Below are positions 1-64,000 of a stretch of DNA of 64,000 nucleotides, in pieces. The translations under genes were made by a program, and so were the position numbers. The stretch is from Spirochaetia bacterium (GTDB lineage Bacteria > Spirochaetota > Spirochaetia > SZUA-6 > Bin103): positions 1,536,001 through 1,600,000 of the forward strand of contig CBDAOI010000004.1 of NCBI GenBank assembly GCA_965198005.1, in the 5' to 3' direction. Numbering within the stretch: position 1 is the stretch's first letter; every line of letters starts with the position of its first letter. The notes under the pieces are model-generated. The model was not told the DNA's origin, ran no database searches, and worked only from the letters and a program-made list of their open reading frames with translations.

Positions 1-165
1 CCTCCACGCGATGCAGTCACAGCCGCTCTCACGCGGAACGTCGGCGGCCCAGATGACCTGCCCCTCCTGCTCGTAGCGGGAGATGTCGCGGACCGTGGTC
101 GTACGGAGTTGCGTGAACTCGCTGAGGAAACGGTACAGGGCTACGGCCCCTTCGCGGTCAGTCAC
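1..165 (-). CDS. N-terminus of a protein running off the window edge; resembles the N-terminus of large SF1-helicase/AAA-domain proteins
   Basis: GTG at 165 with GGAGG upstream; open frame MTDREGAVALYRFLSEFTQLRTTTVRDISRYEQEGQVIWAADVPRESGCDCIAWR to the edge. Family assignment is from recall only. Confidence 0.5.
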   Translation of the reverse strand, partial: MTDREGAVALYRFLSEFTQLRTTTVRDISRYEQEGQVIWAADVPRESGCDCIAWR

Positions 166-450
166 GGAGGCACCTCCAGAAAGCGAGTCTAATCTAACGA
201 ACGGCGTCGTGAATCTCCATATCGTGGCTGTGGTCCGCGGCGCCGGCGGCAGGCGGGCGATCCCCAAATGAGGGCGAGATCAGGCCCGCCCGGCACTCTG
301 CCGTCCGACAGCAGAAGCGTCCGGTGCGTCGCATCGCCGCCAAACGGGAGATCAATTCACCAGCTCGACGAACACCTCGAACGTCTCCCGGCATTCGCCG
401 GCGACGGCAGTGATCCGATAGGCTCCGCCCATTGGGACTGCGATACCGGC

Positions 451-853
451 ATTGCCCGATTCTCTCACCGCAACGCCGTCCAGAAACCAGGCGAGATCGG
501 GGTGGTTCCACTGACGGCGACATCCACCCCGAGGCCAGCATCGGCGAGCGGTTCTTCATCGACCACGGCACGGGAGTGGTGATCGGCGAGACCTGCGATC
601 GGGCGCAACGTGCGGGGATCTATCAGGGCGCCACGCTCGGGGCCAAGAGCCGCCCGCTGGACCGTCACGGCAGCCGGTGAAGGGGATACCGCGCCACCCG
701 ATCGTGGAAGACAGCGTGATCATCTACTCGGGGGCGACCATCCTGGGGCGCACGCGGCTCGGCCGGGGTTCGATCATCGGCGCCAACACGTGGGCGACGC
801 CGGACGTGGAGCCGGAATACAGCCTCTATCCGTCGGACGCCATGGTAGCATGA
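451..853 (+). pseudogene. cysE: Serine O-acetyltransferase C-terminal remnant, frameshifted
   Basis: [36 protein letters not shown], then in another frame [32 protein letters not shown]-terminal half absent. Confidence 0.85.
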
Positions 854-889
854 GCCCGCTGCCAAGGATTCTGGCATGTCTCTCGATCG

Positions 890-1250
890 TATCAATAGGG
901 TGTAAGTCTCGAATTGAGCGATTAGAGGGGGTCTGGTGCGACTCCAGGACAGGTTGGACGCGCGACGGTGACAAAGTGTCACGCGCCGGGAGGTAGCGGC
1001 TCCCAGCACCGGTACTGCGGCTGTCCCGGAGGCAGCGGTCGGCGTGATGGCAGGCGGGGGAAATGGGTGCGAGGTTTGCCCCGGTTTGGGCCGTTTGGGG
1101 TAGGGGGTAGCAAAGCCTCCCAGTCGATAGCACAATGGCTATGACTGGGAGGTCAACTATGGATAGGGTGTAGGTCTCGTATTGAGTGAATCAGAGGGGC
1201 AAGATCTGGTTTGGAGGACGATTGCAGCGCAGGGGTGACAAAGTGTCACG
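890..1250 (+). repeat. Two imperfect ~93-bp direct repeats, each ending in palindrome GTGACA-AAG-TGTCAC, with a hairpin between them
   Basis: 890-982 vs 1158-1249; palindromes at 968-982 and 1235-1249; hairpin cctcccagtc-g-atagc..gctat-gactgggagg at 1116-1152. Confidence 0.8.
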
Positions 1251-1543
1251 CAGGGCGGTGCGAGCGCGTGCGACCGCTGACCTCCTCGGGCGCGCCCGAG
1301 CGGGCGCGGGGTGCTCTCCAAAAAAAATCGAAAAATCGCTGTTGAGCGGCGTTTGGAGCTTGACACGGTTTTCACAGCTCGCCGCGGCCCCGCGCCAACC
1401 CACGCCACAATCTCCCGCACAAGCGGCGTAGCCTGCGCTGGAGCGGCCGCCAACCCAATCCGGCCCCGAAACTCCAAAATCGCCGAACCAAGCCCGTCAC
1501 GGCCGCGTACGGCCCCGTCCAAAACCGGGTGTACCATACAGCC

Positions 1544-3223
1544 ATGGAAACCGCCATGGAACAATCAGCATCCCGCACGGCGCCGCCACCGGCCCCGGCG
1601 CCGGCCGCCCCGCTCGACCTGGATCAGCTCGGCGACCGCATCGCCGAACTCTCCGCCCGCATCCAGGCCGCCACCTACGACCTGCTCTGTGACCTACGCG
1701 ACTTCGACCGCCGCCACGGCTGGGAAGGCTTCCGCTCCTGCGCCCACTGGCTCAACTGGCGCACCGGCCTCGACCTCGGCGCCGCGCGCGAGAAGCTGCG
1801 CGTGGCCGCCGCCCTGGCCGACCTCAACCACGTGAGCGCCGCCATGGCCTGCGGCGTGCTGTCCTATTCGAAGGTACGGGCGCTTTCTCGGGTGGCGACC
1901 CCGCTCACCGAGGCGCGGCTGCTGGCGGTGGCGTGCGGCGCGACCGCCGAGCAGGTGGAGCGGCTGGTGCGCGGCTGGCGGCGGGTGGACCGGGAGGCGG
2001 CGGCGGCCGGCGACGATGGCGCGCAGGTGCGCCTGGCGCGGCGCGGGTTGAGCCTGCGGGTGGACGAAGACGGGACGGTGGTGCTGCGCGGGCGGTTGCT
2101 GCCGGAGGTGGGGGCGGTGGTGCTGCGGGCGCTGGAGGCGGCGCTGGAGCAGGTGCCGGCGGCGGCGGCGGACGGCACGGAGTGCACTGCCTCGCAACGG
2201 CGCGCGGATGCGCTGGGGGTGGTGGCGGAGAGCGCGCTGGCCGGCAAGCTGGACCCGGGCGCGGCCGGTGACCGCTACCAGGTGACGGTGCACGTGGACG
2301 CGGCGGCGTTGGCCGCCGGTGAGACTGCCCCCGAGACTGCCTCCGACGCGCCGGAGATTTCCGCGGAAACGTGCGCCGGTGCTCCGGCCGCGGCAGCGAG
2401 CGCCCCGGCTGCGTCGGCAGCCGGCTGCGCGGCCGCTGACGCCGGCGCAGTTTCAGCGGAAACGCGGGGCACCGGCCGGACTGCGCCACCGGCGATGCCG
2501 GCAGCACCGTGCGCCGCCGGTGAGACTGCCGCCCAGCCGGTCGCACCGCCGGTCACCGCTCCCGTCGCGGACGCCCCTGAGCACACCGCCGCCGGCGCGC
2601 AGGTCCCCGCACCGGTGGCGCCGGCGCCGGCAGCCGACTCCACCCCCGCCGCCGGCGCGGCGGTCATCGAACAGGCGAATGGCATTCACCTCGCTGCGAC
2701 CGCAGCCCGCCGCATCGCCTGCGACGCCGGCCGCGTGCTGGTGACCCACGCTCCCGACGGCGCAGTCCTGGAGGTCGGGCGCAGAACGCGCACGGTGCCG
2801 ACTCCGTTGCGCCGCGCGCTGGAGGTCAGAGACCACCATCAGTGTCAGTTCCCCGGCTGCCAGCTCCGCCACTGCGACGCGCATCACGTCGTGCACTGGG
2901 CGGACGGCGGGGCGACGCGGCTCGAGAATCTCGTTTTGTGCTGTCGCTACCACCACCGGGCGGTGCACGAGGAGGGGTTTCAGGTGGTCTCTGACGGGGA
3001 TGGGCAGTTTGTGTTCCGGCGGCCGGATGGTACGCCGCTGCCGGCGGTGCCGGTGGCGCCGCGTTGGGAGGGAGCGCCGCTGGAGCCGACCGAGGCGCGG
3101 CTACGGCAGGCGGGGATCACGATCGGCCCGCATACGGCGACGCCGGAGTGGTACGGGGAGTCGCTCGACCTGGCGGCGTCGCTCGACGTGCTTTGGGAAC
3201 CGCCGCCGGCCGGCGGTTCATGA
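1544..3223 (+). CDS. DUF222 domain / HNH endonuclease (13E12-repeat-like family)
   Basis: N-terminal FDRRHGWEGFRSCAHWLNWRTG; RRIACDA..VLEVGRRTR; C-terminal RDHHQCQFPGC..CDAHHVVHWADGGATRLENLVLCCRYHHRAVH. TACCAT -10 lies 6 nt before ATG 1544. Confidence 0.92.
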   Translation: METAMEQSASRTAPPPAPAPAAPLDLDQLGDRIAELSARIQAATYDLLCDLRDFDRRHGWEGFRSCAHWLNWRTGLDLGAAREKLRVAAALADLNHVSAAMACGVLSYSKVRALSRVATPLTEARLLAVACGATAEQVERLVRGWRRVDREAAAAGDDGAQVRLARRGLSLRVDEDGTVVLRGRLLPEVGAVVLRALEAALEQVPAAAADGTECTASQRRADALGVVAESALAGKLDPGAAGDRYQVTVHVDAAALAAGETAPETASDAPEISAETCAGAPAAAASAPAASAAGCAAADAGAVSAETRGTGRTAPPAMPAAPCAAGETAAQPVAPPVTAPVADAPEHTAAGAQVPAPVAPAPAADSTPAAGAAVIEQANGIHLAATAARRIACDAGRVLVTHAPDGAVLEVGRRTRTVPTPLRRALEVRDHHQCQFPGCQLRHCDAHHVVHWADGGATRLENLVLCCRYHHRAVHEEGFQVVSDGDGQFVFRRPDGTPLPAVPVAPRWEGAPLEPTEARLRQAGITIGPHTATPEWYGESLDLAASLDVLWEPPPAGGS

Positions 3224-3347
3224 CGGCCGCGCCACCTGCCGGCGGGATGCGCCCGCGCATGGTCGAGCTGGCACACGGCCGTGCTGCCTTGACCGGTCAA
3301 TTTGAGACCTACGCCGTATCAATAGGCGCGTCGCTGATGGCACACGG

Positions 3348-3617
3348 TCATCGACGCTTCCGGATTGCAGACGGTGGACTGAAGGGCTCGATCCGGGGAT
3401 TGGAGTAAGGACCTTCCACTTGCCATCCCGAACCACTCCGAACCTTGGCCGCCGCGCTGTCCGCCACGAGGATCGTGAACAGGCCCTCGTCAGAGTCGAT
3501 CTCTACAACACCGAAGCTCTCGTCGAATTCCGCCGCGGTGAGTCCGTATCGAGAACGCACCGACGCTACGGTCGGCCGCTTCCCTTTCGCGCGAATTGTG
3601 AGCATTACTCCGCTCAT
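3348..3617 (-). CDS. Small hypothetical protein immediately downstream of the S8 peptidase
   Basis: 89-aa ORF with protein-like composition, starting 9 nt after the peptidase stop. Confidence 0.6.
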   Translation of the reverse strand: MSGVMLTIRAKGKRPTVASVRSRYGLTAAEFDESFGVVEIDSDEGLFTILVADSAAAKVRSGSGWQVEGPYSNPRIEPFSPPSAIRKRR

Positions 3618-3626
3618 GAATTCATC

Positions 3627-4560
3627 CTAACCACATGCGAACCGGTCGGCGATCCAGCAACCGTTCACGGTGCCCCATCCGTACTCGAAGTCGTAGCCGA
3701 TACCACCGGCTTCCTTGGCGCTCTTAGTGAGTATGTCCCGTACGGCCGCCGGGGATGTTTCGGGTCGGGACGGGTCGTACGGGAGCTTTGTACGCAGCGC
3801 CGCCACGACACCGGCCACGACAGGTGTGGCAGCCGATGTGCCCGCATCCGCCGCGTACACGCCGGAGCCCTTGAAGTGGGTGTATCCCGCGAGATCCGGC
3901 TTGCGCCGTGCCAGACGGCCCGGTCCGATGCTAGAGTATCCCACGCGGTTCCTGGTCACGTCGACACCGGCGACACACGTCACCTGGGGATGAGAGTTCG
4001 CGCCGTAAATCGTGTTCGCCGTGATGTTCTGGCATCGCGGATCGGGGCAGTCCGGGCCGCAGTTGCCCGCAGCAAACAGGATGTCGGCGCCCGCGCGTTC
4101 CAGGACTCCTACGATGCGATTGAACGGATGGTTCTGATTGTCGCTGTAGTTGCCGGGCAGTCGGCGTATACGCCGACCACGCTCTCGCTGGCCTTCACTT
4201 CCCTGTTGAACGCGGATTGCGCCTTGTCGGCAACGGACCCACGCAGGAGGTATGTCGCGTGTTTCGGGTCCAGGTCGGGTACGTATGTCGGCAACGGACC
4301 CACGCGTGTTTCGGGTCCAGGTCGGGTACGTAGCGTTCGCTCACGTCGAGCGAATTCGTCGGCGGTCCGATGGGCATGCGTGCGGGTACGTCAATCGGGG
4401 CGAACGTCGTGTCCCATTCAATCGCGCTCAGCGTGGGAGCCGCCTTGTCGTCGAGGCTGCGCTTCCCTGCGAATCCTGCCGTTCGACAAGCTTCGTGTAG
4501 TTCGTCGGAGTGTTTTGCTTCGACAATGACTTGAAATGGTCTATCGGACGCTTGACGCAC
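3627..4560 (-). pseudogene. S8 (subtilisin-like) serine peptidase, internally deleted
   Basis: ILFAAGN (oxyanion Asn), KPDLAG and GTSAATPVVAGVVAAL (catalytic Ser); no catalytic Asp/His segment seen; frames broken; local duplication at 4226-4332. Confidence 0.8.
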
Positions 4561-4674
4561 CTCTCGCCTCCTTGAGCGGTCGTCGACCTCGTCTTTGTCA
4601 ATCGGCCCGCGGAATTTCGAGAGTTACATTGAGATGTATTGTGTCGCTTGTCAACGCCCCAGTGGGCGCAAACG

Positions 4675-4870
4675 CCGCCGGATGACGGTTGCTGGAGCGC
4701 ATCTCGGCGCCGGAGTGCCAACCGCGGGGCGTATGGTGGCTCCGCCATCGACGCCGAATTGCAGGCCGAGGGTGAGCGAGTCGGACAGCAGCGGGTGGCG
4801 AGGCTGATGCAGCAGGACCGGCAGCGAACGGGTCAGTCGCCGCGCTCGGCCAGCACCACAACGCGTGACG
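4675..4870 (+). mobile_element. IS3-family transposase remnant (HTH-like region)
   Basis: NRGAYGGSAIDAELQAEGERVGQQRVARLMQQ matches the IS3 OrfB 'YG..RI.AEL...G..V...RVARLM' pattern. Confidence 0.7.
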
Positions 4871-4956
4871 CGGTGTCTGAGCGACTGACCGCGCTGCGCA
4901 GGTTGGCCGGGATGATCACCTGGACGCCGCCGCCGTAGTAGTGCAGCGCCCGCTCG

Positions 4957-5274
4957 TTGGAGCGGATCCAGTCCTCACGTTGTTGCGTGGCGCTTGGTCT
5001 CCACATAGGTCAGTTCGCTGGCCCCGAGGATCGCCACGAACGTTTCCACCGGCTGCGCCGCGTTCAATACCCCTTGACGTTGACCAGATTGAAGGCCGAT
5101 CCTCTGTTGTCAGGGTTCACAGAAGAACAGATAGAGACGACTCTCTACCAGATGGAATTGGGCAATCTCGTCCGCTCTGAAAACATGGAGCGAGCGGTCG
5201 ACGGGAACGACAGGATTATCCAGATAGCAGAGTCTGGTATGCGTATAGTCGAGCGAGATTGTGTTCCTATGTGA
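4957..5274 (+). CDS. Hypothetical protein or fragment, lower GC
   Basis: ORF with protein-like composition; start uncertain. Confidence 0.35.
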   Translation: MERIQSSRCCVALGLHIGQFAGPEDRHERFHRLRRVQYPLTLTRLKADPLLSGFTEEQIETTLYQMELGNLVRSENMERAVDGNDRIIQIAESGMRIVERDCVPM

Positions 5275-5276
5275 TC

Positions 5277-5590
5277 GTCCATGCCGAGCCGCCTGCGCGA
5301 GGCGGTGATCAAGAATACCATGCCCGAGCATCTGGTCGGGCATGGGTCGCGCGACTCGACGGCGATCGAGGGGCGCGAGAAAGCGACGCCGAAACCGCCG
5401 TCTCGGGCCAAGCCCAGGCGCAAGCCGGGCGTCCGTGCAGGGGCGAGGAACGACCGAATGATGAGCCGACACGTCTACATCGGCAGCGGGAAATGACGCC
5501 GGCACAGAATGCTCGACGACCTGCCCCAGGCGTGTGATGTCGGCACCAATCGCAACGCCAAGAGATACCAGCAATCCTGGATCGGGCTGC
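5277..5590 (+). mobile_element. DDE transposase remnant (IS5/IS1182-like)
   Basis: HLVGHGSRDSTAIEGREK and MLDDLPQACDVGTNRNAKRYQQSWIG in broken frames. Confidence 0.65.
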
Positions 5591-5659
5591 CGGCTCGTTC
5601 GGACGGTGAGACTCACGACCGCTTCGGCGGTTACTCGGCCGCTCGGCGAGAGCGGCAAA

Positions 5660-6409
5660 TCAGTCGGACGCGGTCAGGACCTCGGTGTGATCGGCGAAGA
5701 TCGCGATGGTGTGCTCGAAGTGGGCGGAGGGCCGACCGTCGCTGGTGACCACGGTCCAGCCGTCGGACAGCACCTCGGTGTCGCCGGTGCCGAGGTTGAG
5801 CATCGGCTCGACCGCCAGCACCATGCCCGGCTTCAGGCGCGGGTTGTTGCCGCGGCCGGGAACGTTGGGAATCTGCGGCTCTTCGTGCACCGCGAACCCC
5901 AGCCCGTGGCCGCAGTACTGGCGCACCACGCCATACCCGGCGCGATGGGCGTGATTGAAAATGGCGCGTGAGACGTCCTTTACCCGGTTGCCGGCCACCG
6001 CCTGCTCGATGCCGCGCCACAGGCACTGCTCGGTCGTGTCCACCAGTTTGCGCAGCTCGGCCGAGATCGTCCCCACCGGCACGGTCAACGCGGCGTCACT
6101 GAAGTAACCGTCGATCTCGACCCCGAGGTCGAGGCCGACGATGTCGCCCTCCCGCAAGCGCCGGTTGCCCGGTATGCCGTGGATCACCGCGTCATTGATC
6201 GAGACGCAGATCGCGGCCGGATAGTCCATGTAGCCCAGGAACGCCGGTCGCGCGTTGCGGGCTGCGAGGTGGGCCGCCGCCAAGTCGTTGAGTTGACGCG
6301 CGCTTATGCCCACGGCGACGTGGGCGCGCAGCAGCATCAGGGTCTCCCGGAGAACGGTGGCCGTTTCTCGAATCCGGTCGATTTCGGCCGGGCTCTTCAG
6401 GCTCGTCAT
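5660..6409 (-). CDS. map: Type I methionine aminopeptidase
   Basis: CVSINDAVIHGIP, GDIVGLDLG..DGYFSDAA, GHGLG..VHEEP, AVEPM, SAHFEHT. Confidence 0.97.
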   Translation of the reverse strand: MTSLKSPAEIDRIRETATVLRETLMLLRAHVAVGISARQLNDLAAAHLAARNARPAFLGYMDYPAAICVSINDAVIHGIPGNRRLREGDIVGLDLGVEIDGYFSDAALTVPVGTISAELRKLVDTTEQCLWRGIEQAVAGNRVKDVSRAIFNHAHRAGYGVVRQYCGHGLGFAVHEEPQIPNVPGRGNNPRLKPGMVLAVEPMLNLGTGDTEVLSDGWTVVTSDGRPSAHFEHTIAIFADHTEVLTASD

Positions 6410-6861
6410 CCAGCTTCGGCAACACGATTCCGGTCGACCCGCAAGGGGGCCTTCTTGGGACCTTCAAACGCCTCGGCGGCGTCGGCTCCGTAGGAACTGG
6501 TAACGGTTTCCACGACCTGGTCGGGGTTGTCCGGCGTAATCGTGACGTTGCCGCTGGTCACCACTCCCGGCTCCAGCGTCAGTTTGGGGGTGGTGATGTT
6601 GCCCAGGATCTTGCCGGTTTGCATCACGTAGACCTCTTCGGTAGCGGTGATGTTCCCGATCAGGGTGCCGGCAACGACCACCCGGGTGGTGGAGACGTCG
6701 GTCTTCGCCTGCCCGGAGCGGCCCACCACGACCTCACCGCTGCTGAGCACCGTTCCCTGAAACTTGCCTTCGATGTGAATCGTGCCGCTGATCTGAAACC
6801 GGCCGTCGAAGATCGAACCCTCGCCGATGATGCAGTTCGCCGTGTTTTTTTTGATTGCCAT
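6406..6861 (-). CDS. Bactofilin (polymer-forming cytoskeletal protein)
   Basis: IIGEGSIFDG..IHIEGKFQG..VVVAGTLIGNITA..GKILGNITTPKLTLEPG; GAGG before ATG 6861. Confidence 0.9.
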   Translation of the reverse strand: MAIKKNTANCIIGEGSIFDGRFQISGTIHIEGKFQGTVLSSGEVVVGRSGQAKTDVSTTRVVVAGTLIGNITATEEVYVMQTGKILGNITTPKLTLEPGVVTSGNVTITPDNPDQVVETVTSSYGADAAEAFEGPKKAPLRVDRNRVAEAG

Positions 6862-6981
6862 GCGTTTCCTCAGGTCCGCGGACCACGCCCGATCATACTC
6901 GTGAGGCGCCGGCGTGGCAACCAATGGACGGCGGGGGATTGGCGTTGCTATTGTTAGTGTCAGGTCAGGCGAGGGGGAAGC

Positions 6982-7329
6982 GTGAACGAGATCGTACCGA
7001 GAGAGCAGGTCTCAAAGCAGGGGGTAAGGGCCGCGGGCGGCATCGCCGGCGGCATCGGGTTGTTGGTGCTGACCGCGCTGCCGCCGCTGGTAGGCGCCAT
7101 CGCGGGCGCTCTGCTGGTCGTTCTGGGGGTCAGCCAGTCCCGCTCCAAGGAGGATCGCCGCCCCGGCTGGCTGCTGGCGGCCGCCGGCGCGGCCGCGCTC
7201 GTGGCCAGCGTCGTGCCCGGGATCGGCGCTGTGGGCGGCACCCTGCTGACCCTGTCCGGCATCGGGCTGCTGGCTACCGGGGGCTACAACCTGTACCAGT
7301 TCATGCGCAATCTGCGGCGCCGGATGTAG
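6982..7329 (+). CDS. Small membrane protein
   Basis: Several hydrophobic segments; SD GAGGGG before GTG. Confidence 0.75.
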   Translation: MNEIVPREQVSKQGVRAAGGIAGGIGLLVLTALPPLVGAIAGALLVVLGVSQSRSKEDRRPGWLLAAAGAAALVASVVPGIGAVGGTLLTLSGIGLLATGGYNLYQFMRNLRRRM

Positions 7330-7388
7330 GCGGCCCGTGCTGCCGGAATCGAATCCTGCGCCACGTCCCGCGTGCCGATAATCAACCC

Positions 7389-7934
7389 GTGAGCAAGCGG
7401 TCACGTCGCAAGAGCCCGGAGTCCGGACCAGCGCCGGCCGTGCGGCGCCGCGTACGTCCGGCTCGGGTGCGGGCCGCTGCGCGCCAGCCGATCCCCTGGA
7501 AGATGATCGGGTTCATCGTCCTGCTGATCCTGTTCACCGCCTTCACGGCGCTGAACCTCGAGCACCGGTCGGACGTCAACATCGGCCTGTATACGTTCAA
7601 GCAGGTACCGGTGTTCCTGACCGGGCTGGTTGCGTTCATCCTTGGTTCCATCCTCGTGCTGCCGCTCGCGCTGCGCCGGCCGCCGCCGGGGCGTCCCGCC
7701 CCGCCCGCGCAGTTGCCGCCGGCGCGGAGCGCGGAGCCTGACGGTGCCGCGGCCGAGCCGGCCGAACCGGGACCGCCCGCGGAACCCACGCCGGCCATGG
7801 CTGATGCGGCCGGCGAGGCTGACCAGCCGGCGCCGCCGGCCCCGGTAGAAAGCGCCGACGGAGCGCCCCCGCGCCGGCGCCGGTGGCCGTTGCGACGCGA
7901 TCGGGATTCGGAGTCGGAGTCGGAGTCGGAGTGA
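7389..7934 (+). CDS. LapA-family-like membrane protein with Pro/Ala-rich tail
   Basis: ILFTAFTALNL..VNIGLYTFKQVPVFLTGLVAFILG two-TM pattern; GATAAT 6 nt before GTG 7389. Confidence 0.7.
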   Translation: MSKRSRRKSPESGPAPAVRRRVRPARVRAAARQPIPWKMIGFIVLLILFTAFTALNLEHRSDVNIGLYTFKQVPVFLTGLVAFILGSILVLPLALRRPPPGRPAPPAQLPPARSAEPDGAAAEPAEPGPPAEPTPAMADAAGEADQPAPPAPVESADGAPPRRRRWPLRRDRDSESESESE

Positions 7935-9415
7935 CCCCCGCAACCGGGCCGGCGGCCGCGGTGCGCCGCCGCCGGCGCCTGCTGATCGTGCTGGCAAGCA
8001 TGACAGTCTGCCTGCGGCCCGGATTTGCCGCCGAGCCGCCGAGCGACCGCGCGGCCGAGCTCGCGGCCGCGGGCGACTTCGCGGCTGCCATCGAGGTGGT
8101 GGATCAGTGGCTGACGCAGCATCCGGGTGATCCACGGCTGTACCCCATGCTGGTGCAGGTGGTGGCGACGGCGCCGCGGTCGGGCACGGCCCGCGCTTTG
8201 CTGGAGCACTACGGCCGGTTGCTGTCGGCGGAGCAGGCCGGAGTGCTGCGCGCGGCGCCGGCGGACTGGGCCGAGTTGCGCGGGGCCGTGGAGCAGGCGA
8301 TTACCGCACTGGAGCCGGGCGTGCCGGACGCCGCCGAGCGGCGCCAGGTGCTCCTGCTGGAACTGGGCCGGAGTCCGAGCGAACCGGAGGTAGACCCGAT
8401 GGTCGCGTCGGTGGCGGTAACGGCCGGGGCGGCACGGTACGCGGACTGGCATCAGAGTGACGGAATAGAGACGCGGTTGCGCGCCGCGTTCACCTTCGCA
8501 CCCGACCCCGAAGATGGCGGCACCACCGGGGTGATCGCCGGCTACGGACTGGTGTCGCTGCTCGCAACCAGTGGTCGGAACGGGGAGGCGCATACGGTGT
8601 TGGAACAATTGCGTGAGCGTTATCCCCGCAGTCCGGAGTACGCGCTCGCCGCGGTGGAGCTGGACGCTGTCGCCGCCGGCGGATCCCGGTGGCCGCGGAT
8701 CCTGCCGTTGCCGTCACCTGCCATGTTGCTGGGAGCACTGCGCTTGCCCGCGGCAGATCTCGCCGGGGCGGCGCCGTCCGCGCCGGTTGTCCAGCTCGCC
8801 CCCGCCGCGGCGGCGCCGATCGCACCGGAGGAGCCGGCCGCGCAGCCGAAACCTGGCGTGCGCCCTGCACCGGTTGGCGTGGCGGAGCCGCCGCCTCGGG
8901 AACGCGTTGCGGCGGCCGCGCCTGGCGTGCGTCGGGAACCGGAGCCGCTTGCCGGCCATGCAGCCGCGCCGTCGCCGGGATCGGTGACGGTCGCCACGAG
9001 CAGTCCGGTGCGACCGTCGTTCGGGCGAACCAGGTGGACGGAGCCGGTCGAGAGCCCCGCGGCGGAGGCCGTCGAGTCCTCTCCCACGCCGGCGGCGAGC
9101 CGCCCGCACGTCGGACCGATCACGGTCTCGGCCGTGCCGGATCCCGCGGTCTACTTCGTCGAGGTCGGCCGCTTCCACGACTCCGAGAAAGCGCTCGGCA
9201 TGGCCCGCGCCCTGCGCGTAGTGGGATATTCCGCCGCGGTGCGCGAGCGGCTGCAACCGGATGGGGCGGCCATGCAGGTCGTGGCGGTGAGCCGCAACCT
9301 CACGCGCGGGCAGGCCGAACGGTTGCTCATGCGGTTGCGCACCGCCGGCTACGACGGCCAGCTCAATCGGCGGACCCTGCACGAGGCTCTGCGCCGGCCT
9401 GATCGTCAGGGGTGA
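7931..9415 (+). CDS. SPOR-domain protein with TPR-like N-terminus
   Basis: Signal peptide; C-terminal YFVEVGRFHDSEKA..LRVVGYSA..AERLLMRLRTAGYDG. Confidence 0.8.
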   Translation: MTPATGPAAAVRRRRRLLIVLASMTVCLRPGFAAEPPSDRAAELAAAGDFAAAIEVVDQWLTQHPGDPRLYPMLVQVVATAPRSGTARALLEHYGRLLSAEQAGVLRAAPADWAELRGAVEQAITALEPGVPDAAERRQVLLLELGRSPSEPEVDPMVASVAVTAGAARYADWHQSDGIETRLRAAFTFAPDPEDGGTTGVIAGYGLVSLLATSGRNGEAHTVLEQLRERYPRSPEYALAAVELDAVAAGGSRWPRILPLPSPAMLLGALRLPAADLAGAAPSAPVVQLAPAAAAPIAPEEPAAQPKPGVRPAPVGVAEPPPRERVAAAAPGVRREPEPLAGHAAAPSPGSVTVATSSPVRPSFGRTRWTEPVESPAAEAVESSPTPAASRPHVGPITVSAVPDPAVYFVEVGRFHDSEKALGMARALRVVGYSAAVRERLQPDGAAMQVVAVSRNLTRGQAERLLMRLRTAGYDGQLNRRTLHEALRRPDRQG

Positions 9416-10955
9416 CCACCACGATCGCCCCGGCATCGTCGGCCGCGGTCTCCTCCTGCACGATCTCGACCTGCTCGAACCGCAGCCCGGTAGCGGCCGT
9501 CGCAACCACGCCGGTGACCTCCAGCGTCGCGGACCGCAGCAGGAGCGAGCGGAACAGGCGATCGCCGATCCGATGCTCGTCGTACTCCACGACGTAGGTT
9601 CGCAGTTCGCGCGTGACGCCCGCCGGTGACATGATCTTGAACACGATCACCGGTTGGCCGACCGAGTAGAGCCCATAGCCGCCGGACGCGCTGTCCGTTC
9701 CGTTCAACCAGGTGAAGCGCGGTGGCTCGAAGATGATCGTCTGGTCATGGTCCGCGGCGCGGTACACACCGGACAGGGGGAGATCCAGCGGGCGCGGATC
9801 GACGCCGGCGGACCGGGTCAGTTCGACTTGCCGGCTGGTCGTGAGCTGTTCGTAGTGGTGGTCGGCGTAGTCGCCCGACTCGCGGCCCTTGATCACCACG
9901 CGGATGGCGCGCAGCGAGTTCACCTCGACGTTGATGGTCTTCTGGATCGAGTCGACCAGCTCGTTGCGCACCCAGATGCCGAGCCGTGACGACAGCAGGC
10001 GATGCGAGACGTCCCAGGTGTAGATCTCCTGCACGTCCCCGTCGAACAGCGTGATGCGGCGCTGCTCCGGCTCGAAGTGGATCACTTCCGTGCCGCCCGC
10101 CGGACGCCCCTGGCCGGGTTCGATCATGCGATACCACGGCCCGGCCAGGAACTCCTCGAACGCCGCGGTCCCGCGACTGCCGAACAGCTCCCGCAACTGC
10201 CGTTCCTCCACCACCGCGCCGGGGATCCGTTCCGTCGGCAGGGCGTGATACCGCTCGTCTTGCGCCCGCCATTCGTATGCGGTCCTGAGAAGATCGGTCA
10301 CCTCGCTGCCCTGCGGGTCGGTTGCCTGCACCACGATCGGGAACGGGACTCCGGGGGTCCGATCCTGGATCTCTATGGCGCCCTCGGCTGCCACGGACAG
10401 GATCGAGACGAATGCGAGCTGCGGTCCGGCCGGCGCCTGCCGGTACACGTCGAGGGTGCGTTGGTCGCTGGCGTTGATGCCGCGCGCGACGATTTCAAGC
10501 TGGTGATCGCCGGTGACGTCCTGGACCTGCACGTTGAACGTGCGCGGATCGGTAGCGCGGGTAGCGGCCTCCCAGGTTCTGCGGTGCGGTGACCCGGGAC
10601 CGGCGGCGTCGACCACTATCAGCTTGATGACCGGGTTGCCCTCGACTTCGGCGCGGACCAGCACCAGTTGTTCATCGCCCTCGTCGCCGTCGAGATTGCC
10701 GGCCATCAGCCACAACAGTTCCTCGCCGCTCTGCAGCGGGGCCCACGGCTCGTTCTCGACCGTGTCGGTGGTGAGCGCCGGCGCGGGAAGTTCAGCGTCC
10801 GCGGTGGCGGGCGGGCGTACGGGGCCGATGGCCGCCGGTGTCTCGCCGGCAGGGTCGGCGGAGCGTTCCTCTCCGCATCCCCCCGCCAGCACGATGCCCG
10901 CGGCCAGCGCGCCTGCCGCGCCAGCCGCGCGCACCCGGCGCAGGTGCTCAGCCAC
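9363..10955 (-). CDS. Pallilysin-related adhesin-like lipoprotein (spirochaetal)
   Basis: Lipobox LAGGC; NLDGDEGDEQL and DVTGDHQLEIVARG motifs; context next to SPOR and purB. Start uncertain. Confidence 0.65.
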   Translation of the reverse strand: MAEHLRRVRAAGAAGALAAGIVLAGGCGEERSADPAGETPAAIGPVRPPATADAELPAPALTTDTVENEPWAPLQSGEELLWLMAGNLDGDEGDEQLVLVRAEVEGNPVIKLIVVDAAGPGSPHRRTWEAATRATDPRTFNVQVQDVTGDHQLEIVARGINASDQRTLDVYRQAPAGPQLAFVSILSVAAEGAIEIQDRTPGVPFPIVVQATDPQGSEVTDLLRTAYEWRAQDERYHALPTERIPGAVVEERQLRELFGSRGTAAFEEFLAGPWYRMIEPGQGRPAGGTEVIHFEPEQRRITLFDGDVQEIYTWDVSHRLLSSRLGIWVRNELVDSIQKTINVEVNSLRAIRVVIKGRESGDYADHHYEQLTTSRQVELTRSAGVDPRPLDLPLSGVYRAADHDQTIIFEPPRFTWLNGTDSASGGYGLYSVGQPVIVFKIMSPAGVTRELRTYVVEYDEHRIGDRLFRSLLLRSATLEVTGVVATAATGLRFEQVEIVQEETAADDAGAIVVVTPDDQAGAEPRAGSAD

Positions 10956-11490
10956 GGCAGCGGGCGAGGCAGGCGCGTACCGCCGCAGCCGCCCGGCGCG
11001 CGGCGACCGCCGGCAGCAGACACTCGTCGCGGAACGTGGCCGCCAGGAACGCCTGGATCGAATCCAGCACACCGGCGCGGGGCAGGAACAGAAACGCGAA
11101 GTCCGTGCCGCCCGGTTGCCCGACCGTAACCGGACCGGCGGCGGCTACCGGCCGCGCGCTGACCAGCACCCGGGCTCCGGCATGACCGCCGACGATCGCC
11201 AGCTCCGAAAACCGGTGCGGGATGCGGCCGTCCGGCGTGCGGCGGAACGGCTCCACGTCGTGCTCGGCGTGGCCGGCAGGCTCCACCAGCACGTACACCT
11301 TGTCGCCGGCGGCGTCGAGGGTGAGCGCGGCCGGCGACAATACCAGACTGCGCGCCTCCCGGTAGACCACGATCTCGAACCGCGTGATCGGGGACCCTTC
11401 GGCGGTAGCGGACGAAACGACGTAGCCGCCGCCCGCCGGCAGCTTGCCGCTGCGGTAGGCACTGAACAGTTCGAGCGCCTTGGTCACCAT
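10948..11490 (-). CDS. Hypothetical protein
   Basis: 180-aa ORF, host-like codon usage, overlaps the adhesin start. Confidence 0.7.
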   Translation of the reverse strand: MVTKALELFSAYRSGKLPAGGGYVVSSATAEGSPITRFEIVVYREARSLVLSPAALTLDAAGDKVYVLVEPAGHAEHDVEPFRRTPDGRIPHRFSELAIVGGHAGARVLVSARPVAAAGPVTVGQPGGTDFAFLFLPRAGVLDSIQAFLAATFRDECLLPAVAARRAAAAVRACLARCRG

Positions 11491-11567
11491 GGGATACCGT
11501 CTGCCACGCTACCACTACCACGGGGGCGGATTCTGGACAAACCGGTGCCCAGCCGACAGACTGACGT

Positions 11568-13016
11568 ATGGAGCCAAACGAGCGGTTCCGGCTGCTCTCT
11601 CCGCTCGACCAGCGCTACTGGATCGCCAACCGCGCCCGGTTCGAGGCGCTGGCGGACTACCTCAGCGAGGAGGCGGCGGTGCGCTACGCGGTGCGGGTGG
11701 AGCTTGCGCTGCTGGCGGAGCTCGCCCGCCGCCTGCCCGGAGTGTCCTGGACGCCCGAGCTGGATGAGCAGATTCGGGCGGCCGGAGCCCGCGTCACGCC
11801 GGCCGCGGTGGCCGCCGAGGAGCGCACCACCGATCACAACCTGCGGGCGCTGGTCAACGTGCTGCAGCGCGAGCTGCCACCGGAAGTGCGCCACCTGGCG
11901 CACCTCGGCGCCACCTCCTACGACATTACCGACACCGCCAACGCCATGCGCTACCGTGACGCGCTGGGCGGAGTGGTCATTCCGCTGCTGGTGCAGGTCG
12001 AGCGCGCGCTGATCGACCTCACCGAGCGCGAGGCCGCGACCCCGCAGGTGGGGCGCACCCACGGCCAGTACGCGGTGCCGCTCACGTTCGGCTTCGCCGT
12101 GGCCGAGTACGTCGCCCGGCTCGGCAAGTCGATCGAGCGGTTGCGGGAGCGGGCGGCCGACCTGCGCGGCAAGCTGGCCGGGGCGGTCGGCGCGTACAAC
12201 GCCACCGCGCTGCTGGTCGACGACCCGGAGGAGCTGGAACGCGCGGTGCTGGCCGCGCTGGGGCTCGCCCCGAGCGAGAGTTCCACCCAGATCGTCGAAC
12301 CGGAGTATCTGCTGGCGGCGCTGCTCGAGTTGAACACCGCGTTCGGGATCCTGGCGAATCTGGCCGACGACCTGCGCCACCTGCAACGCTCGGAGCTGGC
12401 CGAGGTGCGGGAGGCGTTCGCCGCGGGCCAGGTGGGGTCCTCGACCATGCCCCAGAAGCGCAACCCCTGGAACTGCGAGCACGTCAAGAGCCTGTGGAAG
12501 GAGTTCATGCCGCGGGTGGTGACGTTCTGCCTGGACCAGGTGTCCGAGCACCAGCGTGACCTGACCAATTCCGCCTCGGCCCGGTTCGTGCCGGAGTTCG
12601 TGGCCGGGCTGGTGGCCGCGGCCAACCGGATGCTGGGGGTGATCACCGGCCTGCAGGTGGATCGCGCGGCGATGCGGCGCCGGCTGCTGGAGGCCGGCAC
12701 CGACGGCGTGCTGGCGGAAGCGGCCTACGTGATGCTGGCCGCCGCCGGCGACGAGCGCGCGCACGAACGCATGCGCCGCCTGGTCCGGGAATGCGCGGAC
12801 CGGGGGACGCCGCTACTGGAGGCGGCGCGGCGGGACGCGGCCGTGTGGCGCCGGCTGGAGGACGCGGTGCAGGCGCGCTTCGGAACCACGGCGCTGGCCT
12901 TCTTCGGCGCGCCCGAGCACTACTGCGGCCGCGCCGAGGTCAAGGCGCGGGCGCTGGCCGCCCGCTATCGGCAACGCATGCAGGCGATCGGCCGGATGGC
13001 GGCCGGCCGGGGGTAG
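11568..13016 (+). CDS. purB: Adenylosuccinate lyase
   Basis: LSPLDQRY, HLGATSYDITD, GRTHGQYAVP and signature QVGSSTMPQKRNP. Confidence 0.96.
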   Translation: MEPNERFRLLSPLDQRYWIANRARFEALADYLSEEAAVRYAVRVELALLAELARRLPGVSWTPELDEQIRAAGARVTPAAVAAEERTTDHNLRALVNVLQRELPPEVRHLAHLGATSYDITDTANAMRYRDALGGVVIPLLVQVERALIDLTEREAATPQVGRTHGQYAVPLTFGFAVAEYVARLGKSIERLRERAADLRGKLAGAVGAYNATALLVDDPEELERAVLAALGLAPSESSTQIVEPEYLLAALLELNTAFGILANLADDLRHLQRSELAEVREAFAAGQVGSSTMPQKRNPWNCEHVKSLWKEFMPRVVTFCLDQVSEHQRDLTNSASARFVPEFVAGLVAAANRMLGVITGLQVDRAAMRRRLLEAGTDGVLAEAAYVMLAAAGDERAHERMRRLVRECADRGTPLLEAARRDAAVWRRLEDAVQARFGTTALAFFGAPEHYCGRAEVKARALAARYRQRMQAIGRMAAGRG

Positions 13017-13027
13017 CGGGGCGGCCG

Positions 13028-14608
13028 GTGGACACGATCCTGGTACTGGACTTCGGCGGCCAGACCTGTCATCTCATCGCGCGCCGCATTCGTGACCTCG
13101 GGGTGTTCAGCCGGGTGGTGCCCGGCGATGCCGGGCCGGCGGCCGCGGCGCCGCTGGACGAAGTGAAGGGGATCGTGCTGTCGGGCTCGCCCGCGTCGGT
13201 GCACGATCCGCAGGCGCCGGTGCCCGACCCCCGCCTGCTGCACCGCGGCGTGCCGGTGCTCGGCATCTGCTACGGCATGCAGCACCTGATGCAGCAGGGC
13301 GGCGGCCGCGTGTCGCCCACCCACGTCCGTGAGTATGGGAGCGCCCTGGTCGAGCACCGGGCCGAGTCCCCGCTGTTCGCCGGGATACCCGCCCGCTTCC
13401 GCTCCTGGATGAGCCACGGCGACGCGGTCGAGCGCACCGCGCCCGGGTTCCGCGAGATCGCGCGCTCCGAGCACGGCGCCGTGGCGGCGGTGGAATCGGC
13501 GCCGGCCGGCGAGCGGCCGCCGGGGTCCGGCCGGCCGCCGGTCTACGGCATCCAGTTCCATCCGGAAGTGACCCACAGCGACTACGGCAACCGGCTGCTC
13601 GACAACTTCGCCACCGCGATCTGCGGGGCGCGCCGGTCGTGGGACCTGGAGTCGTTCGAGCGGCGGGCGCGCGCCGAGCTGGCCGCGACCGTCGGCGGCC
13701 GGCCGGTGGTGCTGCTGATCTCCGGGGGCGTCGATTCCACGGTAGTGGCGGCGCTGCTGCTCAAGGCGCTGCCGCCGGAGCAGGTGCATCTGCTGTACGT
13801 CGATACCGGGTTGATGCGGCGCGGCGAAACCGACCAGGTGCGCCGTACCCTGGCCCGGCTCGGCGCCACCCAGGTGCGCGTGGTGGACGCGGCCGCGCGC
13901 TTCTACGCCGCGCTGGCGGGGGTGACCGACCCGGAGCGCAAGCGGCGCATCATCGGAGACCTGTTCATCGAGGTGCAGTCCGAGGCGGTGCGGGACGAGC
14001 TGCCGGACTGGTTTCTGGCCCAGGGCACGCTGTATACCGACCTGATCGAGTCGGGCCGCGGGGTCGGCGACAAGGCGGCCACGATCAAGTCCCACCACAA
14101 CGTGGCGGCGCCGCTGGTAGCCGCGCGGCGCGCCGCGGGGCTGCTGCTGGAGCCGCTGGCCACCTTGTACAAGGACGAGGTGCGCCGTCTCGGACGGGTG
14201 CTGGGCGTGCCCGCGCCGGTGATCGAGCGCCACCCGTTTCCGGGTCCGGGCCTGGCGGTGCGCATTCCCGGCGCGGTGACGGCCGAGCGGTGCGAGCTGC
14301 TGCGCGCGGTCGATGCGATCTTTCTCGACGAGCTGCGGCGGCGCGATCTGTATCGGCGGATAACGCAGGCGTTCGCCGTGCTGCTGCCGGTGCGTTCGGT
14401 GGGGGTGATCGGCGACAGCCGCCATTACGGCGTGGTGGTGGCGTTGCGGGCGGTGGTGACCGACGACTTCATGACCGCCGACGTGTTCCGGTTCGACGCC
14501 GACGTCCTGCTGGAGATCTCCGCCCGGATTACCAACGAGGTTCCCGCCGTGGGGCGGGTGGTGTACGACGTGTCGAGCAAGCCGCCGGCCACGGTGGAGT
14601 GGGAGTAG
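13028..14608 (+). CDS. guaA: GMP synthase (glutamine-hydrolysing)
   Basis: ILVLDFGGQ, PVLGICYGMQ, QFHPEV, SGGVDS, IKSHHNV, RHPFPGPGL, KPPATVEWE. Confidence 0.98.
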   Translation: MDTILVLDFGGQTCHLIARRIRDLGVFSRVVPGDAGPAAAAPLDEVKGIVLSGSPASVHDPQAPVPDPRLLHRGVPVLGICYGMQHLMQQGGGRVSPTHVREYGSALVEHRAESPLFAGIPARFRSWMSHGDAVERTAPGFREIARSEHGAVAAVESAPAGERPPGSGRPPVYGIQFHPEVTHSDYGNRLLDNFATAICGARRSWDLESFERRARAELAATVGGRPVVLLISGGVDSTVVAALLLKALPPEQVHLLYVDTGLMRRGETDQVRRTLARLGATQVRVVDAAARFYAALAGVTDPERKRRIIGDLFIEVQSEAVRDELPDWFLAQGTLYTDLIESGRGVGDKAATIKSHHNVAAPLVAARRAAGLLLEPLATLYKDEVRRLGRVLGVPAPVIERHPFPGPGLAVRIPGAVTAERCELLRAVDAIFLDELRRRDLYRRITQAFAVLLPVRSVGVIGDSRHYGVVVALRAVVTDDFMTADVFRFDADVLLEISARITNEVPAVGRVVYDVSSKPPATVEWE

Positions 14609-15621
14609 GGGGCCGCGCCGCCCGTCTCGGGGCGCTCGCGGTCGCGGCCGTGCTCGCCGCGGGCTGCGCGGCCGGACAGCGCGACACCTACCTGCTGGCA
14701 GTGGAGCGTCCTTTCTGGTACGCCGTGACCGAGGCGTTTCCGCAGGTCGAGCAGCACCTGCGCGCCACCCTGGAGCAGGCCGGTCACCGCACGCGCCTGC
14801 TGGTGCTCGAGGATCCGGCCGCCGCGCTGGACCGGCAGTTGGCGGCCGGCCGCTACCGGGGGGTGGTGCTGACCCCCCTGCTGGCGGTCGGTGGCACCGA
14901 GCTGGCCGCCGCCCACCGCGACCTGCGCTTCGTGCTGCTCACCTGGCAGGGGACGGTCGCGGCCACCGGTGACGACCCGCGGCCGGCGGCGCTGCCGGCC
15001 AACGTGACCGAGGTGCGGTTCGCGCGGACTGCGGCGTACACGCGGGCGGGGAGACTGGCGGCCGCCTATCTGGCCACCCGGCAGCCGGCCAAGGCGGCGG
15101 TGGTGTACGCGGTGGACGGCGGCGACGCAGCGCTGGCGCGCGTGGCCGCCTTCCGGGCCGGCTTCAGCGCCGGGGCCGGCGGCGGCGCGCGCCGCCTGCT
15201 GGAACGTTCGCTGCAGCCCGAGTCCGACGCCGGGCGGCTGAACCGGGTGCTCTCCCGGCTGGAGGGCGAGGGCGTAACGCTGGTGTATCTGGAAGTGGGC
15301 CGACTGGTGCGCGGCGGCCTCGAGGCGGTGGCGCGCGAGGGCATGCAGGCGATCGTCGCCAACTGGGGCGAGCGGCCCGGCTTCGAGGCGACCGTGCTGA
15401 TCGCCGTGGACGACGATCCGGCGGCGGCCCTGGCGGCGGGACTGGCCGCCGCCGGCGGCGAGCGGGTAAGCGTTCCCTCCCGCGTGGTCTGGGGTCTGGC
15501 GGCACCCCTGCCTCCGGACGCCACCCCCGACTGGTACGACCGCATCCGGACGCCGGACCAAGCGGCGCCGGCAGCGGCGGAAGCGCCCCAGGCGCCGGAC
15601 CCACCGGAGCGCACACGCTGA
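14599..15621 (+). CDS. Lipoprotein, BMP/periplasmic-binding-protein-like
   Basis: Lipobox LAAGC; NVTEVRFARTAAYTRAGRLAA and RVAAFRAGF resemble BMP-family segments. Confidence 0.6.
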   Translation: MGVGGRAARLGALAVAAVLAAGCAAGQRDTYLLAVERPFWYAVTEAFPQVEQHLRATLEQAGHRTRLLVLEDPAAALDRQLAAGRYRGVVLTPLLAVGGTELAAAHRDLRFVLLTWQGTVAATGDDPRPAALPANVTEVRFARTAAYTRAGRLAAAYLATRQPAKAAVVYAVDGGDAALARVAAFRAGFSAGAGGGARRLLERSLQPESDAGRLNRVLSRLEGEGVTLVYLEVGRLVRGGLEAVAREGMQAIVANWGERPGFEATVLIAVDDDPAAALAAGLAAAGGERVSVPSRVVWGLAAPLPPDATPDWYDRIRTPDQAAPAAAEAPQAPDPPERTR

Positions 15622-15629
15622 CGCGGCTA

Positions 15630-15760
15630 GCGCCGATAACCGCATGCTTGCTGGTGTGGTACGGCGCCATGCCGGCATGATGATGCTGCCGCCGCGTTCG
15701 CGCATCGCCGCCATGACGTACTTGAGGCCCAACCACACGCCGCGGACACGTTTACCGCCA
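15630..15760 (-). pseudogene. SDR oxidoreductase fragment
   Basis: VMAVNVRGVWLGLKYVMAAMRERGGSII and GMAPYHTSKHAVIG (YxxxK motif). Confidence 0.75.
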
Positions 15761-15882
15761 TCACCCGATTGGGCGGCTGCGCAAGCTGCTGCCCGTGATC
15801 CTCTCGCGCTCTCGCGCCCGGCCCGCCCCGTCTTGCGACGATCACCCTTGCGAACGTCGCATGAGCGCTCTATATTCGTCAT

Positions 15883-16374
15883 ATGATGCCCGCATCCTCC
15901 GAACGGTCCACGACTCTTCAGGCGTATGCTCACCCGGCCGAGATGCCGGCGAACGAAGCCACGCGCGTCGCGATGCTCCTGGCAATCGACGAACCTGACA
16001 CACGGAGCGACGTACAGCTCGCGCGGCTCGTCGCTGGCGGTTTGCTCCCGGCGTCAGCCATCGCCCTGGCCGAGGTGCTTGGGCGGAATCGGGTGGTAGG
16101 ACCGGTAGTCCCCGAGGCGACGCTCCGGCGAGTGCGCAGAGCCAGGAAAACGCTGTCCAGACAGCACAGCGAACGACTCTATGAAGTGGGACGCGTCGTC
16201 GATGCAGTCAGCCGCGCCTACCACGGAGACCGGGACGCAATCGAAGCGTTTCTGGGCCGTCCGCACCCATTGCTCGAGGGCGAGACGCCGTTCGATATGG
16301 CGCGCTCCAGCTCGGCAGGCGCGGACGCGGTCCTGAATCTCATTCGTCGGGCGGAGGCCGGCGTGGCTCTTTGA
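15883..16374 (+). CDS. Xre/MbcA/ParS-family antitoxin
   Basis: LSRQHSERLY..FLGRPHPLLEGETPFDMA; overlaps a RES gene. Confidence 0.88.
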   Translation: MMPASSERSTTLQAYAHPAEMPANEATRVAMLLAIDEPDTRSDVQLARLVAGGLLPASAIALAEVLGRNRVVGPVVPEATLRRVRRARKTLSRQHSERLYEVGRVVDAVSRAYHGDRDAIEAFLGRPHPLLEGETPFDMARSSSAGADAVLNLIRRAEAGVAL

Positions 16375-16712
16375 CGACACCGCGAACGCTCCCGCGGACG
16401 ATGCGCGCCTATAGGATCGGCGATCCCGCTGGCCAGTTTCCGGTGTGGAGCGCGGCAGGCGCCAGGCGCGTGGGGGTGGTAACGGCCGATATCGTTCGGG
16501 ATTGGTCCCATCCGGGCGGGGAGGCGGCCCGCCGGTTCGGTCGCACATGGTATGCCGAGAACCGCAGTACCCTCCTGATCGTCCCATCCGTCGTGGCGCG
16601 TATGGAGCGCAACATCGTCATCAACACGCGGCATGCAGATTTCGCTGGCTTGACGGTCGGTCTGGAAACCCCGGTCTGGTGGGACCAACGCCTCTTTCGC
16701 GACTCCGACTGA
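16371..16712 (+). pseudogene. RES-domain toxin with in-frame internal deletion
   Basis: RAYRIGD..GARRV jumps to ..FGRTWY..LLIVPSVV..NIVIN; the GRW..Y..E segment is missing. Confidence 0.8.
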
Positions 16713-16716
16713 CCGC

Positions 16717-16813
16717 CTAGATGGTGTCCACGACGGCGCGCGGCGCTCCCGCCGGCTTGAGCGCTACGCTGATCAATAACGTTGGTGTCGACAACGATGC
16801 GCTCAGCTCTCAT
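16717..16813 (-). pseudogene. PIN-family toxin remnant
   Basis: MRAERIVVDTNV, then a frameshift to LISVAL and an early stop. Confidence 0.7.
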
Positions 16814-17048
16814 CCGCAAGAAGGGCGTCGAGCTTGGCGTCGGTCAGTCCTCGTGCATATGCTTCCTCTCCCATTGCGTCCATGGTCGAGGTGAGACGTT
16901 CCCACGCCGAGCCACGGAGCTGGTCGTAGAGCTGCATCATCACCGTGACCGCTCGGCCGTTCTTGGTCACGCGTACAGGAAAGCGTTGCGCGGCATCGAG
17001 CAGTTGACCGAAGCGGTTCTTGGCTTCTCTCGCAGTGATCTCCTTCAT
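16803..17048 (-). CDS. Phd/YefM-family antitoxin
   Basis: MKEITAREAKNRFGQLLDAAQRFPVRVTKNGRAV. Confidence 0.9.
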   Translation of the reverse strand: MKEITAREAKNRFGQLLDAAQRFPVRVTKNGRAVTVMMQLYDQLRGSAWERLTSTMDAMGEEAYARGLTDAKLDALLADES

Positions 17049-17148
17049 GCGAGCTATAGTAGCTACAATAGCTTGTTACGGCAACAGGGTGCACGGTGCC
17101 CGGTCGATGCCGACCACGTCGACGATCGACGGCATCATGATGATGCCA

Positions 17149-18088
17149 CTACCAGTACTCGAGAATCGCGCGACCCATCACGTCCCCGGCACGAAGCGCG
17201 TCGCAGGCATCGTTGATCTGCTCAAGGCGGTAGCGATCGGTCACCAGCTTGTCCAGTGGGAACTTGCCCTCGGCATATAACCGCAGGAACATCGGGAAGT
17301 CCCGATCGGCGTCGCTGGCCCCGTGGCTGCCCGTGTAGGTGCGTTGAAACGGCATCACCAACATCGGGTTGATTGTCATCTCCCGCTCGGCGGGCACCCC
17401 AACCAGAACCGCCGTCCCGCCCTTGCTCGAAGGTCCCACCCAACCGGGACGCGTTGCCGCCAGGATCTGCTCGGTCGTCGCCCGGACGCCGATGGTGTCG
17501 AAGGCGTAGTCGACCCCGCCGTTGGTCAGCTCCTTGATAGCCGCCACCGGATCCTCGTTCTTGGCGTTGATGAGGTGGGTAGCGCCGAACTGCCGCGCCA
17601 TCTCCAGCTTGTCGTCGCGCAGGTCGGCGGCGATGATCGGATACGCCTCCAGCATCGATGCCATCCAGATGGCCGACAGCCCCACGCCCCCGGCGCCGAT
17701 CACCGCCACCGAGTCGCCGGGTCGTACCCCGGCGGTGTGCTGAACCGCCCCGGCGCCGGTCAGCACCGCGCAGCCGATGACGCAGCTCAGATCGGTGGGC
17801 GCGTCGCCGGCAATGCCGACCACGTGCTCGCCCTCGGTAACAACGTGCTCACTCCAGGTGTGCACGCGGTGCTGGGCAAACAGCGGCGTTCCCCGATGGG
17901 TCGCGCCCAGCGGGCCGCGTTCCTGCATGGTCAAGTCAGGGTGGCGCCGCACCCAGGTGACGATCGCGTGGTCGCCCTCCTTGACGTGGCTCACGTGCGC
18001 GCCCACCGCCATCACCACGCCGGTGCCCTCGTGTCCCAGCACCATCGGCAGCGGCTCGTCGAGCGACCCGTTCAACTCGTGGAGCTGG
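17149..18088 (-). pseudogene. 5'-truncated duplicate of the Zn-dependent alcohol dehydrogenase at 29109-30173
   Basis: 17089-18088 nearly identical to 29049-30048; lacks the N-terminal SGVCHS (Zn-ligand Cys). Confidence 0.9.
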
Positions 18089-18197
18089 TGATGACCATCG
18101 GCACGCCCGGCAGGCCAGGCGAGCGCGACGGCGATCCGTTCAATCTGCCCACCGATGTGGGCGTAGCGTCCAACGGCGAGCTGTTCATCTCCGATGC
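18082..18197 (+). pseudogene. NHL-repeat protein fragment
   Basis: ELVMTIGTPGRPGERDGDPFNLPTDVGVASNGELFISD. Confidence 0.7.
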
Positions 18198-18645
18198 TTC
18201 GTGGCATGACCACCTCAGCCCGCCTCAAACTACCTCAAACTGCCTCAGACCTCGGCCACCGGTCAGTCGGCCGCGCCACTCGCGCGAAGCGCCGAAGACG
18301 CACAAAGAAAGGGCCGAGCCGGATGACAGGAAATCCGACTCGGCACCAACATATGGAGAAGACGTATGAATATCTTCATCACATAGAACAACCATCGGCG
18401 AGTTTTGTTACTCGGGGCGTGCATGCCGTTAGCCGAATCCTCCGAGCACAGGGTGGGCACAGGCGCTCTCACCTTGTCGTCTTCCGGATCTGCGCATCCG
18501 AGCTTGGCCCCGGTGATTGAAACGCGCTCGGAAATCCCCATGAGTTGGGCGCGGTAGAATGAGCCACGAGTGGGCATATTCACTCCCCGCTCGCGGCCTT
18601 GGGAGGCTGGTGTGATGGCGGGCTGCTTGTGGTACCTTCCCCATC

Positions 18646-19025
18646 ATGCAGAGCACTGACAGCGCAGGCGTGACCAAGCAGGTCGACGCGGTTCCCCGCC
18701 AGCCGGTGGCAGCCGGCACCGCCACCGAGACGCACGTCCTGATCGGACCGGAAGATGGCGCCCCCAACTTCGCCCTGCGCCGCTTCGTCATGGGGCCGGG
18801 CGGAGACATGCCGCGCCACACCCACGCGGTAGAGCACGAGCAGTTCGTCCTCGCCGGGGCAGCGCGGGTCACCATCGGCGACACGGTGCACCAGGTGCAG
18901 GCCGGCACCGCCCTGTACATCCCGCCGAAGTACCCCACTCCTACGAGGTAACCGAGGCCCCGTTCGAGTTCCTGTGCATCGTCCCCAACCGCGAGGACTG
19001 TATCACCCTGACCGAACCACAGTGA
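18646..19025 (+). pseudogene. Cupin-domain protein with one frameshift near the 3' end
   Basis: GAPNFALRRF..MPRHTHAVEHEQFVLAG; PHSYEV..FEFLCIVPN continues in another frame. Confidence 0.8.
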
Positions 19026-19070
19026 CCGCCGACGATCTCTGCTTCCTCCCCGCCCTGGAGCTGCGCACCC
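19022..19070 (+). pseudogene. Possible amidase N-terminal stub
   Basis: MTADDLCFLPALELR overlaps the cupin stop, then breaks off. Confidence 0.4.
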
Positions 19071-19140
19071 GCAGAGCTGTATGGGCATCGCTCTTCACCG
19101 GATTGACGCGAGGAATCGGCGGTCGCGGTTTGGCAAGGCG

Positions 19141-19524
19141 CTACTCCCTTTGCAACGCGAGCTCCGTAAGGCGGCGCAGGTGCTCGTCGGCGTGGAGCAA
19201 ACCGGCACCGTGATGGTTGGCACAGGCCTGCACCACAATGTCGGTGGTCGGCACGGTGAGACCCTGTCCCCGGGCCGTGCGAGCGAGCTCGTACGCCGTA
19301 TCCCACACTTTCGGCGTCAGCGGAAGCTCAACCAGGTCGCGCTCCATGTCGCGAAGCACCGCCTCCTCATGACCGGCGCGCGCGCCATTCCACAATTCTG
19401 CGCGGATGATCGGACACCAAGCCGCAGTACCGGCAGCCAGGAGTGCCCGGACTTGGTCGCGCACCTCTCGGTCGCCGTCTCGGCGCAGGCTGTGAATCCA
19501 CGCCGACGTGTCGATCAGCGTCAC
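19141..19524 (-). CDS. vapC: VapC PIN-domain toxin
   Basis: LIDTSAWI, IIRAELWNG, TTDIVVQA, LLHADEHL. Confidence 0.92.
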   Translation of the reverse strand: MTLIDTSAWIHSLRRDGDREVRDQVRALLAAGTAAWCPIIRAELWNGARAGHEEAVLRDMERDLVELPLTPKVWDTAYELARTARGQGLTVPTTDIVVQACANHHGAGLLHADEHLRRLTELALQRE

Positions 19525-19724
19525 GAACTGGCGCGCAGGTCCGCGAGTTCTGCAGGAGAAATCAAATCGTCACACGTGCCGAGGTGACGCGCGAGCGCCG
19601 CCATGCGGGTGCGACGATTGAAATCAGCAACTGCCGTGACGATGGCCTCTCGTTTGGTCTTGGCGCCCGTCATTCGCATTGCTTCTTCCAGCATCTCTCT
19701 TGGAATATCAACTGAGGTCTTCAT
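19521..19724 (-). CDS. vapB: VapB-family antitoxin
   Basis: MKTSVDIPREMLEEAMRMTGAKTKREAIVTAV; promoter TTGACG-17-CATTAT 6 nt before the ATG. Confidence 0.88.
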   Translation of the reverse strand: MKTSVDIPREMLEEAMRMTGAKTKREAIVTAVADFNRRTRMAALARHLGTCDDLISPAELADLRASS

Positions 19725-19855
19725 GCTTCCATAATGACAGAAGGGCACTGCCGCGTCAATGACGCGAGTTGACGCGAGAAACGCGGCTGGCAGTGGGGTA
19801 GCGTAGGCGGCATGAGAATGGAGCATGTGGCCATGTCCGCCTGGTACGTCGAGGA

Positions 19856-20158
19856 GTGATGGCGCTTCCCGCGGCACTGTTCGAGTTCCTCGCCGAGTTG
19901 AAGGAGAACAACGACCGCACCTGGTTCCAGGCCAACAAGAGCCGCTACGAGGAACAGGTGAAGGGGCCGCTGCTGGCCTTCATCGGAGGCTTCGAGGAGC
20001 GCTTGGGGCGCCTGAGCGGCCACTTCGTGGCCGACCCACAGCCGGTGGGCGGGTCGCTGTTCCGTATCTACAAGGACTTCACGCTCACCGCCACGCTCGA
20101 CCAGCAGGCGGTAACCGCCGACGACTTCCCTGCCCGGCTGGTGCAGCGGTGGTCGCAC
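19856..20158 (+). pseudogene. Internally deleted duplicate of the DUF2461 gene at 28318-28995
   Basis: Near-identical to the intact copy, but FRIY joins directly to KDFTL and the 3' end is replaced. Confidence 0.9.
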
Positions 20159-20210
20159 TGCCCAATGCGTCGTTTTCGTGCTCTTCCGTGTCATGGAAGC
20201 TATGCGGGAA

Positions 20211-21302
20211 TCACTCGATCCCGCAGTATGAATCGATGGTCGCACGGATGGTGTCGTCGGCGGCCTGGGGCACGAGGCCGAGCTCCTGCATCGCCAGCAG
20301 GCAATACGCGCGCGGCGCATCGTGGGTGTCCTGGGCGGGCCGATCGCCTTCCATCTCCTCGCCGCCGATGTCCTTCACCCCTGGAAAGAGCTCGTGGAGG
20401 CGCTGCTGCAGCTCCCAGGTGAAGAGTTCCCCGGAGCGGTCCCTGGCCGACAGGATATAGCGCGAGCCATTCGTCGCCGTGGTGCTCTCGGCCGCGAGCC
20501 GATGGGCCTTGCCCGCGTCGCGCACGTCGACGATGTTCCACAGCATGCGGCCGCCGGGCGTCTTGGTATAGGGCTGCCCCGACATCATGCGCTGCATGCA
20601 GTTCTGCCAGCTCCAGCCCTGGTCATGGTTGGCGCTCATCAGCGGGCCGATCACGTGCACCGGCAGGATGGCCATCGCGTCGAAGCTGCCGTCCCGGTCG
20701 GCGGCTTGGTAGATCATGCGCTCGGTGTTGGCCTTGGCCATGGCGTAGGCGAGATCGCGGTTTTCCGGAATGCGCTCCTGTGTCCACCTGCCGCGATAGG
20801 CCTCGAGGTTGTCGCCACACCAGTCCTTCTCGGTGAAGACGTACCCTGCCGGTCGCGGATGGCTGACTGCGGCGAACGAGCTGGTGAAGACGAAGCGCTT
20901 GAGACTGCCGGAGTTTCGCGCCGCGGCGAGCACGTGGTCGTTCTCCGTGAAGCACCCGTCGTACACCTCCTGCGGCGTTTCACGGTTGTATCCGACGGTC
21001 GCGCCGGCGTGGAGCACCGCGCTGCAGCCTGCGAACGCTTGGTCGTAGCTGCCGCGCTCGAACAGCTCGCCGCGAAACAGCTCGACCTCGCCGCGAAGGT
21101 CGCCATCGTTGTTGAGCGCGGTCAGATGGTCGACCTTCGCAGGATTGTTCAAGTCCCGGACGCAGGCGTGGACGCGGTAGCCTTGCGCCATCAGATCGTA
21201 GACGATCCAGGAGCCGATATACCCGCTCGCGCCGGTGACGGCGACAGGACCGTCGGCGGGTGAGATAGCAGTCCCGCTCGTGCGGTGTCCTTCAGATGTC
21301 AT
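20211..21302 (-). CDS. NAD-dependent epimerase/dehydratase (dihydroflavonol-reductase-like)
   Basis: VTGASGYIGS, FTSSFAAV, YAMAK, VDVRDAGKAH; the last few residues may be clipped by the neighbouring rearrangement. Confidence 0.9.
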   Translation of the reverse strand: MTSEGHRTSGTAISPADGPVAVTGASGYIGSWIVYDLMAQGYRVHACVRDLNNPAKVDHLTALNNDGDLRGEVELFRGELFERGSYDQAFAGCSAVLHAGATVGYNRETPQEVYDGCFTENDHVLAAARNSGSLKRFVFTSSFAAVSHPRPAGYVFTEKDWCGDNLEAYRGRWTQERIPENRDLAYAMAKANTERMIYQAADRDGSFDAMAILPVHVIGPLMSANHDQGWSWQNCMQRMMSGQPYTKTPGGRMLWNIVDVRDAGKAHRLAAESTTATNGSRYILSARDRSGELFTWELQQRLHELFPGVKDIGGEEMEGDRPAQDTHDAPRAYCLLAMQELGLVPQAADDTIRATIDSYCGIE

Positions 21303-21365
21303 GCCGCTACCCTATCGCAGTTCGCAGCGTTCCGGGAAGGCCGCCTACCTGAGTGTTCCTGAGTG

Positions 21366-22583
21366 TCACCACTCGGTCAGCAGGAACTCGCGGACGTGGA
21401 CGTGGCGGATGCCCTTGTGCCCTGCTCCGATGACGGGATCCATCGAAACCACGAGCTTCGGGTAGTTGTCCGGGATCTCGAGCAGGTTGCCGAACTCCCG
21501 GGCGTGGGTCGCTGCGTCGACCAGAAGGTAGGCAACCTGTACGTACATGGTTTCCTCCCCGCGCGTTGCCACGAAGTCGATCTCGCGCCGGTCCAGGCGG
21601 CCGGTGGTGACCTGCCAGCCGCACACACGAAGATGATGATAGACGAGGTTCTCGAGCACCTTCGCGATGTCCTGTTGCACGAACGGCTTCACGGCGTGGC
21701 GCAGGCCCAGATCCTCGAAGTAGTACTTCTCCCCGATTTCGAAGATGCGCCGCCCGACCACGTCCGCCCGGTGCACCTTGGCAAGGAAGCACGCGTGGCA
21801 CAGATGGGCGAGGTACTCCAGCACGGCGTTGGGCGATATGCGTACCCGTTGCGACTTCAGGTAGTCGCTGATCCGCTTGGCGGTTACCACGCTGCCGACG
21901 CTGTCGGCCACGAACCGGACCAGCCGCTCCAGGAAATCGATATTGCGGATGCGGTACCGGGCGACGACATCCTTGAACAGGATCACGTGGTAGAGGTTGC
22001 CGAGATACTCGTAGACGACACGGTCCGTCAACTCCAGATCGACCAGGTGCGGGAGACCGCCGTAGCGCAGATACCGGCGCAGCGACTCGTCGCTCTCGTC
22101 GAGCCGATGGAATGCGAGGAACTCCCCGTAGGACAGGCCGCGTACCGGCACTTCGACGGCGCGACCGGCCAGCAGCCTGGCGATGTCGCCGGACAACATC
22201 TCGGCGTTGCTGCCGGTGCAATAGAGGTCGAACCGCTTCTCCGCCGCGAGGCTGCGCAGCGCGCGCGACCAGTTCTCGATCTCCTGTACCTCGTCGATCA
22301 GGATGCAGCCCCGCCGTGCCGATCCGAGTCGTCGCACGGTGAGATCGAGGAGATCGGCGTGGGTGCGGACGTCGTCGAAGGCAGCCAGTTCCTTGTTGAC
22401 GTAGAGGATCGGACAGGCGGGATCGCGCTCCTTGATCATGTCCACGACGTGATAGAGCAGGTAGCTCTTGCCGACCCGCCGCTGACCAACGAGCACCTTC
22501 ACGACGTCTTTCCCGACCAGCGGTTCAAGGCGCTTGACGTAAATCGGTCTGGTGATGTACTTGGGGATGTCGATGTTCAGCAT
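21366..22583 (-). CDS. AAA+ ATPase (AAA_14 + DUF4143 type)
   Basis: Walker A GQRRVGKS, Walker B LIDEVQ, TGSN, YGGLP, EKYYFEDLG, EIDFV. Confidence 0.92.
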   Translation of the reverse strand: MLNIDIPKYITRPIYVKRLEPLVGKDVVKVLVGQRRVGKSYLLYHVVDMIKERDPACPILYVNKELAAFDDVRTHADLLDLTVRRLGSARRGCILIDEVQEIENWSRALRSLAAEKRFDLYCTGSNAEMLSGDIARLLAGRAVEVPVRGLSYGEFLAFHRLDESDESLRRYLRYGGLPHLVDLELTDRVVYEYLGNLYHVILFKDVVARYRIRNIDFLERLVRFVADSVGSVVTAKRISDYLKSQRVRISPNAVLEYLAHLCHACFLAKVHRADVVGRRIFEIGEKYYFEDLGLRHAVKPFVQQDIAKVLENLVYHHLRVCGWQVTTGRLDRREIDFVATRGEETMYVQVAYLLVDAATHAREFGNLLEIPDNYPKLVVSMDPVIGAGHKGIRHVHVREFLLTEW

Positions 22584-22899
22584 GTCCGGTGTCCGGCAGA
22601 GTTTTGGACATACCTAAAACTTCTTGTCTCCTGTTGTCAATAGTCAATAGAACGGTATGATGTGGATCGACGGCAGGACGATCACCATGGTGGCGATCCG
22701 GAACCCGGGCCTGCCCGTACCCGCGCACGGTCGAGGGTCCGCGCCGGTCGCACCGGTCCCACCGGCCGCCGGGGCAGCCGCATGAGCAACGGATCCCACC
22801 CGGTTCTTTCCACCTACTTCATGGCGTCCGAGATCGGCCGCTATCTGTCCACCGCGGCGGCCGTCGCCGACGTGGTCCGCGAGTGCCGGCGGCATGGGG

Positions 22900-23258
22900 C
22901 AGGCAGGGCCAGCGCGGCCAGCACATGGTCTGGTGGAACTTGCCGAACCCCGCGGTGCGGTAACCGTGCTCGCGCAGCACCTGGGCGTAGGTCGGCAGGT
23001 CGCCGGCCAGGGCGAAGTTGTTGGCGATGATCCCGTGCACGCAGGCCGAGCGTCCGGTGAGGAACGACGCGCGGCTGGGGGCGCACACCGGGTGGGTGGC
23101 GTAACAGCGGTCGAAGCGCCCGCCCGCGCCCGCCCGTCCAGCACCGGGGTGGACGGCACGCCGCTGCCGTAGCAGCCGAGGCGGCAGGCCGCGAGCTGGT
23201 CGGCCATGATGAACAGGATGTTGGGCGGCCGCGATCGGTCGCGCGTGTCGGGTCGCAT
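22900..23258 (-). pseudogene. Sulfatase N-terminal fragment, frameshifted
   Basis: PPNILFIMADQL, then in another frame VCAPSRASFLTGR (CxPxR) and GYRTAGFGKFH. Confidence 0.85.
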
Positions 23259-23280
23259 CCGACGGCTCCGGGCTCAAGCC

Positions 23281-23750
23281 CTACCGGTCGGGCAGGAGTA
23301 GCTCCCGGCGCGGGCCGAGCAGCCGTTCCTCGGTGCCGAGCGCCTCCAGGAACGCGACGTAGTCCGCGTGCAGGCGGCGGATCACCTCGGGGTGGTCGGC
23401 CGCGACGTTGCGCTGCTGGCGCGGGTCGCGGGCCCGGTCGTACAGCTCGTGCGCGTTGCTCGCCGGGGCCAGCAGCAGCGACCGCAGGTCGGTGGTGAGG
23501 GTCGCCGGCGTGTACTCCGTCACCAGCCGCGCGGCGTCGTCCACGATGCGGGAGGTCTCTCCGGGGTTGCGCAGCTCCATGGTGGAGAGGGTGAAGTCGC
23601 GGTGGCCGCCTGCCCGGCCGCGCAGCAGCGGCCAGAACGAACGACCCTGCATGGTGGCCGGCACCGCCAGCCCCAGCGCGTCGAGGATCGTGGCCGGCAC
23701 GTCCGGCAGCGAGACCAGGGCCCAGGCGATGTGGACGGCCACAGCGGTCG
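23281..23750 (-). pseudogene. Sulfatase C-terminal fragment
   Basis: LVSLPDVPATILD..MQGRSF..ELYDRARDPRQQRNVAADHPE. Confidence 0.8.
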
Positions 23751-23884
23751 AGCGCAGCCACCTGGAGCCGCCGCTGCAGGGCCTGGAGTTGAGCGCGGGG
23801 GAAGTACCGGCGGCTGCCGGGGCGGGAGTTGGCGGACGGAGCGCTGGCGTCCCCGCTACAGTGTGGACAGTGTGGCGACCCGGC

Positions 23885-24757
23885 CAGAAGACCAACCCCG
23901 AAATCCAGGTGAGCAGTTATTTCCAGCGGTCGTTTACAACCGTTACTCTGAACACTCGTAAGTCGCCCTTGGACGACATCAGGGTGCGCCACGCACTGCA
24001 GATGGCACTGGACCTCGAGACGATTAACGATACCTACTATGGCGGCTATTCGATATGGGAACCTATGGGGGGACTTGCCGTCAAGCCGTATCTCTTCCCA
24101 TTTGAAGAGTGGCCCGAAGATCTCAAGCAATACTACAGGCATGACCCGGAAGGTGCTGAGAAGCTGCTTGACGAGGCTGGATATCTGCGAGGCGCGGGCG
24201 GCGTTCGATTCAAGCTCACCTATGACCACCGCGACATCATGGATTTAGGCTATGTAGAAATAGCTGCCGGATACTGGGCTGATATTGGCATTGATGTAGA
24301 GATTAATGTAGTACCAGGTTTGACGTGGTGGGGTAACAGAGGAGGGTCTGATGGAGATGAGGGAGACATTACTTATGAGATGAGCACTGGCGACAGTGGC
24401 TTTTATAGTGCCCCAACCGTGTGGGTAGGCTTTTATACCACGGCCTTAACATCCCTGCGCGAATACCAGGGCGGAAACAACACGGGCGGAAAGAAGACCC
24501 CTGAGTTGACCGCCGCGTATGATGCCTTTATCGCCGCTAACACCAAAGAGGAGCAGCTGAGGGCATTCAGAGAGTATGATTTGTTCCTGTTAAAGCAGCA
24601 CAATCAGATATGGGGTCCTATGGCTCCAGTTTATCAGGTGACCCAGCCGTGGGTCCAAGGTTTTAACGGTGAATGGATGCTCGAAGAATCGGGCGTACGT
24701 GACGTCCTCATACACCTTTGGATTGACCAGGCGCTGAAGGAAGCAATGGGACACTAG
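23885..24757 (+). pseudogene. Family-5 ABC substrate-binding protein, C-terminal half only
   Basis: KTNPEI..PLDDIRVRHALQMALD..EKLLDEAGY..LWIDQALKEAMGH; homologous to 41385-43166. Confidence 0.9.
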
Positions 24758-24786
24758 GAGTCTGTCGGATTGCGACCGACTCCTAG
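24754..24786. mobile_element. Collapsed IS/MITE scar with CTAG ends
   Basis: CTAGGAGTC-tgtcggattgcgacc-GACTCCTAG; the left CTAG supplies the SBP stop codon. Confidence 0.5.
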
Positions 24787-24943
24787 TGATCGTACGGGAT
24801 GGGCCAAAAGCGTCGACCCGGGCGACGGTGGGGCGCTAGGGAGTTCGCCCCTCCTGACTACGTGAGAATGGGGCTGGAAGCGCGTTCGGAGCGCCACTTC
24901 TGATCGCGCTTCCGAGCCCTCACTCAATGAATAAGGTGTCCCC

Positions 24944-25900
24944 GTGAGAGTCTATCTCATCAGGCGATTGTTGCTGATAATCCCCACCCTGTTTATCTTG
25001 ACCATCCTCGTCTTTCTCGGGGTCCGCTTCATCCCCGGCGATGTAATAGACGCAATGGTGCTGAGGATGGATACTTCGACCGGCCGGATTGACCGTGAAG
25101 CTGTTGAGCGTAGGCTGGGATTAGACCTGCCTGTTTACGTACAGTATGGACGCTGGTTAGGAGATATTTTCCTGCGCGGCACCCTTGGCGAATCACTGGT
25201 TGGCGGTTATACGATAGAGGAGAGGATACTAGAAAGATTGCCAGTAACCGTTGAGCTTGGTGTCATGGCAATCGTTCTCGGCCTGGTAATAGCCCTGCCC
25301 GTCGGCATCTACTCGGCGATTCGCCAGGATACTGCCGCTGACTACGCGGGGCGCTCTATTGCCATCATCGGCCTGGCCACACCCAACTTCTGGCTGGGCA
25401 TTATGGTCATGATCTACCCCGCCATCTGGTGGGGCTGGTCGCCAGCGATGGAGCTGGTTCCTTTTCAGGAAGACCCGCTGAGCAATCTCGGCATGTTCCT
25501 CGTTCCCAGCCTGATTTTGGGGACGGCCTCGGCTGCAGGCGCAATGCGGTTGACGCGCACCATGATGCTGGAGGTGCTCCGGCAGGACTACATCAGGACG
25601 GCCTGGTCCAAGGGTCTCAAGGAGAGGGTAGTTATTGTGAGACACGCCGTCAAAAATGCGCTCATCCCGGTGGTGACCCTGATCGGCCTGCAGCTGCCGA
25701 TTCTGGTGGGTGGCTCAGTGATCATGGAGAACATATTTAACCTGCCGGGGATAGGTCGTCTCCTGCTGACTGCACTCGAAAACAGAGACTACCCGGTGGT
25801 CTCCGGAATAAACCTGTTCTTCGGCGCCACGGTTATGGGGATCAATCTAATGATCGACCTGATTTATCCTTTTTTGGACCCCACGATCCGTTACAGATAA
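24944..25900 (+). CDS. ABC permease, OppB/DppB-like
   Basis: YLIRRLL, LPVTVELG, RTMMLEVLRQDYIRTAWSKGL, RDYPVV. Confidence 0.95.
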   Translation: MRVYLIRRLLLIIPTLFILTILVFLGVRFIPGDVIDAMVLRMDTSTGRIDREAVERRLGLDLPVYVQYGRWLGDIFLRGTLGESLVGGYTIEERILERLPVTVELGVMAIVLGLVIALPVGIYSAIRQDTAADYAGRSIAIIGLATPNFWLGIMVMIYPAIWWGWSPAMELVPFQEDPLSNLGMFLVPSLILGTASAAGAMRLTRTMMLEVLRQDYIRTAWSKGLKERVVIVRHAVKNALIPVVTLIGLQLPILVGGSVIMENIFNLPGIGRLLLTALENRDYPVVSGINLFFGATVMGINLMIDLIYPFLDPTIRYR

Positions 25901-25918
25901 AGGGGAAAAACCACGAGT

Positions 25919-26809
25919 ATGGGTAATGTCACAGGGATACCGTCACAAGCAGGTGAGCCAAAGAGACGTACCAAGCTGGCTGATTTCTTTATCAGGCTGT
26001 GGAGGGAGAAACCACTAGGTATAATCAGCGGGATTATGATATTGATATTGATTCTTGTGGTTATCTTCGCCGATGCTCTGGCTCCTTATCGTTACATGGA
26101 AATACACCTGGCAGACAGGATGCAGGGCTCATCAGCCCGGTATCTCCTGGGGACCGACTACGTGGGGCGAGACTTGTTGAGCCGCCTTATCCACGGGGCT
26201 CGTCTTTCGTTGGCTGTCGGTTTGGCGGCGACCGCTCTCAATGTTGTCATCGCTGTCCTGATAGGCGGCATTTCAGGATTCTTTGGCGGTAAATTGGACC
26301 TGACTGTGCAGAGATTCGTCGATGCCTGGATGGCTTTCCCCGCACTGCTCCTGTTGTTAACGATAATGTCCATAGCGGGGCGAGGTCTGCCACAGATTAT
26401 ACTGGTCCTGGGGATATCAGGAGGCATCGGCAGCTCAAGAGTAGTCAGAGGCGCCGTTATTGGCGTCAAAGAGAAAGTCTATTTTCAGGCAGCGGCGGCG
26501 ATTGGCAGCTCAAAATGGAGAACTTTTATCCGACATGTCCTGCCCAATGTTGCGGCTCCCGTAATTATCATATTTAGCATCAACATCGGGGGGGTGATTA
26601 TTTCTGAGGCTTCCCTAAGCTTCCTCGGATTCGGTTTGCCAGTCGACTTTCCTAGCTGGGGAGGTATGCTCAGCCGAGAAGGGCGTAAGTATATGGAGGC
26701 GGCGCCATGGCTGGCTCACATGTTCGGTGACGCGGTGAGGGACCTGCTCGATCCAAGGTTGCGGGGTGGTGGTGGGGTTCTCGCTGGCAGCGGCGCCACG
26801 TCGGTTTGA
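25919..26809 (+). CDS. ABC permease, OppC/DppC-like, missing most of the last TM helix (possibly non-functional)
   Basis: LLGTD..GRDLLSRL, RHVLPN; APWLA joins HMFGDAVRD, about 15 aa shorter than its paralogs. Confidence 0.85.
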   Translation: MGNVTGIPSQAGEPKRRTKLADFFIRLWREKPLGIISGIMILILILVVIFADALAPYRYMEIHLADRMQGSSARYLLGTDYVGRDLLSRLIHGARLSLAVGLAATALNVVIAVLIGGISGFFGGKLDLTVQRFVDAWMAFPALLLLLTIMSIAGRGLPQIILVLGISGGIGSSRVVRGAVIGVKEKVYFQAAAAIGSSKWRTFIRHVLPNVAAPVIIIFSINIGGVIISEASLSFLGFGLPVDFPSWGGMLSREGRKYMEAAPWLAHMFGDAVRDLLDPRLRGGGGVLAGSGATSV

Positions 26810-26879
26810 GAGAGTGCGCGTGCGTTCCGCACCCAGTATCACGCCGGATGCACGGTGACCGCCACCCGTGGCAGCCTCC

Positions 26880-27075
26880 CTGCCGCCCCGCTCAGGCAGC
26901 GGCTTGAGGCCAAAGTCATCCAGCACAAGGAGAGCTACGGTCCCGACTTGGCGCAGCCGGCGCTGGTAGGTGCCGTCGCCGCGGCCGGCGTGGATCCAGT
27001 CGAACAACACGCTGGTGCGCTCATAGGTGACCTCGTACCCCTTGCGACAGGCGATGTGCCACAGCGCCTGAGCTG
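26880..27075 (-). mobile_element. IS21 helper ATPase (IstB) remnant
   Basis: AQAL..ACRKGYEV..GRGDGTYQRRLRQ..LLVLDDFGLKPL. Confidence 0.8.
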
Positions 27076-27191
27076 CGTGGCAGCTGGTGGGTACCGCGTA
27101 GTAGTTGAGCCGCGGCTGAGCATTCCGCCCCAGCTGGGTAAGTCCGGAGGCAGTCCGAGGCCTATCGCTCGCAACGCCGCGGCGGGGTTCC

Positions 27192-27220
27192 TTGACCGGA
27201 AATATCAATAGTGGTATACA
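27192..27220 (+). promoter_or_regulatory. Sigma70-like promoter for a leaderless TA operon
   Basis: TTGACC-17-TATACA with TG extension; GTG start 6 nt downstream. Confidence 0.6.
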
Positions 27221-27226
27221 CATTCA

Positions 27227-27425
27227 GTGGATTATGAAGTCATCGTGCTTCAGCCAGCGGAGGACTTCCTACGGAAGCTCGAGACAAAGCTTCGAGCGAA
27301 GGCCTTTCGCTAGGGTCTACGTCGTGACTTCCGGCTACGTCAAGAAGGCTCACCGGACCAGTCGCAGTGAGATCGACAGAGCCATGAGACTGAAGAGACA
27401 GTACGAGGAGGCCAGCGAGCAATGA
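27227..27425 (+). pseudogene. RelE/HigB (Gp49-like) toxin with internal deletion
   Basis: MDYEVIVLQPAEDFLRKLETKLRAKAFR* then VYVVTSGYVKK..EIDRAMRLKRQY in another frame. Confidence 0.8.
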
Positions 27426-27715
27426 AGGCAACCAGGTACCAGGATTTGCTGAATGAGCAGCTTCGGGACCCCAACTTCAGGCGGGAGTATGAGGCGCTAG
27501 AGGAGGAGTTCACCTTGGCCACGGAGATCATTGCGCTGCGCAAGAGATTGAACCTCACGCAAAAGGAGCTCGCAGAACGAGTCGGTACATCTCAACCCGC
27601 AATCGCCCGAGTCGAATCGGGCAATTACCGCAATCTATCGTTATCGTTTCTCCGGCGTCTGGCCGATGCGCTCGAAGCAGTCCCCGAGATTCATCTACGC
27701 AGAAAGGGTGCTTGA
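27422..27715 (+). CDS. XRE-family HTH antitoxin (HigA-like)
   Basis: LRKRLNLTQKELAERVGTSQPAIARVESG. Confidence 0.92.
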   Translation: MKATRYQDLLNEQLRDPNFRREYEALEEEFTLATEIIALRKRLNLTQKELAERVGTSQPAIARVESGNYRNLSLSFLRRLADALEAVPEIHLRRKGA

Positions 27716-27879
27716 TCCATCGGGACCTTCACGAGCTCCCAGTGGCCAACGCGAACGAGACGAAGGTTTTCTTTTTGGGGGCCCCCAACCGGCGTGCGCC
27801 CGATCCTGGCTCCGACGACACCGACCGGCAATCGACTCGCGCGCGTCAGCTCACGGTTGGCTGGCGTTTGCCCGCCGTT

Positions 27880-28140
27880 GGTCTGCGTTGCCCGATGATG
27901 CGCCGACACTACGATGCCACGCGCCGCTTCGAGCTGACCGGCCAGGTCACGCCGCTACCCAGTCCGGCGCCGCCTGCGGCCGCAGCGCTACGACCAGGAG
28001 GTGCTGTCGGTTCTGAAGAAGATCTGGTACGTCAGGCGTGATACCGTGGGAGGTGCCGGTCGGCGGCGCGAACTTCGTTCGCGCACCCACGGGTCCACGG
28101 GTCCACGGGTCGGCGCTGTTGACAGGGTGGCCGCGCGCGG
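27880..28140 (+). repeat. Structured interspersed repeat 'R', copy 1 (internally deleted)
   Basis: cccgatgatgcgccgacactacgatgc..gagctgaccggccaggtcac and aacttcgttc..gctgttgacagggtggccgcgc match the other copies. Confidence 0.85.
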
Positions 28141-28317
28141 TTGCGCCTGAAAGGCCGCACGCACACCAAACCGGGCAGCCTCCTGAAGCACCAAGTCCCG
28201 ATCCTACAATATGTGTACGCCCTTGGCACTGATGGGGTGGCGGCGCGGCTGGCAGTGGGGTAGCGTAGGCGGCATGAGAATGGAGCATGTGGTCATGTCC
28301 GCCTGGTACGTCGAGGA

Positions 28318-28995
28318 GTGATGGCGCTTCCCGCGGCACTGTTCGAGTTCCTCGCCGAGTTGAAGGAGAACAACGACCGCACCTGGTTCCAGGCCAACAA
28401 GAGCCGCTACGAGGAACAGGTGAAGGGGCCGCTGCTGGCCTTCATCGGAGGCTTCGAGGAGCGCTTGGGGCGCCTGAGCGGCCACTTCGTGGCCGACCCA
28501 CGGCCGGTGGGCGGGTCGCTGTTCCGTATCTACCGCGACGTGCGCTTCTCCAAGGACAAGTCGCCCTACAAGACCGCGGCCGGCATCCACTTCCGGCACG
28601 AGCGCGCCAAGGACGTGCACGCTCCCGGCTACTACCTGCACCTGGAGCCGGCGGCGTGCTTCGTGGCGTGCGGGCTGTGGATGCCGGCCAGCGCGCAGGC
28701 GCAGCACGTGCGGGCCGCCATCGAACGCGACCGGGCCGGCTGGCTGGCGGCCCGCGATACAGCGCAGGCGGGCGGCTTCGGCTTGAGCGGCAGCTCCCTC
28801 AAGCGCCCGCCGCGCGGCTATGCCGCCGACCACCCGCTGATCGAGGACCTCAAGCGCAAGGATTTCACGCTCACGGCCACGCTCGACCAGCAGGCGGTAA
28901 CCGCCGACGACTTCCCTGCCCGGCTGGTGCAGCGGTGGTCGCACACCACGCCCTTCATGCGCTTCGTGACCGAGGCACTAGCGCTCTCCTTCTGA
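28318..28995 (+). CDS. DUF2461 (TIGR02453) family protein
   Basis: FLAELKENNDRTWF, FRIYRDVRFSKDKSPYKT, LKRPPRGY..HPLIEDLKRKDF. Confidence 0.93.
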   Translation: MMALPAALFEFLAELKENNDRTWFQANKSRYEEQVKGPLLAFIGGFEERLGRLSGHFVADPRPVGGSLFRIYRDVRFSKDKSPYKTAAGIHFRHERAKDVHAPGYYLHLEPAACFVACGLWMPASAQAQHVRAAIERDRAGWLAARDTAQAGGFGLSGSSLKRPPRGYAADHPLIEDLKRKDFTLTATLDQQAVTADDFPARLVQRWSHTTPFMRFVTEALALSF

Positions 28996-29108
28996 GTCGG
29001 CACGGTCACTCCATGACACGGAAGAGCACGAAAACGACGCATTGGGCAGTGCACGGTGCCCGGTCGATGCCGACCACGTCGACGATCGACGGCATCATGA
29101 TGATGCCA

Positions 29109-30173
29109 CTACCAGTACTCGAGAATCGCGCGACCCATCACGTCCCCGGCACGAAGCGCGTCGCAGGCATCGTTGATCTGCTCAAGGCGGTAGCGATCGG
29201 TCACCAGCTTGTCCAGTGGGAACTTGCCCTCGGCATATAACCGCAGGAACATCGGGAAGTCCCGATCGGCGTCGCTAGCCCCGTGGCTGCCCGTGTAGGT
29301 GCGTTGAAACGGCATCACCAACATCGGGTTGATTGTCATCTCCCGCTCGGCGGGCACCCCAACCAGAACCGCCGTCCCGCCCTTGCTCGAAGGTCCCACC
29401 CAACCGGGACGCGTTGCCGCCAGGATCTGCTCGGTCGTCGCCCGGACGCCGATGGTGTCGAAGGCGTAGTCGACCCCGCCGTTGGTCAGCTCCTTGATAG
29501 CCGCCACCGGATCCTCGTTCTTGGCGTTGATGAGGTGGGTAGCGCCGAACTGCCGCGCCATCTCCAGCTTGTCGTCGCGCAGGTCAGCGGCGATGATCGG
29601 ATACGCCTCCAGCATCGATGCCATCCAGATGGCCGACAGCCCCACGCCCCCGGCGCCGATCACCGCCACCGAGTCGCCGGGTCGTACCCCGGCGGTGTGC
29701 TGAACCGCCCCGGCGCCGGTCAGCACCGCGCAGCCGATGACGCAGCTCAGATCGGTGGGCGCGTCGCCGGCAATGCCGACCACGTGCTCGCCCTCGGTAA
29801 CGACGTGCTCACTCCAGGTGTGCACGCGGTGCTGGGCAAACAGCGGCGTTCCCCGATGGGTCGCGCCCAGCGGGCCGCGTTCTTGCATGGTCAAGTCGGG
29901 GTGGCGCCGCACCCAGGTGACGATCGCGTGGTCGCCCTCCTTGACGTGGCTCACATTCGCGCCCACCGCCATCACCACGCCGGTGCCTTCGTGTCCCAGC
30001 ACCATCGGCAGCGGCTCGCCGAGCGACCCGTTCAACTCGTGGAGCTGGGAGTGGCATACACCGCTGGAAATGAGCTTGACGGCAACGTCGTCGGGTCCGA
30101 CGTCGGGCAACTCCACCTCGTCGATGACAAGTGGCTCGTTATAGGCGGTCAGTACCGCAGCTCGGGTCTTCAT
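29109..30173 (-). CDS. Zn-dependent alcohol dehydrogenase (MDR family)
   Basis: SGVCHSQL, LGHEG, IGCAVLTG, GAGGVGL; lacks the structural-Zn Cys cluster. Confidence 0.93.
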   Translation of the reverse strand: MKTRAAVLTAYNEPLVIDEVELPDVGPDDVAVKLISSGVCHSQLHELNGSLGEPLPMVLGHEGTGVVMAVGANVSHVKEGDHAIVTWVRRHPDLTMQERGPLGATHRGTPLFAQHRVHTWSEHVVTEGEHVVGIAGDAPTDLSCVIGCAVLTGAGAVQHTAGVRPGDSVAVIGAGGVGLSAIWMASMLEAYPIIAADLRDDKLEMARQFGATHLINAKNEDPVAAIKELTNGGVDYAFDTIGVRATTEQILAATRPGWVGPSSKGGTAVLVGVPAEREMTINPMLVMPFQRTYTGSHGASDADRDFPMFLRLYAEGKFPLDKLVTDRYRLEQINDACDALRAGDVMGRAILEYW

Positions 30174-30288
30174 GGTGAGGCCACCCTATCATGCCCAGGC
30201 TGCAGGGACAAGCAGGACAAGCACGACGAGCACGTCGAGACAGGACTGCAATGCCGGAGCCGCGCAGCCCAGCGTGGGGGGCGGTTTC

Positions 30289-30579
30289 TCAGTCGGGTCC
30301 ACGGCGTGCCAGGGCGCGTTCGAAGCTCACCAGGCTGCGGATCAGGGCGTTGTACTGCGAATGGGCGCCGTTGCCGTGCTGCGCCGCGAGCAGTCGGTAG
30401 AGCGCCAACTCCGGCTCGCGGTAGAGACCGGGTTGCGCGGGCAGGTCGAAACCGAGGCTGCGCAGCCGCGGCCGGCCGATTGCGACCAGCAGCGCTGCGC
30501 TGCTGGTTTCGCCCGCTCGATACGAACGCAGGCCGGCGTCGATCAGTGCGGCGGCGGGGAGCCGGGGGTCGAGCTTCAT
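30289..30579 (-). CDS. Small protein coupled to the nucleotidyltransferase gene
   Basis: MKLDPRLP..ALLVAIGRPRLRSLG..AHSQYNALIRSLVSFERAL; ATGA overlap with the upstream gene. Confidence 0.75.
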   Translation of the reverse strand: MKLDPRLPAAALIDAGLRSYRAGETSSAALLVAIGRPRLRSLGFDLPAQPGLYREPELALYRLLAAQHGNGAHSQYNALIRSLVSFERALARRGPD

Positions 30580-31106
30580 CCCTGCAGCTCCGCGACCGTG
30601 CGTTCGACCTGCCGCCGCAAGGTGGGCGGATCCAGGGCGGGGTAACGCACGAGCTGGGATGCGATTGCCTCGAACAGCCGCAGCAACGTATCCGGCTCGA
30701 TCAGCTCCAGTCTGTGTAGGGCCGCGACATCCTCCAGGTCCTGGGCGTGACCACGTTCGATCTTGCTCAGTGCCTGAGCGTAGAAGTCGTAATGATGGAA
30801 GGAGACTTGGCCGTGACGCGCCACCAACGGGCTCCGCTCGCGCCATCCCGGTAGCGGCGGAATGAACTGATCGGGAGCAGCCAGCTCGATGTTGATGTCG
30901 AGCCTGTCCTTAAGCTCGGCGATCGCCTCGAACGCCCCGGCCGGCTCGGGGTCGAGCTTGAGATCCACGTCCACCGTGGCGGCGCGCCAGCCGAGCAGCA
31001 CCGCCGATGCGCCGCCAACCAGGTAGACACGGCCGGCGCCGCGGCAGGAGTGGCCGAGACTCGCCATGAAGTGCTGAAGACGCTCGGCGTCAGTGAGCCG
31101 GCGCAC
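30576..31106 (-). CDS. DUF6036-type nucleotidyltransferase
   Basis: VYLVGGASAVLLGWRAATVDVDL, ALSKIERGHAQDLED. Confidence 0.8.
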   Translation of the reverse strand: MRRLTDAERLQHFMASLGHSCRGAGRVYLVGGASAVLLGWRAATVDVDLKLDPEPAGAFEAIAELKDRLDINIELAAPDQFIPPLPGWRERSPLVARHGQVSFHHYDFYAQALSKIERGHAQDLEDVAALHRLELIEPDTLLRLFEAIASQLVRYPALDPPTLRRQVERTVAELQG

Positions 31107-31194
31107 GGCCCGCCTCGCCGTCGGTCGCTGCCAGGAACGCTCGCACAGGTCAATCATAGGCCCATATGTGGTTCTCTGCGAGATCGGCGTTACC

Positions 31195-32409
31195 GGGCGT
31201 TGCTGGCCGCCGACCACTACTGCGTGCCGCCGCTCGAACGAATCGATCTGGGCGACATCCTCTCGCTGATCGGCACCAAGCGCTACTTCGTGCTGCACGC
31301 GCCGCGCCAGACCGGCAAGACCTCGGCGCTGCTGGCCTGCGCGATCTGCTGAACGGGGGCGCCACGGCAGGTACCGCTGCGCCTACGTGAACGTCGAGGC
31401 CGGCCAGGCGGCACGCGAAAACCAAGCGGAGGCGATGCGCGCCATCCTCAGCGAACTGGAAGTCGAGGCGGAGGCGTCGCTCGCCGACCCGTTGCCCGCC
31501 ACCCTGTGGCCGGGGCTGCTGGATCGAGCCGGCCCGCTGGGAGTGCTGCGGCAAGTGTTGACGCGGTGGGCGCAGGCCGACTCCGCGCCGCTGGTGCTGC
31601 TGATCGACGAGATCGACACGCTCGTCGGCGACACGTTGATCGCCGTGCTGCGCCAGTTGCGCACCGGCTACCCGCACCGCCCGCGCCGCTTCCCGCAGAG
31701 CGTCATTCTGTGCGGCGTGCCCGACGTACGCGACTACCGCATCCATTCTTCGGCCGAGAACGCGATCGTCACCGGCGGCAGCGCCTTCAACATCAAGGCC
31801 GAGTCGCTGCGCATCGGGGACTTCTCGGAGGCCGAGGTGCGCGCTCTGCTCGACCAGCACACTGCCGAGACCGGACAGCGGTTCGCCGAGGAGGCGCTGC
31901 AGGCGGTGTGGGATCTGACCGCCGGCCAGCCGTGGCTGGTCAACGCCCTGGCCCAGCAAGCCTGCTTTCGGAACGAAGCCGGGCGCGACCGCAGCCGCGG
32001 GATCACCGGCGACGCGATCCGGACCGCCCGCGAGCAGCTCATCCTGCGCCGCGAGACCCATCTCGAACAGCTCACCGACAAGCTGCAGGAAGAGCGCGTG
32101 CGGCAGGTGATAGGACCGCTGCTGAGCGGCAGCGAGGCGATCGCCGACTTGCGCCCCGACGACCTGCAATACGTGCGCGACCTGGGCCTGGTCGCGCGGG
32201 ACGCCCCCCTGCGCATCGCCAACCGGATCTACTGCGAGGTGATTCCGCGCGATCTCACCTGGACCACCCAGGAGTCTCTGCCGCACGAACCGGCCTGGTA
32301 CGTGGACGACGACGGCTGCCTGAACCTGCCCAAGTTGCTGGCGGAGTTCCAGCAGTTCTTCCGCGAGCGACACCGCCCACCGCTTGGGATAGTATTGACT
32401 CACCAGTAA
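31195..32409 (+). pseudogene. AAA-family ATPase, frameshifted and truncated at both ends
   Basis: DHYCVPPLER..HAPRQTGKTS, frameshift, then LLIDEIDTL, GSAFNIKAESL, GQPWLVNAL; ends at FQQFFRE. Confidence 0.85.
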
Positions 32410-32451
32410 CTGCCAAACAGACCGAGGATAGCGGGGGAGGTCGACACTGTC

Positions 32452-32676
32452 ATGTGTGAGACAACGATTGAAGAGATTCGATCACAATTCGTCTCTGAGT
32501 GGGTGCTTATAGAACACCCGAGGACGGACGAAGCGCTCAACGTCCTGGGGGGCCGGGTGCTGCATCACAGCAAGGACAGGGAAGAGGTATACCGAACCGC
32601 TGTCTTGCGTCAGCCCAAACGATCTGCAGTGGTTTACACGGGTGAGATCCCGGATGGAACGGCCGTTGTATTGTGA
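32452..32676 (+). CDS. Small protein paired with the aspartyl protease
   Basis: 74 aa; SD GGGAGG; GTGA overlap with the next gene. Confidence 0.75.
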   Translation: MCETTIEEIRSQFVSEWVLIEHPRTDEALNVLGGRVLHHSKDREEVYRTAVLRQPKRSAVVYTGEIPDGTAVVL

Positions 32677-33071
32677 ACCCGGTGTCGAGCGGCTACGCGT
32701 TTGATCCGCTCCGGGGGCTTGTCGTAGTTCAAGCCGAGGTGTTCGGCCGGCTGGGGAGCATCGTGCTGCAGCTCGCCCTGGACACCGGCGCTACTGGTAC
32801 CATGATCAACGTCGGACCGCTTGCGGCCGTAGGGTATGACCCGTCGTTGCAGACTGAACGGATCCAGGTCACGACTGGAAGCGGCGTAGAATACGCTCCG
32901 AGGATCTCTGTCGTTCGCATGAGGGCGATCGGTCACGAGCGGACGGGATTTCCGGTCCTCGCTCATACTCTGCCTCCAAGCACGAGTATCGACGGCATTC
33001 TGGGACTGGATTTCTTGAGAGGCGCTCGGCTGAGCATTGATTTCCGCACCGGTCTCCTTACCCTGACCTGA
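32673..33071 (+). CDS. Retropepsin-like (clan AA) aspartyl protease
   Basis: LALDTGAT and DGILGLDFL. Confidence 0.88.
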   Translation: MNPVSSGYAFDPLRGLVVVQAEVFGRLGSIVLQLALDTGATGTMINVGPLAAVGYDPSLQTERIQVTTGSGVEYAPRISVVRMRAIGHERTGFPVLAHTLPPSTSIDGILGLDFLRGARLSIDFRTGLLTLT

Positions 33072-33274
33072 CACTGATAGCAGATGGGCCAGCCCTTTGC
33101 GGCGCGGTGTCGAAAACGCGGATGAAGCGCGATTACACAGCCCACCATAGCCGCCCGTTAGCTGCAAACGCCAGCACTCGGGCAACCGTGACACAGGCGG
33201 CCGAGCGGATACGGCAATTCGTAAATGCTGTTCCCCAGGGGGCGGTCAGCCGCTTGACCGCGGCGGTCGCGGTG

Positions 33275-33692
33275 CAATTCGAAGATTGGCCGGAGGATGT
33301 CAGGCAGGCATTCGCGTACGACCCGGCCGGCGCCGAGGCGCTGCTCGATGAGGCAGGGTATCCGCGCGATGCGGACGGGGTCAGGTTCAAGACCGACTTC
33401 ATGCACCTCGAGCGCTATGATCTGAACTACACCGAGCTGCTGGCCAGCTACTGGCAGGCGATCGGCGTCGAGGTAGAGATCGAGGTGGCGCCACTGGCTG
33501 ACTTTGTCGCACGGCGGCAGGAGCGAAACTTTCGGATGATCAACGCGGAAGCGGCGGGGAAGGGCGCTCCGACGAATTGGGAGAAGCGCTTCATCCCATC
33601 GACGTCGTGGAACAGCGCCACTGCTCCAAGGGCCTGCTGGAGCGAGCGGTGATCCTGCGCCACGCGGTCAAGAACGCCCTGATCCCGGTGGT
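33275..33692 (+). pseudogene. Fused remnants of a family-5 SBP and an OppB-like permease
   Basis: FEDWPEDVRQAFAYDPAGAEALLDEAGYPR.., then SKGLLERAVILRHAVKNALIPVV. Confidence 0.85.
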
Positions 33693-33816
33693 GAGTCGGC
33701 GGGATGGACCAAAAGCGACGCCTCGGGCGGCGGTATTGGGGCGGTAGCAGCCCGTGGCGAAACTCCGGCTGCATTCGAGCGGCGATGCATCCCGGCCTGC
33801 TGGGCGCGGTCGCTCC

Positions 33817-34600
33817 GTGACGCCGAAGGCCGTGAAAGGCGGCGCGCAGGGTTCGCCCGCTGGAGGAGGTTTCCTGACTCGGCTGCGCCGGGAGAAGCCG
33901 CTGGCGGTGGTGCTCGGGAGCGTGCTGCTGCTGTTGATCGGGGTGGCGCTGTTCGCCGACGTGCTGGCGCCGTTCTGCGCCCGCCTTACCCTGGGCGTCG
34001 GCCTGGCCGCGACCGCGGTCAACGTGCTGGTGGCGCTGGTGGTGGGCGGCGTGTCCGGCTTCATCGGCGGCCGGCTCGACCTGACCGTGCAGCGGCTGGT
34101 CGATGCCTGGATGTCGATTCCCGGCCTGCTGATCCTGCTGACGGTGATGTCGGTGGTCGGCCGGGGGGTGCTGCAGATCATCGTGGTGCTGGGGGTGCTG
34201 GGTGGCATCGGCGGCTCGCGGGTGGTCCGGGGCGCGGTGATCGGCGCCAAGGAGCAGGTCTACTTCGAGGCGGCGCGGGCGGTCGGCAGCTCGCGCTGGC
34301 GCACCCTGCTGCGCCACCTGCTGCCCAACATCGCGCCGGTACTGATCGTGATCTACAGCATCAACATCGGCGCGGTGGTGATCAGCGAGGCTTCCTTGAG
34401 CTTCCTGGGGTTCGGGCTGCCGACCAACGGTGCCGAGCTGGGGCGGCATGCTGAGCCGCGAGGGGCGCCAGTACATGGAGATCGCGCCGCGGCTGGCGGT
34501 GTGGTCGGGCCTGTGTCTGACCGTGGTGGTGTACTGCCTGAACATGGTCGGCGACGCGGTGCGCGACCTGCTCGACCCGCGCCTGCGCGGCGGCCGCGGC
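33817..34600 (+). pseudogene. OppC-like permease, high-GC copy with deletion and frameshift
   Basis: REKPL..FADVLAP joins ARLTL (LLGTD segment lost); frameshift at LPTN/PSWGGMLSREG. Confidence 0.88.
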
Positions 34601-34604
34601 CGCC

Positions 34605-34985
34605 GCGGCGAACCTGCTCGCGGGCCGGGGCCGCTACTGCCTGCGCTCGCCGGTTCGGCGCCGAACCGCCGGCAAGTAAGACGCCGGGGCCGGCGACCGC
34701 CGGAGCGCCAGCGGACAAGCTGGCAGCGACCGAGCCGGAATGGCGCAGAATCCGATCGCCACTCGGGTCCGGCATGCGCCGCGCATGGTTCTGCGCCGAA
34801 CCGGGTGTGGCCCGCTGATCCTACTCACTCCCCCGGGCCGCTACCAACTCCGCTCGCTGGTTCTGCGCCGAACTGCGTGTGTCGCACCGAACCTGCTCGC
34901 CGTCCGAGGCCCCTACCAGTTCCGCTTGCCGGTTCTGCGCAGAACTGCCGGCGCGCGCGACGCGGGGACCGGCGACCGCCGATAG
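34605..34985 (+). repeat. Degenerate tandem repeats with core GGTTCTGCGCCGAAC
   Basis: Cores near 34652, 34787, 34859 and 34931; gaacctgctcgc and ccggcgaccgccg each occur twice. Confidence 0.7.
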
Positions 34986-35136
34986 ACGTTCAGATACATG
35001 CGGTCGACGCATTCCAATTCCAGGGTGGTGTGATCCGCCAGTCCGGACATCGACGTGCTTCCCAATACCGGCTGACCAAACCCTACGGAAGTGACCCACC
35101 TCGCCCGTGGTCCTGCCAGTTGCGATGCGCAGCTGG

Positions 35137-35770
35137 TTATCCCAGGGACAGGGTTTCCGGTACGAACAGGTCCGCCGGGGCAACCGCCTGCGGTATCACT
35201 CCCTGGTCCACGTTGAACCGGATGAAGGTCTCCGGAGTCTTGCGCGAACTCTCGAAGCCGTAGGGCAAGGGGTCGTCGCCGACGGTCTCCGCCAGCTTCA
35301 ACAGCGACCGATCTCCGGCGTCGGCGGCGGCGCCGGAGCGCAGGCGGTGCAGGTACTGGGACCTGGCCTCGTTGAACAGGCGGAACAGCTCGGTCGCCAG
35401 ACCGGCGTGCGACTCCAGCGCGGCGTCCTTCACCACCAGCAGGTGGCTGATCGGATAGACCCCGGTCTTGCGGTGCCAGGCGTCGTCGGCCTCGCGCGAT
35501 TCGGGGAACAGGGGTTGGATGTCCGGCGAGTCGACCGGGCCGGGCGCGATGGCGGCGTCGATCTCGCCCGCAAGCAGCATCCGACCGAGGTCGTTGTTGG
35601 GCGACGCCACCACGTTGGACGGCGCGACGTACTCCTCGACGTGTTCGTCGGTCGCCAGCACCCAGGTGACCGTGCCCAGGTCAACGCCGTATTCAGTCGC
35701 CAGGATGCCACGCGTCCAGACGCCCGTCGTGAACGTGTAGCTGCGGACGCCGACCCTCCGGCCGCGGCGC
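35137..35770 (-). pseudogene. 4,5-dihydroxyphthalate decarboxylase-like / periplasmic-binding-fold protein, 5'-truncated
   Basis: GRRVGVRSYTFTTGVWTRGIL..YGVD, MLLAGEIDAAI, TGVYPISHLLVVK, DPLPYG. Confidence 0.75.
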
Positions 35771-35814
35771 TCGGAGCACCACCCCGATCCGCTGCCCGCG
35801 GCGCATGCTGGTTT

Positions 35815-36451
35815 AGTTGGGAGCGACAGGCGCGGCATCACCTCCTGGGCGAACAGCTCGATGCCCTCGGTGCTCGGGAAGTCGATGGCGCCCACGATGA
35901 CGTACTGGACGCCGGCATCGATGTAGGCCTGCACCCGTTCGGCCACCTGCTCCGGGGTGCCGACGATCGGATCACTCTTGTGGGGCGAGGCCTCGGCGAT
36001 GCGCCGCGCCTGCTTCTCGGTGGCGGCCACGGCCAATGCCTCCGCCGCCCAGGTCTTGACGATCCGGTGGTAGTCGCGCCCGACCGCGTCACAGTGGCGG
36101 CGCAACACCCCGAGCTTGTGGGCGTAGGATTCGGGCGTGCCCGCGGTGACGTTCCACCAGTCGGCGTACTTGGCCACCACCCGCAGGGTAGCTCTGACAG
36201 AACACGAACGATCCGAAGGTGAGGTCGGGATAGCTGGTGGCGAAGTGGGCGATGGTGCTGACGCACTCGAGGAACGGCGTGTCCGCAGGCTGCCAACTGG
36301 CCCACGGCCACAGGTGGTCGTCGACCCAGACCGATTCGAAGTGCGGATGCAGTCGGTCCAGGGAGGCGCGAACCTGCTCCACGAACAGCCGCCCACTGCT
36401 GCCGTCGACCGGGAACGAGGGCATATGCCAGCCGAATCTCAACGTGCTCAT
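35815..36451 (-). pseudogene. LLM-class flavin-dependent oxidoreductase with internal deletion
   Basis: FESVWVDDHL..VFCQSY joined to LRVVAKYADWWN..IVGTPEQVAERV..LFAQEVMPRL. Confidence 0.85.
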
Positions 36452-36590
36452 GACCGATTGTCCCCAGCGCCCGGACGCTGATCAAGCGCCTGGCTGAGAT
36501 CGAGAACGGGAAAGACCAGGTTTCATCGGGGAGTCGTCGCGCTACAGCCGCTTGCTGAACTGCCGCCTCAATCTGTAGTATGGCAGCCGA

Positions 36591-36827
36591 ATGCCGAAGA
36601 CCACGGAAACGGTCCTTGCGGAGGCGCTTCGCCTGGATCTGAAGGGACGGGCCCAGCTTGTCGGGGAGCTCCTCGCAACTCTTGACGGCCCAGCAGATCC
36701 GGATGTTGCTTCTGCCTGGTCCGCGGAGATAAAGCGGCGCGTCGCAGCTCTTGAGTCAGGCTCCGCCGAACTTGAGTCTTGGGATGACACCAAGCGCAGG
36801 ATCGAGCGCGACATCCTTGGCAGGTGA
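36591..36827 (+). CDS. Addiction-module antitoxin (TIGR02574-like)
   Basis: EALRL..RAQLVGELLATLD..AWSAEIKRRV. Confidence 0.88.
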   Translation: MPKTTETVLAEALRLDLKGRAQLVGELLATLDGPADPDVASAWSAEIKRRVAALESGSAELESWDDTKRRIERDILGR

Positions 36828-37123
36828 GCCTACGCGTTCGGAACCTCGCGGTTGCTCGCGAAGAGTTCGCTGCGGCGGTGCGCTGGTACGAGCAACAGCG
36901 TTCTGGTCTGGGCGCAGACTTCTTCGATTGCGTGACAGCCGCAACGTCTCTCATTCGAACGCACCCGCACATTGGGACGTTCGATCCGGAGACACGTACG
37001 CGGCGGGTACTAGTCCGTCGATTTCCCTATCAGGTTGTCTACCTTGTCTCCGACGACGAGATCGCGATCGTCGCGGTCGCTCATACGAAACGCCGACCGG
37101 GCTATTGGAAAGATCGAATATAG
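36824..37123 (+). CDS. RelE/ParE-family toxin
   Basis: AVRWYEQQRSGLGADF, RRFPYQVVY, VAVAHTKRRPGYW. Confidence 0.92.
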   Translation: MSLRVRNLAVAREEFAAAVRWYEQQRSGLGADFFDCVTAATSLIRTHPHIGTFDPETRTRRVLVRRFPYQVVYLVSDDEIAIVAVAHTKRRPGYWKDRI

Positions 37124-37129
37124 CCTCGG

Positions 37130-37250
37130 TGTGCTCACGATCCGCCAGGGCGTTCGCTGGCATGACAAGGCGCCGATGAACGGTCGCGCGCTGACCGCCG
37201 CGGACATCGAATTCAACTACCACCGGATATTGGGCCTCGGCAGCGGGCGG
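37130..37250 (+). pseudogene. Family-5 SBP scrap
   Basis: LTIRQGVRWHDKAPMNGRALTAADIEFNYHRILGLGSG. Confidence 0.85.
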
Positions 37251-37427
37251 AACCCGAGTAATCAGTCCCCGCTTTTCGAGTGTAACTACCATTTGGTGCA
37301 CGGCAGGCGGAGTGGTCTTGAAGTAGCGCTGCATGTCGGCCTCCGCCGGCGGCTCACCATGTATCTTGCTGTAGTAGTAGATGAAGGCGAGATACTGCCC
37401 CTGCGTTCGCGTGTATCGCGCCATCAC
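37250..37427 (-). pseudogene. MarR/LexA-type winged-HTH protein, 3'-truncated
   Basis: YTRTQGQYLAFIYYYSKIHGEPPAEADMQRYF..VHQMVVTLEKRGLI. Confidence 0.75.
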
Positions 37428-37657
37428 CTCAGCTTCACCGTGTCCTCAGACTTATGCGGGCGCAAGGGGCCTTCGGGCACATTTTGAATCGCCCAACGGG
37501 CTGAACTTTCGGGGCGCGGAGTGAGTGGCCAGGTTACCCAATCCGCCCAATCCCCCGCCCGGATCAGAACGGCTGCGGCGGGTCGGGTTGAATGCCGGTC
37601 ACGGTGGGGGTGGGCGCCGGTCGCGGCGCGTGACGGGCCGTGGGCTATAGTGCCGCG

Positions 37658-38974
37658 GTGGGGCGCGAACCGGACGAACCACAGCGGGTGCTGTTTCTGG
37701 AGCCGTTTTACGGCGGGTCCCATCGGGCGTTTGCCGACGGCCTGGTGGCGCACTCCAGCCACCGGATCGAACTGCACACGCTGCCGGCCCGCTTCTGGAA
37801 GTGGCGCATGCGCGGCGCCGCCCTGCACTTCGCGCGCCGCATTGCGCGGCCGGAGCGCTACGCCGTCCTGCTGGTGTCGGACTTGATGAGTGCCGCCGAC
37901 CTCAAGGCGCTGTGGGGCGAGCGCTGTCCGCCGATCGTGCTCTACCTGCACGAGAACCAGCTCAGCTATCCGCTGCCGCCGGGCGGCCAGGTCGACCTGC
38001 AGTTTGGGTTCACCGACGTCACCTCGGCGTTGGCCGCCAGTGCGATGGTATTCAACTCCCACTTCCATCGCGACAGCTTCTTCGCGGCGCTGCCCCGTTT
38101 CCTGCGCCAGATGCCCGACTACGTGCCGCGCTGGGTACCGGCGGCGCTGGAGGCCAAGGCACAGGTGCTCTACCCCGGATGCCGGCTGCCGCCGCCGGCA
38201 GCGGCTGCCGTTGGCGGTCGGAGTGAGCTGGCGCCACCGGTGGGCGCGGTGGCCACAGCCGCAGCGCCTGCCGCAGCCGGGGGCCGGAGTGAGCGCGCGC
38301 CACCGGTGGTCCCCGCGCCCGCTGCCGCGCGCAGTCTGCGTAACCCGGCGGCGCAGATGGTCCCGGCGCCCGCTACCGTACCGCCGCCGGGGCCGCCTCC
38401 GCCCCGACCGCCGGCCCTGCCCGAGGCCCCACCGCTGGTGATCTGGAATCACCGCTGGGAATTCGACAAGCAGCCGGAGGCGTTTTTCGCGGCGCTGCGC
38501 CGGGTGGACGCGGCGGGAGTGGCGTTTCGGGTGGCGCTGTTGGGCGAGAATTTTCAGGCCGTGCCGCAGGCGTTCATCAAGGCGCAGCGCTGGCTCGGCG
38601 CGCGGCTGGTCCACTACGGCTACGAGCCGGATCGGGGCGCCTACTGGGAGTGGCTGCGGCAGGGGTCGGTGGTGGTGTCGACCGCCCTGCAGGAGAACTT
38701 TGGCATCGCGGTGGTGGAGGCGGTGGCGGCCGGTAATTATCCGCTGCTGCCGCACCGCCTGGCCTATCCCGAGGTGATTCCCGAGCGCTACCACGCTGCC
38801 TGTCTGTATCGCGACGAGACGGAGCTGGCGGCCAAGCTGGTCGCGCTGCTGGCGGCGCCCCCGGTTACCGCCCCGGCCGGCTTGGCCGCGGCGATGGAGC
38901 GGTTCTCGTGGCGCCTGCTGGCCGGGCGCTACGACGCGCTGCTGGCAGCGGTCTGGCGCGCGGCGGTCAGGTGA
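37658..38974 (+). CDS. DUF3524 glycosyltransferase (GTDC1/QTMAN-like, GT-B fold)
   Basis: EPFYGGSH, LPARFWKWRMRG, YLHENQLSYP, IWNHRWEFDK, QENFGIAVVEAV, RLAYPE; TATAGT 6 nt before GTG 37658. Confidence 0.9.
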   Translation: MGREPDEPQRVLFLEPFYGGSHRAFADGLVAHSSHRIELHTLPARFWKWRMRGAALHFARRIARPERYAVLLVSDLMSAADLKALWGERCPPIVLYLHENQLSYPLPPGGQVDLQFGFTDVTSALAASAMVFNSHFHRDSFFAALPRFLRQMPDYVPRWVPAALEAKAQVLYPGCRLPPPAAAAVGGRSELAPPVGAVATAAAPAAAGGRSERAPPVVPAPAAARSLRNPAAQMVPAPATVPPPGPPPPRPPALPEAPPLVIWNHRWEFDKQPEAFFAALRRVDAAGVAFRVALLGENFQAVPQAFIKAQRWLGARLVHYGYEPDRGAYWEWLRQGSVVVSTALQENFGIAVVEAVAAGNYPLLPHRLAYPEVIPERYHAACLYRDETELAAKLVALLAAPPVTAPAGLAAAMERFSWRLLAGRYDALLAAVWRAAVR

Positions 38975-39171
38975 CCACGCGCCGGGCACGTAGGTGGCGC
39001 AAGAGCGATGCCCGGGCATCGCTCGCTGGTCAGGACTGGCCGCCGCATGCGCAGGCGGCTGGCGCGGCAGCGGGCCACCGGGTTGCCGCCCAGCAGGGCG
39101 AGCAGAGTGACCAGCCCGATGATCACCGGCGGTGGGGGCCCTGCGGTTCGTGGTTACCAGTAGGTTCGTGG

Positions 39172-39495
39172 TTACCAGTAGCGGAGGGCATCAGCGAACA
39201 GCGCCGCCAGATCCGCCTCGGCGGCGCGGGTCAGCCCGACCGCGGCCAGCTCGGACGGCATGTCGACCGCGCGCATCAGGTCGACGATGGCGTCGGCCAG
39301 CGCCGCCCCGGCCTGGTCGCCGCCGCTGCGGCCGCGGACGTCGGCGCCCATCAGGCGGGCGGCCTCGAGGTGGCGCTCGGGATCGGCGGTGCCGGTGAAG
39401 CGGAACACCGCGGGGGCGTTGAGGATCACCGACATGCCGTGCGGGACCAGCGGGTGGTCGTCCGGGTACCCGGCCGGGTGGTAGCCGTCGCGCTG
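39172..39495 (-). pseudogene. Hydroxyacid-oxoacid transhydrogenase (Fe-ADH family) C-terminal fragment
   Basis: YHPAGYPDDHPLVPHGMSVILNAPAVFRFT..ERHLEAA..LFADALRYW; 18-bp tandem duplication at 39145-39180. Confidence 0.8.
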
Positions 39496-39707
39496 CGCAG
39501 TACCGGGACTGCCCGCGCCGCCGGAGCCGCCCGCGCGAGCCGTGGCGGCTGCCGCTTCGGTGAAATCCGCGCCAGCGGTGCGGTGGGCGCCGTTCGTGCC
39601 ACCGGCGGCGCCGCTGGCCACCAGGCTGGACACGCCTGCCCTAGTTGTACATGACGTCGGTTGTCTTTCCGGGTCTTCGATAAAGAACTCGTCTGGTCCC
39701 GCACAGG

Positions 39708-39990
39708 GGCGCACTTGCCCACATTCCTGCGGGCGCACATCAGTTGGGGCCCCAAAAAAGCTCGACGGTGGACCGCTCATCGGGCAAACTGCTGCGCACG
39801 GGGGACGGCGCCGGAGTTTGAGGAGGGGGCCGGCGAGAGAGAGCTCAGCGCAGCGGCGCAGCGGATGTGCGCGAAGCTGTAATTCAGCATCCTCGCGCAG
39901 GCGGCCCGCGCGCGACCGAGGTGCGAGGTCGATCCCTCTTTCTTGGGGGCCAAACCATCATGCGCGTGACTCAGAGTGGGCAGGGGCGCG
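39708..39990. repeat. Non-coding segment with degenerate 53-bp inverted ends
   Basis: 39708-39760 vs reverse complement of 39938-39990 share gcgc.c.tgcccac..gcgca..gtt.gg.ccccaa.aaag in register. Confidence 0.5.
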
Positions 39991-40139
39991 GGGCTGTAAT
40001 GCTGAGGACGCGCACGGACCCTTCGGGTCCTTAGGCGACGAACGGTCCGTGCTCGACGTGGTCGTCTCGCCCCCAGTCGCGGTCATGACTTCATGACTTG
40101 GCTGTGAGGGGCACGGCTTTGCGGTGGCCTTCAGCTATT

Positions 40140-40197
40140 CGGCTCAGGGCTCGGTTCGCTCGGTCTCCAACGCTTGCCGTAGGATCTTGATCCTCAT
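40140..40197 (-). pseudogene. RelE/ParE toxin N-terminal stub
   Basis: MRIKILRQAL overlaps the antitoxin stop, then similarity is lost. Confidence 0.55.
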
Positions 40198-40412
40198 TCA
40201 ACCCGTTTCGTCAGTTCCTTCTTCGCAAGCTTCCAATCGGCTATTCGTTCCTTGCCAGCGGCCACGCGCGTCTCGGTCTCTGTGAGGACTTCCGCGTGCC
40301 AATCCGGTGACTCGACTTCGGTCTCGGACTGGGCCAGATCGGCCCATATGGCTTCCATAAGCTGAAGCTTCTCTGCCCGTGACATCTGCTTGATTTCAGG
40401 AACAGTGATCAT
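40194..40412 (-). CDS. Addiction-module antitoxin
   Basis: MSRAEKLQLMEAIWADL..SPDWHAEVL..DWKLAKKEL. Confidence 0.88.
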   Translation of the reverse strand: MITVPEIKQMSRAEKLQLMEAIWADLAQSETEVESPDWHAEVLTETETRVAAGKERIADWKLAKKELTKRVE

Positions 40413-40599
40413 GAGAATAGGCTGATGTGGGGCACGACGTCGTTCGTGCCGCTCATCTCGGTCTGTCGACCCGCTGTCGACAGTAGGCGTTGCGAGACAG
40501 GCTGGTGGTTGTCGCTCGCACGTTGCGTGGCGACACTATCGGTATGATCAGTGCTCGACTGGCGATAACCGGGAGGCGGGCGCCGACGAGGCAAAATCG

Positions 40600-40835
40600 C
40601 TGTTGACATTACTTGCGCCGGGCCCCATGGTACTAGCTAGCTCACGATTGGACGGATGGTGATGAAGTCGGGCTTGACTAGGTCAGGCGAGCCTGAGACG
40701 ATAGGGAGTAAGGTGATCGAAGGATGCCGATGAAGCGCCATGACGACAGTCAGCGCAGTGACGGGTTGGCGGTGACGCAGGGTGATGAGCGCGGTGGGTC
40801 GCGCTTGACACGGATTTGGGGCGGCCTCTACAGTT
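40600..40835 (+). promoter_or_regulatory. Tandem TTGAC promoter-like region, diverged homolog of the 130-bp arrays
   Basis: TTGACA (40603), TTGACT (~40675), TTGACA-18-TACAGT (40805); atgaagcgccatgacgacagtcagcgc core at 40730. Confidence 0.6.
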
Positions 40836-41169
40836 GTCCGCGAATGGGCACTGACACCATCCAGCCCGACTACCGACTAGCCGCGCAGCAGCGGACCTCG
40901 CGGCGCCGGTGCTGAGCGCGGCACCATCGATCGGTGTGGCGCACAGCCGCCACGCGTCCGCGCGTCTAACGGCCGACAGCGTCGGCCGCAAACTCCACCG
41001 GTCCACAGCAGCGTGCGTAGCGACACTCGCCGGCACCTCTATACAGACAACCGACACATCTGTGCCCGACCATAGTTGTCGACGACAGATGCTCGCTAGC
41101 CGCGGCACCGGCCGGTCCGATGGCCGAGCCACCGTCCTGTCAAGGCACCCAATAGCTCAAATAGCACAA

Positions 41170-41384
41170 AAGAGGGGGTGCAAAATGATACTCAAAGAGC
41201 CGTAGGCGCGTGCGGCGTGAGCCCGGGTAAACCCGGTGAGTCACGCGCCGCGCGCGTGTAGTGAATCTGACTCAGACTGGCCGTCCGCGTTTGCGGGCGC
41301 GCCCGCGTTGCGGTGCGTCAGAGTAGCCAGGGAGCGGCAGTCCGCTTCGCAATACTCTCGAGAACACATTTCATGGAGAAAACA
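41170..41384 (+). promoter_or_regulatory. Conserved structured 5' leader with uORF MILKEP (41185-41205)
   Basis: Homologous to 53656-53870 and 61808-62020; SD GAGGGGG; several hairpins. Confidence 0.75.
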
Positions 41385-43166
41385 ATGAAGATACTAATCA
41401 CAAGGACCTTCGCGATTGCGTTGGTCCTCGTAATGACCGCAACCGGCCTCTGGGCCGCCGGCGCAGAAGAGGAGCCGGCAGCCGCTGCCGACAAGAAGTA
41501 TGTGACAGACCCCAGCACCGGCAAACCGGTGACCGCGCCGGAGTACGGCGGGTCTTTGACCTTTGCAACTATGCTCGAGCCACCGAGTGCTGATACCGGT
41601 GTGTACGGCAGTGCAGGACTGGCCATCGCTGGCGTTGCAGAGCGGCTACTCATCCCCAATTGGGCAGTAGATAGGGACGAATATGCGTTCTCGAGCCAGT
41701 ACATCCCGGCAGAGTTCGCGGCAGGGCAGCTGGCGGAAAGCTGGGAACAGCCCGACCCACTAACGTATGTCTTCCAAATCCGCCAGGGCGTTCACTGGCA
41801 TGATAAGCCACCGATGAACGGTCGGGAGCTGACTGCCGATGATATCGAATACAACTATCACCGTATCTTGGGACTCGGGAGCGGCTTCACCGAAGGTTTA
41901 CCCTATTCGCAACTGGCAGGTATAGGAATCGAATCGGTAACGGCCACCGACAAATGGACGGTTGTTTTTAAGCTGAAGGAACCAAGACTCGCTGCACTGC
42001 AAATGATCATGGTTGCCTATATGTCGTTTATGTTGCCCCCCGAGGTAATCGAACAACATGGCGACATTTCGGATTGGAGGAACTTCGTCGGCACTGGGCC
42101 CTATGAGCTGACTGACTGGGTCCAAGGCACGTCTATCACCCACACCAAGAATCCCGACTACTGGGGCTTCGACGAAAAGTACCCGCAAAACCGCTTACCT
42201 TACATTGACAAGTTAGAGGGCCTTTTCGTCATGGAGGAAGCGACACGTCTGGCGGGATTGCGCTCCGGTAGGATCGATTTCCTGGGTTTCCCTGCTGGGG
42301 TCTCTGATATCGTGTCGGTCGACGTGCTTGATAGCCTCCGGAAGACCAATCCTGAAATCGTGCTGATCCCGTGGTGGGACCGTTCGGAAACCTCTTATGG
42401 CCTTGACGTGACCAAGCCGCCGTTTGACGACATCAGGGTGCGCCACGCAATGCAGATGGCATTGGACCTTGAGACAATTAACAATACCTACTACAAGGGC
42501 ACTGCAATGTGGAAACCTCAGGGACTCGTAGGGGAAGCTCTCAAAGGGTATTACACGCCGTTTGACGAGTGGCCCGACGAGGTCAAGAAAGCCTATGCCT
42601 ATGACCCGGAGGGGGCGAGGCAGCTTCTGGCGGAAGCTGGCTATCCCAATGGCTTCGAGACGGTCTTGACCGCAAGCAGTGAGTTCGATGTGGGGTACGC
42701 TGAAATAGTGGCAGGATACTGGAAGGCAATTGGCGTCGATGTAGAGATCAGGGTGTTGGACCGGGCTCAGCTTATGCCTCTAGCTACAGAAGGAAACTGG
42801 GAAGGTATGGCTGGGACAGTTACCGGCTGGAATAATCCTTGGGGTGGTGTAGGGGTTCTACGCAATATGGCTCACTCGACATCACTTGTCAAATTCAAAG
42901 GACGTTCTGAGTTGGTGGATGCTATGATTGAAGCCGCCGAATCCGCTACCTCGATTGCAGAGGAGCAGAGGCTGGGTAGAGAGGCAGATATGTACATGAT
43001 AGAGCAGCATTTCTATATATGGGGTCCTAAAGTTGGAAAGTACATGGCGATCCAGCCGTGGGTCGAAGGTTATAACGGAGAAGTCCACTTTGGGGCCCAG
43101 CACCGACTTCTCATCTTCGCCCGCCTCTGGATTGATAGTGAGCTGAAGGAAGCAATGGGTCATTAG
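41385..43166 (+). CDS. Family-5 ABC substrate-binding protein
   Basis: Signal peptide, PEYGG, LAESWE, IRQGVHWHDKPPMNGRELTADD, GTGPY, PFDDIRVRHAM. Confidence 0.95.
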   Translation: MKILITRTFAIALVLVMTATGLWAAGAEEEPAAAADKKYVTDPSTGKPVTAPEYGGSLTFATMLEPPSADTGVYGSAGLAIAGVAERLLIPNWAVDRDEYAFSSQYIPAEFAAGQLAESWEQPDPLTYVFQIRQGVHWHDKPPMNGRELTADDIEYNYHRILGLGSGFTEGLPYSQLAGIGIESVTATDKWTVVFKLKEPRLAALQMIMVAYMSFMLPPEVIEQHGDISDWRNFVGTGPYELTDWVQGTSITHTKNPDYWGFDEKYPQNRLPYIDKLEGLFVMEEATRLAGLRSGRIDFLGFPAGVSDIVSVDVLDSLRKTNPEIVLIPWWDRSETSYGLDVTKPPFDDIRVRHAMQMALDLETINNTYYKGTAMWKPQGLVGEALKGYYTPFDEWPDEVKKAYAYDPEGARQLLAEAGYPNGFETVLTASSEFDVGYAEIVAGYWKAIGVDVEIRVLDRAQLMPLATEGNWEGMAGTVTGWNNPWGGVGVLRNMAHSTSLVKFKGRSELVDAMIEAAESATSIAEEQRLGREADMYMIEQHFYIWGPKVGKYMAIQPWVEGYNGEVHFGAQHRLLIFARLWIDSELKEAMGH

Positions 43167-43194
43167 TGGGTTTTCATCCCTTGCGACTTATCTC

Positions 43195-43510
43195 AGGGAA
43201 AAAGGGAGCTGGGAGTAAACCCCACAAGATCTCCGATATTACGGGGGCCCCAGTAAGCGGTTCCCGCAGCAAGCTGCGGGACGAGGGTCAAGCTTCCCAG
43301 CTCCCACACAAGATGTCTTTGCGAGGAGTCCGCCTTAGGGGGATTAAACTCCAGACGATAGGTTATTTGTATCTACCTCACCCCCTGTATGCCCCTCTCC
43401 AAGATTAGGAAGATGAGGGGATACCCCCCTCTTGTACACCTCCTGTCAAAGGAGAGGGGGAAGGATTAGGAGATCGCCACGCCCTTCAGTAGAAGGGCTC
43501 GCAATGAGGT
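43195..43510. repeat. REP-like palindromic elements between SBP and permease
   Basis: gggagctgggag..cttcccagctccc (also at 51782-51840 and 59931-59985); cccctctcc..ggagagggg; tgtctttgcgag..ctcgcaatga. Confidence 0.65.
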
Positions 43511-43517
43511 GTGTCAC

Positions 43518-44477
43518 ATGAGAGCCTATATCATGAGGCGGTTATTGCTGATAATCCCCACCTTGTTTATATTGACTATCCTCGTCTTTCTCTCCGTCCG
43601 CTTCATCCCCGGCGATATCATCGACGTCATGATTGGAGATTTGGCGTACATGGGTGCCGGCGATATAGACCGTGAAGCTCTTGAGCGTAAGCTGGGATTA
43701 GACGTACCTGTCTACGTGCAGTATGGACGCTGGGTGGGAGATATCTTACTACACGGCACCCTTGGCGAATCACTGCTTGGCGGTTTCACAATAGAGGAGA
43801 GGATACTCGCCAGATTGCCGGTAACGATTGAGCTTGGCCTCATGGCAATCGTAATCGGGCTAGTGATAGCCCTGCCAGTTGGCATCTACTCGGCGATTCG
43901 CCAGTATACGGTCGCCGACTACGTGGGGCGCTCCATCGCCGTCGTCGGCCTGGCAACGCCTAACTTCTGGCTGGGTATTATGGTCATGATCTTCCCGGCA
44001 ATCTGGTGGGGCTGGTCGCCACCGATGAAGCTAATTCCTTTCACCGAAGACCCGCTGGGGAATCTGGGGATGTTCCTCATTCCCAGCCTGATTCTGGGGA
44101 CGTACCTTTCTGCAGCCACCATGCGGATGACCCGCACCATGATGCTGGAGGTGCTGAGGCAGGACTATATCAGGACGGCCTGGTCCAAGGGACTCAAGGA
44201 GAGGGTCGTTGTTATGAGACACGCCGTCAAGAATGCCCTCATCCCGGTAGTTACCCTGATAGGACTGCAGATGCCCATCCTGGTAGGCGGCTCGGTGATC
44301 ATGGAGAACATCTTCAACCTGCCGGGATTAGGTCGTCTTATGCTGGATGCACTCCAAGTCAGAGACTACCCGTTGGTCTCCGGAATAAACCTGTTTCTTG
44401 CCACGGCGGTTATTGGAATCAATCTCATGATCGACCTGATCTATCCTTATTTAGACCCCGCGGTCCGTTATAAATAA
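43518..44477 (+). CDS. ABC permease, OppB/DppB-like
   Basis: Paralog of 24944-25900. Confidence 0.95.
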   Translation: MRAYIMRRLLLIIPTLFILTILVFLSVRFIPGDIIDVMIGDLAYMGAGDIDREALERKLGLDVPVYVQYGRWVGDILLHGTLGESLLGGFTIEERILARLPVTIELGLMAIVIGLVIALPVGIYSAIRQYTVADYVGRSIAVVGLATPNFWLGIMVMIFPAIWWGWSPPMKLIPFTEDPLGNLGMFLIPSLILGTYLSAATMRMTRTMMLEVLRQDYIRTAWSKGLKERVVVMRHAVKNALIPVVTLIGLQMPILVGGSVIMENIFNLPGLGRLMLDALQVRDYPLVSGINLFLATAVIGINLMIDLIYPYLDPAVRYK

Positions 44478-44494
44478 AGGGGGTAATCACGAGT

Positions 44495-45427
44495 ATGAGT
44501 GATGCTATAGGGATACCATCAACAGTAAGTAAGCCAAAGAGACGTACCGGGCTGGCTGATTTATTCATCAGGCTGTGGAAGGAGCAGCCACTAGGTACTG
44601 CCTGCGGGATTGTTGTATTGATATTGATTCTGGTGGCTATCTTTGCCGATGTTCTGGCTCCTTATCCATTTTGGGAAGCGCACCTGGTAGACAGGATGCA
44701 GGGCTCATCAACCCGGTATCTGCTGGGTACCGACCATGCGGGGCGAGACCTCTTGAGCCGCCTTATCTACGGGGCTCGCATTTCGTTGCTTGTCGGCCTG
44801 GTAGCGACTAGTGTTAATGTTGTGGTGGCTATCCTGATAGGCGGCATCTCGGGATTCTTTGGCGGTAAACTGGACTTGGCTGTGCAGAGATTTGTCGATG
44901 CCTGGATGGCTTTCCCGGGACTGCTCCTGTTGTTAACCGTAATGTCCATAGTGGGGCGGGGTGTGCCACAGATAATATTGGTCCTGGGGATATCAGGAGG
45001 CATCGGCGGCTCAAGAGTAGTCAGAGGCGCGGTGATTGGGGTCAAAGAGAAAGTCTATTTTCAGGCGGCGGAGGCAATTGGCAGCTCAGAATGGAGAACA
45101 CTTATCCGACATGTCCTTCCCAATATTGCGGCGCCCATAATCATCATATTCAGCATCAACATCGGAGGGGTGATTATCAGTGCGGCTTCTCTGAGCTTCC
45201 TCGGATACGGTCTGCCAGTCCAGATTCCCGACTGGGGTGCTATGCTCAGCCGGGAAGGACGTCAGTACATGGAGTCGGCGCCATGGCTGGCTCTCTGGCC
45301 TGGTCTCTGCCTAACTGTAACCGTTTACAGTCTAAACATGTTCGGCGACGCGGTGAGGGACCTGCTGGACCCGAGGCTCAGAGGTGGCGGGGGGCGCCTG
45401 GGTGGTGATGCCGCCCGGTCGGTTTAA
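44495..45427 (+). CDS. ABC permease, OppC/DppC-like
   Basis: LLGTD..GRD, RHVLPN, WPG..NMFGDAVRDLLDPRLR. Confidence 0.95.
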   Translation: MSDAIGIPSTVSKPKRRTGLADLFIRLWKEQPLGTACGIVVLILILVAIFADVLAPYPFWEAHLVDRMQGSSTRYLLGTDHAGRDLLSRLIYGARISLLVGLVATSVNVVVAILIGGISGFFGGKLDLAVQRFVDAWMAFPGLLLLLTVMSIVGRGVPQIILVLGISGGIGGSRVVRGAVIGVKEKVYFQAAEAIGSSEWRTLIRHVLPNIAAPIIIIFSINIGGVIISAASLSFLGYGLPVQIPDWGAMLSREGRQYMESAPWLALWPGLCLTVTVYSLNMFGDAVRDLLDPRLRGGGGRLGGDAARSV

Positions 45428-45578
45428 GAGAGCTGTCCAGGAACAAGAAGCCAGCGTGACGTACCGCATGCGCGCCCTCTAGTCGGGCTGCTCCGCAGGT
45501 GGGGTCGGCCCCAGATGTCTTCGCGCTCGATCACCCCGCCGCCGGCATCCTTCGGCTTCGCCACCGCCCCGCCGACCG

Positions 45579-45890
45579 GTGCGTGCGCGGCCGAACGGCA
45601 GCCCGCGGGTCACGCCGGATGAACGGTGACCTCCACCCGATGGCGCCCTCCCTGGCGCCCCAGGTGTGCATGCGCCGTTGGCTGTTCCGGAGGCGCGCCC
45701 GGAACGCGCCCGACCAGGTCGACCAGCGCGGGGCTGTGTATGGGCGTGACCTGGCCGGTCAGCTCAAGGCGTCGCCTGGCATCGTAGTGTCTGCGCATCA
45801 TCGGGCACCGCAGACCGAGTCGGCGGAGTGTACCGAGTCGGTGCTCCCGTAGAGCCGGCTCCGTGCGGCGCGCCAGGTACTCGCCCGGGG
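45579..45890 (-). repeat. Repeat 'R', copy 2
   Basis: ttccggaggcgcgcccggaa, gcatcgtagtgtctgcgcatcatcgggcaccgcagacc. Confidence 0.88.
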
Positions 45891-45891
45891 G

Positions 45892-46233
45892 CTACAGGGT
45901 GGGACGCTCGACAATGAGGAAACTCTCAAGAGCTGTCTCAAGCTCCAATATTCGATGCTCGTTCTCGGTGAGCAATGCAGCAAGCTCTGTCACAGTGCAG
46001 TTCCCAACGCGCAGCCACACCACTTTGGGTGGTGCCCCGTGGACGAAGCTCAGTTGTCGGAAATCGCTGTCCTTGGAGACGATCGTGAAATCGTTCTGTC
46101 CCGCGTAATCATAGATCTGTGCGTCGGGGGCGTCGTCCAATCCAAGACTGATCACGTGATCGGAACCCGGAAACTTATCGCCCAACGTCTGAAGGAGGCT
46201 TCGTGGGAGATTCTGGTCGAGAAGAAGTTTCAC
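45892..46233 (-). CDS. DUF5615 PIN-like toxin
   Basis: MKLLLDQNL, APDAQI, IVSKDSDF, PPKVVWLRVGN. Confidence 0.9.
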   Translation of the reverse strand: MKLLLDQNLPRSLLQTLGDKFPGSDHVISLGLDDAPDAQIYDYAGQNDFTIVSKDSDFRQLSFVHGAPPKVVWLRVGNCTVTELAALLTENEHRILELETALESFLIVERPTL

Positions 46234-46457
46234 CCGTGACTGGAGGCCAGCCTTCGTTCCCGTGCTGCGGCGAACTGAAAAACTGCCTGCACATCATCGC
46301 GGGTAAGTTCGGGGAACTCACTCAGAAGCTCGTCCGTTGACATTCCTCCCGCCAGGTATTCGAGAACGTCGTAGACCGTGATGCGGGTCCCTCGAATGCA
46401 CGGTTTGCCCGAACGCCGGGCCGGATCAATGACTATGTGATCCAGGAGATCTTTCAT
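46230..46457 (-). CDS. DUF433 antitoxin
   Basis: SGKPCIRGTRITVYDVLEYLAGG..FPELTRDDV. Confidence 0.93.
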   Translation of the reverse strand: MKDLLDHIVIDPARRSGKPCIRGTRITVYDVLEYLAGGMSTDELLSEFPELTRDDVQAVFQFAAARERRLASSHG

Positions 46458-46775
46458 GGCATCTCAGGATAGCTGAGATGCCGAGTGGTGAACACGGCTT
46501 CATGGGGCCCCGGTTGTCGGCGCCTTCACCTGGGCACCGACACGACCGCGCATAGTCTCGCCGTGCGAGCGAGCATCACCCTTTCGTACCTCGCTCCACA
46601 CGCGCAAGGGGCCTTCGCGCACGGTCCGAATCGGCCAATGGGCCCTTTTGCTGGATCACAGGTATCGCCATTGTGCTGATGCCGCGGGCGCACCGTTAGT
46701 GACGGTTGGCCGGGTGGTGCCCGACCGGATCGTGGCGGCGTGAGCCGGCAGCGGCAATGGGCTGGTGGGCTCGCG

Positions 46776-46989
46776 TCACAGATCCTCTGGGGTTATTCCG
46801 GTCCGTCGGGCGATGCGTGCAAGCATCTTCGGACCGATCTCCTCACTGTCGTGAAAGGCAAATGAGTAATTGGGCCAACCGGGCTTGGTGAGCGTGCGGT
46901 GGGAGCCGGACTGTCTTTTTGACGGTCCAACCGATCTTCAGCAGGGCGGAGAGAACTCGCCGTGCACGAGTGCTCGGCCACTGCTTCAC
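46776..46989 (-). pseudogene. HicA-family toxin with one frameshift
   Basis: MKQWPSTRARRVLSALLKIGW, then GSHRTL..FAFHDSEEIGPKMLARIARRTG in another frame. Confidence 0.85.
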
Positions 46990-47100
46990 GCCGCGTCGAA
47001 GGAGATGTTGAGAAACTCCGGACCGGCCTCGCCGTGCTCGAGCTGATCGGCCACGACTCGCAGAGCCAGCGCCTGGACCTTGGCTTTGGCGTGGTCCGGG
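46986..47100 (-). pseudogene. HicB-family antitoxin, 5'-truncated
   Basis: AKAKVQALALRVVADQLEHGEA..ISFDAA*. Confidence 0.75.
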
Positions 47101-47207
47101 GAGCGACGACGTGAAGTCCGACGAGACGTATCCGCACATCGACTGGAGAAGGGACTCATGGACGCAACGTATCACCAGTGATACGTTACACGATGATGAA
47201 AGATGTG

Positions 47208-47444
47208 ATGAAGGCTGTGACGATTCGTGACCTCAGAAACCATGGTCGCGAAGTGATAGACCGTGTGTTGAGGGGCGAACGGCTCACCATAACCCGATCG
47301 GGGCGGCCGGTGGCCGAGTTGCATCCGATCGCGCCGCACGGACTCGAGGCGGCCACACTTCTGGAGAGGTGGAAGCATTTGCCACGAGTGGACCCAGTGC
47401 AGTTCCGCCGCGATCTGGACCGCGCGCTCGACTCGGCCCTGTGA
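47208..47444 (+). CDS. Phd/YefM-family antitoxin
   Basis: MKAVTIRDLRNHGREVIDRVLRGERLTITRSGRPVAEL. Confidence 0.9.
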   Translation: MKAVTIRDLRNHGREVIDRVLRGERLTITRSGRPVAELHPIAPHGLEAATLLERWKHLPRVDPVQFRRDLDRALDSAL

Positions 47445-47585
47445 GCGAGGTCGAAACCCCGGCACGCGGCGTGCTCGACACCAACGCGGTGATTCTGTTG
47501 CCGCGCCTGCGAGACGAGGAGCAGCTGCCCCGGGTGTCCTTCATCACGGCCATCTCGCTGGCCGAGCTTTCGGTCGGACCGCATC
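47441..47585 (+). pseudogene. VapC toxin, 3'-truncated
   Basis: GVLDTNAVI..ITAISLAELSVGP, then unrelated sequence. Confidence 0.8.
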
Positions 47586-48147
47586 AGACGCTCCTTCTCA
47601 TGGACGTGCTGTGTGACATTGCGCCGGTGCGCCTTGATGACCTCGAATGTTGGCATCATGCGCTCGGCCGAGCCAGGGATCAGCTCGTACTCCCGCATGA
47701 TGGACCCGCGGGAGCGTGGGCACCGTTACCTGAACGTCCAACACCTGAGGCTGTGTTGAAGGTGGCTGGGTGAGACAAGTGCGTCCTCGGGTGTCAGAAC
47801 CATTCTATCGAAGTGGTGGAAGACATCCCCTAACTGAGAGAATGCAACAAGATGGTCAGCGCGACCATGCCATCGCTGTATAGCGACGCGAGTAGACCGG
47901 TCGCGAGTCACGGTGGCTATCGTCAAAGTTCCTGGTCGCGCCGCTTCGCCCACGGTCTGCAACCGAGCAGCGTGGCGCAGGGACTGCCCGGCTGGGGTAG
48001 CCGCCGGACAAACCAGCTTGGCCAGCTGCATACCCGAACGGGACGTCATCGGCCGGATATGCGCCTCCCTTCAGACGACGGATCGCTACGTCGGACCGGA
48101 CCGACAAGTTTCGCCCAGAGAGCGCCCGATTAGCAGCATCGACGTAG

Positions 48148-48613
48148 CTGACCGGCTCGGTCAGCGGGTTCCATGACTCGGCGCTGGTGAGCGTGATGGT
48201 GCACGTGGCTCCGGACGCGCCCAATTCGCCCGCGCCCTCCATGGCGCGGGAACGCCTGTGGTGGGCCCCATGGACGGGGCCCACGAACGGATGACGCGTC
48301 AGTCGTGTGATGAGTTACCCGTGCACTTCGCCGACTCGGTCTGCGGTGCCCGATGATGCACAGACGCTGCGATGCCATGCGCCGCTGCGAACTGACCGGC
48401 CAGGTCATGCCCATACAGAGCCCTGCGCTGGTGACCTGGTCGGGCGCGTTCCGGGCGCGCCTCCGGAAAACAGCAACAACCTCTCCCAGCCGACGACGTC
48501 CCTGTCGCGGGCCGGGAGCTACAGTCCAGCCGTGGCGCCAGGGATGGCGCCACGGCTGGAGGTCACCGTGCATCCGGCGTGACCCGCGGGTTGCCGGTCG
48601 GCCGCGCACGCAC
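48148..48613 (+). repeat. Repeat 'R', copy 3
   Basis: Collinear with the reverse complement of 62810-63266; several hairpins. Confidence 0.9.
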
Positions 48614-48796
48614 GGGTCGGCGTGGCGGTGACGGAACTAAAGGATGGCGGCGGCGGCGCGGCCACACCGAGGGCCTCTGGGCTCGACCCGTTCGCACGGC
48701 TGGGTGGGGTGGACGGCCGCCCGCGCGCGCGCGTGGTCACCTGGGAAGCATCCCGATTGGGAACCGTATGGCCGTACGTCGCGCGTGGTGCTGGCG

Positions 48797-49717
48797 TCAT
48801 CTTCCTTCACTGAGACCACCACCACCGCCCCTCAGCCTCGGGTCTAGCAAGTCCCTCACGGCGTCACCGAACATGTTCAGGCTGTAAACAACGATGGTCA
48901 GCGCGACGCCTGGCCATAAAGCCAACCATGGCGCGTGCTCCATGTACCTACGCCCTTCCCGGCTGAGCATACCTCCCCAGCTAGGAATGTTCGGTGGCAG
49001 ACCGAATCCGAGGAAGCTCAGAGAGGCCTCAGATATAATCACCCCCCCGATGTTGATGCTGAAGATGATGATGAGGGGCGCCACAATATTGGGCAGGACA
49101 TGCCGCAACAGGATTTGGGTCGTGGGGGTGCCCACGGCCTTGGCTGCCAGAAAATAGTCATTCTCCTTAATTTCGATAACGGCGCCTCGGAGTACTCTCG
49201 AGCCGCCGATGCCCCCTGCTATCCCCAAGACCAAGATGATCTGGGGCAGACCCCGCCCCGCTATGGACATGATGGTCAATAACAGAAGCAGGCCCGGAAA
49301 AGCCATCCAAGCATCGACAAATCTTTGCACACCCAGGTCCAGTTTACCACCAAAGAATCCTGAAATGCCGCCTATCAGGACAGCCACCCCAACATTGAGA
49401 GTGGTCGCGGCCAGACCGACGGTTAACGAAAGACGAGCCCCGTAGACAAGGCGGCTCAGGAGGTCTCGCCCCAACTGGTCGGTACCCAGCAGATACCGGG
49501 CTGATGCGCCCTGCAGCCTGTCCACCGGGTGTATTTCCATATAGCGATAAGGAGCCAGAACATCAGCAAAGATAGCGACGAAAATCAATATCAATATGAT
49601 AATCCCGCCGGCAGTACCCAGTGGCTTCTCCCTCCACAGCCTGCTCAAGAAATCAGCCAGCCGGGAACGTCTCTTTGGCGCAATTTCTGCTGACGGTCTG
49701 CCTATGGCGTCGCTCAT
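48797..49717 (-). CDS. ABC permease, OppC/DppC-like
   Basis: Paralog of 44495-45427. Confidence 0.95.
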   Translation of the reverse strand: MSDAIGRPSAEIAPKRRSRLADFLSRLWREKPLGTAGGIIILILIFVAIFADVLAPYRYMEIHPVDRLQGASARYLLGTDQLGRDLLSRLVYGARLSLTVGLAATTLNVGVAVLIGGISGFFGGKLDLGVQRFVDAWMAFPGLLLLLTIMSIAGRGLPQIILVLGIAGGIGGSRVLRGAVIEIKENDYFLAAKAVGTPTTQILLRHVLPNIVAPLIIIFSINIGGVIISEASLSFLGFGLPPNIPSWGGMLSREGRRYMEHAPWLALWPGVALTIVVYSLNMFGDAVRDLLDPRLRGGGGGLSEGR

Positions 49718-49726
49718 ATGCCCCCT

Positions 49727-50683
49727 TTAGCTGTAGCGGACCCTGGGGTCCAAGTACGGATAAATCAGGTCGATCATCAGATTGGCCCCCAAAACCGCGG
49801 TGGCAAAAACCAGGTTTACTCCGGAGACCACCGGGTAGTCTCTTTGACTGAGTGCCTTCACCATGAGACGACCTAACCCCGGCAGGTTGAATATGTTCTC
49901 CATGATAACGGAGCCGCCTACCAGGATAGGCAACTGCAGGCCGATCAGGGTAACTATCGGGATGAGGGCATTCTTGATGGCGTGTCTCAGAACGACGACC
50001 CTCTCATTGAGACCCTTGGACCAGGCCGTCCTTATATAGTCTTGCCTGAGCACCTCCAGCATCATGGTGCGCGTCATCCGCATGGTGGCTGCCGACAGGG
50101 CCGTCCCCAGAATCACAGCAGGAATGATGAACATCCCGAGATTCCCCAGCGGGTCTTCGGTGAAGGGAATCAGCTCTACCGATGGCGACCAGCCCCACCA
50201 GATTGCCGGGTAGAGAATGACCATGGTTGCCAGCCAGAAGTTGGGCGTTGCCAGGCCGATGATGGCGATGGTGCGCCCCACGTAGTCGGCGGCCGTATCC
50301 TGGCGAATCGCCGAGTAGATGCCGACCGGTAGGGCTATCAACAGCCCTATTACGATTGACAGAACACCCAGCTCGATGGTTACTGGCAATCTACCGAGAA
50401 TCTTCTCTTCTACCGCCGCAACGCCCCACAGTGATCGGCCGAGGGTGCCGTGCAGGAAAATATCTCCCATCCAGCGTCCATACTGTACGTGGACAGGCGC
50501 GTCTAAACCCAGCATACGCCGAAGAGCTTCCTCGTCCACTACTTTCCCTTGCCCAAAGCTCGTATCCGCAAAAAAGTCTACTATATCGCCGGGGATGAAG
50601 CGGACGGAGAGAAAGACCAGGATGGTCAGTATGAGCATGGTGGGGATTGTCAGCAACAACCGCCTGATGGTATAGGCTCTCAT
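49727..50683 (-). CDS. ABC permease, OppB/DppB-like
   Basis: Paralog of 43518-44477. Confidence 0.95.
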   Translation of the reverse strand: MRAYTIRRLLLTIPTMLILTILVFLSVRFIPGDIVDFFADTSFGQGKVVDEEALRRMLGLDAPVHVQYGRWMGDIFLHGTLGRSLWGVAAVEEKILGRLPVTIELGVLSIVIGLLIALPVGIYSAIRQDTAADYVGRTIAIIGLATPNFWLATMVILYPAIWWGWSPSVELIPFTEDPLGNLGMFIIPAVILGTALSAATMRMTRTMMLEVLRQDYIRTAWSKGLNERVVVLRHAIKNALIPIVTLIGLQLPILVGGSVIMENIFNLPGLGRLMVKALSQRDYPVVSGVNLVFATAVLGANLMIDLIYPYLDPRVRYS

Positions 50684-50728
50684 GTCACAGCTTATTGAGC
50701 GTCCGCAGCAAAACCCGGCGCACGGGCA

Positions 50729-51721
50729 TCAAAAAACAACGTCTACTCCCCTTTCTCGGAGCTTGGAGATATGGACTTCCTTCGATGTCTCGCTCAAGGG
50801 GTTACCGGACAAACTGACTGTGTCCCCCTCAGAGAGCCCGCGGTTCTCGACCAGTGGTGAGATGTCGACTATCTGGTTGAACATGAGGTCGAGCTGGGCG
50901 AGATTAGTCAGGGAAGCTAGCGGTGAGAGGTCACTTATCTGATTCTGCTCAAGGCTGAGCGAGGTGATGCTGGTGAGGGAAGCTACCGGTGAGATGTCGC
51001 TTATCTGGTTCTGCTCAAGACTAAGCGCGGTTAAGTTGGTCAGCGGAGCCAGTAAGGAAGCCAGTAGTGAGAGGTCGCTTAGCTCGTTCCCCGTAAGGTC
51101 GAGCTCGGTGAGATTAGTCAGGGAAGCTAGCGGTGCAATGTCGCTTATCTGGTTCAACGCAAGGTCGAGCTCAGTGAGGTTAGTCAGAGAAGCCAGTGGT
51201 GAGATGTCGCTTATCCGGTTCTTCCTAAGGCCGAGATTGGTGAGATTAGTCAGGGAAGCTAGCGGCGAGATGTCGCTTATCCGGTTGTCGTAAAGGCTGA
51301 GCGAGGTGAAGTTGGCGAGCGAAGCCAGTGGTGAGAGGTCGCTTATCCGTCCATAGTGGAAAACCAGCTCGGTAAGGTTACTCAAATACTCCAATCCGGC
51401 GAGGTCGGTGATCTTGACTCTCGCATATCCCCTGCCTGATTCACGAAGCGAGGTGATGGTTTCCAGCTCCGAAACATGGATGGGACCTTGATGCTTCTGG
51501 ATAGCTGCCCTTATGACTCTCTCAAGAGCTTCGTCGGGGATGGTGACCCCTTCGCCCACTTCTTCTGTAGCACTAACAGGTTCTTCTGTAACACTAACAG
51601 GTTCTTCTGCAGTACTTGCAGGTTCTTCTGCAGTATTTACAGGTTCTTCCGCAGGGCCACAGCCGGAAAGAGTGAATATCATTACGAAGACAACGAACAA
51701 AGGCAAGCATTTCCTATCCAT
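50729..51721 (-). CDS. Internalin-like leucine-rich-repeat lipoprotein
   Basis: Lipobox LSGC; 7-aa (21-bp) EEPxxxx repeats at 51560-51650; cap VTIPDEALERVIR; ~22-aa LTNLTELDL..NQISDISPLAS repeats; own TATAAT and AGGAGGT. Confidence 0.92.
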   Translation of the reverse strand: MDRKCLPLFVVFVMIFTLSGCGPAEEPVNTAEEPASTAEEPVSVTEEPVSATEEVGEGVTIPDEALERVIRAAIQKHQGPIHVSELETITSLRESGRGYARVKITDLAGLEYLSNLTELVFHYGRISDLSPLASLANFTSLSLYDNRISDISPLASLTNLTNLGLRKNRISDISPLASLTNLTELDLALNQISDIAPLASLTNLTELDLTGNELSDLSLLASLLAPLTNLTALSLEQNQISDISPVASLTSITSLSLEQNQISDLSPLASLTNLAQLDLMFNQIVDISPLVENRGLSEGDTVSLSGNPLSETSKEVHISKLRERGVDVVF

Positions 51722-51840
51722 CTGCGTCCACCTCCTGTTGCTTACCGCCCAAATTATACGCTGGCGCTCTATCCCGTTGCCCTGAGCAGAGGAACTGGGA
51801 AGCGCGCTTGCAAGCGACAGCCTCCCAGCTCCCTTTTTCC

Positions 51841-53655
51841 CTAACGACCCATGGCGTTCTTCAGCTCACTATCGATCCAGATCCGGGCTTGGACGGTATT
51901 ACGTTCACCCCATCCCATTCCTGCTTCACCGAAATAACCCTCGACCCACGGCTGGCTCACGGAAAACTTAGGGGACTTGGATTTGACTAGGCCCCAGTGC
52001 TCCCTCACAGTGATCTCATCGGCCTGTCTCAAAAGACTCCTATACTCCTCCATGTCGGTAGTTTCTTGGGAGGCAAGATACAGGGCGTCCATACGCGGGT
52101 CCTTCGCTTTGTTGTAGCTCCAGCCAAAGTTTTGGCTAATCCCCTTCATGGGGTTCCAAGTGGTGACGCCGCTGCCGCCATTATATCCCCCTTGCACTAG
52201 CGCCCACTCGTGCGTGTCCGCGCTATTGTCAGCGTTATGCTCAGCGATAGTCTGCGGAACAAGCTCGCCTTCAACGCCAATGGCGTCGAAGTACCCCATG
52301 ATGAGTTCTGCATAGTCTGTGGTGTACCTCTCAAAGGCCCTTACCTTGAGCTTGAATCTATAGCCGTCGGCGCCGCGGGGATACCCGGCCTCATCAAGGA
52401 GCTCCTCGGCCCTTTCGGGGTTATAGGTATATTCTTGCTTGACCTCCTCGGGCCACTCTTCATATGGCCAGGCCCACCCTTCTTCAAGATCTTGTCTCAT
52501 TAACCCGGCAGGCGCTGGATCTCCATAACCCTTAAAGAAGCTGGCGGAATTTACCTCGCGGTCCACTGACATCTGCAGTGCCTTGCGCACAATGGGGTCG
52601 TCAGTGGGCGGCAAAGCCCAGTTAAAAACGAAAACGCCGGCCGGTGCCCCAAGAAAGGGCCACACCTCGATTTCAGGGTTGGTCCGCTCGAGGGTCTCCA
52701 AATCGTCGACATTGTATATCCAAGAGTCGCCGAAGTTACCCATCACATCAATCTTACCCGTGCGGAATGCCGCCAGACGTGCCGACATCTCTCGCATCAT
52801 CAGGGACCTTAACTCGTCAATATAGGGGAGACGGTTCTCCGGGAATTTTTCGTCGTAGCCCCAGTAGTTAGGATTCTTCTCCCAGGTTACAGAGCTGCCG
52901 TCCACGTACTCAGTCAGTCTCCAGGGCCCGGTGCCGACCAGATTGCTCCAGTCCTTAGCGTCTCCGTATTTCTCGATTACCTCGGGAGCGTACGCAACCC
53001 AGTAGGGGTTGAGCAGTTTCCCCAGCACATCGAGGGTAGGCTCCGTCAGCTTCATAACAACCGTCCATTTGTCGGTGGCAGTTACCGATTCGAGACCTAC
53101 ACCCCAGGTGGTAGCAAATGTATGGGCGCTAGGTCCGGCCTCGGTGAAATCGCCCAGACCGAAATAGCGGTGATAGTTGTGTTCGACGTCATAGGCATCG
53201 AACTCCCGACCGTTCACCGGCTCCTTATCGTCCCAGTAAACGCCCTTGCGGATGTTCCAGATGAACGTTGTGTCGTCGGGCATTGACCAGCTTTCAGCCA
53301 GAGCCCCTCGAGTCATCTCTGGGCTCACAATGGCGTAGTCTCTACCGTTCCATATGTCCCTGGATAGTCCCCAGTCGGCGAACGCTAGCCTCTCAGTAAC
53401 ACCACCGACGAAATGATGCGCCCAGCCACTAACCCACCAATGGTCAGCATTTTCAGGATACGCCGTAGCGGCCCACGTGAGTGTGCCGCCGTACTCCGGC
53501 GCGGTCCACGTCATACCGGTGGCGGGGTCGAACACCGTCTCTTTGTCGGCAGCGGCTCCCGGTGCCTCTTCTGTGCCACCGCCGGCCCAGAGGCCGGTTG
53601 CGGTCAGAACTAGGACCAACGCAATCGCGAAGGTCCTTGAAAAAAATAGCTTCAT
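51841..53655 (-). CDS. Family-5 ABC substrate-binding protein
   Basis: Paralog of 41385-43166. Confidence 0.95.
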   Translation of the reverse strand: MKLFFSRTFAIALVLVLTATGLWAGGGTEEAPGAAADKETVFDPATGMTWTAPEYGGTLTWAATAYPENADHWWVSGWAHHFVGGVTERLAFADWGLSRDIWNGRDYAIVSPEMTRGALAESWSMPDDTTFIWNIRKGVYWDDKEPVNGREFDAYDVEHNYHRYFGLGDFTEAGPSAHTFATTWGVGLESVTATDKWTVVMKLTEPTLDVLGKLLNPYWVAYAPEVIEKYGDAKDWSNLVGTGPWRLTEYVDGSSVTWEKNPNYWGYDEKFPENRLPYIDELRSLMMREMSARLAAFRTGKIDVMGNFGDSWIYNVDDLETLERTNPEIEVWPFLGAPAGVFVFNWALPPTDDPIVRKALQMSVDREVNSASFFKGYGDPAPAGLMRQDLEEGWAWPYEEWPEEVKQEYTYNPERAEELLDEAGYPRGADGYRFKLKVRAFERYTTDYAELIMGYFDAIGVEGELVPQTIAEHNADNSADTHEWALVQGGYNGGSGVTTWNPMKGISQNFGWSYNKAKDPRMDALYLASQETTDMEEYRSLLRQADEITVREHWGLVKSKSPKFSVSQPWVEGYFGEAGMGWGERNTVQARIWIDSELKNAMGR

Positions 53656-53870
53656 CGTTTCTTCCTTCAAAGTTATCTTGAGAGTATTGCGTAGCGGATT
53701 GCCGCTCCCTGGCTACTCTGACGCCCGCAACCGCGGGCGCGCCCGGCAACGCGGACGGCCAGTCTGAGTCAATTTGTGAAGCGGGCGGCGTGTGACTCAC
53801 CGGGTTCACCCGGGCTCACGCCGCGCGCGCGTGCGGTTCTTTGAGTATCATCTTCACCTCCTTCTTGGGG
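53656..53870 (-). promoter_or_regulatory. Conserved structured leader with uORF MILKEPHARAA (53816-53851)
   Basis: SD AAGGAGGTGA; homologous to the other two leaders. Confidence 0.75.
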
Positions 53871-54184
53871 CACAGGGTGCCCTGCCAGATGGCTGACGTA
53901 AGATGGGATCCGCGTGCGCGGCCCATCATGCAAACGCCCACCGCTCGGCGGACGTCGGGACCTGCGTCACAACGCCACGCGGGGCGGTGGTCGGCCGAGC
54001 AACGAATGTGTTTGGCCGGCGACGTCGGCGGTCGGTTCTGTGACGGTGAGTTGGGGGGCGGGGATCCAGGACCGTTGCGGTCGTAGCCGGCCGCTACCCC
54101 GGTGCTGAAGGCGACGGCGTGCGCGGGGTCGCGTACGGGGCGATCAGCCGGAGCGGTTAGTTGATTCTCGGTTCGAAAAAGTAC

Positions 54185-54212
54185 GGGGGGGGGGGGGGGG
54201 GGGGGGGGGGGG
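54185..54212 (+). repeat. Poly-G tract (28 G)
   Basis: The paralogous site at 62335-62344 has 10 G. Confidence 0.8.
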
Positions 54213-54229
54213 TATGATGCACCGGTCGC

Positions 54230-54740
54230 GTCACAGCGAACCGGTCACTGCGCTTACGCCATCCTGGCGCGTCATCGTGACGCTTCATGACCATCCGTCG
54301 AACCCCAAGTGAGGCACGCTAGCATAGGCGCGGCGCGCCGTCAACGACTCGTGGGGGTCACCGGGGTGAGCGAAGGTCACCGCCAACCCGTCACTGGACG
54401 TCGTCATGGCGCTTCATCACCGTTCCGTCGAACCCCAAGCGAGGCAAGCTAGCATAGGCGCGGCGCGCCGTCAACGACTCGTGGGGGTCACCGTGAGCAG
54501 GTCACCGCCACCCGTCACCGCGCTGACTGTCGTCATGGCGCTTCATCACCGATCCGTCGAACCCCACGCGATGCAAGCTTGCTATGGACGCGGCCAGCCT
54601 GTCAACGACTCGGAGGTCACCGAGGTCACCGACCGTGACCGCCAACTGGCCACTGCGCTGGCGGTCGTCGTGGCGCTTCATCCTCATCGACTCTAACCCC
54701 TAACGGTGCAGTCTCTCGCGAGCGCGGCGACCCTGTCAAC
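54230..54740 (-). repeat. Tandem array of four ~130-bp units, each carrying TTGAC on the minus strand
   Basis: gtcaac at 54340, 54470, 54601 and 54735; cgcttcat at about 54281, 54410, 54538 and 54674. Confidence 0.9.
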
Positions 54741-55066
54741 AGCGCCGACCCGTGGGGTGCGCGCGAACGAAATTTGCGTTGCCGACCGGCAACGCGCGGT
54801 GTCACGCCGGACGAGCGGTGACCTTCACACGTGGCTCCATCCGTAGCGCCACGGGTGGCATGCAGCTCCCGGCCCGCGACAGGACGTCGTGGGCTGGGAG
54901 CCCGTTAGCTGTTCCGGAGGCGCGCCCGGAACGCACCCGACCAGGTCGACGAGCGCCGGGCTGGGTATGGGCGTGACCTGGCCGGTCAGCTCGAAGCGGC
55001 GCCTGGGCACCGCAGACCCAGTCGGCGAAGTGTACCGAGAAGGACGCCACGGTACTCGCCCGGGCG
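54700..55066 (-). repeat. Repeat 'R', copy 4
   Basis: Matches 62730-63090; shares the ggtactcgcccggg end with copy 2. Confidence 0.88.
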
Positions 55067-55121
55067 ACCGACGACCGCACCGAAATCCGCGAGGGCCGCC
55101 TCTCAGCTAGTTGCTTCGAAA

Positions 55122-55239
55122 TCAGGTACGACGCTGCCAGCGACGCGGATCTCGCCTGGCGTGCATGCATGCGACGACGACAATAGTGTCGCCATAGATG
55201 CGGTAGAAGAGCCCGTAAGGAAACCGCTGTGGGATTAGA
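55122..55239 (-). pseudogene. ParE toxin 3' fragment (duplicate of 63494-63611), cut by IS1634
   Basis: 55107-55240 is nearly identical to 63479-63612. Confidence 0.9.
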
Positions 55240-57216
55240 CCGAAGTTCCAGAGGATGATTGTTAGGTAAGTTGCGTGATAACATATAGTTACGTGCAATT
55301 TCTCAGGTGCCGTGCGTGGCTACATCCGAGGCGTGAATCCCCAGTAGTTCGAAGCAGCGCTGCTGCACGGGCGTCGGCTGCGTCAGTAACTGGAAGGCGC
55401 CGCCACCCTCTGCAACCTGCATTGTGTTCGCTGTCAGCGTGCCTAACACGCTGATCAGCCCACGAAAACTGTGCACCGGCAGATCATCTGCGGTGCGCTT
55501 GCTGGACGCTTTCGCCTGTGCCGCCGGCGACCGCACCGCCGGGCGCACCACCGACGACCGTTGCCGTTCCCCCGCCTCCGGATCGTGGTCATCGAACAGC
55601 ACCGGCGCCAAGGTGCCGCGCATGTGCCACTCCACGTAGTAGGCCAGCATACACAACAGCACGTGCGCCCGTACCCGCTCAGCCCGCCGATGGTAGATCG
55701 GACGCACCTTCAGATCCACCGTCTTCATACTCCGGAACGCGCGCTCCACCTTGGACAGGTCCTTGTACGCCCGCACCGTCTGATCGGCGTCGAACAGCTC
55801 GGGCTCGACGTTGGAGCGCACGATGTACCGCCCATCGAGTTCTTCTTCGGCCGCGATCTTCTCCTGGTCACGCACAAACGTGAATGAGGTCTCGGTGATC
55901 TCGGTGATGAAATGCTTGGCCACCTTGTGCTGGTTGATCACCTTGCCCACCCGGATGCCGATCTCACCGGCGCCGCGCAGCGGATCGTTGGCGCGCTGCG
56001 TGGCAGTCACGATGGAGGCCAGTTTCTCTTCGGTGGCGGCCAACAACTCCAGCCGCTTGCGCCGCCGTTGCTCGGCCAACACCGGGTTGCGGCACACGAC
56101 CAGCCGTTCGCCGGGAAAGTCGGGACTGCTGATCTCCGCCAAGTCACGTTCGTCGAACAACGTCGGCGTCACGCTCCCGGCCGCGATCAGCTTGCGGATG
56201 GTGGGCGCGCGCAAGGTCGTGATCCAGCGCAGCCCGTCGATTCCCTGCAGATCCTCCCGGATGCGCGCGCCAGTGAGCATGCCGCGGTCGCCCACCAGCA
56301 CCACCCGCTGCAACCCGAAGCGCCTGCGAATCTTGTCCACCTGCGCGGCGACCGTCTTCGGGTCGCTGGTCGAGCCCTCGAATACCTCGACCGCCACCGG
56401 ACAGCCGGCTGCCGTGCACAGCAGCCCGAACACGATCTGCAAGGTGCCGCGCTTGCCGTCGCGGCTGTGACCGCGCTGCGCCAACGGACAGGTGTGTCCC
56501 TCGAAATAGCTGGAGGCAAGGTCATACAACATCAGCGTGTTGTCACTCAGGTGGCGCTGTGCCAAGCGGTTCTCGATCCCCTGCTGGCGCCGTACCAGCC
56601 AGTCCATCGCTTGGTACAACTCATTCTCATCGACCGCGCCTAACCCCAGCAGTTGGCCCAGGGTGGACACTGCGGTCTCGGCGGACAGCGCGCTGGCGGT
56701 GGCCAGTTTGGAGCGGGCGTCGATCACGCGGGCGACGATCATGGCGATCACCAGACCGCGCATGCGGCTGGCAGGACGGGCGATGAGGGTGTGCAGACCG
56801 AGCTGCTTGAGGGTGCCGAGGACGGCGGCCACGTGACCATGGGCGTAGCTGCGCACGCAGGTGAAGGCGGCATCGGGATTGACGAGGGGTTCGCCTTTGA
56901 GAGCTCTGCGGATGAGATCGATGACGCGGCTGGGGAGGTGGGAGATGTTACCGAGGGTTTCGTGCTTGACCTTGCCGTCCTGGCGGAAGGTTCTGCGCAG
57001 CAAATGGGTGTGGTAGGTCTTGTTGTTGTGGCGGCGGGTGGTGGTGGCTACATGGACTGCACCGTTTCTGGTTGGCATCGTTGATAGAGTACACACAACA
57101 GCGAAATAAGTCAATGCCATTGGGGGTAAACTCGTGGCTACACATTGCACGGTCACAAAGCCACTAATTACTTGTATGTAAAGTAATTAACCCAGATTTT
57201 CCGTCTGGAACTTCGG
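55240..57216 (-). mobile_element. IS1634-family insertion sequence
   Basis: 13-bp TIR CCGAAGTTCCAGA / TCTGGAACTTCGG; ATTAGA on both flanks (55234-55239, 57217-57222). Confidence 0.92.
55303..57078 (-). CDS. IS1634-family DDE transposase
   Basis: LYDLASSYFEG, GHSRDGK, VGDRGM, YKDLSKVERAFRSMK, VRPIYH..RVRAHV; promoter TTGACT-17-TACTCT 7 nt before ATG 57078. Confidence 0.95.
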   Translation of the reverse strand: MPTRNGAVHVATTTRRHNNKTYHTHLLRRTFRQDGKVKHETLGNISHLPSRVIDLIRRALKGEPLVNPDAAFTCVRSYAHGHVAAVLGTLKQLGLHTLIARPASRMRGLVIAMIVARVIDARSKLATASALSAETAVSTLGQLLGLGAVDENELYQAMDWLVRRQQGIENRLAQRHLSDNTLMLYDLASSYFEGHTCPLAQRGHSRDGKRGTLQIVFGLLCTAAGCPVAVEVFEGSTSDPKTVAAQVDKIRRRFGLQRVVLVGDRGMLTGARIREDLQGIDGLRWITTLRAPTIRKLIAAGSVTPTLFDERDLAEISSPDFPGERLVVCRNPVLAEQRRRKRLELLAATEEKLASIVTATQRANDPLRGAGEIGIRVGKVINQHKVAKHFITEITETSFTFVRDQEKIAAEEELDGRYIVRSNVEPELFDADQTVRAYKDLSKVERAFRSMKTVDLKVRPIYHRRAERVRAHVLLCMLAYYVEWHMRGTLAPVLFDDHDPEAGERQRSSVVRPAVRSPAAQAKASSKRTADDLPVHSFRGLISVLGTLTANTMQVAEGGGAFQLLTQPTPVQQRCFELLGIHASDVATHGT

Positions 57217-57217
57217 A

Positions 57218-57547
57218 TTAGACTTAAATGATCAATCATTGATTGCGAACTACTCCACTCTTCATGGTATCCGGGATCTTCGGAACTTGCTGGCTCACGA
57301 AGTATCAGAGACAACCACGTGGCACAGCTTCAACACCGATCTTGGCGTCGTCGAAAATGAACTCCAGCATCTCGGCTTCGTCGGGGATCGTCCAGAATAT
57401 AAATACTTCGGTGAACGCTCTGCGATACGCGGGAGCGATGAGCCCGGCATCGCATTTGTGCAGGATTTTCGATTTGGAATCAAATGCAATGATCGCGTGA
57501 CCATGGAAATCTCGTTCACACGAAAGACACACAATGCTGGAGATTAG
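57218..57547 (+). pseudogene. 5'-truncated low-GC protein with HEPN-like RxxxxH motif
   Basis: Frame open up to the IS end; GIRDLRNLLAHE. Confidence 0.5.
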
Positions 57548-57808
57548 GTGGGCGTTTATCATTATGCCTTCTATGCGTTCACGAGCCGATAATTTCGCGA
57601 TAATTGACGCGTTTTCGTAATGATCGCTCCAGGATGATACATTGGCAGAGATTTCACAACCTCCGTTATCTTGTGTCGCCGAGAACATCATCAAACGGAG
57701 TCCCGCACTTCCTCTGAGGGGCCAATCGATATAGGTTATTCCTGGAACTGCCTGCCATGTATCTGCCTTCTCGGGATTTTGGGGATCATGTCGGGAATTA
57801 AGAAGATT

Positions 57809-58729
57809 TTACGCTCTTTCCTGCATACGCTCGACGCCACCTCTCAGCCTCGGGTCAAGCAGGTCCCTCACGGCATCGCCGAACATGTTTAGACTCCAAA
57901 CGGTAATCGTCAGGGCAAGACCCGGCCAGAGAGCCAGGTGTGGCGCTATATCCATGAACCTACGTCCTTCCTGGCTGAGCAGACCACCCCAATCAGGAAT
58001 CTCGGGAGGCAGACCGAATCCGAGGAAGCCCAGAGAAGCCAAAGTCAGGATTACGTCTCCTATACGCATGCTGAATGAAATGATTATGATAGGCATCACA
58101 TTGGGTATGACATGTCGCAGAAATGGTCTAAATCTTGAGCTGCCAATCGCCTCCGCCGCCTCAAAATACACATTCTCCTTAATGCCAATGACGGCGCTTC
58201 GGATTACTCTACTGCCGCCGATGCCTCCTGATATGGCCAGAACCAGTATTATCTGTGGCAAACCCCTTCCCACTATGGACATTACGGTTAACAACAGGAG
58301 CAGTCCCGGGAAACTAATCCAGGTATCAACAAATCTCTGCACACCCAGGTCCAGTTTACCACCAAAGAATCCTGAGATGCCGCCTATCAGGGTACTGAGC
58401 ACAACATTAAGTGTGGTCACTGTCAGACCGATAAGTACGGAAATACGAGCCCCATAGATAATGCGGCTCAAGAAGTCTCGCCCCAGCTGGTCAGTACCCA
58501 GGAGATACTTGGCTGATGAACCCTGAAGCCTGTCTACCAGGTGTAATTCATCATACGGATAAGGGGTCAAAACACCGCCAAAGATAGCCACAAAAATCAA
58601 TATCAATAAGATAATCCCGCAGGCAGTACCCAGTGGCTTCTTCTTCCATAGCCTGATAAAGAAATCAGCCAGCCTTTTACGTATCTTTGGTTCGCTTACT
58701 GCTGATGGTGTCCCTGTGCCGTCACTCAT
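57809..58729 (-). CDS. ABC permease, OppC/DppC-like
   Basis: Paralog of the other OppC-like genes. Confidence 0.95.
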   Translation of the reverse strand: MSDGTGTPSAVSEPKIRKRLADFFIRLWKKKPLGTACGIILLILIFVAIFGGVLTPYPYDELHLVDRLQGSSAKYLLGTDQLGRDFLSRIIYGARISVLIGLTVTTLNVVLSTLIGGISGFFGGKLDLGVQRFVDTWISFPGLLLLLTVMSIVGRGLPQIILVLAISGGIGGSRVIRSAVIGIKENVYFEAAEAIGSSRFRPFLRHVIPNVMPIIIISFSMRIGDVILTLASLGFLGFGLPPEIPDWGGLLSQEGRRFMDIAPHLALWPGLALTITVWSLNMFGDAVRDLLDPRLRGGVERMQERA

Positions 58730-58747
58730 ATTCCCGATATTCCTCCC

Positions 58748-59776
58748 TTATCTATAACGGACCCTGGGGTCTAAATAGGGATAAATCATGTCGGTAAGTA
58801 GAATGGCCAACATAGTTATGCCGCCGAAAAACAGGTTTACTCCGGAAATCACCGGGTAGTCTCTAAGACTGAGTGCCTCCAGAAAGAAACGACCTAACCC
58901 CGGCAGGTTGAATATGCTCTCTATGATAACTGAGCCACCTACCAGCAGGGGCAAAGACCCACCTACCAGGGTAACTACCGGGATGATTGCATTCTTCATG
59001 GCGTGTCTGATAATGACTACCCTCTCCTTGAGACCCTTGGACCAGGCCGTCCTGATATAGTCCTGCCTGAGCACCTCCAGCATCATGGTGCGCGTCAACC
59101 GCATTGTGCCGGCAGCCATGCCCGTCCCCAGAATCAGGCTGGGAATGATGAACACCCCGAGATTCCCCAGCGGGTCTTCCACGAAAGGAACCCACGTCAT
59201 CGGTGGCGACCATTTCCACCAGATTGCCGGGTATACCATGACCATAAGTGCCAGCCAGAAGTTGGGCGCTGCCATGCCGATGATAGCGACGGTGCGCCCC
59301 GTGTAGTCGGCGGCGGTATCCTGGCGAATCGCCGAGTAGATGCCGACTGGCAGGGCTATCACTAGCCCGATTACGATTGCCATGACGCCAAGCTCAATGG
59401 TTACCGGGAGTTTACGTAATATCCTCTCCTCTATCGAAAGAGATGAAGCCGGCGAGGTTGAGAAGTATTCGCCACGCTCAAACAGTGATTCGCCAAAGGT
59501 GCCCTGGAGGAGACCTTTGAAGTGGGACTCACCGGTAAACCAGTCAGGGGTCGGCAACACTCCTATCCAGCGTCCATACTGCACGTAGACAGGCACGTCT
59601 AATCCCAGCTGATGCTCAAGAGCTTCACGGTCAATATCGTATCCGAACTCCATCCGAGCCGCCATTGCGTCTATTACATCGCCCGGGATGAAGCGGACCG
59701 AGAGAAAGACTATGGTACTCAATATAAACAAGGAGGGGATTATCAGCAATAACCGCCTGATGAGATAGGCTCTCAT
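58748..59776 (-). CDS. ABC permease, OppB/DppB-like, with loop insertions
   Basis: Paralog carrying extra VLPTPDWFTGESHF and ERGEYFSTSPASSL segments. Confidence 0.95.
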   Translation of the reverse strand: MRAYLIRRLLLIIPSLFILSTIVFLSVRFIPGDVIDAMAARMEFGYDIDREALEHQLGLDVPVYVQYGRWIGVLPTPDWFTGESHFKGLLQGTFGESLFERGEYFSTSPASSLSIEERILRKLPVTIELGVMAIVIGLVIALPVGIYSAIRQDTAADYTGRTVAIIGMAAPNFWLALMVMVYPAIWWKWSPPMTWVPFVEDPLGNLGVFIIPSLILGTGMAAGTMRLTRTMMLEVLRQDYIRTAWSKGLKERVVIIRHAMKNAIIPVVTLVGGSLPLLVGGSVIIESIFNLPGLGRFFLEALSLRDYPVISGVNLFFGGITMLAILLTDMIYPYLDPRVRYR

Positions 59777-59789
59777 GTCACACTACTCC

Positions 59790-59990
59790 TTGTCATTGCG
59801 AGCCCCCCCCCCCCGTCATTCCCGCGAAAGCGGGAATGCATAGTAATTTCAAATGGTTGCGTTTTCTGGATTCCGGGTCTTCGCCCGGAATGACAGTGAG
59901 AAAGCGCCCCTCTCATTATTTGAGGAGTATCGGGAGCTGGGAAGCGCGCCTGCAGGCGACAGCCTCCCAGCTCCCCTTTTCCCTGAGCTA
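59790..59990. repeat. REP-like palindromes (GTCATTCCCGCGAAAGCGGGAAT type) and the post-SBP hairpin
   Basis: gtcattcccgcgaaagcgggaatg..ttccgggtcttcgcccggaatgac; gggagctggga..tcccagctccc; poly-C at 59803-59814. Confidence 0.75.
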
Positions 59991-59996
59991 AGCCAC

Positions 59997-61807
59997 CTAA
60001 TAACCCATGGCTTCCTTCATCTCGGAATCAATCCAGAGGCGGGCCCATAACTGACCATAACGCTGCCCCCAACCCAGCTGGAATTCACCGTTGTAGCCTA
60101 CGAGCCACGGCTGGTTCACGTTAAACATTGGGACTTTGAAGTACCATACGTAGTAATGGTTCTTAATCATGTACGCATCCGCCTCTTTCAGTCGCCTCTG
60201 CTGGTCCTCCAAGGTGGTAGCGGCTTCGGCGGCTTCAATCAAGCTATCAAGATGCTCGTCCTGTACTCCCGGTATGTTAACCGTTCCTTCCGAGTGACCA
60301 AAAGCGCGCATCATCCACATGGGGTCTCCATGATCGAACCCCAACATCGCCGATGTCATACCTTCGTAGCTATGGTCACGTGAAATAGCTTGCCAATGAC
60401 CAGAGGTGTCGACGGGTACATTTACCTCTACATCAACGCCAATCGCAGCCCAGTAGTCGGCAGCTATTTCTGAAAGGCTTGTGTCCCCTAACGCCACCCC
60501 AAACTGCGTCTGGGTGGTCTTGAATCTAATGCCATCCGCACCGCGCGGGTATCCAGCCTCATCAAGCAGCTTCTCGGCCCCTTCCGGGTCATACCTATAG
60601 CCTTTCTTGACCTCTTCGGGCCACTCATCAAATGGGACGAAATAATCCACAACACCGTCACCTATCACCCCCTGAGGTATCCACTTAGCCCGACCCTTGT
60701 AGTAGGCATTGTTGACTGTCTCGAGGTCCTGAGCCATCTGCATTGCCTTGCGCACCCGGATGTCGTCAAAGGGCGACTGACTTACGTTCATGGCAAAAGA
60801 TGTGTAGTCCGACCGAAATTGGTACGGGAGAAACTTGAGTTCGGGGTTGGTCTTCTGGAGGCCATCTACTTGGTCGAGTCTTGTTTCACTGCCGCCACTG
60901 AAACCCATGTAATCAATCTTACCCGTGCGCATTGCCGAAATACGCGTTGCCTCATCTTCCATCATCAGGAGCCTTATCTCGTCAAAATAAGGCAAGCGGT
61001 TCTCCGGGAACTTCTCGTCATAGCCCCAGTAGTCAGGATTCTTGGTCCAGGTGGCAGAGGTCGCCTCGACAACATCAGTCAGCATAAAGGGACCGGTGCC
61101 GACCAGGTTCCTCCAATCGTTAGCGTCCCCGTGTTCCTCGATTACCTCGGGGGGATATATATAAGGATCATAGTTGTTGAAGATAACCGACAGCACCCCG
61201 AGGTATGGCTTCGTCAGCTTAAAAACAACCGTCCAATCGTCGGTAGCCGTTACCGATTCAATTGGCAGGCTCTCATATTTTTGGACAGGTCCAAATTCAC
61301 TCCACTTGCCCAGACCAAAATAGCGGTGCCAGTTGTATTCCACATCCTTGGCAGTTAGCTCCCGACCGTTCATCGGCTCCTTATCGTGCCAGTGAACGCC
61401 CTTGCGGATGTAGAAGACTATCGTTGTGTCGTCGGGCGTTTCCCAGCTTTCCGCCAGCTGCCCTATCATGACCCAGAGAGGTACAGCCGACTAATGTGGT
61501 CATGTACGTCCCTATCTATTCCCCAGTCCGCGATGGATAGCCTCTCGACGACGCCACCCGCCGCAGCTAGGCCGCCGGTGGGTGTGGGATAACTGTCAGT
61601 GTTTTGACCTGTTTGGTATCGGCTGACCCAGGTGAATGTCCCGCCATACTCTGGCGCGGGCACCTCCTTGCCGGTGGTGGGGTCGGTCACGTACTTCTTG
61701 TCGGCGGCCGCTGCCGGCTCCTCTTCTGAGCCAGCGGCCCACAGGCCGGTTGCGCTCAGAATCAGGACCAACGTAATCGCGAAGGTCCTTGCAAAAAATA
61801 TCTTCAT
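59997..61807 (-). pseudogene. Family-5 ABC substrate-binding protein split by one frameshift near 61470-61500
   Basis: N-part ends ..HDHISRLYLSGS*; C-part VPLWVMIGQLAESWE.. is in another frame. Real lesion or sequencing error. Confidence 0.9.
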
Positions 61808-62020
61808 CGTTTCTTCCTTGAATGTTATTTCGAGAGTATTGCGGAGCGACTTGCGCTCCCTGGCTACTCTCATGCCCGCAACAGCGGGCGCGCCCGCCAA
61901 TGCAGACGGCCAGTTTGAGTCAAATGGCTGAAGCGCGCGGCGTGTGACTCACCGGGTTCGCCCGGGCTCACGCCGCGCGCGCGTGCGGTTCTTTCAGTAT
62001 CATCTTCACCTCCTTCTTGG
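61808..62020 (-). promoter_or_regulatory. Conserved structured leader with uORF MILKEPHARAA (61968-62003)
   Basis: Third copy of the leader. Confidence 0.75.
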
Positions 62021-62359
62021 GGCACAGGGTGCCCTGCCAGATGGCTGACGTAAGATGGGATCCGCGTGCGCGCCCCATCATGCAAACGCCCACCGCTCGG
62101 CGGACGTCGGGACCTGCGTCACAACGCCACGCGGGGCGGTGGTCGGCCGAGCAACGAATGTGTTTGGCCGGCGACGTGGGCGGTCGGTTCTGTGACGGTG
62201 AGTTGGGGGGCGGGGATCCAGGACCGTTGCGGTCGTAGCCGGCCGCTACCCCGGTGCTGAAGGCGACGGCGTGCGCGGGGGCACGTAGGGGGCGATCAGC
62301 CGGAGCGGTTAGTTGATTCTCGGTTTGAAAAAGTGGGGGGGGGGTATGATGCACCGGTC

Positions 62360-62770
62360 GCGTCACAGCGAACCGGTCACTGCGCTTACGCCATCCTGGC
62401 GCGTCATCGTGACGCTTCATGACCATCCGTCGAACCCCAGGCGAGGCACGCTAGCATAGGCGCGGCGCGCCGTCAACGACTCGTGGGGGTCACCGAAGGT
62501 CACCGCCAACCCGTCACCGCGCTGTCGCCATCCTGGCGCCTCATGCCATCCTGGCACGTCATCATGGCAGTTCATCACCGATCCGTCGAACCCCACGCGA
62601 CGCAAGCTTGCTATGGACGCGGCCAGCCTGTCAACGACTCGGAGGTCACCGAGGTCACCGACCGTGACCGCCAACTGGCCACTGCGCTGGCGGTCGTCGT
62701 GGCGCTTCATCCTCATCGACTCTAACCCGGAACGGTGCACTCTCTCGCGAGCGCGGCCACCCTGTCAACA
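62360..62770 (-). repeat. Tandem array of three ~130-160-bp units
   Basis: gtcaac at 62472, 62630 and 62764; same unit as 54230-54740. Confidence 0.9.
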
Positions 62771-63266
62771 GCGCCGACCCGTGGGTGCGGGCGAACGAAG
62801 TTCGCGCCGCCGACAGGGAACTCCCGCGGTATCACGCCGGATGAGCGGTGTGACCTCCACCCGTGGCTCCATCCCTGGCGCCACGGGTGGCATGCAGCCT
62901 CCAGACCGCGACAGGACGTCGGGGGCTGGGAGCGGTTGTTGCTCTTTTCCGGAGGCGCGCCCGGAACGTGCCCGACCAGGTCAACGAGCGCCGGGCTGGG
63001 CATGGGCGTGAGCTGGCCGGTCAGCTCGAAGCGGCGCCTCGCATCGTAGTGTCTGCGCATCATAGGGCACCGCAGACCCAGTCGGCGAAGTGCACAGGTA
63101 ACTCATCACACGACTGACGCGTCGTCCGTTCGTGGGCCCCGTCCATGGGGCCCAGCACAGGCGTTCCCGCGCCATGGAGGGCGCGGGCGATTGCGCGCGT
63201 CCGGAGTCACCACCCATCACGCTCACCAGCGACGGGTCATGGAACCCGCTGACCGAGCCGGTCAGT
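62730..63266 (-). repeat. Repeat 'R', copy 5 (longest)
   Basis: Contains all the hairpins seen in the other copies. Confidence 0.9.
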
Positions 63267-63329
63267 CTGAAAGCAGCGACTGGCATCGCAGGGTCTTTGC
63301 ATCATCGTGGCGAAGGTCGGAGGCCACCA

Positions 63330-63482
63330 CCCGGCAGTAGCCGGCGGCTGGGAGGCCACGCCACACGAGCCGTGAACCCGCTCCCCACCGACCGTCGGCA
63401 GGCCGCTCTTTGAATTCATCGCGACCTGCAACCTGGCAACCTGCTGGCGGGAGACGGCAGGCTCAACGGCGTGATCGACTAG
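63330..63482 (+). pseudogene. Aminoglycoside-phosphotransferase-family fragment
   Basis: IHRDLQPGNLLAGDGRLNGVID* (HxDLxxxN..IDF motif), with stops. Confidence 0.65.
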
Positions 63483-63493
63483 TTGCTTCGAAA

Positions 63494-63790
63494 TCAGGTA
63501 CGACGCTGCCAGCGACGAGGATCTCGCCTGGCGTGCATGCATGCGACGACGACAATAGTGTCGCCATAGATGCGGTAGAAGAGCCCGTAAGGAAACCGCT
63601 GTGGGATTAGACCGCGCCGGGTGTCGCGGTACAGGACAGGAAACGATTCAGGGTGATCGAGCAGTCGCTCTTGCATCGACCTCAGTGCTGCGAGGAACTG
63701 TTCGCCCAAGCCCGGCTGCTGTGTCTCGTACCAGTGAAAGGCATCCTCGATGTCGGCGGCAGCCGCCGGCCGGATGACGACCCGCTTCAC
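63494..63790 (-). CDS. RelE/ParE-family toxin
   Basis: AAADIEDAFHWYETQQPGLGEQF, RFPYGLFY, VACMHARRDP. Confidence 0.92.
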   Translation of the reverse strand: MKRVVIRPAAAADIEDAFHWYETQQPGLGEQFLAALRSMQERLLDHPESFPVLYRDTRRGLIPQRFPYGLFYRIYGDTIVVVACMHARRDPRRWQRRT

Positions 63791-63978
63791 CGGTGCCGAC
63801 TGCGAATCCGGCTAAGGACCTCCTCCCAGGGGATGCCGACCGGACCCTCGACATCTAGCTCGTCCAGCCGTCGGTCGAGTTCCGCGCACTGCGCTTCGGT
63901 GAGCAGAATCGCTTCGGGCGTGGCCGCCAGGCTGTCCCAGAGCGCGTCCAGGAGGCTCAGGCGCTCCTGCGGCGTCAT
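63787..63978 (-). CDS. Addiction-module antitoxin (true start may lie at or beyond the window edge)
   Basis: ERLSLLDALWDSL..AELDRRL..GIPWEEV. Confidence 0.9.
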   Translation of the reverse strand: MTPQERLSLLDALWDSLAATPEAILLTEAQCAELDRRLDELDVEGPVGIPWEEVLSRIRSRHR

Positions 63979-64000
63979 TGATGCGATGTCTAAACCGCGG

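Follow-up and report, generated by a model that had tools for sequence, protein, structure and literature searches.

The DUF222-HNH locus

The window, as we call the whole stretch of 64,000 nucleotides analysed from a Spirochaetia bacterium, contains close to its start a single DUF222-HNH gene between terminal inverted repeats (TIRs) and short direct repeats (Table 1). An exact 12-bp direct repeat (888-899 and 3315-3326), inverted arms immediately inside it (899-917 and 3297-3315) agreeing at 16 of 19 positions and a DUF222-HNH gene in between had been claimed in the earlier note, and all three are present; the protein matches PF02720 with 68 bits and PF01844 with 22.4 bits, both above the cut-off. 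Exact 12-bp repeat pairs lying 1-5 kb apart are common (105 in the window), and the 888/3315 pair is the single one among them with inverted arms of at least 15/19 inside the repeat. In the whole 4.89-Mb genome the 12-mer occurs at these two places only.

The boundaries of the element had to be redrawn. The actual arms are 20-bp TIRs at 898-917 and 3297-3316, and the 12-bp repeat is an 8-bp target duplication specific to this site plus adjoining matches rather than an att core, its four additional matching bases being G's at the terminus of the left repeat and matches next to it. The right end finishes in G, unlike the other six right ends, which finish in C, and it fits equally well if the duplication is 9 bp long and the right end shorter by one base. 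A second left end at 1166-1185, accompanied by a second copy of the internal 15-bp palindrome, had been overlooked. All other copies that have a left end begin at the equivalent of position 1166 and none at 898. The cassette that forms the mobile unit spans 1166-3316 and has no transposase; the window copy additionally bears a 268-bp ISKra4 left end.

Table 1. Features of the DUF222-HNH element in the window
Feature	Position	Strand	Remarks
Left 8-bp target-site duplication	890-897		Same as 3317-3324; one of three pairs among 19 ends
ISKra4 left end, E2 type	898-1165	+	97.8% identity to the left 270 nt of C4:2300442-2302601; contains TIR 898-917, palindrome 968-982, upstream region and first frame codons (ATG 1159)
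AT-rich 8-mer, putative insertion site of the cassette in the IS	1158-1165		E2 homology ends at 1165
True cassette left end (E1), ISKra4-derived	1166-1251	+	TIR 1166-1185, palindrome 1235-1249
DUF222-HNH gene leader	1320-1543	+	A-tracts, TTGACA 1360-1365, -10-like TACCAT 1532-1537
DUF222-HNH gene, 559 aa	1544-3223	+	Pfam, invariant residues, AlphaFold model, fold search
Right end, ISKra4-derived	3263-3316	+	Remnant of the last transposase codons and TIR 3297-3316
Right 8-bp target-site duplication	3317-3324		Same as 890-897

The element lies between a frameshifted serine-acetyltransferase-like duplicate (430-850; label assigned by eye), which is 92.7% identical to C2:360830-361128, and a broken subtilase gene (3420-4420) with a short internal duplication. 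Elsewhere in the window, ABC peptide-transporter permeases belonging to very large families of paralogues occupy the regions 24400-27000, 43400-46000, 48000-51000 and 57500-60000, where 500 nt can have up to 135 matches in the rest of the genome.

Terminal repeats are those of an ISKra4 element

The 20-bp end motif, with at most one mismatch, occurs 19 times in the source genome (G000), namely as seven cassette left ends, seven cassette right ends, four ends of a second element (E2) or its fragments and one other. E2, located at C4:2300442-2302601, has the same ends, an 8-bp duplication and a 621-codon open frame which scores 214 bits on the ISKra4 profile NF033572 (cut-off 205). The first 86 nt and the last 53 nt of the cassette (E1) align to the ends of E2, the latter including the final transposase codons. 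The left end of the cassette is 74% identical to that of E2 and 70% identical over 97 nt to that of a full ISKra4 element in the relative G013, and its right end is 85% identical over 53 nt to that of E2. The DUF222-HNH frame is the only long conserved ORF between the cassette ends and the terminal codons are all that remain of a transposase; tblastn with the E2 transposase found no ISKra4 transposase at the window locus, and the protein of the element has no NCBIfam ISKra4 match.

Ends of the same kind lie beside a transposase stretch 65-86% identical to that of E2 in five (G003, G013, G014, G018 and G022) of the 23 further genomes searched from this family, and beside a short remnant in a sixth (G020). 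Full ISKra4 elements of 1674-1688 bp are present in G013, G014 and G018 with the same ends, the left-end palindrome and transposases 69-74% identical to that of E2; 8-bp duplications flank two of these three and also one 1080-bp deleted copy. E2 itself is about 480 bp longer than its relatives, contains an additional N-terminal piece of ISKra4 type (47% identity to locus L024) and is, in G000, one base shorter near the first ATG than in contigs from other sequencing runs. Because of these oddities E2, the sole near-complete partner of the cassette in G000, may be inactive today.

The earlier note had held that end motifs occurring independently of the gene would speak against a mobile gene element. 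They do so in part, since the motif is also found on the ISKra4 elements and on a 198-bp MITE in G022 (L025/L152), which is flanked by an 8-bp duplication and terminates in these same ISKra4 repeats. In G000 an Rpn-like gene at C3:473147 (L004) directly adjoins a left end of ISKra4 type, and no right end was found there.

Target duplications and insertion sites

Among the 19 ends, three pairs share their 8-bp flanks, those of the window element, of a second cassette at C4:75269-77471 and of E2, and the three duplications all differ in sequence. Both cassette copies with two ends have a duplication of their own. The eight bases beside the 19 ends contain on average 5.6 A/T, as compared to 2.7 genome-wide, and the 8-mer at 1158-1165 follows the pattern W-W-W-N-N-W-W-W seen at other junctions. 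A single frame of 43 codons reads through across the insertion site in the window flanks, which is a weak sign of a once-continuous target. According to the available part of the family description (PMC3942029), p-MULT elements have inverted repeats of 18-39 bp, direct repeats of 8-9 bp and move via circles with 6-10 bp between the ends; the repeats and the duplication of the window element fall in these ranges. Promoter-targeted insertion was considered and rejected, as no enrichment of -35 boxes was seen at the 19 junctions.

Contigs from five sequencing runs (X1, X2, X3, X6 and X8) contain neither an empty site nor a circle junction, but contigs drop rare forms and so cannot show the absence of either. 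Three RNA runs listed contain 6-9% of the words sought. Among the matches listed for 40 relatives, a list that leaves out 32 weaker ones, there is no orthologous flank.

Copies in the source genome

Six large copies of the cassette are present in G000, of which three keep an intact frame, two keep both ends and four have lost an end, together with more than a dozen fragments. The second complete cassette, at C4:75269-77471, is 94.9% identical to the one in the window. In contigs from the four other sequencing runs compared here (4/4) the E2-type left end runs on into the IS at the equivalent of position 1165, which is the state before the nested insertion. The simplest history, and a likely one, is that a cassette jumped into the start of the IS and then moved together with the outer left end.

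In five cassette fragments (G000 C4:818301, C4:1899446, C3:529381, C3:532772 and C4:1168152; window equivalent about 2930-2942) the sequence is broken off in the codons surrounding the HNH asparagine, always by the ends of a single different element. This interrupting element has three tyrosine-recombinase-like frames between C3:529382 and 532771 and, judged by eye, we take it to be of the RIT type. The same HNH motif is also where three further cassette copies have a truncation or frameshift. These breaks may reflect a parasite that targets the active site of the nuclease, or else selection favouring dead copies.

Copies in related genomes

We compared 28 copies from five genomes of the same genus (G001, G003, G005, G006 and G007). 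Paralogues without the ends, the other finding named beforehand as speaking against an element, account for part of this set, as 21 homologous copies in G001, G003 and G007 have no common terminal repeat. Four copies in G005 and G006 lie between different repeats, of which the right one is also found next to an ISAs1 transposase; a 9-bp duplication is exact in one of them, matches at 8/9 positions in another and is not evident in two. These ISAs1-shelled copies group in a clade of their own, separate from those of G000. Because the gene sits here in unrelated, ISAs1-adjoining ends, the ends go with the IS and not with the gene. Capture in an IS shell would have taken place independently in ISKra4 and, in a sister species, in ISAs1.

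In G005 and G006 (L117, L140 and L141) ISAs1-type ends with 8-9-bp duplications also enclose a cassette of about 1.4 kb whose gene, without an NCBIfam name, was labelled PD-(D/E)XK/Rpn-like by eye. A TTGAC is located 18 nt outside the ISAs1-type right end in three of six copies (right flanks of L046, L047 and L051), and this element behaves as if inserting upstream of promoters.

The best titled homologues come from Spirochaetia, followed by Acidobacteriota, Methylomirabilota and Gammaproteobacteria; viral contigs contributed only one locus, which is HNH-only. TIRs as a general trait of the family were rejected, as a detector of TIRs plus duplications found them in 10 of 68 loci (including five duplicates and the window) and in 14 of 204 mismatched flank pairs. 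Two of its ten matches are the ISAs1 shell and the other eight resemble GC-rich chance; among more distant homologues it gave no excess of such ends, and it missed the window's own element.

The DUF222-HNH protein

Both PF02720 and PF01844 are matched in all 30 aligned homologues, and the HNH residues and the zinc ligands are invariant across 30 and 123 sequences. The predicted layout comprises a ParB/KorB-like helical domain (residues about 36-150), a disordered linker (263-379) and an HNH domain (420-492) with zinc-binding Cys and His residues. In the AlphaFold model (pLDDT 76.6) the N-terminal part is helical, and there are also a hairpin with helices, the disordered linker and the HNH domain. 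For the HNH part, IscB gives the best fold match and McrA-type HNH domains match as well, with Z up to 8.1. The N-terminal part resembles the DNA-binding domains of ParB, Spo0J and KorB with Z of 7.6, 6.2, 5.4 and 5.1 (rmsd 2.7-3.7 over 91-104 residues), values that lie below the tool's caution line of 8, and profile comparison with ParB is weak (probability 3.4%). We describe it as a predicted ParB/KorB-like DNA-binding domain, and the protein as a predicted nuclease with conserved HNH motif residues.

No DDE, Tyr or Ser recombinase is among the 50 fold matches of the whole 559-residue model, a list that leaves room for such folds, nor is a Tyr or Ser recombinase found by Pfam or NCBIfam. The match to the IscB profile is restricted to the HNH residues (29 bits, cut-off 175), the RuvC part being absent. 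Solved structures were matched through the HNH alone, and the clusters obtained from the Atlas were unnamed and below 0.9. The three intact G000 copies have a dN/dS of 0.32-0.62 among themselves, and in six other pairs it is 0.22-0.39, the set leaving out 6 of 18 relative copies for which no full frame was recovered.

A leader with widely spaced promoter-like boxes

Upstream of the gene, TTGACA is followed by a second hexamer at a distance of 172 nt (start to start) in the window, where the ATG sits 6 nt past TACCAT. We take the two hexamers to be -35 and -10 boxes, on the grounds of the sigma-70 consensus and of the spacing of 23-24 nt found in G000. At 170-175 nt, as compared to 23-24 nt, the boxes are about 150 nt further apart than normal. 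In G000 a -10-like hexamer stands at 23-24 nt in 124 of 891 TTGACA sites, and the long form is present only at the six cassette leaders. Across the genus 39 matching sites were found in seven of 11 genomes, all with gaps of 160-164 (155-180 allowed), and none of these 11 genomes has a short-gap form of the leader.

The TTGACA box is present in 44 of 63 loci, and with a strict pattern the hexamer at 171-175 nt follows in 24 of 25 Spirochaetia, 13 of 16 Methylomirabilota and two of three Acidobacteriota. The same leader appears in an independent metagenome set, in which 62 of 80 loci have enough flank: TTGACA was found in 47 of the 62, as compared to one of 53 control downstream flanks, and among these 47 a hexamer follows at 170-175 nt in 45 and at 22-24 nt in none. 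Spacing of 172-173 nt is seen in 49 of 63 non-redundant leaders, a set chosen for 170-175. Gammaproteobacterial homologues have an ordinary promoter instead of the long leader. At L099, L102 and other Woeseiaceae or gammaproteobacterial loci this normal promoter is overlapped by CTGT-N8-ACAG, presumably a LexA box.

Short A/T and GATCG motifs recur at constant offsets in the 63 leaders, whose mean similarity is 45%, and such a combination of fixed length and free sequence points to DNA geometry. A 10.5-nt periodicity of A/T was not found in the metagenome leaders. RNA structure was looked for as well: there is no Rfam match, the mean folding z of 44 leaders is near 0 and the consensus structure is empty. 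A guide RNA in the leader was rejected (window z 0.69 as RNA and 0.04 as DNA; end complementarity 5.56, as compared to 5.74 with shuffled partners), and so was a precise excision joining the boxes, which is seen in none of the 11 genus genomes and as no joint in contigs of X1, X2, X3 and X8. The leader is likewise not a feature of a host regulon, as its profile gives six strong sites in G000, all of them cassette leaders, and one weak other.

One rather unlikely reading is that the leader is a split sigma-70 promoter whose insert of about 150 bp would be spooled or looped (or excised) by the ParB/KorB-like domain to let the two boxes work as one, and that this spool marks the 5' end of a nuclease gene which spreads itself and repeatedly moves into shells of unrelated IS elements. 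Alternatively, TTGACA may be a binding site for the DUF222-HNH protein or for a parked polymerase. If the two boxes act as one promoter, they would form an unusual control switch.

Probable mobilisation of the cassette in trans

The ends of the cassette, their ISKra4 identity, its copies and its duplications are directly visible in the genome, and from them we infer that the DUF222-HNH gene is likely moved in trans, as a transposase-less cassette in ISKra4 ends, by the DDE transposase of ISKra4. The gene with its own leader would have replaced the transposase gene within an ISKra4 shell, and a second ISKra4 element would then have received one such cassette at its start. By pairing the outer IS left end (898) with the cassette right end (3316), the transposase would have moved the composite to its present place, probably via a circle as for p-MULT elements. 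Acting on the ends, it would duplicate eight AT-rich bases per new site, with the nuclease as a putative passenger in this transposition step. The earlier note had proposed a self-mobilising or trans-mobilised element: mobility is borne out, the trans option is favoured, and self-mobilisation by a recombination core is not supported. A circle intermediate is likely too, as the ordinary route of p-MULT elements (available part of PMC3942029) rather than as an attP junction. The small number of two-ended copies (two of six), the odd E2, the terminal mismatch of the window right end, the missing empty site and circle junction in the contigs of five runs and the 19 junctions without the insertion ahead of promoters that is reported for some ISKra4 elements count against trans-mobilisation.

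Since the gene is under purifying selection and is multicopy without IS ends elsewhere, DUF222-HNH likely has a selfish life of its own. It is possible, if doubtful, that the unit from leader to stop codon spreads itself without terminal repeats, IS capture being a repeated by-product or hijack. The ragged ends of the 21 copies in G001, G003 and G007 without a common TIR would fit, as would Methylomirabilota paralogues, whose homology begins near TTGACA and stops near the stop codon, dN/dS of 0.22-0.62 in the nine computed pairs, the separate clades of ISKra4-shelled and ISAs1-shelled copies and the size of the family, its profile being matched by about 55,000 clusters at 50% identity, HNH-only matches included. 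However, 67 loci have no conserved 3' end motif, guide-like RNA structure is missing, and the end-less copies may be eroded shells, as four of the six large G000 copies are short of an end and L044 retains decayed pieces of an ISAs1 shell. TnpB and IscB favour their IS200/605 elements, and nicking or cutting by the DUF222-HNH protein may similarly favour the cassette, which is compatible with its trans-mobilisation by ISKra4.

It is improbable that an IS inserted at the window site first, that the cassette jumped into it and that a deletion between the similar right ends removed the IS body. The 85% identity of the right ends over 53 nt would allow such a deletion, G000 is full of deletion fragments, and the element terminates in an irregular base. 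Every diagnostic position of the surviving right end, however, is of cassette type, which would confine the crossover to the last 2-3 bases, and the duplication is nonetheless intact. Least probable by far is the attP-like, non-canonical reading of the earlier note, in which the 12-bp core and the DUF222-HNH protein would excise and integrate the element alone through a circle: repeat and arms are real and a DNA-binding domain is predicted in the protein alongside an intact HNH, but the core is in no other copy, the duplications of other copies differ, the arms belong to ISKra4, a DDE family, and homologues use other ends or none.

Comparison with known elements and implications

Mobile insertion cassettes are described, in the available part of PMC3913671, as IS inverted repeats around a passenger, with no transposase and with mobilisation in trans. 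The window cassette is like MIC231 of Bacillus cereus and the qnrD mic in its two IS repeats, passenger, lack of transposase and target duplication. It differs from MIC231 in its shell, which is ISKra4 and not IS231, in the nested extra IS end of the window copy and in its passenger, a predicted DNA-binding HNH nuclease that is itself multicopy elsewhere. With the ISKra4 family (p-MULT 4) it shares 20-bp inverted repeats ending in C and 8-bp direct repeats, and some ISKra4 elements carry extra genes (both from the available part of PMC3942029); unlike these, the window cassette is without a transposase, and the 19 junctions give no indication of the insertion 13-17 bp ahead of -35 boxes that is reported for some ISKra4 elements.

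ISC elements, as far as the available part of PMC4810608 describes them, include non-autonomous forms whose only gene encodes an HNH-containing nuclease and which are mobilised in trans. The likeness to ISC and OMEGA (IscB) systems extends to a lone HNH-containing gene in a non-autonomous transposon and to the HNH fold, whereas the cassette has TIRs and a target duplication in place of IS605-type palindromic ends, no RuvC and no structured upstream RNA. Mycobacterial REP13E12 / DUF222-HNH genes are named repetitive elements in the available part of PMC10589994; they share the Pfam pair and are dispersed and multicopy, but the window gene is bounded by identifiable IS ends and preceded by a fixed-length leader. 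In the mostly open-access literature we found no description of an IS-shelled DUF222-HNH gene or of such a leader, which supplements or ISfinder may hold. The element is of a known kind, a mobile insertion cassette likely moved in trans, in a new shell, and the leader an unexplained and well-supported feature.

Capture in IS shells offers a concrete route of spread for a very large nuclease family whose mobility has been unexplained. The nested window copy is a natural trace of the interchangeability of IS and cassette ends, and the fixed-length leader provides a testable handle on DUF222 binding and on the switching of the nuclease.

Follow-up and report, generated by a model that had tools for sequence, protein, structure and literature searches.

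What does one and the same leader, made of a strong SD, a tiny ORF and a foldable RNA block, do ahead of three transporter operons that lie in a single 64,000-nt stretch from the genome of a sponge-associated member of the Spirochaetia (we call the entire stretch the window)? An initial annotation had read it as ribosome-coupled or ligand-sensing control of an importer family. We found that the tiny ORF (mini-ORF) is the end of a leader of 400–800 nt, whose upstream ORF in most copies contains poly(C) or a heptamer repeat. This longer leader, with its repeat-controlled frame, was missing from the earlier account. Together, the sequences point to phase-variable leader-peptide control with a new RNA fold, restricted to one lineage.

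Results

Three Leaders in the Window

The three copies lie where they had been placed, at 41170–41384 (+), 53656–53870 (−) and 61808–62020 (−), and are here called A, B and C (Table 1). Each precedes an SBP_bac_5 gene, and two permease genes occur in every operon (Pfam). An ATPase gene is absent from all operons seen. The parts described earlier were recovered as well: GGGGG or GGAGG stands ahead of the mini-ORF in all three copies, the mini-ORFs encode MILKEP or MILKEPHARAA, and the GC hairpin is present as a 12-bp GC stem, at the top of which the stop codon of the copy B mini-ORF sits. The TGAGTCA/TGACTCA pair and the gcccgc stems recur in all three, and the AGAGTA...TACTCTC element ends 22–25 nt before the SBP start codons.

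The closest solved relatives of the copy B binding protein are HbpA and DppA. In operon B, a leucine-rich-repeat gene (50729–51721, −) separates the SBP gene from the two permeases, and a DDE transposase gene (55303–57156) lies between operons B and C. The SBP gene of operon C is split into ORFs of 113 and 490 codons, with the break near 61466–61469, despite a leader in the putative ON frame, which is either a real lesion or an assembly error; many paralogues are truncated. A C12 tract on the opposite strand (about 59803–59814, +), between this SBP gene and the first permease, adjoins a short palindrome. Elsewhere in the window, ORFs at 9363–11072 (−) and 1529–3223 (+) gave a match to a pallilysin beta-barrel domain (E 1.5e-9) and a DUF222-HNH match.

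Table 1. Positions of leader and operon features of copies A, B and C within the window.
Feature	Position	Strand	Basis
Copy A sigma70-like promoter TTGACA-18-TACAGT, transcript predicted to begin at about 40841	40805–40834	+	sequence, consensus scan; predicted
Copy A long leader ORF head (MGTDTIQPDY..., 23 aa), out of frame with MILKEP	40844–40915	+	putative OFF state
Copy A heptamer repeat (CCGACTA)2; other copies 2–4 units	40866–40879	+	sequence
Copy A stop-free body, MILKEP frame, 110 codons	40855–41184	+	sequence
Copy A SD and mini-ORF MILKEP*, ATG 41185, TAG 41203–41205	41171–41205	+	sequence
Copy A pseudoknot A	41208–41274	+	prediction
Copy A pseudoknot A, 12-bp stem plus apical hairpin	41208–41219/41244–41255	+	predicted
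Copy A pseudoknot A, TGAGTCA with TGACTCA	41237–41243/41268–41274	+	predicted
Copy A pseudoknot B, hairpins inserted	41277–41359	+	prediction
Copy A pseudoknot B, CTGGC/GCCAG crossing AGAGTA/TACTCT	41277–41281/41326–41330 crossing 41320–41325/41353–41358	+	predicted
Operon A SBP_bac_5 gene, 593 aa	41385–43166	+	Pfam
Operon A two permeases, after SBP gene	43509–45427	+	Pfam
Copy B nearest promoter of tandem sigma70-like array, TTGACG-17-TAGCGT	54316–54344	−	consensus scan
Copy B long leader ORF head (MKRHDD...), stop about 25 nt past tract	54157–54288	−	putative OFF state
Copy B poly(C) tract, 28 nt	54185–54212	−	sequence
Copy B C-rich body, MILKEP frame alone open	53852–54184	−	sequence
Copy B SD GGAGG and mini-ORF MILKEPHARAA*, ATG 53851, TGA 53818–53816	53816–53861	−	sequence
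Copy B pseudoknot A	53765–53828	−	prediction
Copy B pseudoknot B	53680–53762	−	prediction
Operon B SBP_bac_5 gene, 604 aa, DppA/HbpA-like	51841–53655	−	Pfam
Copy C sigma70-like promoter TTGACG-17-TAGCGT	62448–62476	−	consensus scan
Copy C long leader ORF, 152 aa, through C tract, ends MILKEPHARAA*	61968–62426	−	putative ON state
Copy C poly(C) tract, 10 nt	62335–62344	−	sequence
Copy C SD and mini-ORF MILKEPHARAA*, ATG 62003	61968–62013	−	sequence
Copy C pseudoknots A (61980–61916) and B (61913–61832)	61832–61980	−	prediction
Operon C SBP_bac_5 gene, split; two permeases after	59997–61807	−	Pfam

A Large, Lineage-Restricted Leader Family

Gathering the paralogous leaders with nhmmer gave 85 matches in the source genome, 74 of them near full length, many more than chance would produce. 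The 5' part is present in 81 copies; a pattern search paired 70 of these with an SBP start, and the other 11 are truncated or were missed by the pattern. The mini-ORF is conserved well beyond the window, in about 80 copies of the source genome. These leaders (class I) and about 37 diverged homologues all stand at genes for family-5 binding proteins. The SBP N-terminus has 154 matches, 75 of which carry a class I leader, and the same 3' core precedes 37 of the 73 other SBP genes, one of these being a truncated class I copy; the module is missing at about a quarter of SBP genes. In class II the mini-ORF reads MxPKTGYD, MKSPYD, MQN or VKP, or is reduced to start-stop or to the SD alone. GGAGG is found in 34/37 class II leaders vs 46/261 controls, and an SD with a short ORF in 25/37 vs 6/261. 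Some of the homologous leaders, for example at C2:465268, C3:886845 and C4:944788, have nothing more than ATG TAG as a mini-ORF, or a perfect SD followed by ATA where the ATG would be.

Leader identity and SBP identity are nearly uncorrelated (rho 0.09, 55 sequences), and in 14/14 leader pairs that are at least 95% alike the SBPs are less than 60% alike. The leaders are swapped among genes and do not track the cargo. Because paralogues share and swap modules, the copies counted here are not independent, and the p-values overstate significance.

The leader is restricted to one lineage. Other records of Spirochaetia bacterium carry it, and BLAST found it in 7/10 genomes of the same genus and in 0/30 other relatives. 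A covariance model (R1) detected it in the source genome, in 6/10 same-genus genomes and, with one weak match each, in 4/13 genomes of the sister genus; there were no hits in 17 other genomes of the order or in 150 across the phylum. Of 42 metagenome pattern matches, two were strong, and each of them was almost the same as a copy from this genus. No such leader stood upstream of the SBP relatives found in other phyla. SBP relatives of 55–65% identity in other bacterial records are preceded by tandem SD-ATG modules and repeated hairpins, and the occurrence of the same SBP family in Dehalococcoidia records suggests that the family moved between phyla. No description of the element was found in Rfam 15 or in the accessible literature; as far as searched, it is previously undescribed.

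The four sister-genus genomes (G013, G020, G019 and G023) hold one short copy each, ahead of an SBP-like gene. This short version keeps the last helix and one hairpin, is without a mini-ORF, and follows a TTGACG box; upstream of it is a gene that we take to be phytanoyl-CoA dioxygenase-like. It has an 8-bp anti-SD helix, CUUCGCCC/GGGUGGAG, and the pairings of its SD are mutually exclusive. The short copy is possibly the ancestral, riboswitch-like form.

Selection on the Mini-ORF

The initial annotation stated that the first six codons differ by synonymous changes only. This is so in the three window copies and, across the family, for codons 3–6 (L-K-E-P), but not for the start codon and codon 2, which deviate in 6/76 and 8/76 copies, respectively. 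Among 76 unique copies of the source genome, codons 3–6 showed 51 third-position vs 4 first- or second-position differences. Likewise, 6 of the 8 possible synonymous single changes were seen, against 4 of the 28 replacements (Fisher p 0.002), and 38 synonymous vs 4 replacement steps were counted on a tree built from the sequence downstream of codon 7, recombination inflating both numbers. All these counts come from nhmmer-collected copies of the source genome, gathered without reference to the codon pattern; the six class II ORFs that were caught are left out. They argue that L-K-E-P is under amino-acid selection, in class I leaders only, and that the mini-ORF is likely translated.

The coding sequence of H-A-R-A-A is at the same time the 5' strand of the stem. 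As codon 7 changes among His, Tyr and stop (17 steps on the tree), this tail is dispensable. In 13/76 copies translation would end at codon 7, before the stem, with Glu-Pro-stop, a known stalling context according to the available text of bioRxiv 2021.08.16.456513. In 5/5 related copies devoid of any start codon, a run of 96–180 open codons still ends in (L/R)KEP, for which the background rate gives a chance of about 0.08; among the 15 weak rows of that scan, three spurious matches were left out. A fusion of the mini-ORF with the SBP by read-through or frameshifting was rejected, the spacing between them falling in all three frames (20/22/28 of 70).

Two Predicted Pseudoknots

The 3' part of the module covaries strongly, in two crossing helices. 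One of them, CUGGC/GCCAG, had been absent from the earlier description; it crosses AGAGUA/UACUCU, and the two form what we call pseudoknot B. The 3' core shared among the classes consists of CUGGC/GCCAG or CCCUCGC/GCGAGGG with an extension, plus GAGAGYR/YRCUCUC. When 44 distinct sequences from eight genomes were aligned to a model without the second helix, 13 of 25 pairs changed on both sides, including 4/7 within that helix. None of 500 shuffles, which ignore kinship, reached 13 pairs, and slid controls gave 2–6; in a MAFFT alignment, 8/25 pairs changed on both sides. Both helices are predicted to form simultaneously. The loops vary in length (4–46 nt) and in sequence, as judged by inspection of sequences from one clade.

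The TGAGTCA/TGACTCA pairing, first described as an alternative to the GC hairpin, fits a second pseudoknot (A), but it covaries thinly, and it need not exclude the stem because TGAGTCA lies in the stem's internal loop, adjoining, in class I, the top of the 12-bp stem. In 68/77 class I copies the linker to GACTC is 9–13 nt long and 69% A+U; a short A+U-rich linker of such geometry is that of an H-type pseudoknot. No core pair of the five is broken in more than 2/50 copies, the pairs being otherwise invariant or wobble, and changes on both sides are confined to the two flanking pairs, those broken in 22/50 and 11/50. As RNAalifold pairs part of the TGAGTCA strand with the stop codon instead, the alternative fold may hold after all.

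Refolding linked to the ribosome was modelled with nested folds in 36 copies. A ribosome placed over the codon-12 stop raised the median probability of GAGUC/GACUC from 0 to 0.74, which is consistent with such refolding, but the accessibility of the SBP SD shifted by more than 0.2 in only 2/36 copies, once up and once down. An SD occlusion switch in class I was rejected on the same 36 copies, the probability of anti-SD pairing being near 0 in the nested model without pseudoknots. The idea that ribosomes coming from upstream free an occluded mini-ORF SD was also rejected, a gain above 0.25 being seen in 17/76 copies only.

The module folds more stably than the spacer before it (z −3.06 vs −0.95, 66 copies); copy B alone, taken as 221 nt including its ends, folded no better than shuffles (z −0.23). 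The initial annotation recognised no known riboswitch, and the Rfam scan agrees: nothing in the window matched at gathering score, the best E was 0.13 around copy B, and 20 diverse leaders had no match at E ≤ 5. Many class I copies enclose the start codon of the SBP gene in a 6-bp hairpin, CAUACG/CGUAUG, whose loop contains the SD; a CAUAGG/CCUAUG variant of this hairpin is compensatory.

A Repeat-Controlled Frame in the Long Leader

From 5' to 3', the leader consists of promoter-like sites, an ORF head, a repeat, stops in two frames, an open frame, the SD-led mini-ORF, the folded block and the SBP start. The promoter-like sites lie mostly 400–850 nt before the SBP start and are often tandem. 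The genome has 121 C9+ tracts; 81 of them stand in sense orientation no more than 900 nt away from an SBP start, where no tract occurs as G. Where both a tract and a promoter-like site were found, the nearest such site is upstream of the tract in 63/65 cases. Tandem arrays of sigma70-like promoters in units of 125–140 nt were seen at 54310–54740 (−), 62440–62660 (−) and 40700–40835 (+); each repeat unit bears an ORF head of the MKRHDD type, to which the genome has 57 matches.

Going upstream from the mini-ORF, no stop interrupts the MILKEP frame for a median of 114 codons vs 27.5 and 6 in the other frames, and in 57/78 leaders it is open for at least 60 codons. Past the tract, one frame reaches the target, that is, the mini-ORF or the SBP start, while the two others close within 60 nt in 60/78 C9+ leaders (null 6.8%). 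This pattern was found in 30/40 class I leaders, 18/24 of class II and 12/14 others, and at 14/16 loci of related genomes (null 5.9%). The early stops are TAA, TAG and TGA in different flanks (62/76). The open frame either finishes within the mini-ORF, runs across its ATG, or stops nearby; where there is no pseudoknot, it is mostly fused to the SBP, or its end overlaps the start codon of the SBP gene (ATGA). The best upstream start lies in the open frame in 33/56 leaders vs one third expected (p 8e-5 if independent), and in 5/14 leaders of the relatives, so there is no ON-frame excess in the latter.

Some copies carry heptamer or octamer repeats of 2–4 units. Within the 520 nt scanned, about 38 class I copies lack a C9+ tract, and in roughly half of them no repeat was seen. 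Poly(C) is as common in leaders that lack the module (17/36) as in those that have it, which argues that the module is not needed for switching. Substitutions in the long leader peptide fall on the three codon positions as 114/113/123, and a coding function of this peptide was rejected for want of any bias; the peptide being neutral, what counts seems to be the frame and the coverage rather than the sequence. Indels in the open bodies are not enriched in multiples of three (35/93); in distances from the stop module to the mini-ORF, multiples of three are enriched (14/23 distinct lengths).

In silico, the repeat length sets whether the leader ORF is short or long: copy C (C10) reads through and copy B (C28) stops early. 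Copy A, with two heptamers, also stops early (putatively OFF); sister copies sharing its ORF head run for 92–118 aa into M(I/T)LKEP. Tract lengths range from 9 to 28 nt among paralogues, subject to possible errors of long-read homopolymer lengths. RNA contigs of two runs showed tract deletions of 1 and 3 nt, which may reflect paralogues or different strains. The leader is covered by RNA contigs of four studies; RNA starts, ends and levels are not readable from these, and their summed depths mix paralogues. The RNA runs that hold the stretch include sponge metagenomes. Loss of mismatch repair as a driver of slippage was rejected, mutS being present.

The Spacer and Rho

The spacer between the repeat and the mini-ORF has a C>G skew of 0.147 vs −0.03 in 261 control regions, and the skew exceeds 0.1 in 76% of 79 leaders vs 8% of the controls. 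The region after the mini-ORF stop is folded, with a C−G skew of −0.04, unlike the rut site that Rho-dependent uORF attenuators have at the uORF stop or directly behind it. A U-tract (U6 or U4NU3) between the mini-ORF and the SBP start was found in 0/70 leaders. The source genome has rho; its frame (C3:1094517–1095761) is open for 583 codons vs a 415-position model and may have an N-terminal extension.

Discussion

How would these parts act together? The explanation that we favour, with a probability of about 0.5, is that the repeat sets the frame of the upstream ORF and thereby decides at random, via Rho-dependent termination, whether a given transporter operon is on or off. At an ON tract length, ribosomes would cover the C-rich, weakly folded spacer of 200–450 bases; at OFF lengths, they would leave 20–60 nt past the repeat. 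Since the spacer is C-rich and weakly folded and rho is present, OFF lengths would expose it to Rho. More tentatively, the mini-ORF may catch incoming ribosomes whatever their frame, be it directly in frame, through an ATGA overlap or through re-initiation; L-K-E-P together with pseudoknot A may slow them or hold them at that point, and the folded block may bridge the untranslated 150–200 nt to the SBP start without offering a Rho site. Receiving or slowing ribosomes and bridging the gap is the most likely role of the module, and the least supported part of the scheme. The strong SD of the mini-ORF counts against the scheme, as it could bypass the switch. So do the missing ON-frame excess in relatives, the open-body indels without enrichment in multiples of three, and the class I copies devoid of a C9+ tract. 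A fuller version, to which we lend limited credence, would be a two-step gate at about 100 swappable leaders, in which the random slipped-strand repeat/Rho shield is followed by a conditional checkpoint of L-K-E-P, as a new arrest motif halted against an H-type knot, and the tandem pseudoknots, giving each cell a random subset of uptake systems.

Two other explanations also use the ribosome or the fold. The repeat switch could act on translation instead, with ribosomes from the long frame rearranging the pseudoknots and thereby turning on the SBP start, much as MgtQ does for mgtB, a translational relay in keeping with the direct coupling of pseudoknot-free leaders through ATGA overlap, with most class I stops lying at the top of stem 1, where covering frees GAGUC/GACUC, with the complementarity of the last-helix 3' strand ACUCU to GGAGU in many copies, and with the anti-SD of the sister-genus version. 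We consider it unlikely: in 34/36 copies of the nested model the SD was unresponsive to ribosome footprints, the spacing from stop to structure ranges from about 13 to 60 nt among classes, and the copies ending in Glu-Pro-stop do so before the stem. Ribosome-coupled control as first proposed is likely, as are a translated, selected mini-ORF and a covarying structure; the modelled refolding does not reach the SBP ribosome-binding site. Alternatively, a conditional sensor might act in series with the switch, with L-K-E-P as an arrest peptide or pseudoknot B as an aptamer gating on a metabolite, a drug or starvation. Selection on L-K-E-P, the Glu-Pro-stop stalling context, the strong covariation of pseudoknot B, and the sister-genus copy, which directly follows a promoter-like site and has exclusive SD pairings without a mini-ORF, would all suit a sensor. 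However, homologous leaders bear unrelated peptides or an SD only, no run of one regulatory codon is present, the loops of pseudoknot B are variable, and near-identical leaders serve dissimilar SBPs, which makes this explanation quite unlikely. The ligand-sensing control put forward initially gained no positive support.

The remaining explanations dispense with switching. In one, a ribosome on the SD and the pseudoknots would constitutively shield the 5' end of an abundant SBP mRNA after cleavage in the spacer. No feature is more constant from class to class than the SD, the module folds very stably, RNase Y is present in the source genome, and the leader appears in RNA contigs of four studies. 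RNase J is the 5' exonuclease that is halted by STAB-SD or other 5' roadblocks; it was found neither in the source genome (90% complete) nor in 5/5 relatives, so that a RNase J roadblock was rejected, and RNase E/G was not found in the source genome. Stabilisation also leaves the selection on L-K-E-P and the frame pattern unexplained, and we regard it as improbable. Still less credible is a neutral passenger, whose seeming conservation would stem solely from gene conversion evening out the 5' ends within an amplified gene family, even though leader and SBP identities are nearly uncorrelated and the element is confined to one family, SBP relatives in other phyla being without it. Homogenisation does not give synonymous-only change, compensatory pairs (13/25) or three kinds of stop that close two frames.

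If the random-switch explanation is true, contingency-locus logic would extend from the surface antigens of pathogens to the nutrient importers of a symbiont, which suggests how a 150-member transporter family stays affordable, as bet-hedging. More speculatively, it might also spare cells the toxic peptides that Dpp/Opp-type importers let in. The element would also represent a new covarying RNA pseudoknot family with more than 100 natural variants per genome, and L-K-E-P a candidate four-residue pausing motif. The tested precedent for repeat-switched leader peptides, at two streptococcal pilus loci, relies on intrinsic terminators; in the literature searched, we found no Rho-read, repeat-switched leader peptide, nor one across a large paralogue family.

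Comparison with Known Systems

Classical amino-acid attenuators (trp, his, ilv) combine a run of regulatory codons with a terminator/antiterminator pair. In contrast, neither MILKEPHARAA nor MxPKTGYD has a repeated codon, and the U-tract is missing. With metabolite riboswitches the element shares a covarying structure, but it matches no Rfam family, and in class I it has no platform overlapping the SD or a terminator (nested model, 36 copies); an expression platform overlapping the SD is possible in the sister-genus copy.

Among uORF attenuators, tnaC, speFL, cruR and mgtM are Rho-dependent, according to the available text of PMC12360218. As in these, the position of the ribosome on a leader ORF would govern the access of Rho, the short peptide is selected, and the targets are transporters. 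Their input is a ligand, whereas here the apparent input is a DNA repeat and no ligand is indicated; moreover, in speFL the stalled ribosome masks an adjacent rut site, while in our leaders the C-rich stretch precedes the mini-ORF. The same source links phase variation of E. coli fim and C. difficile flgB to Rho termination in the leader, so that a phase state is read as Rho-dependent leader termination, as proposed here, but the change there is a DNA inversion and not a frameshift in a translated leader. The uORFs of M. tuberculosis with NUGA overlaps resemble our pseudoknot-free leaders in that a stop-start overlap goes with less Rho termination, and no repeat switch or pseudoknot is described in the accessible part of that report (bioRxiv 2022.06.01.494293). 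Salmonella mgtQ is likewise a small ORF ahead of a transporter gene with overlapping alternative stems; it acts on translation via acidic residues and L31 and, as far as the available text of PMC8092293 goes, has no repeat, while in our leaders the modelling gave no effect on the RBS. The 5'-UTR of H. influenzae hmw joins a heptamer repeat to RNA structure and is phase-variable, but its control is graded and RNase III-dependent, with no leader ORF described in the sections available (PMC12721329).

The element fits fully under neither the pil1 type discussed next, nor the Rho-dependent uORF attenuators, nor the riboswitches. Its closest precedent is pil1 of Streptococcus gallolyticus, where, together with pil3, the number of repeats in a leader ORF sets the leader stop and the operon switches stochastically (PMC3894217, available text). 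In both systems a simple repeat lies in a leader ORF, and the longer leaders end at or in a hairpin. According to that source, the pil1 repeats are GCAGA units and termination is intrinsic, the terminator having six T; two pilus loci are involved. The leaders described here use poly(C) or heptamers, lack a U-tract (0/70), keep one of three frames long, and add a C-rich spacer of 200–450 nt, an extra SD-led mini-ORF and pseudoknots, at about a hundred transporter loci.
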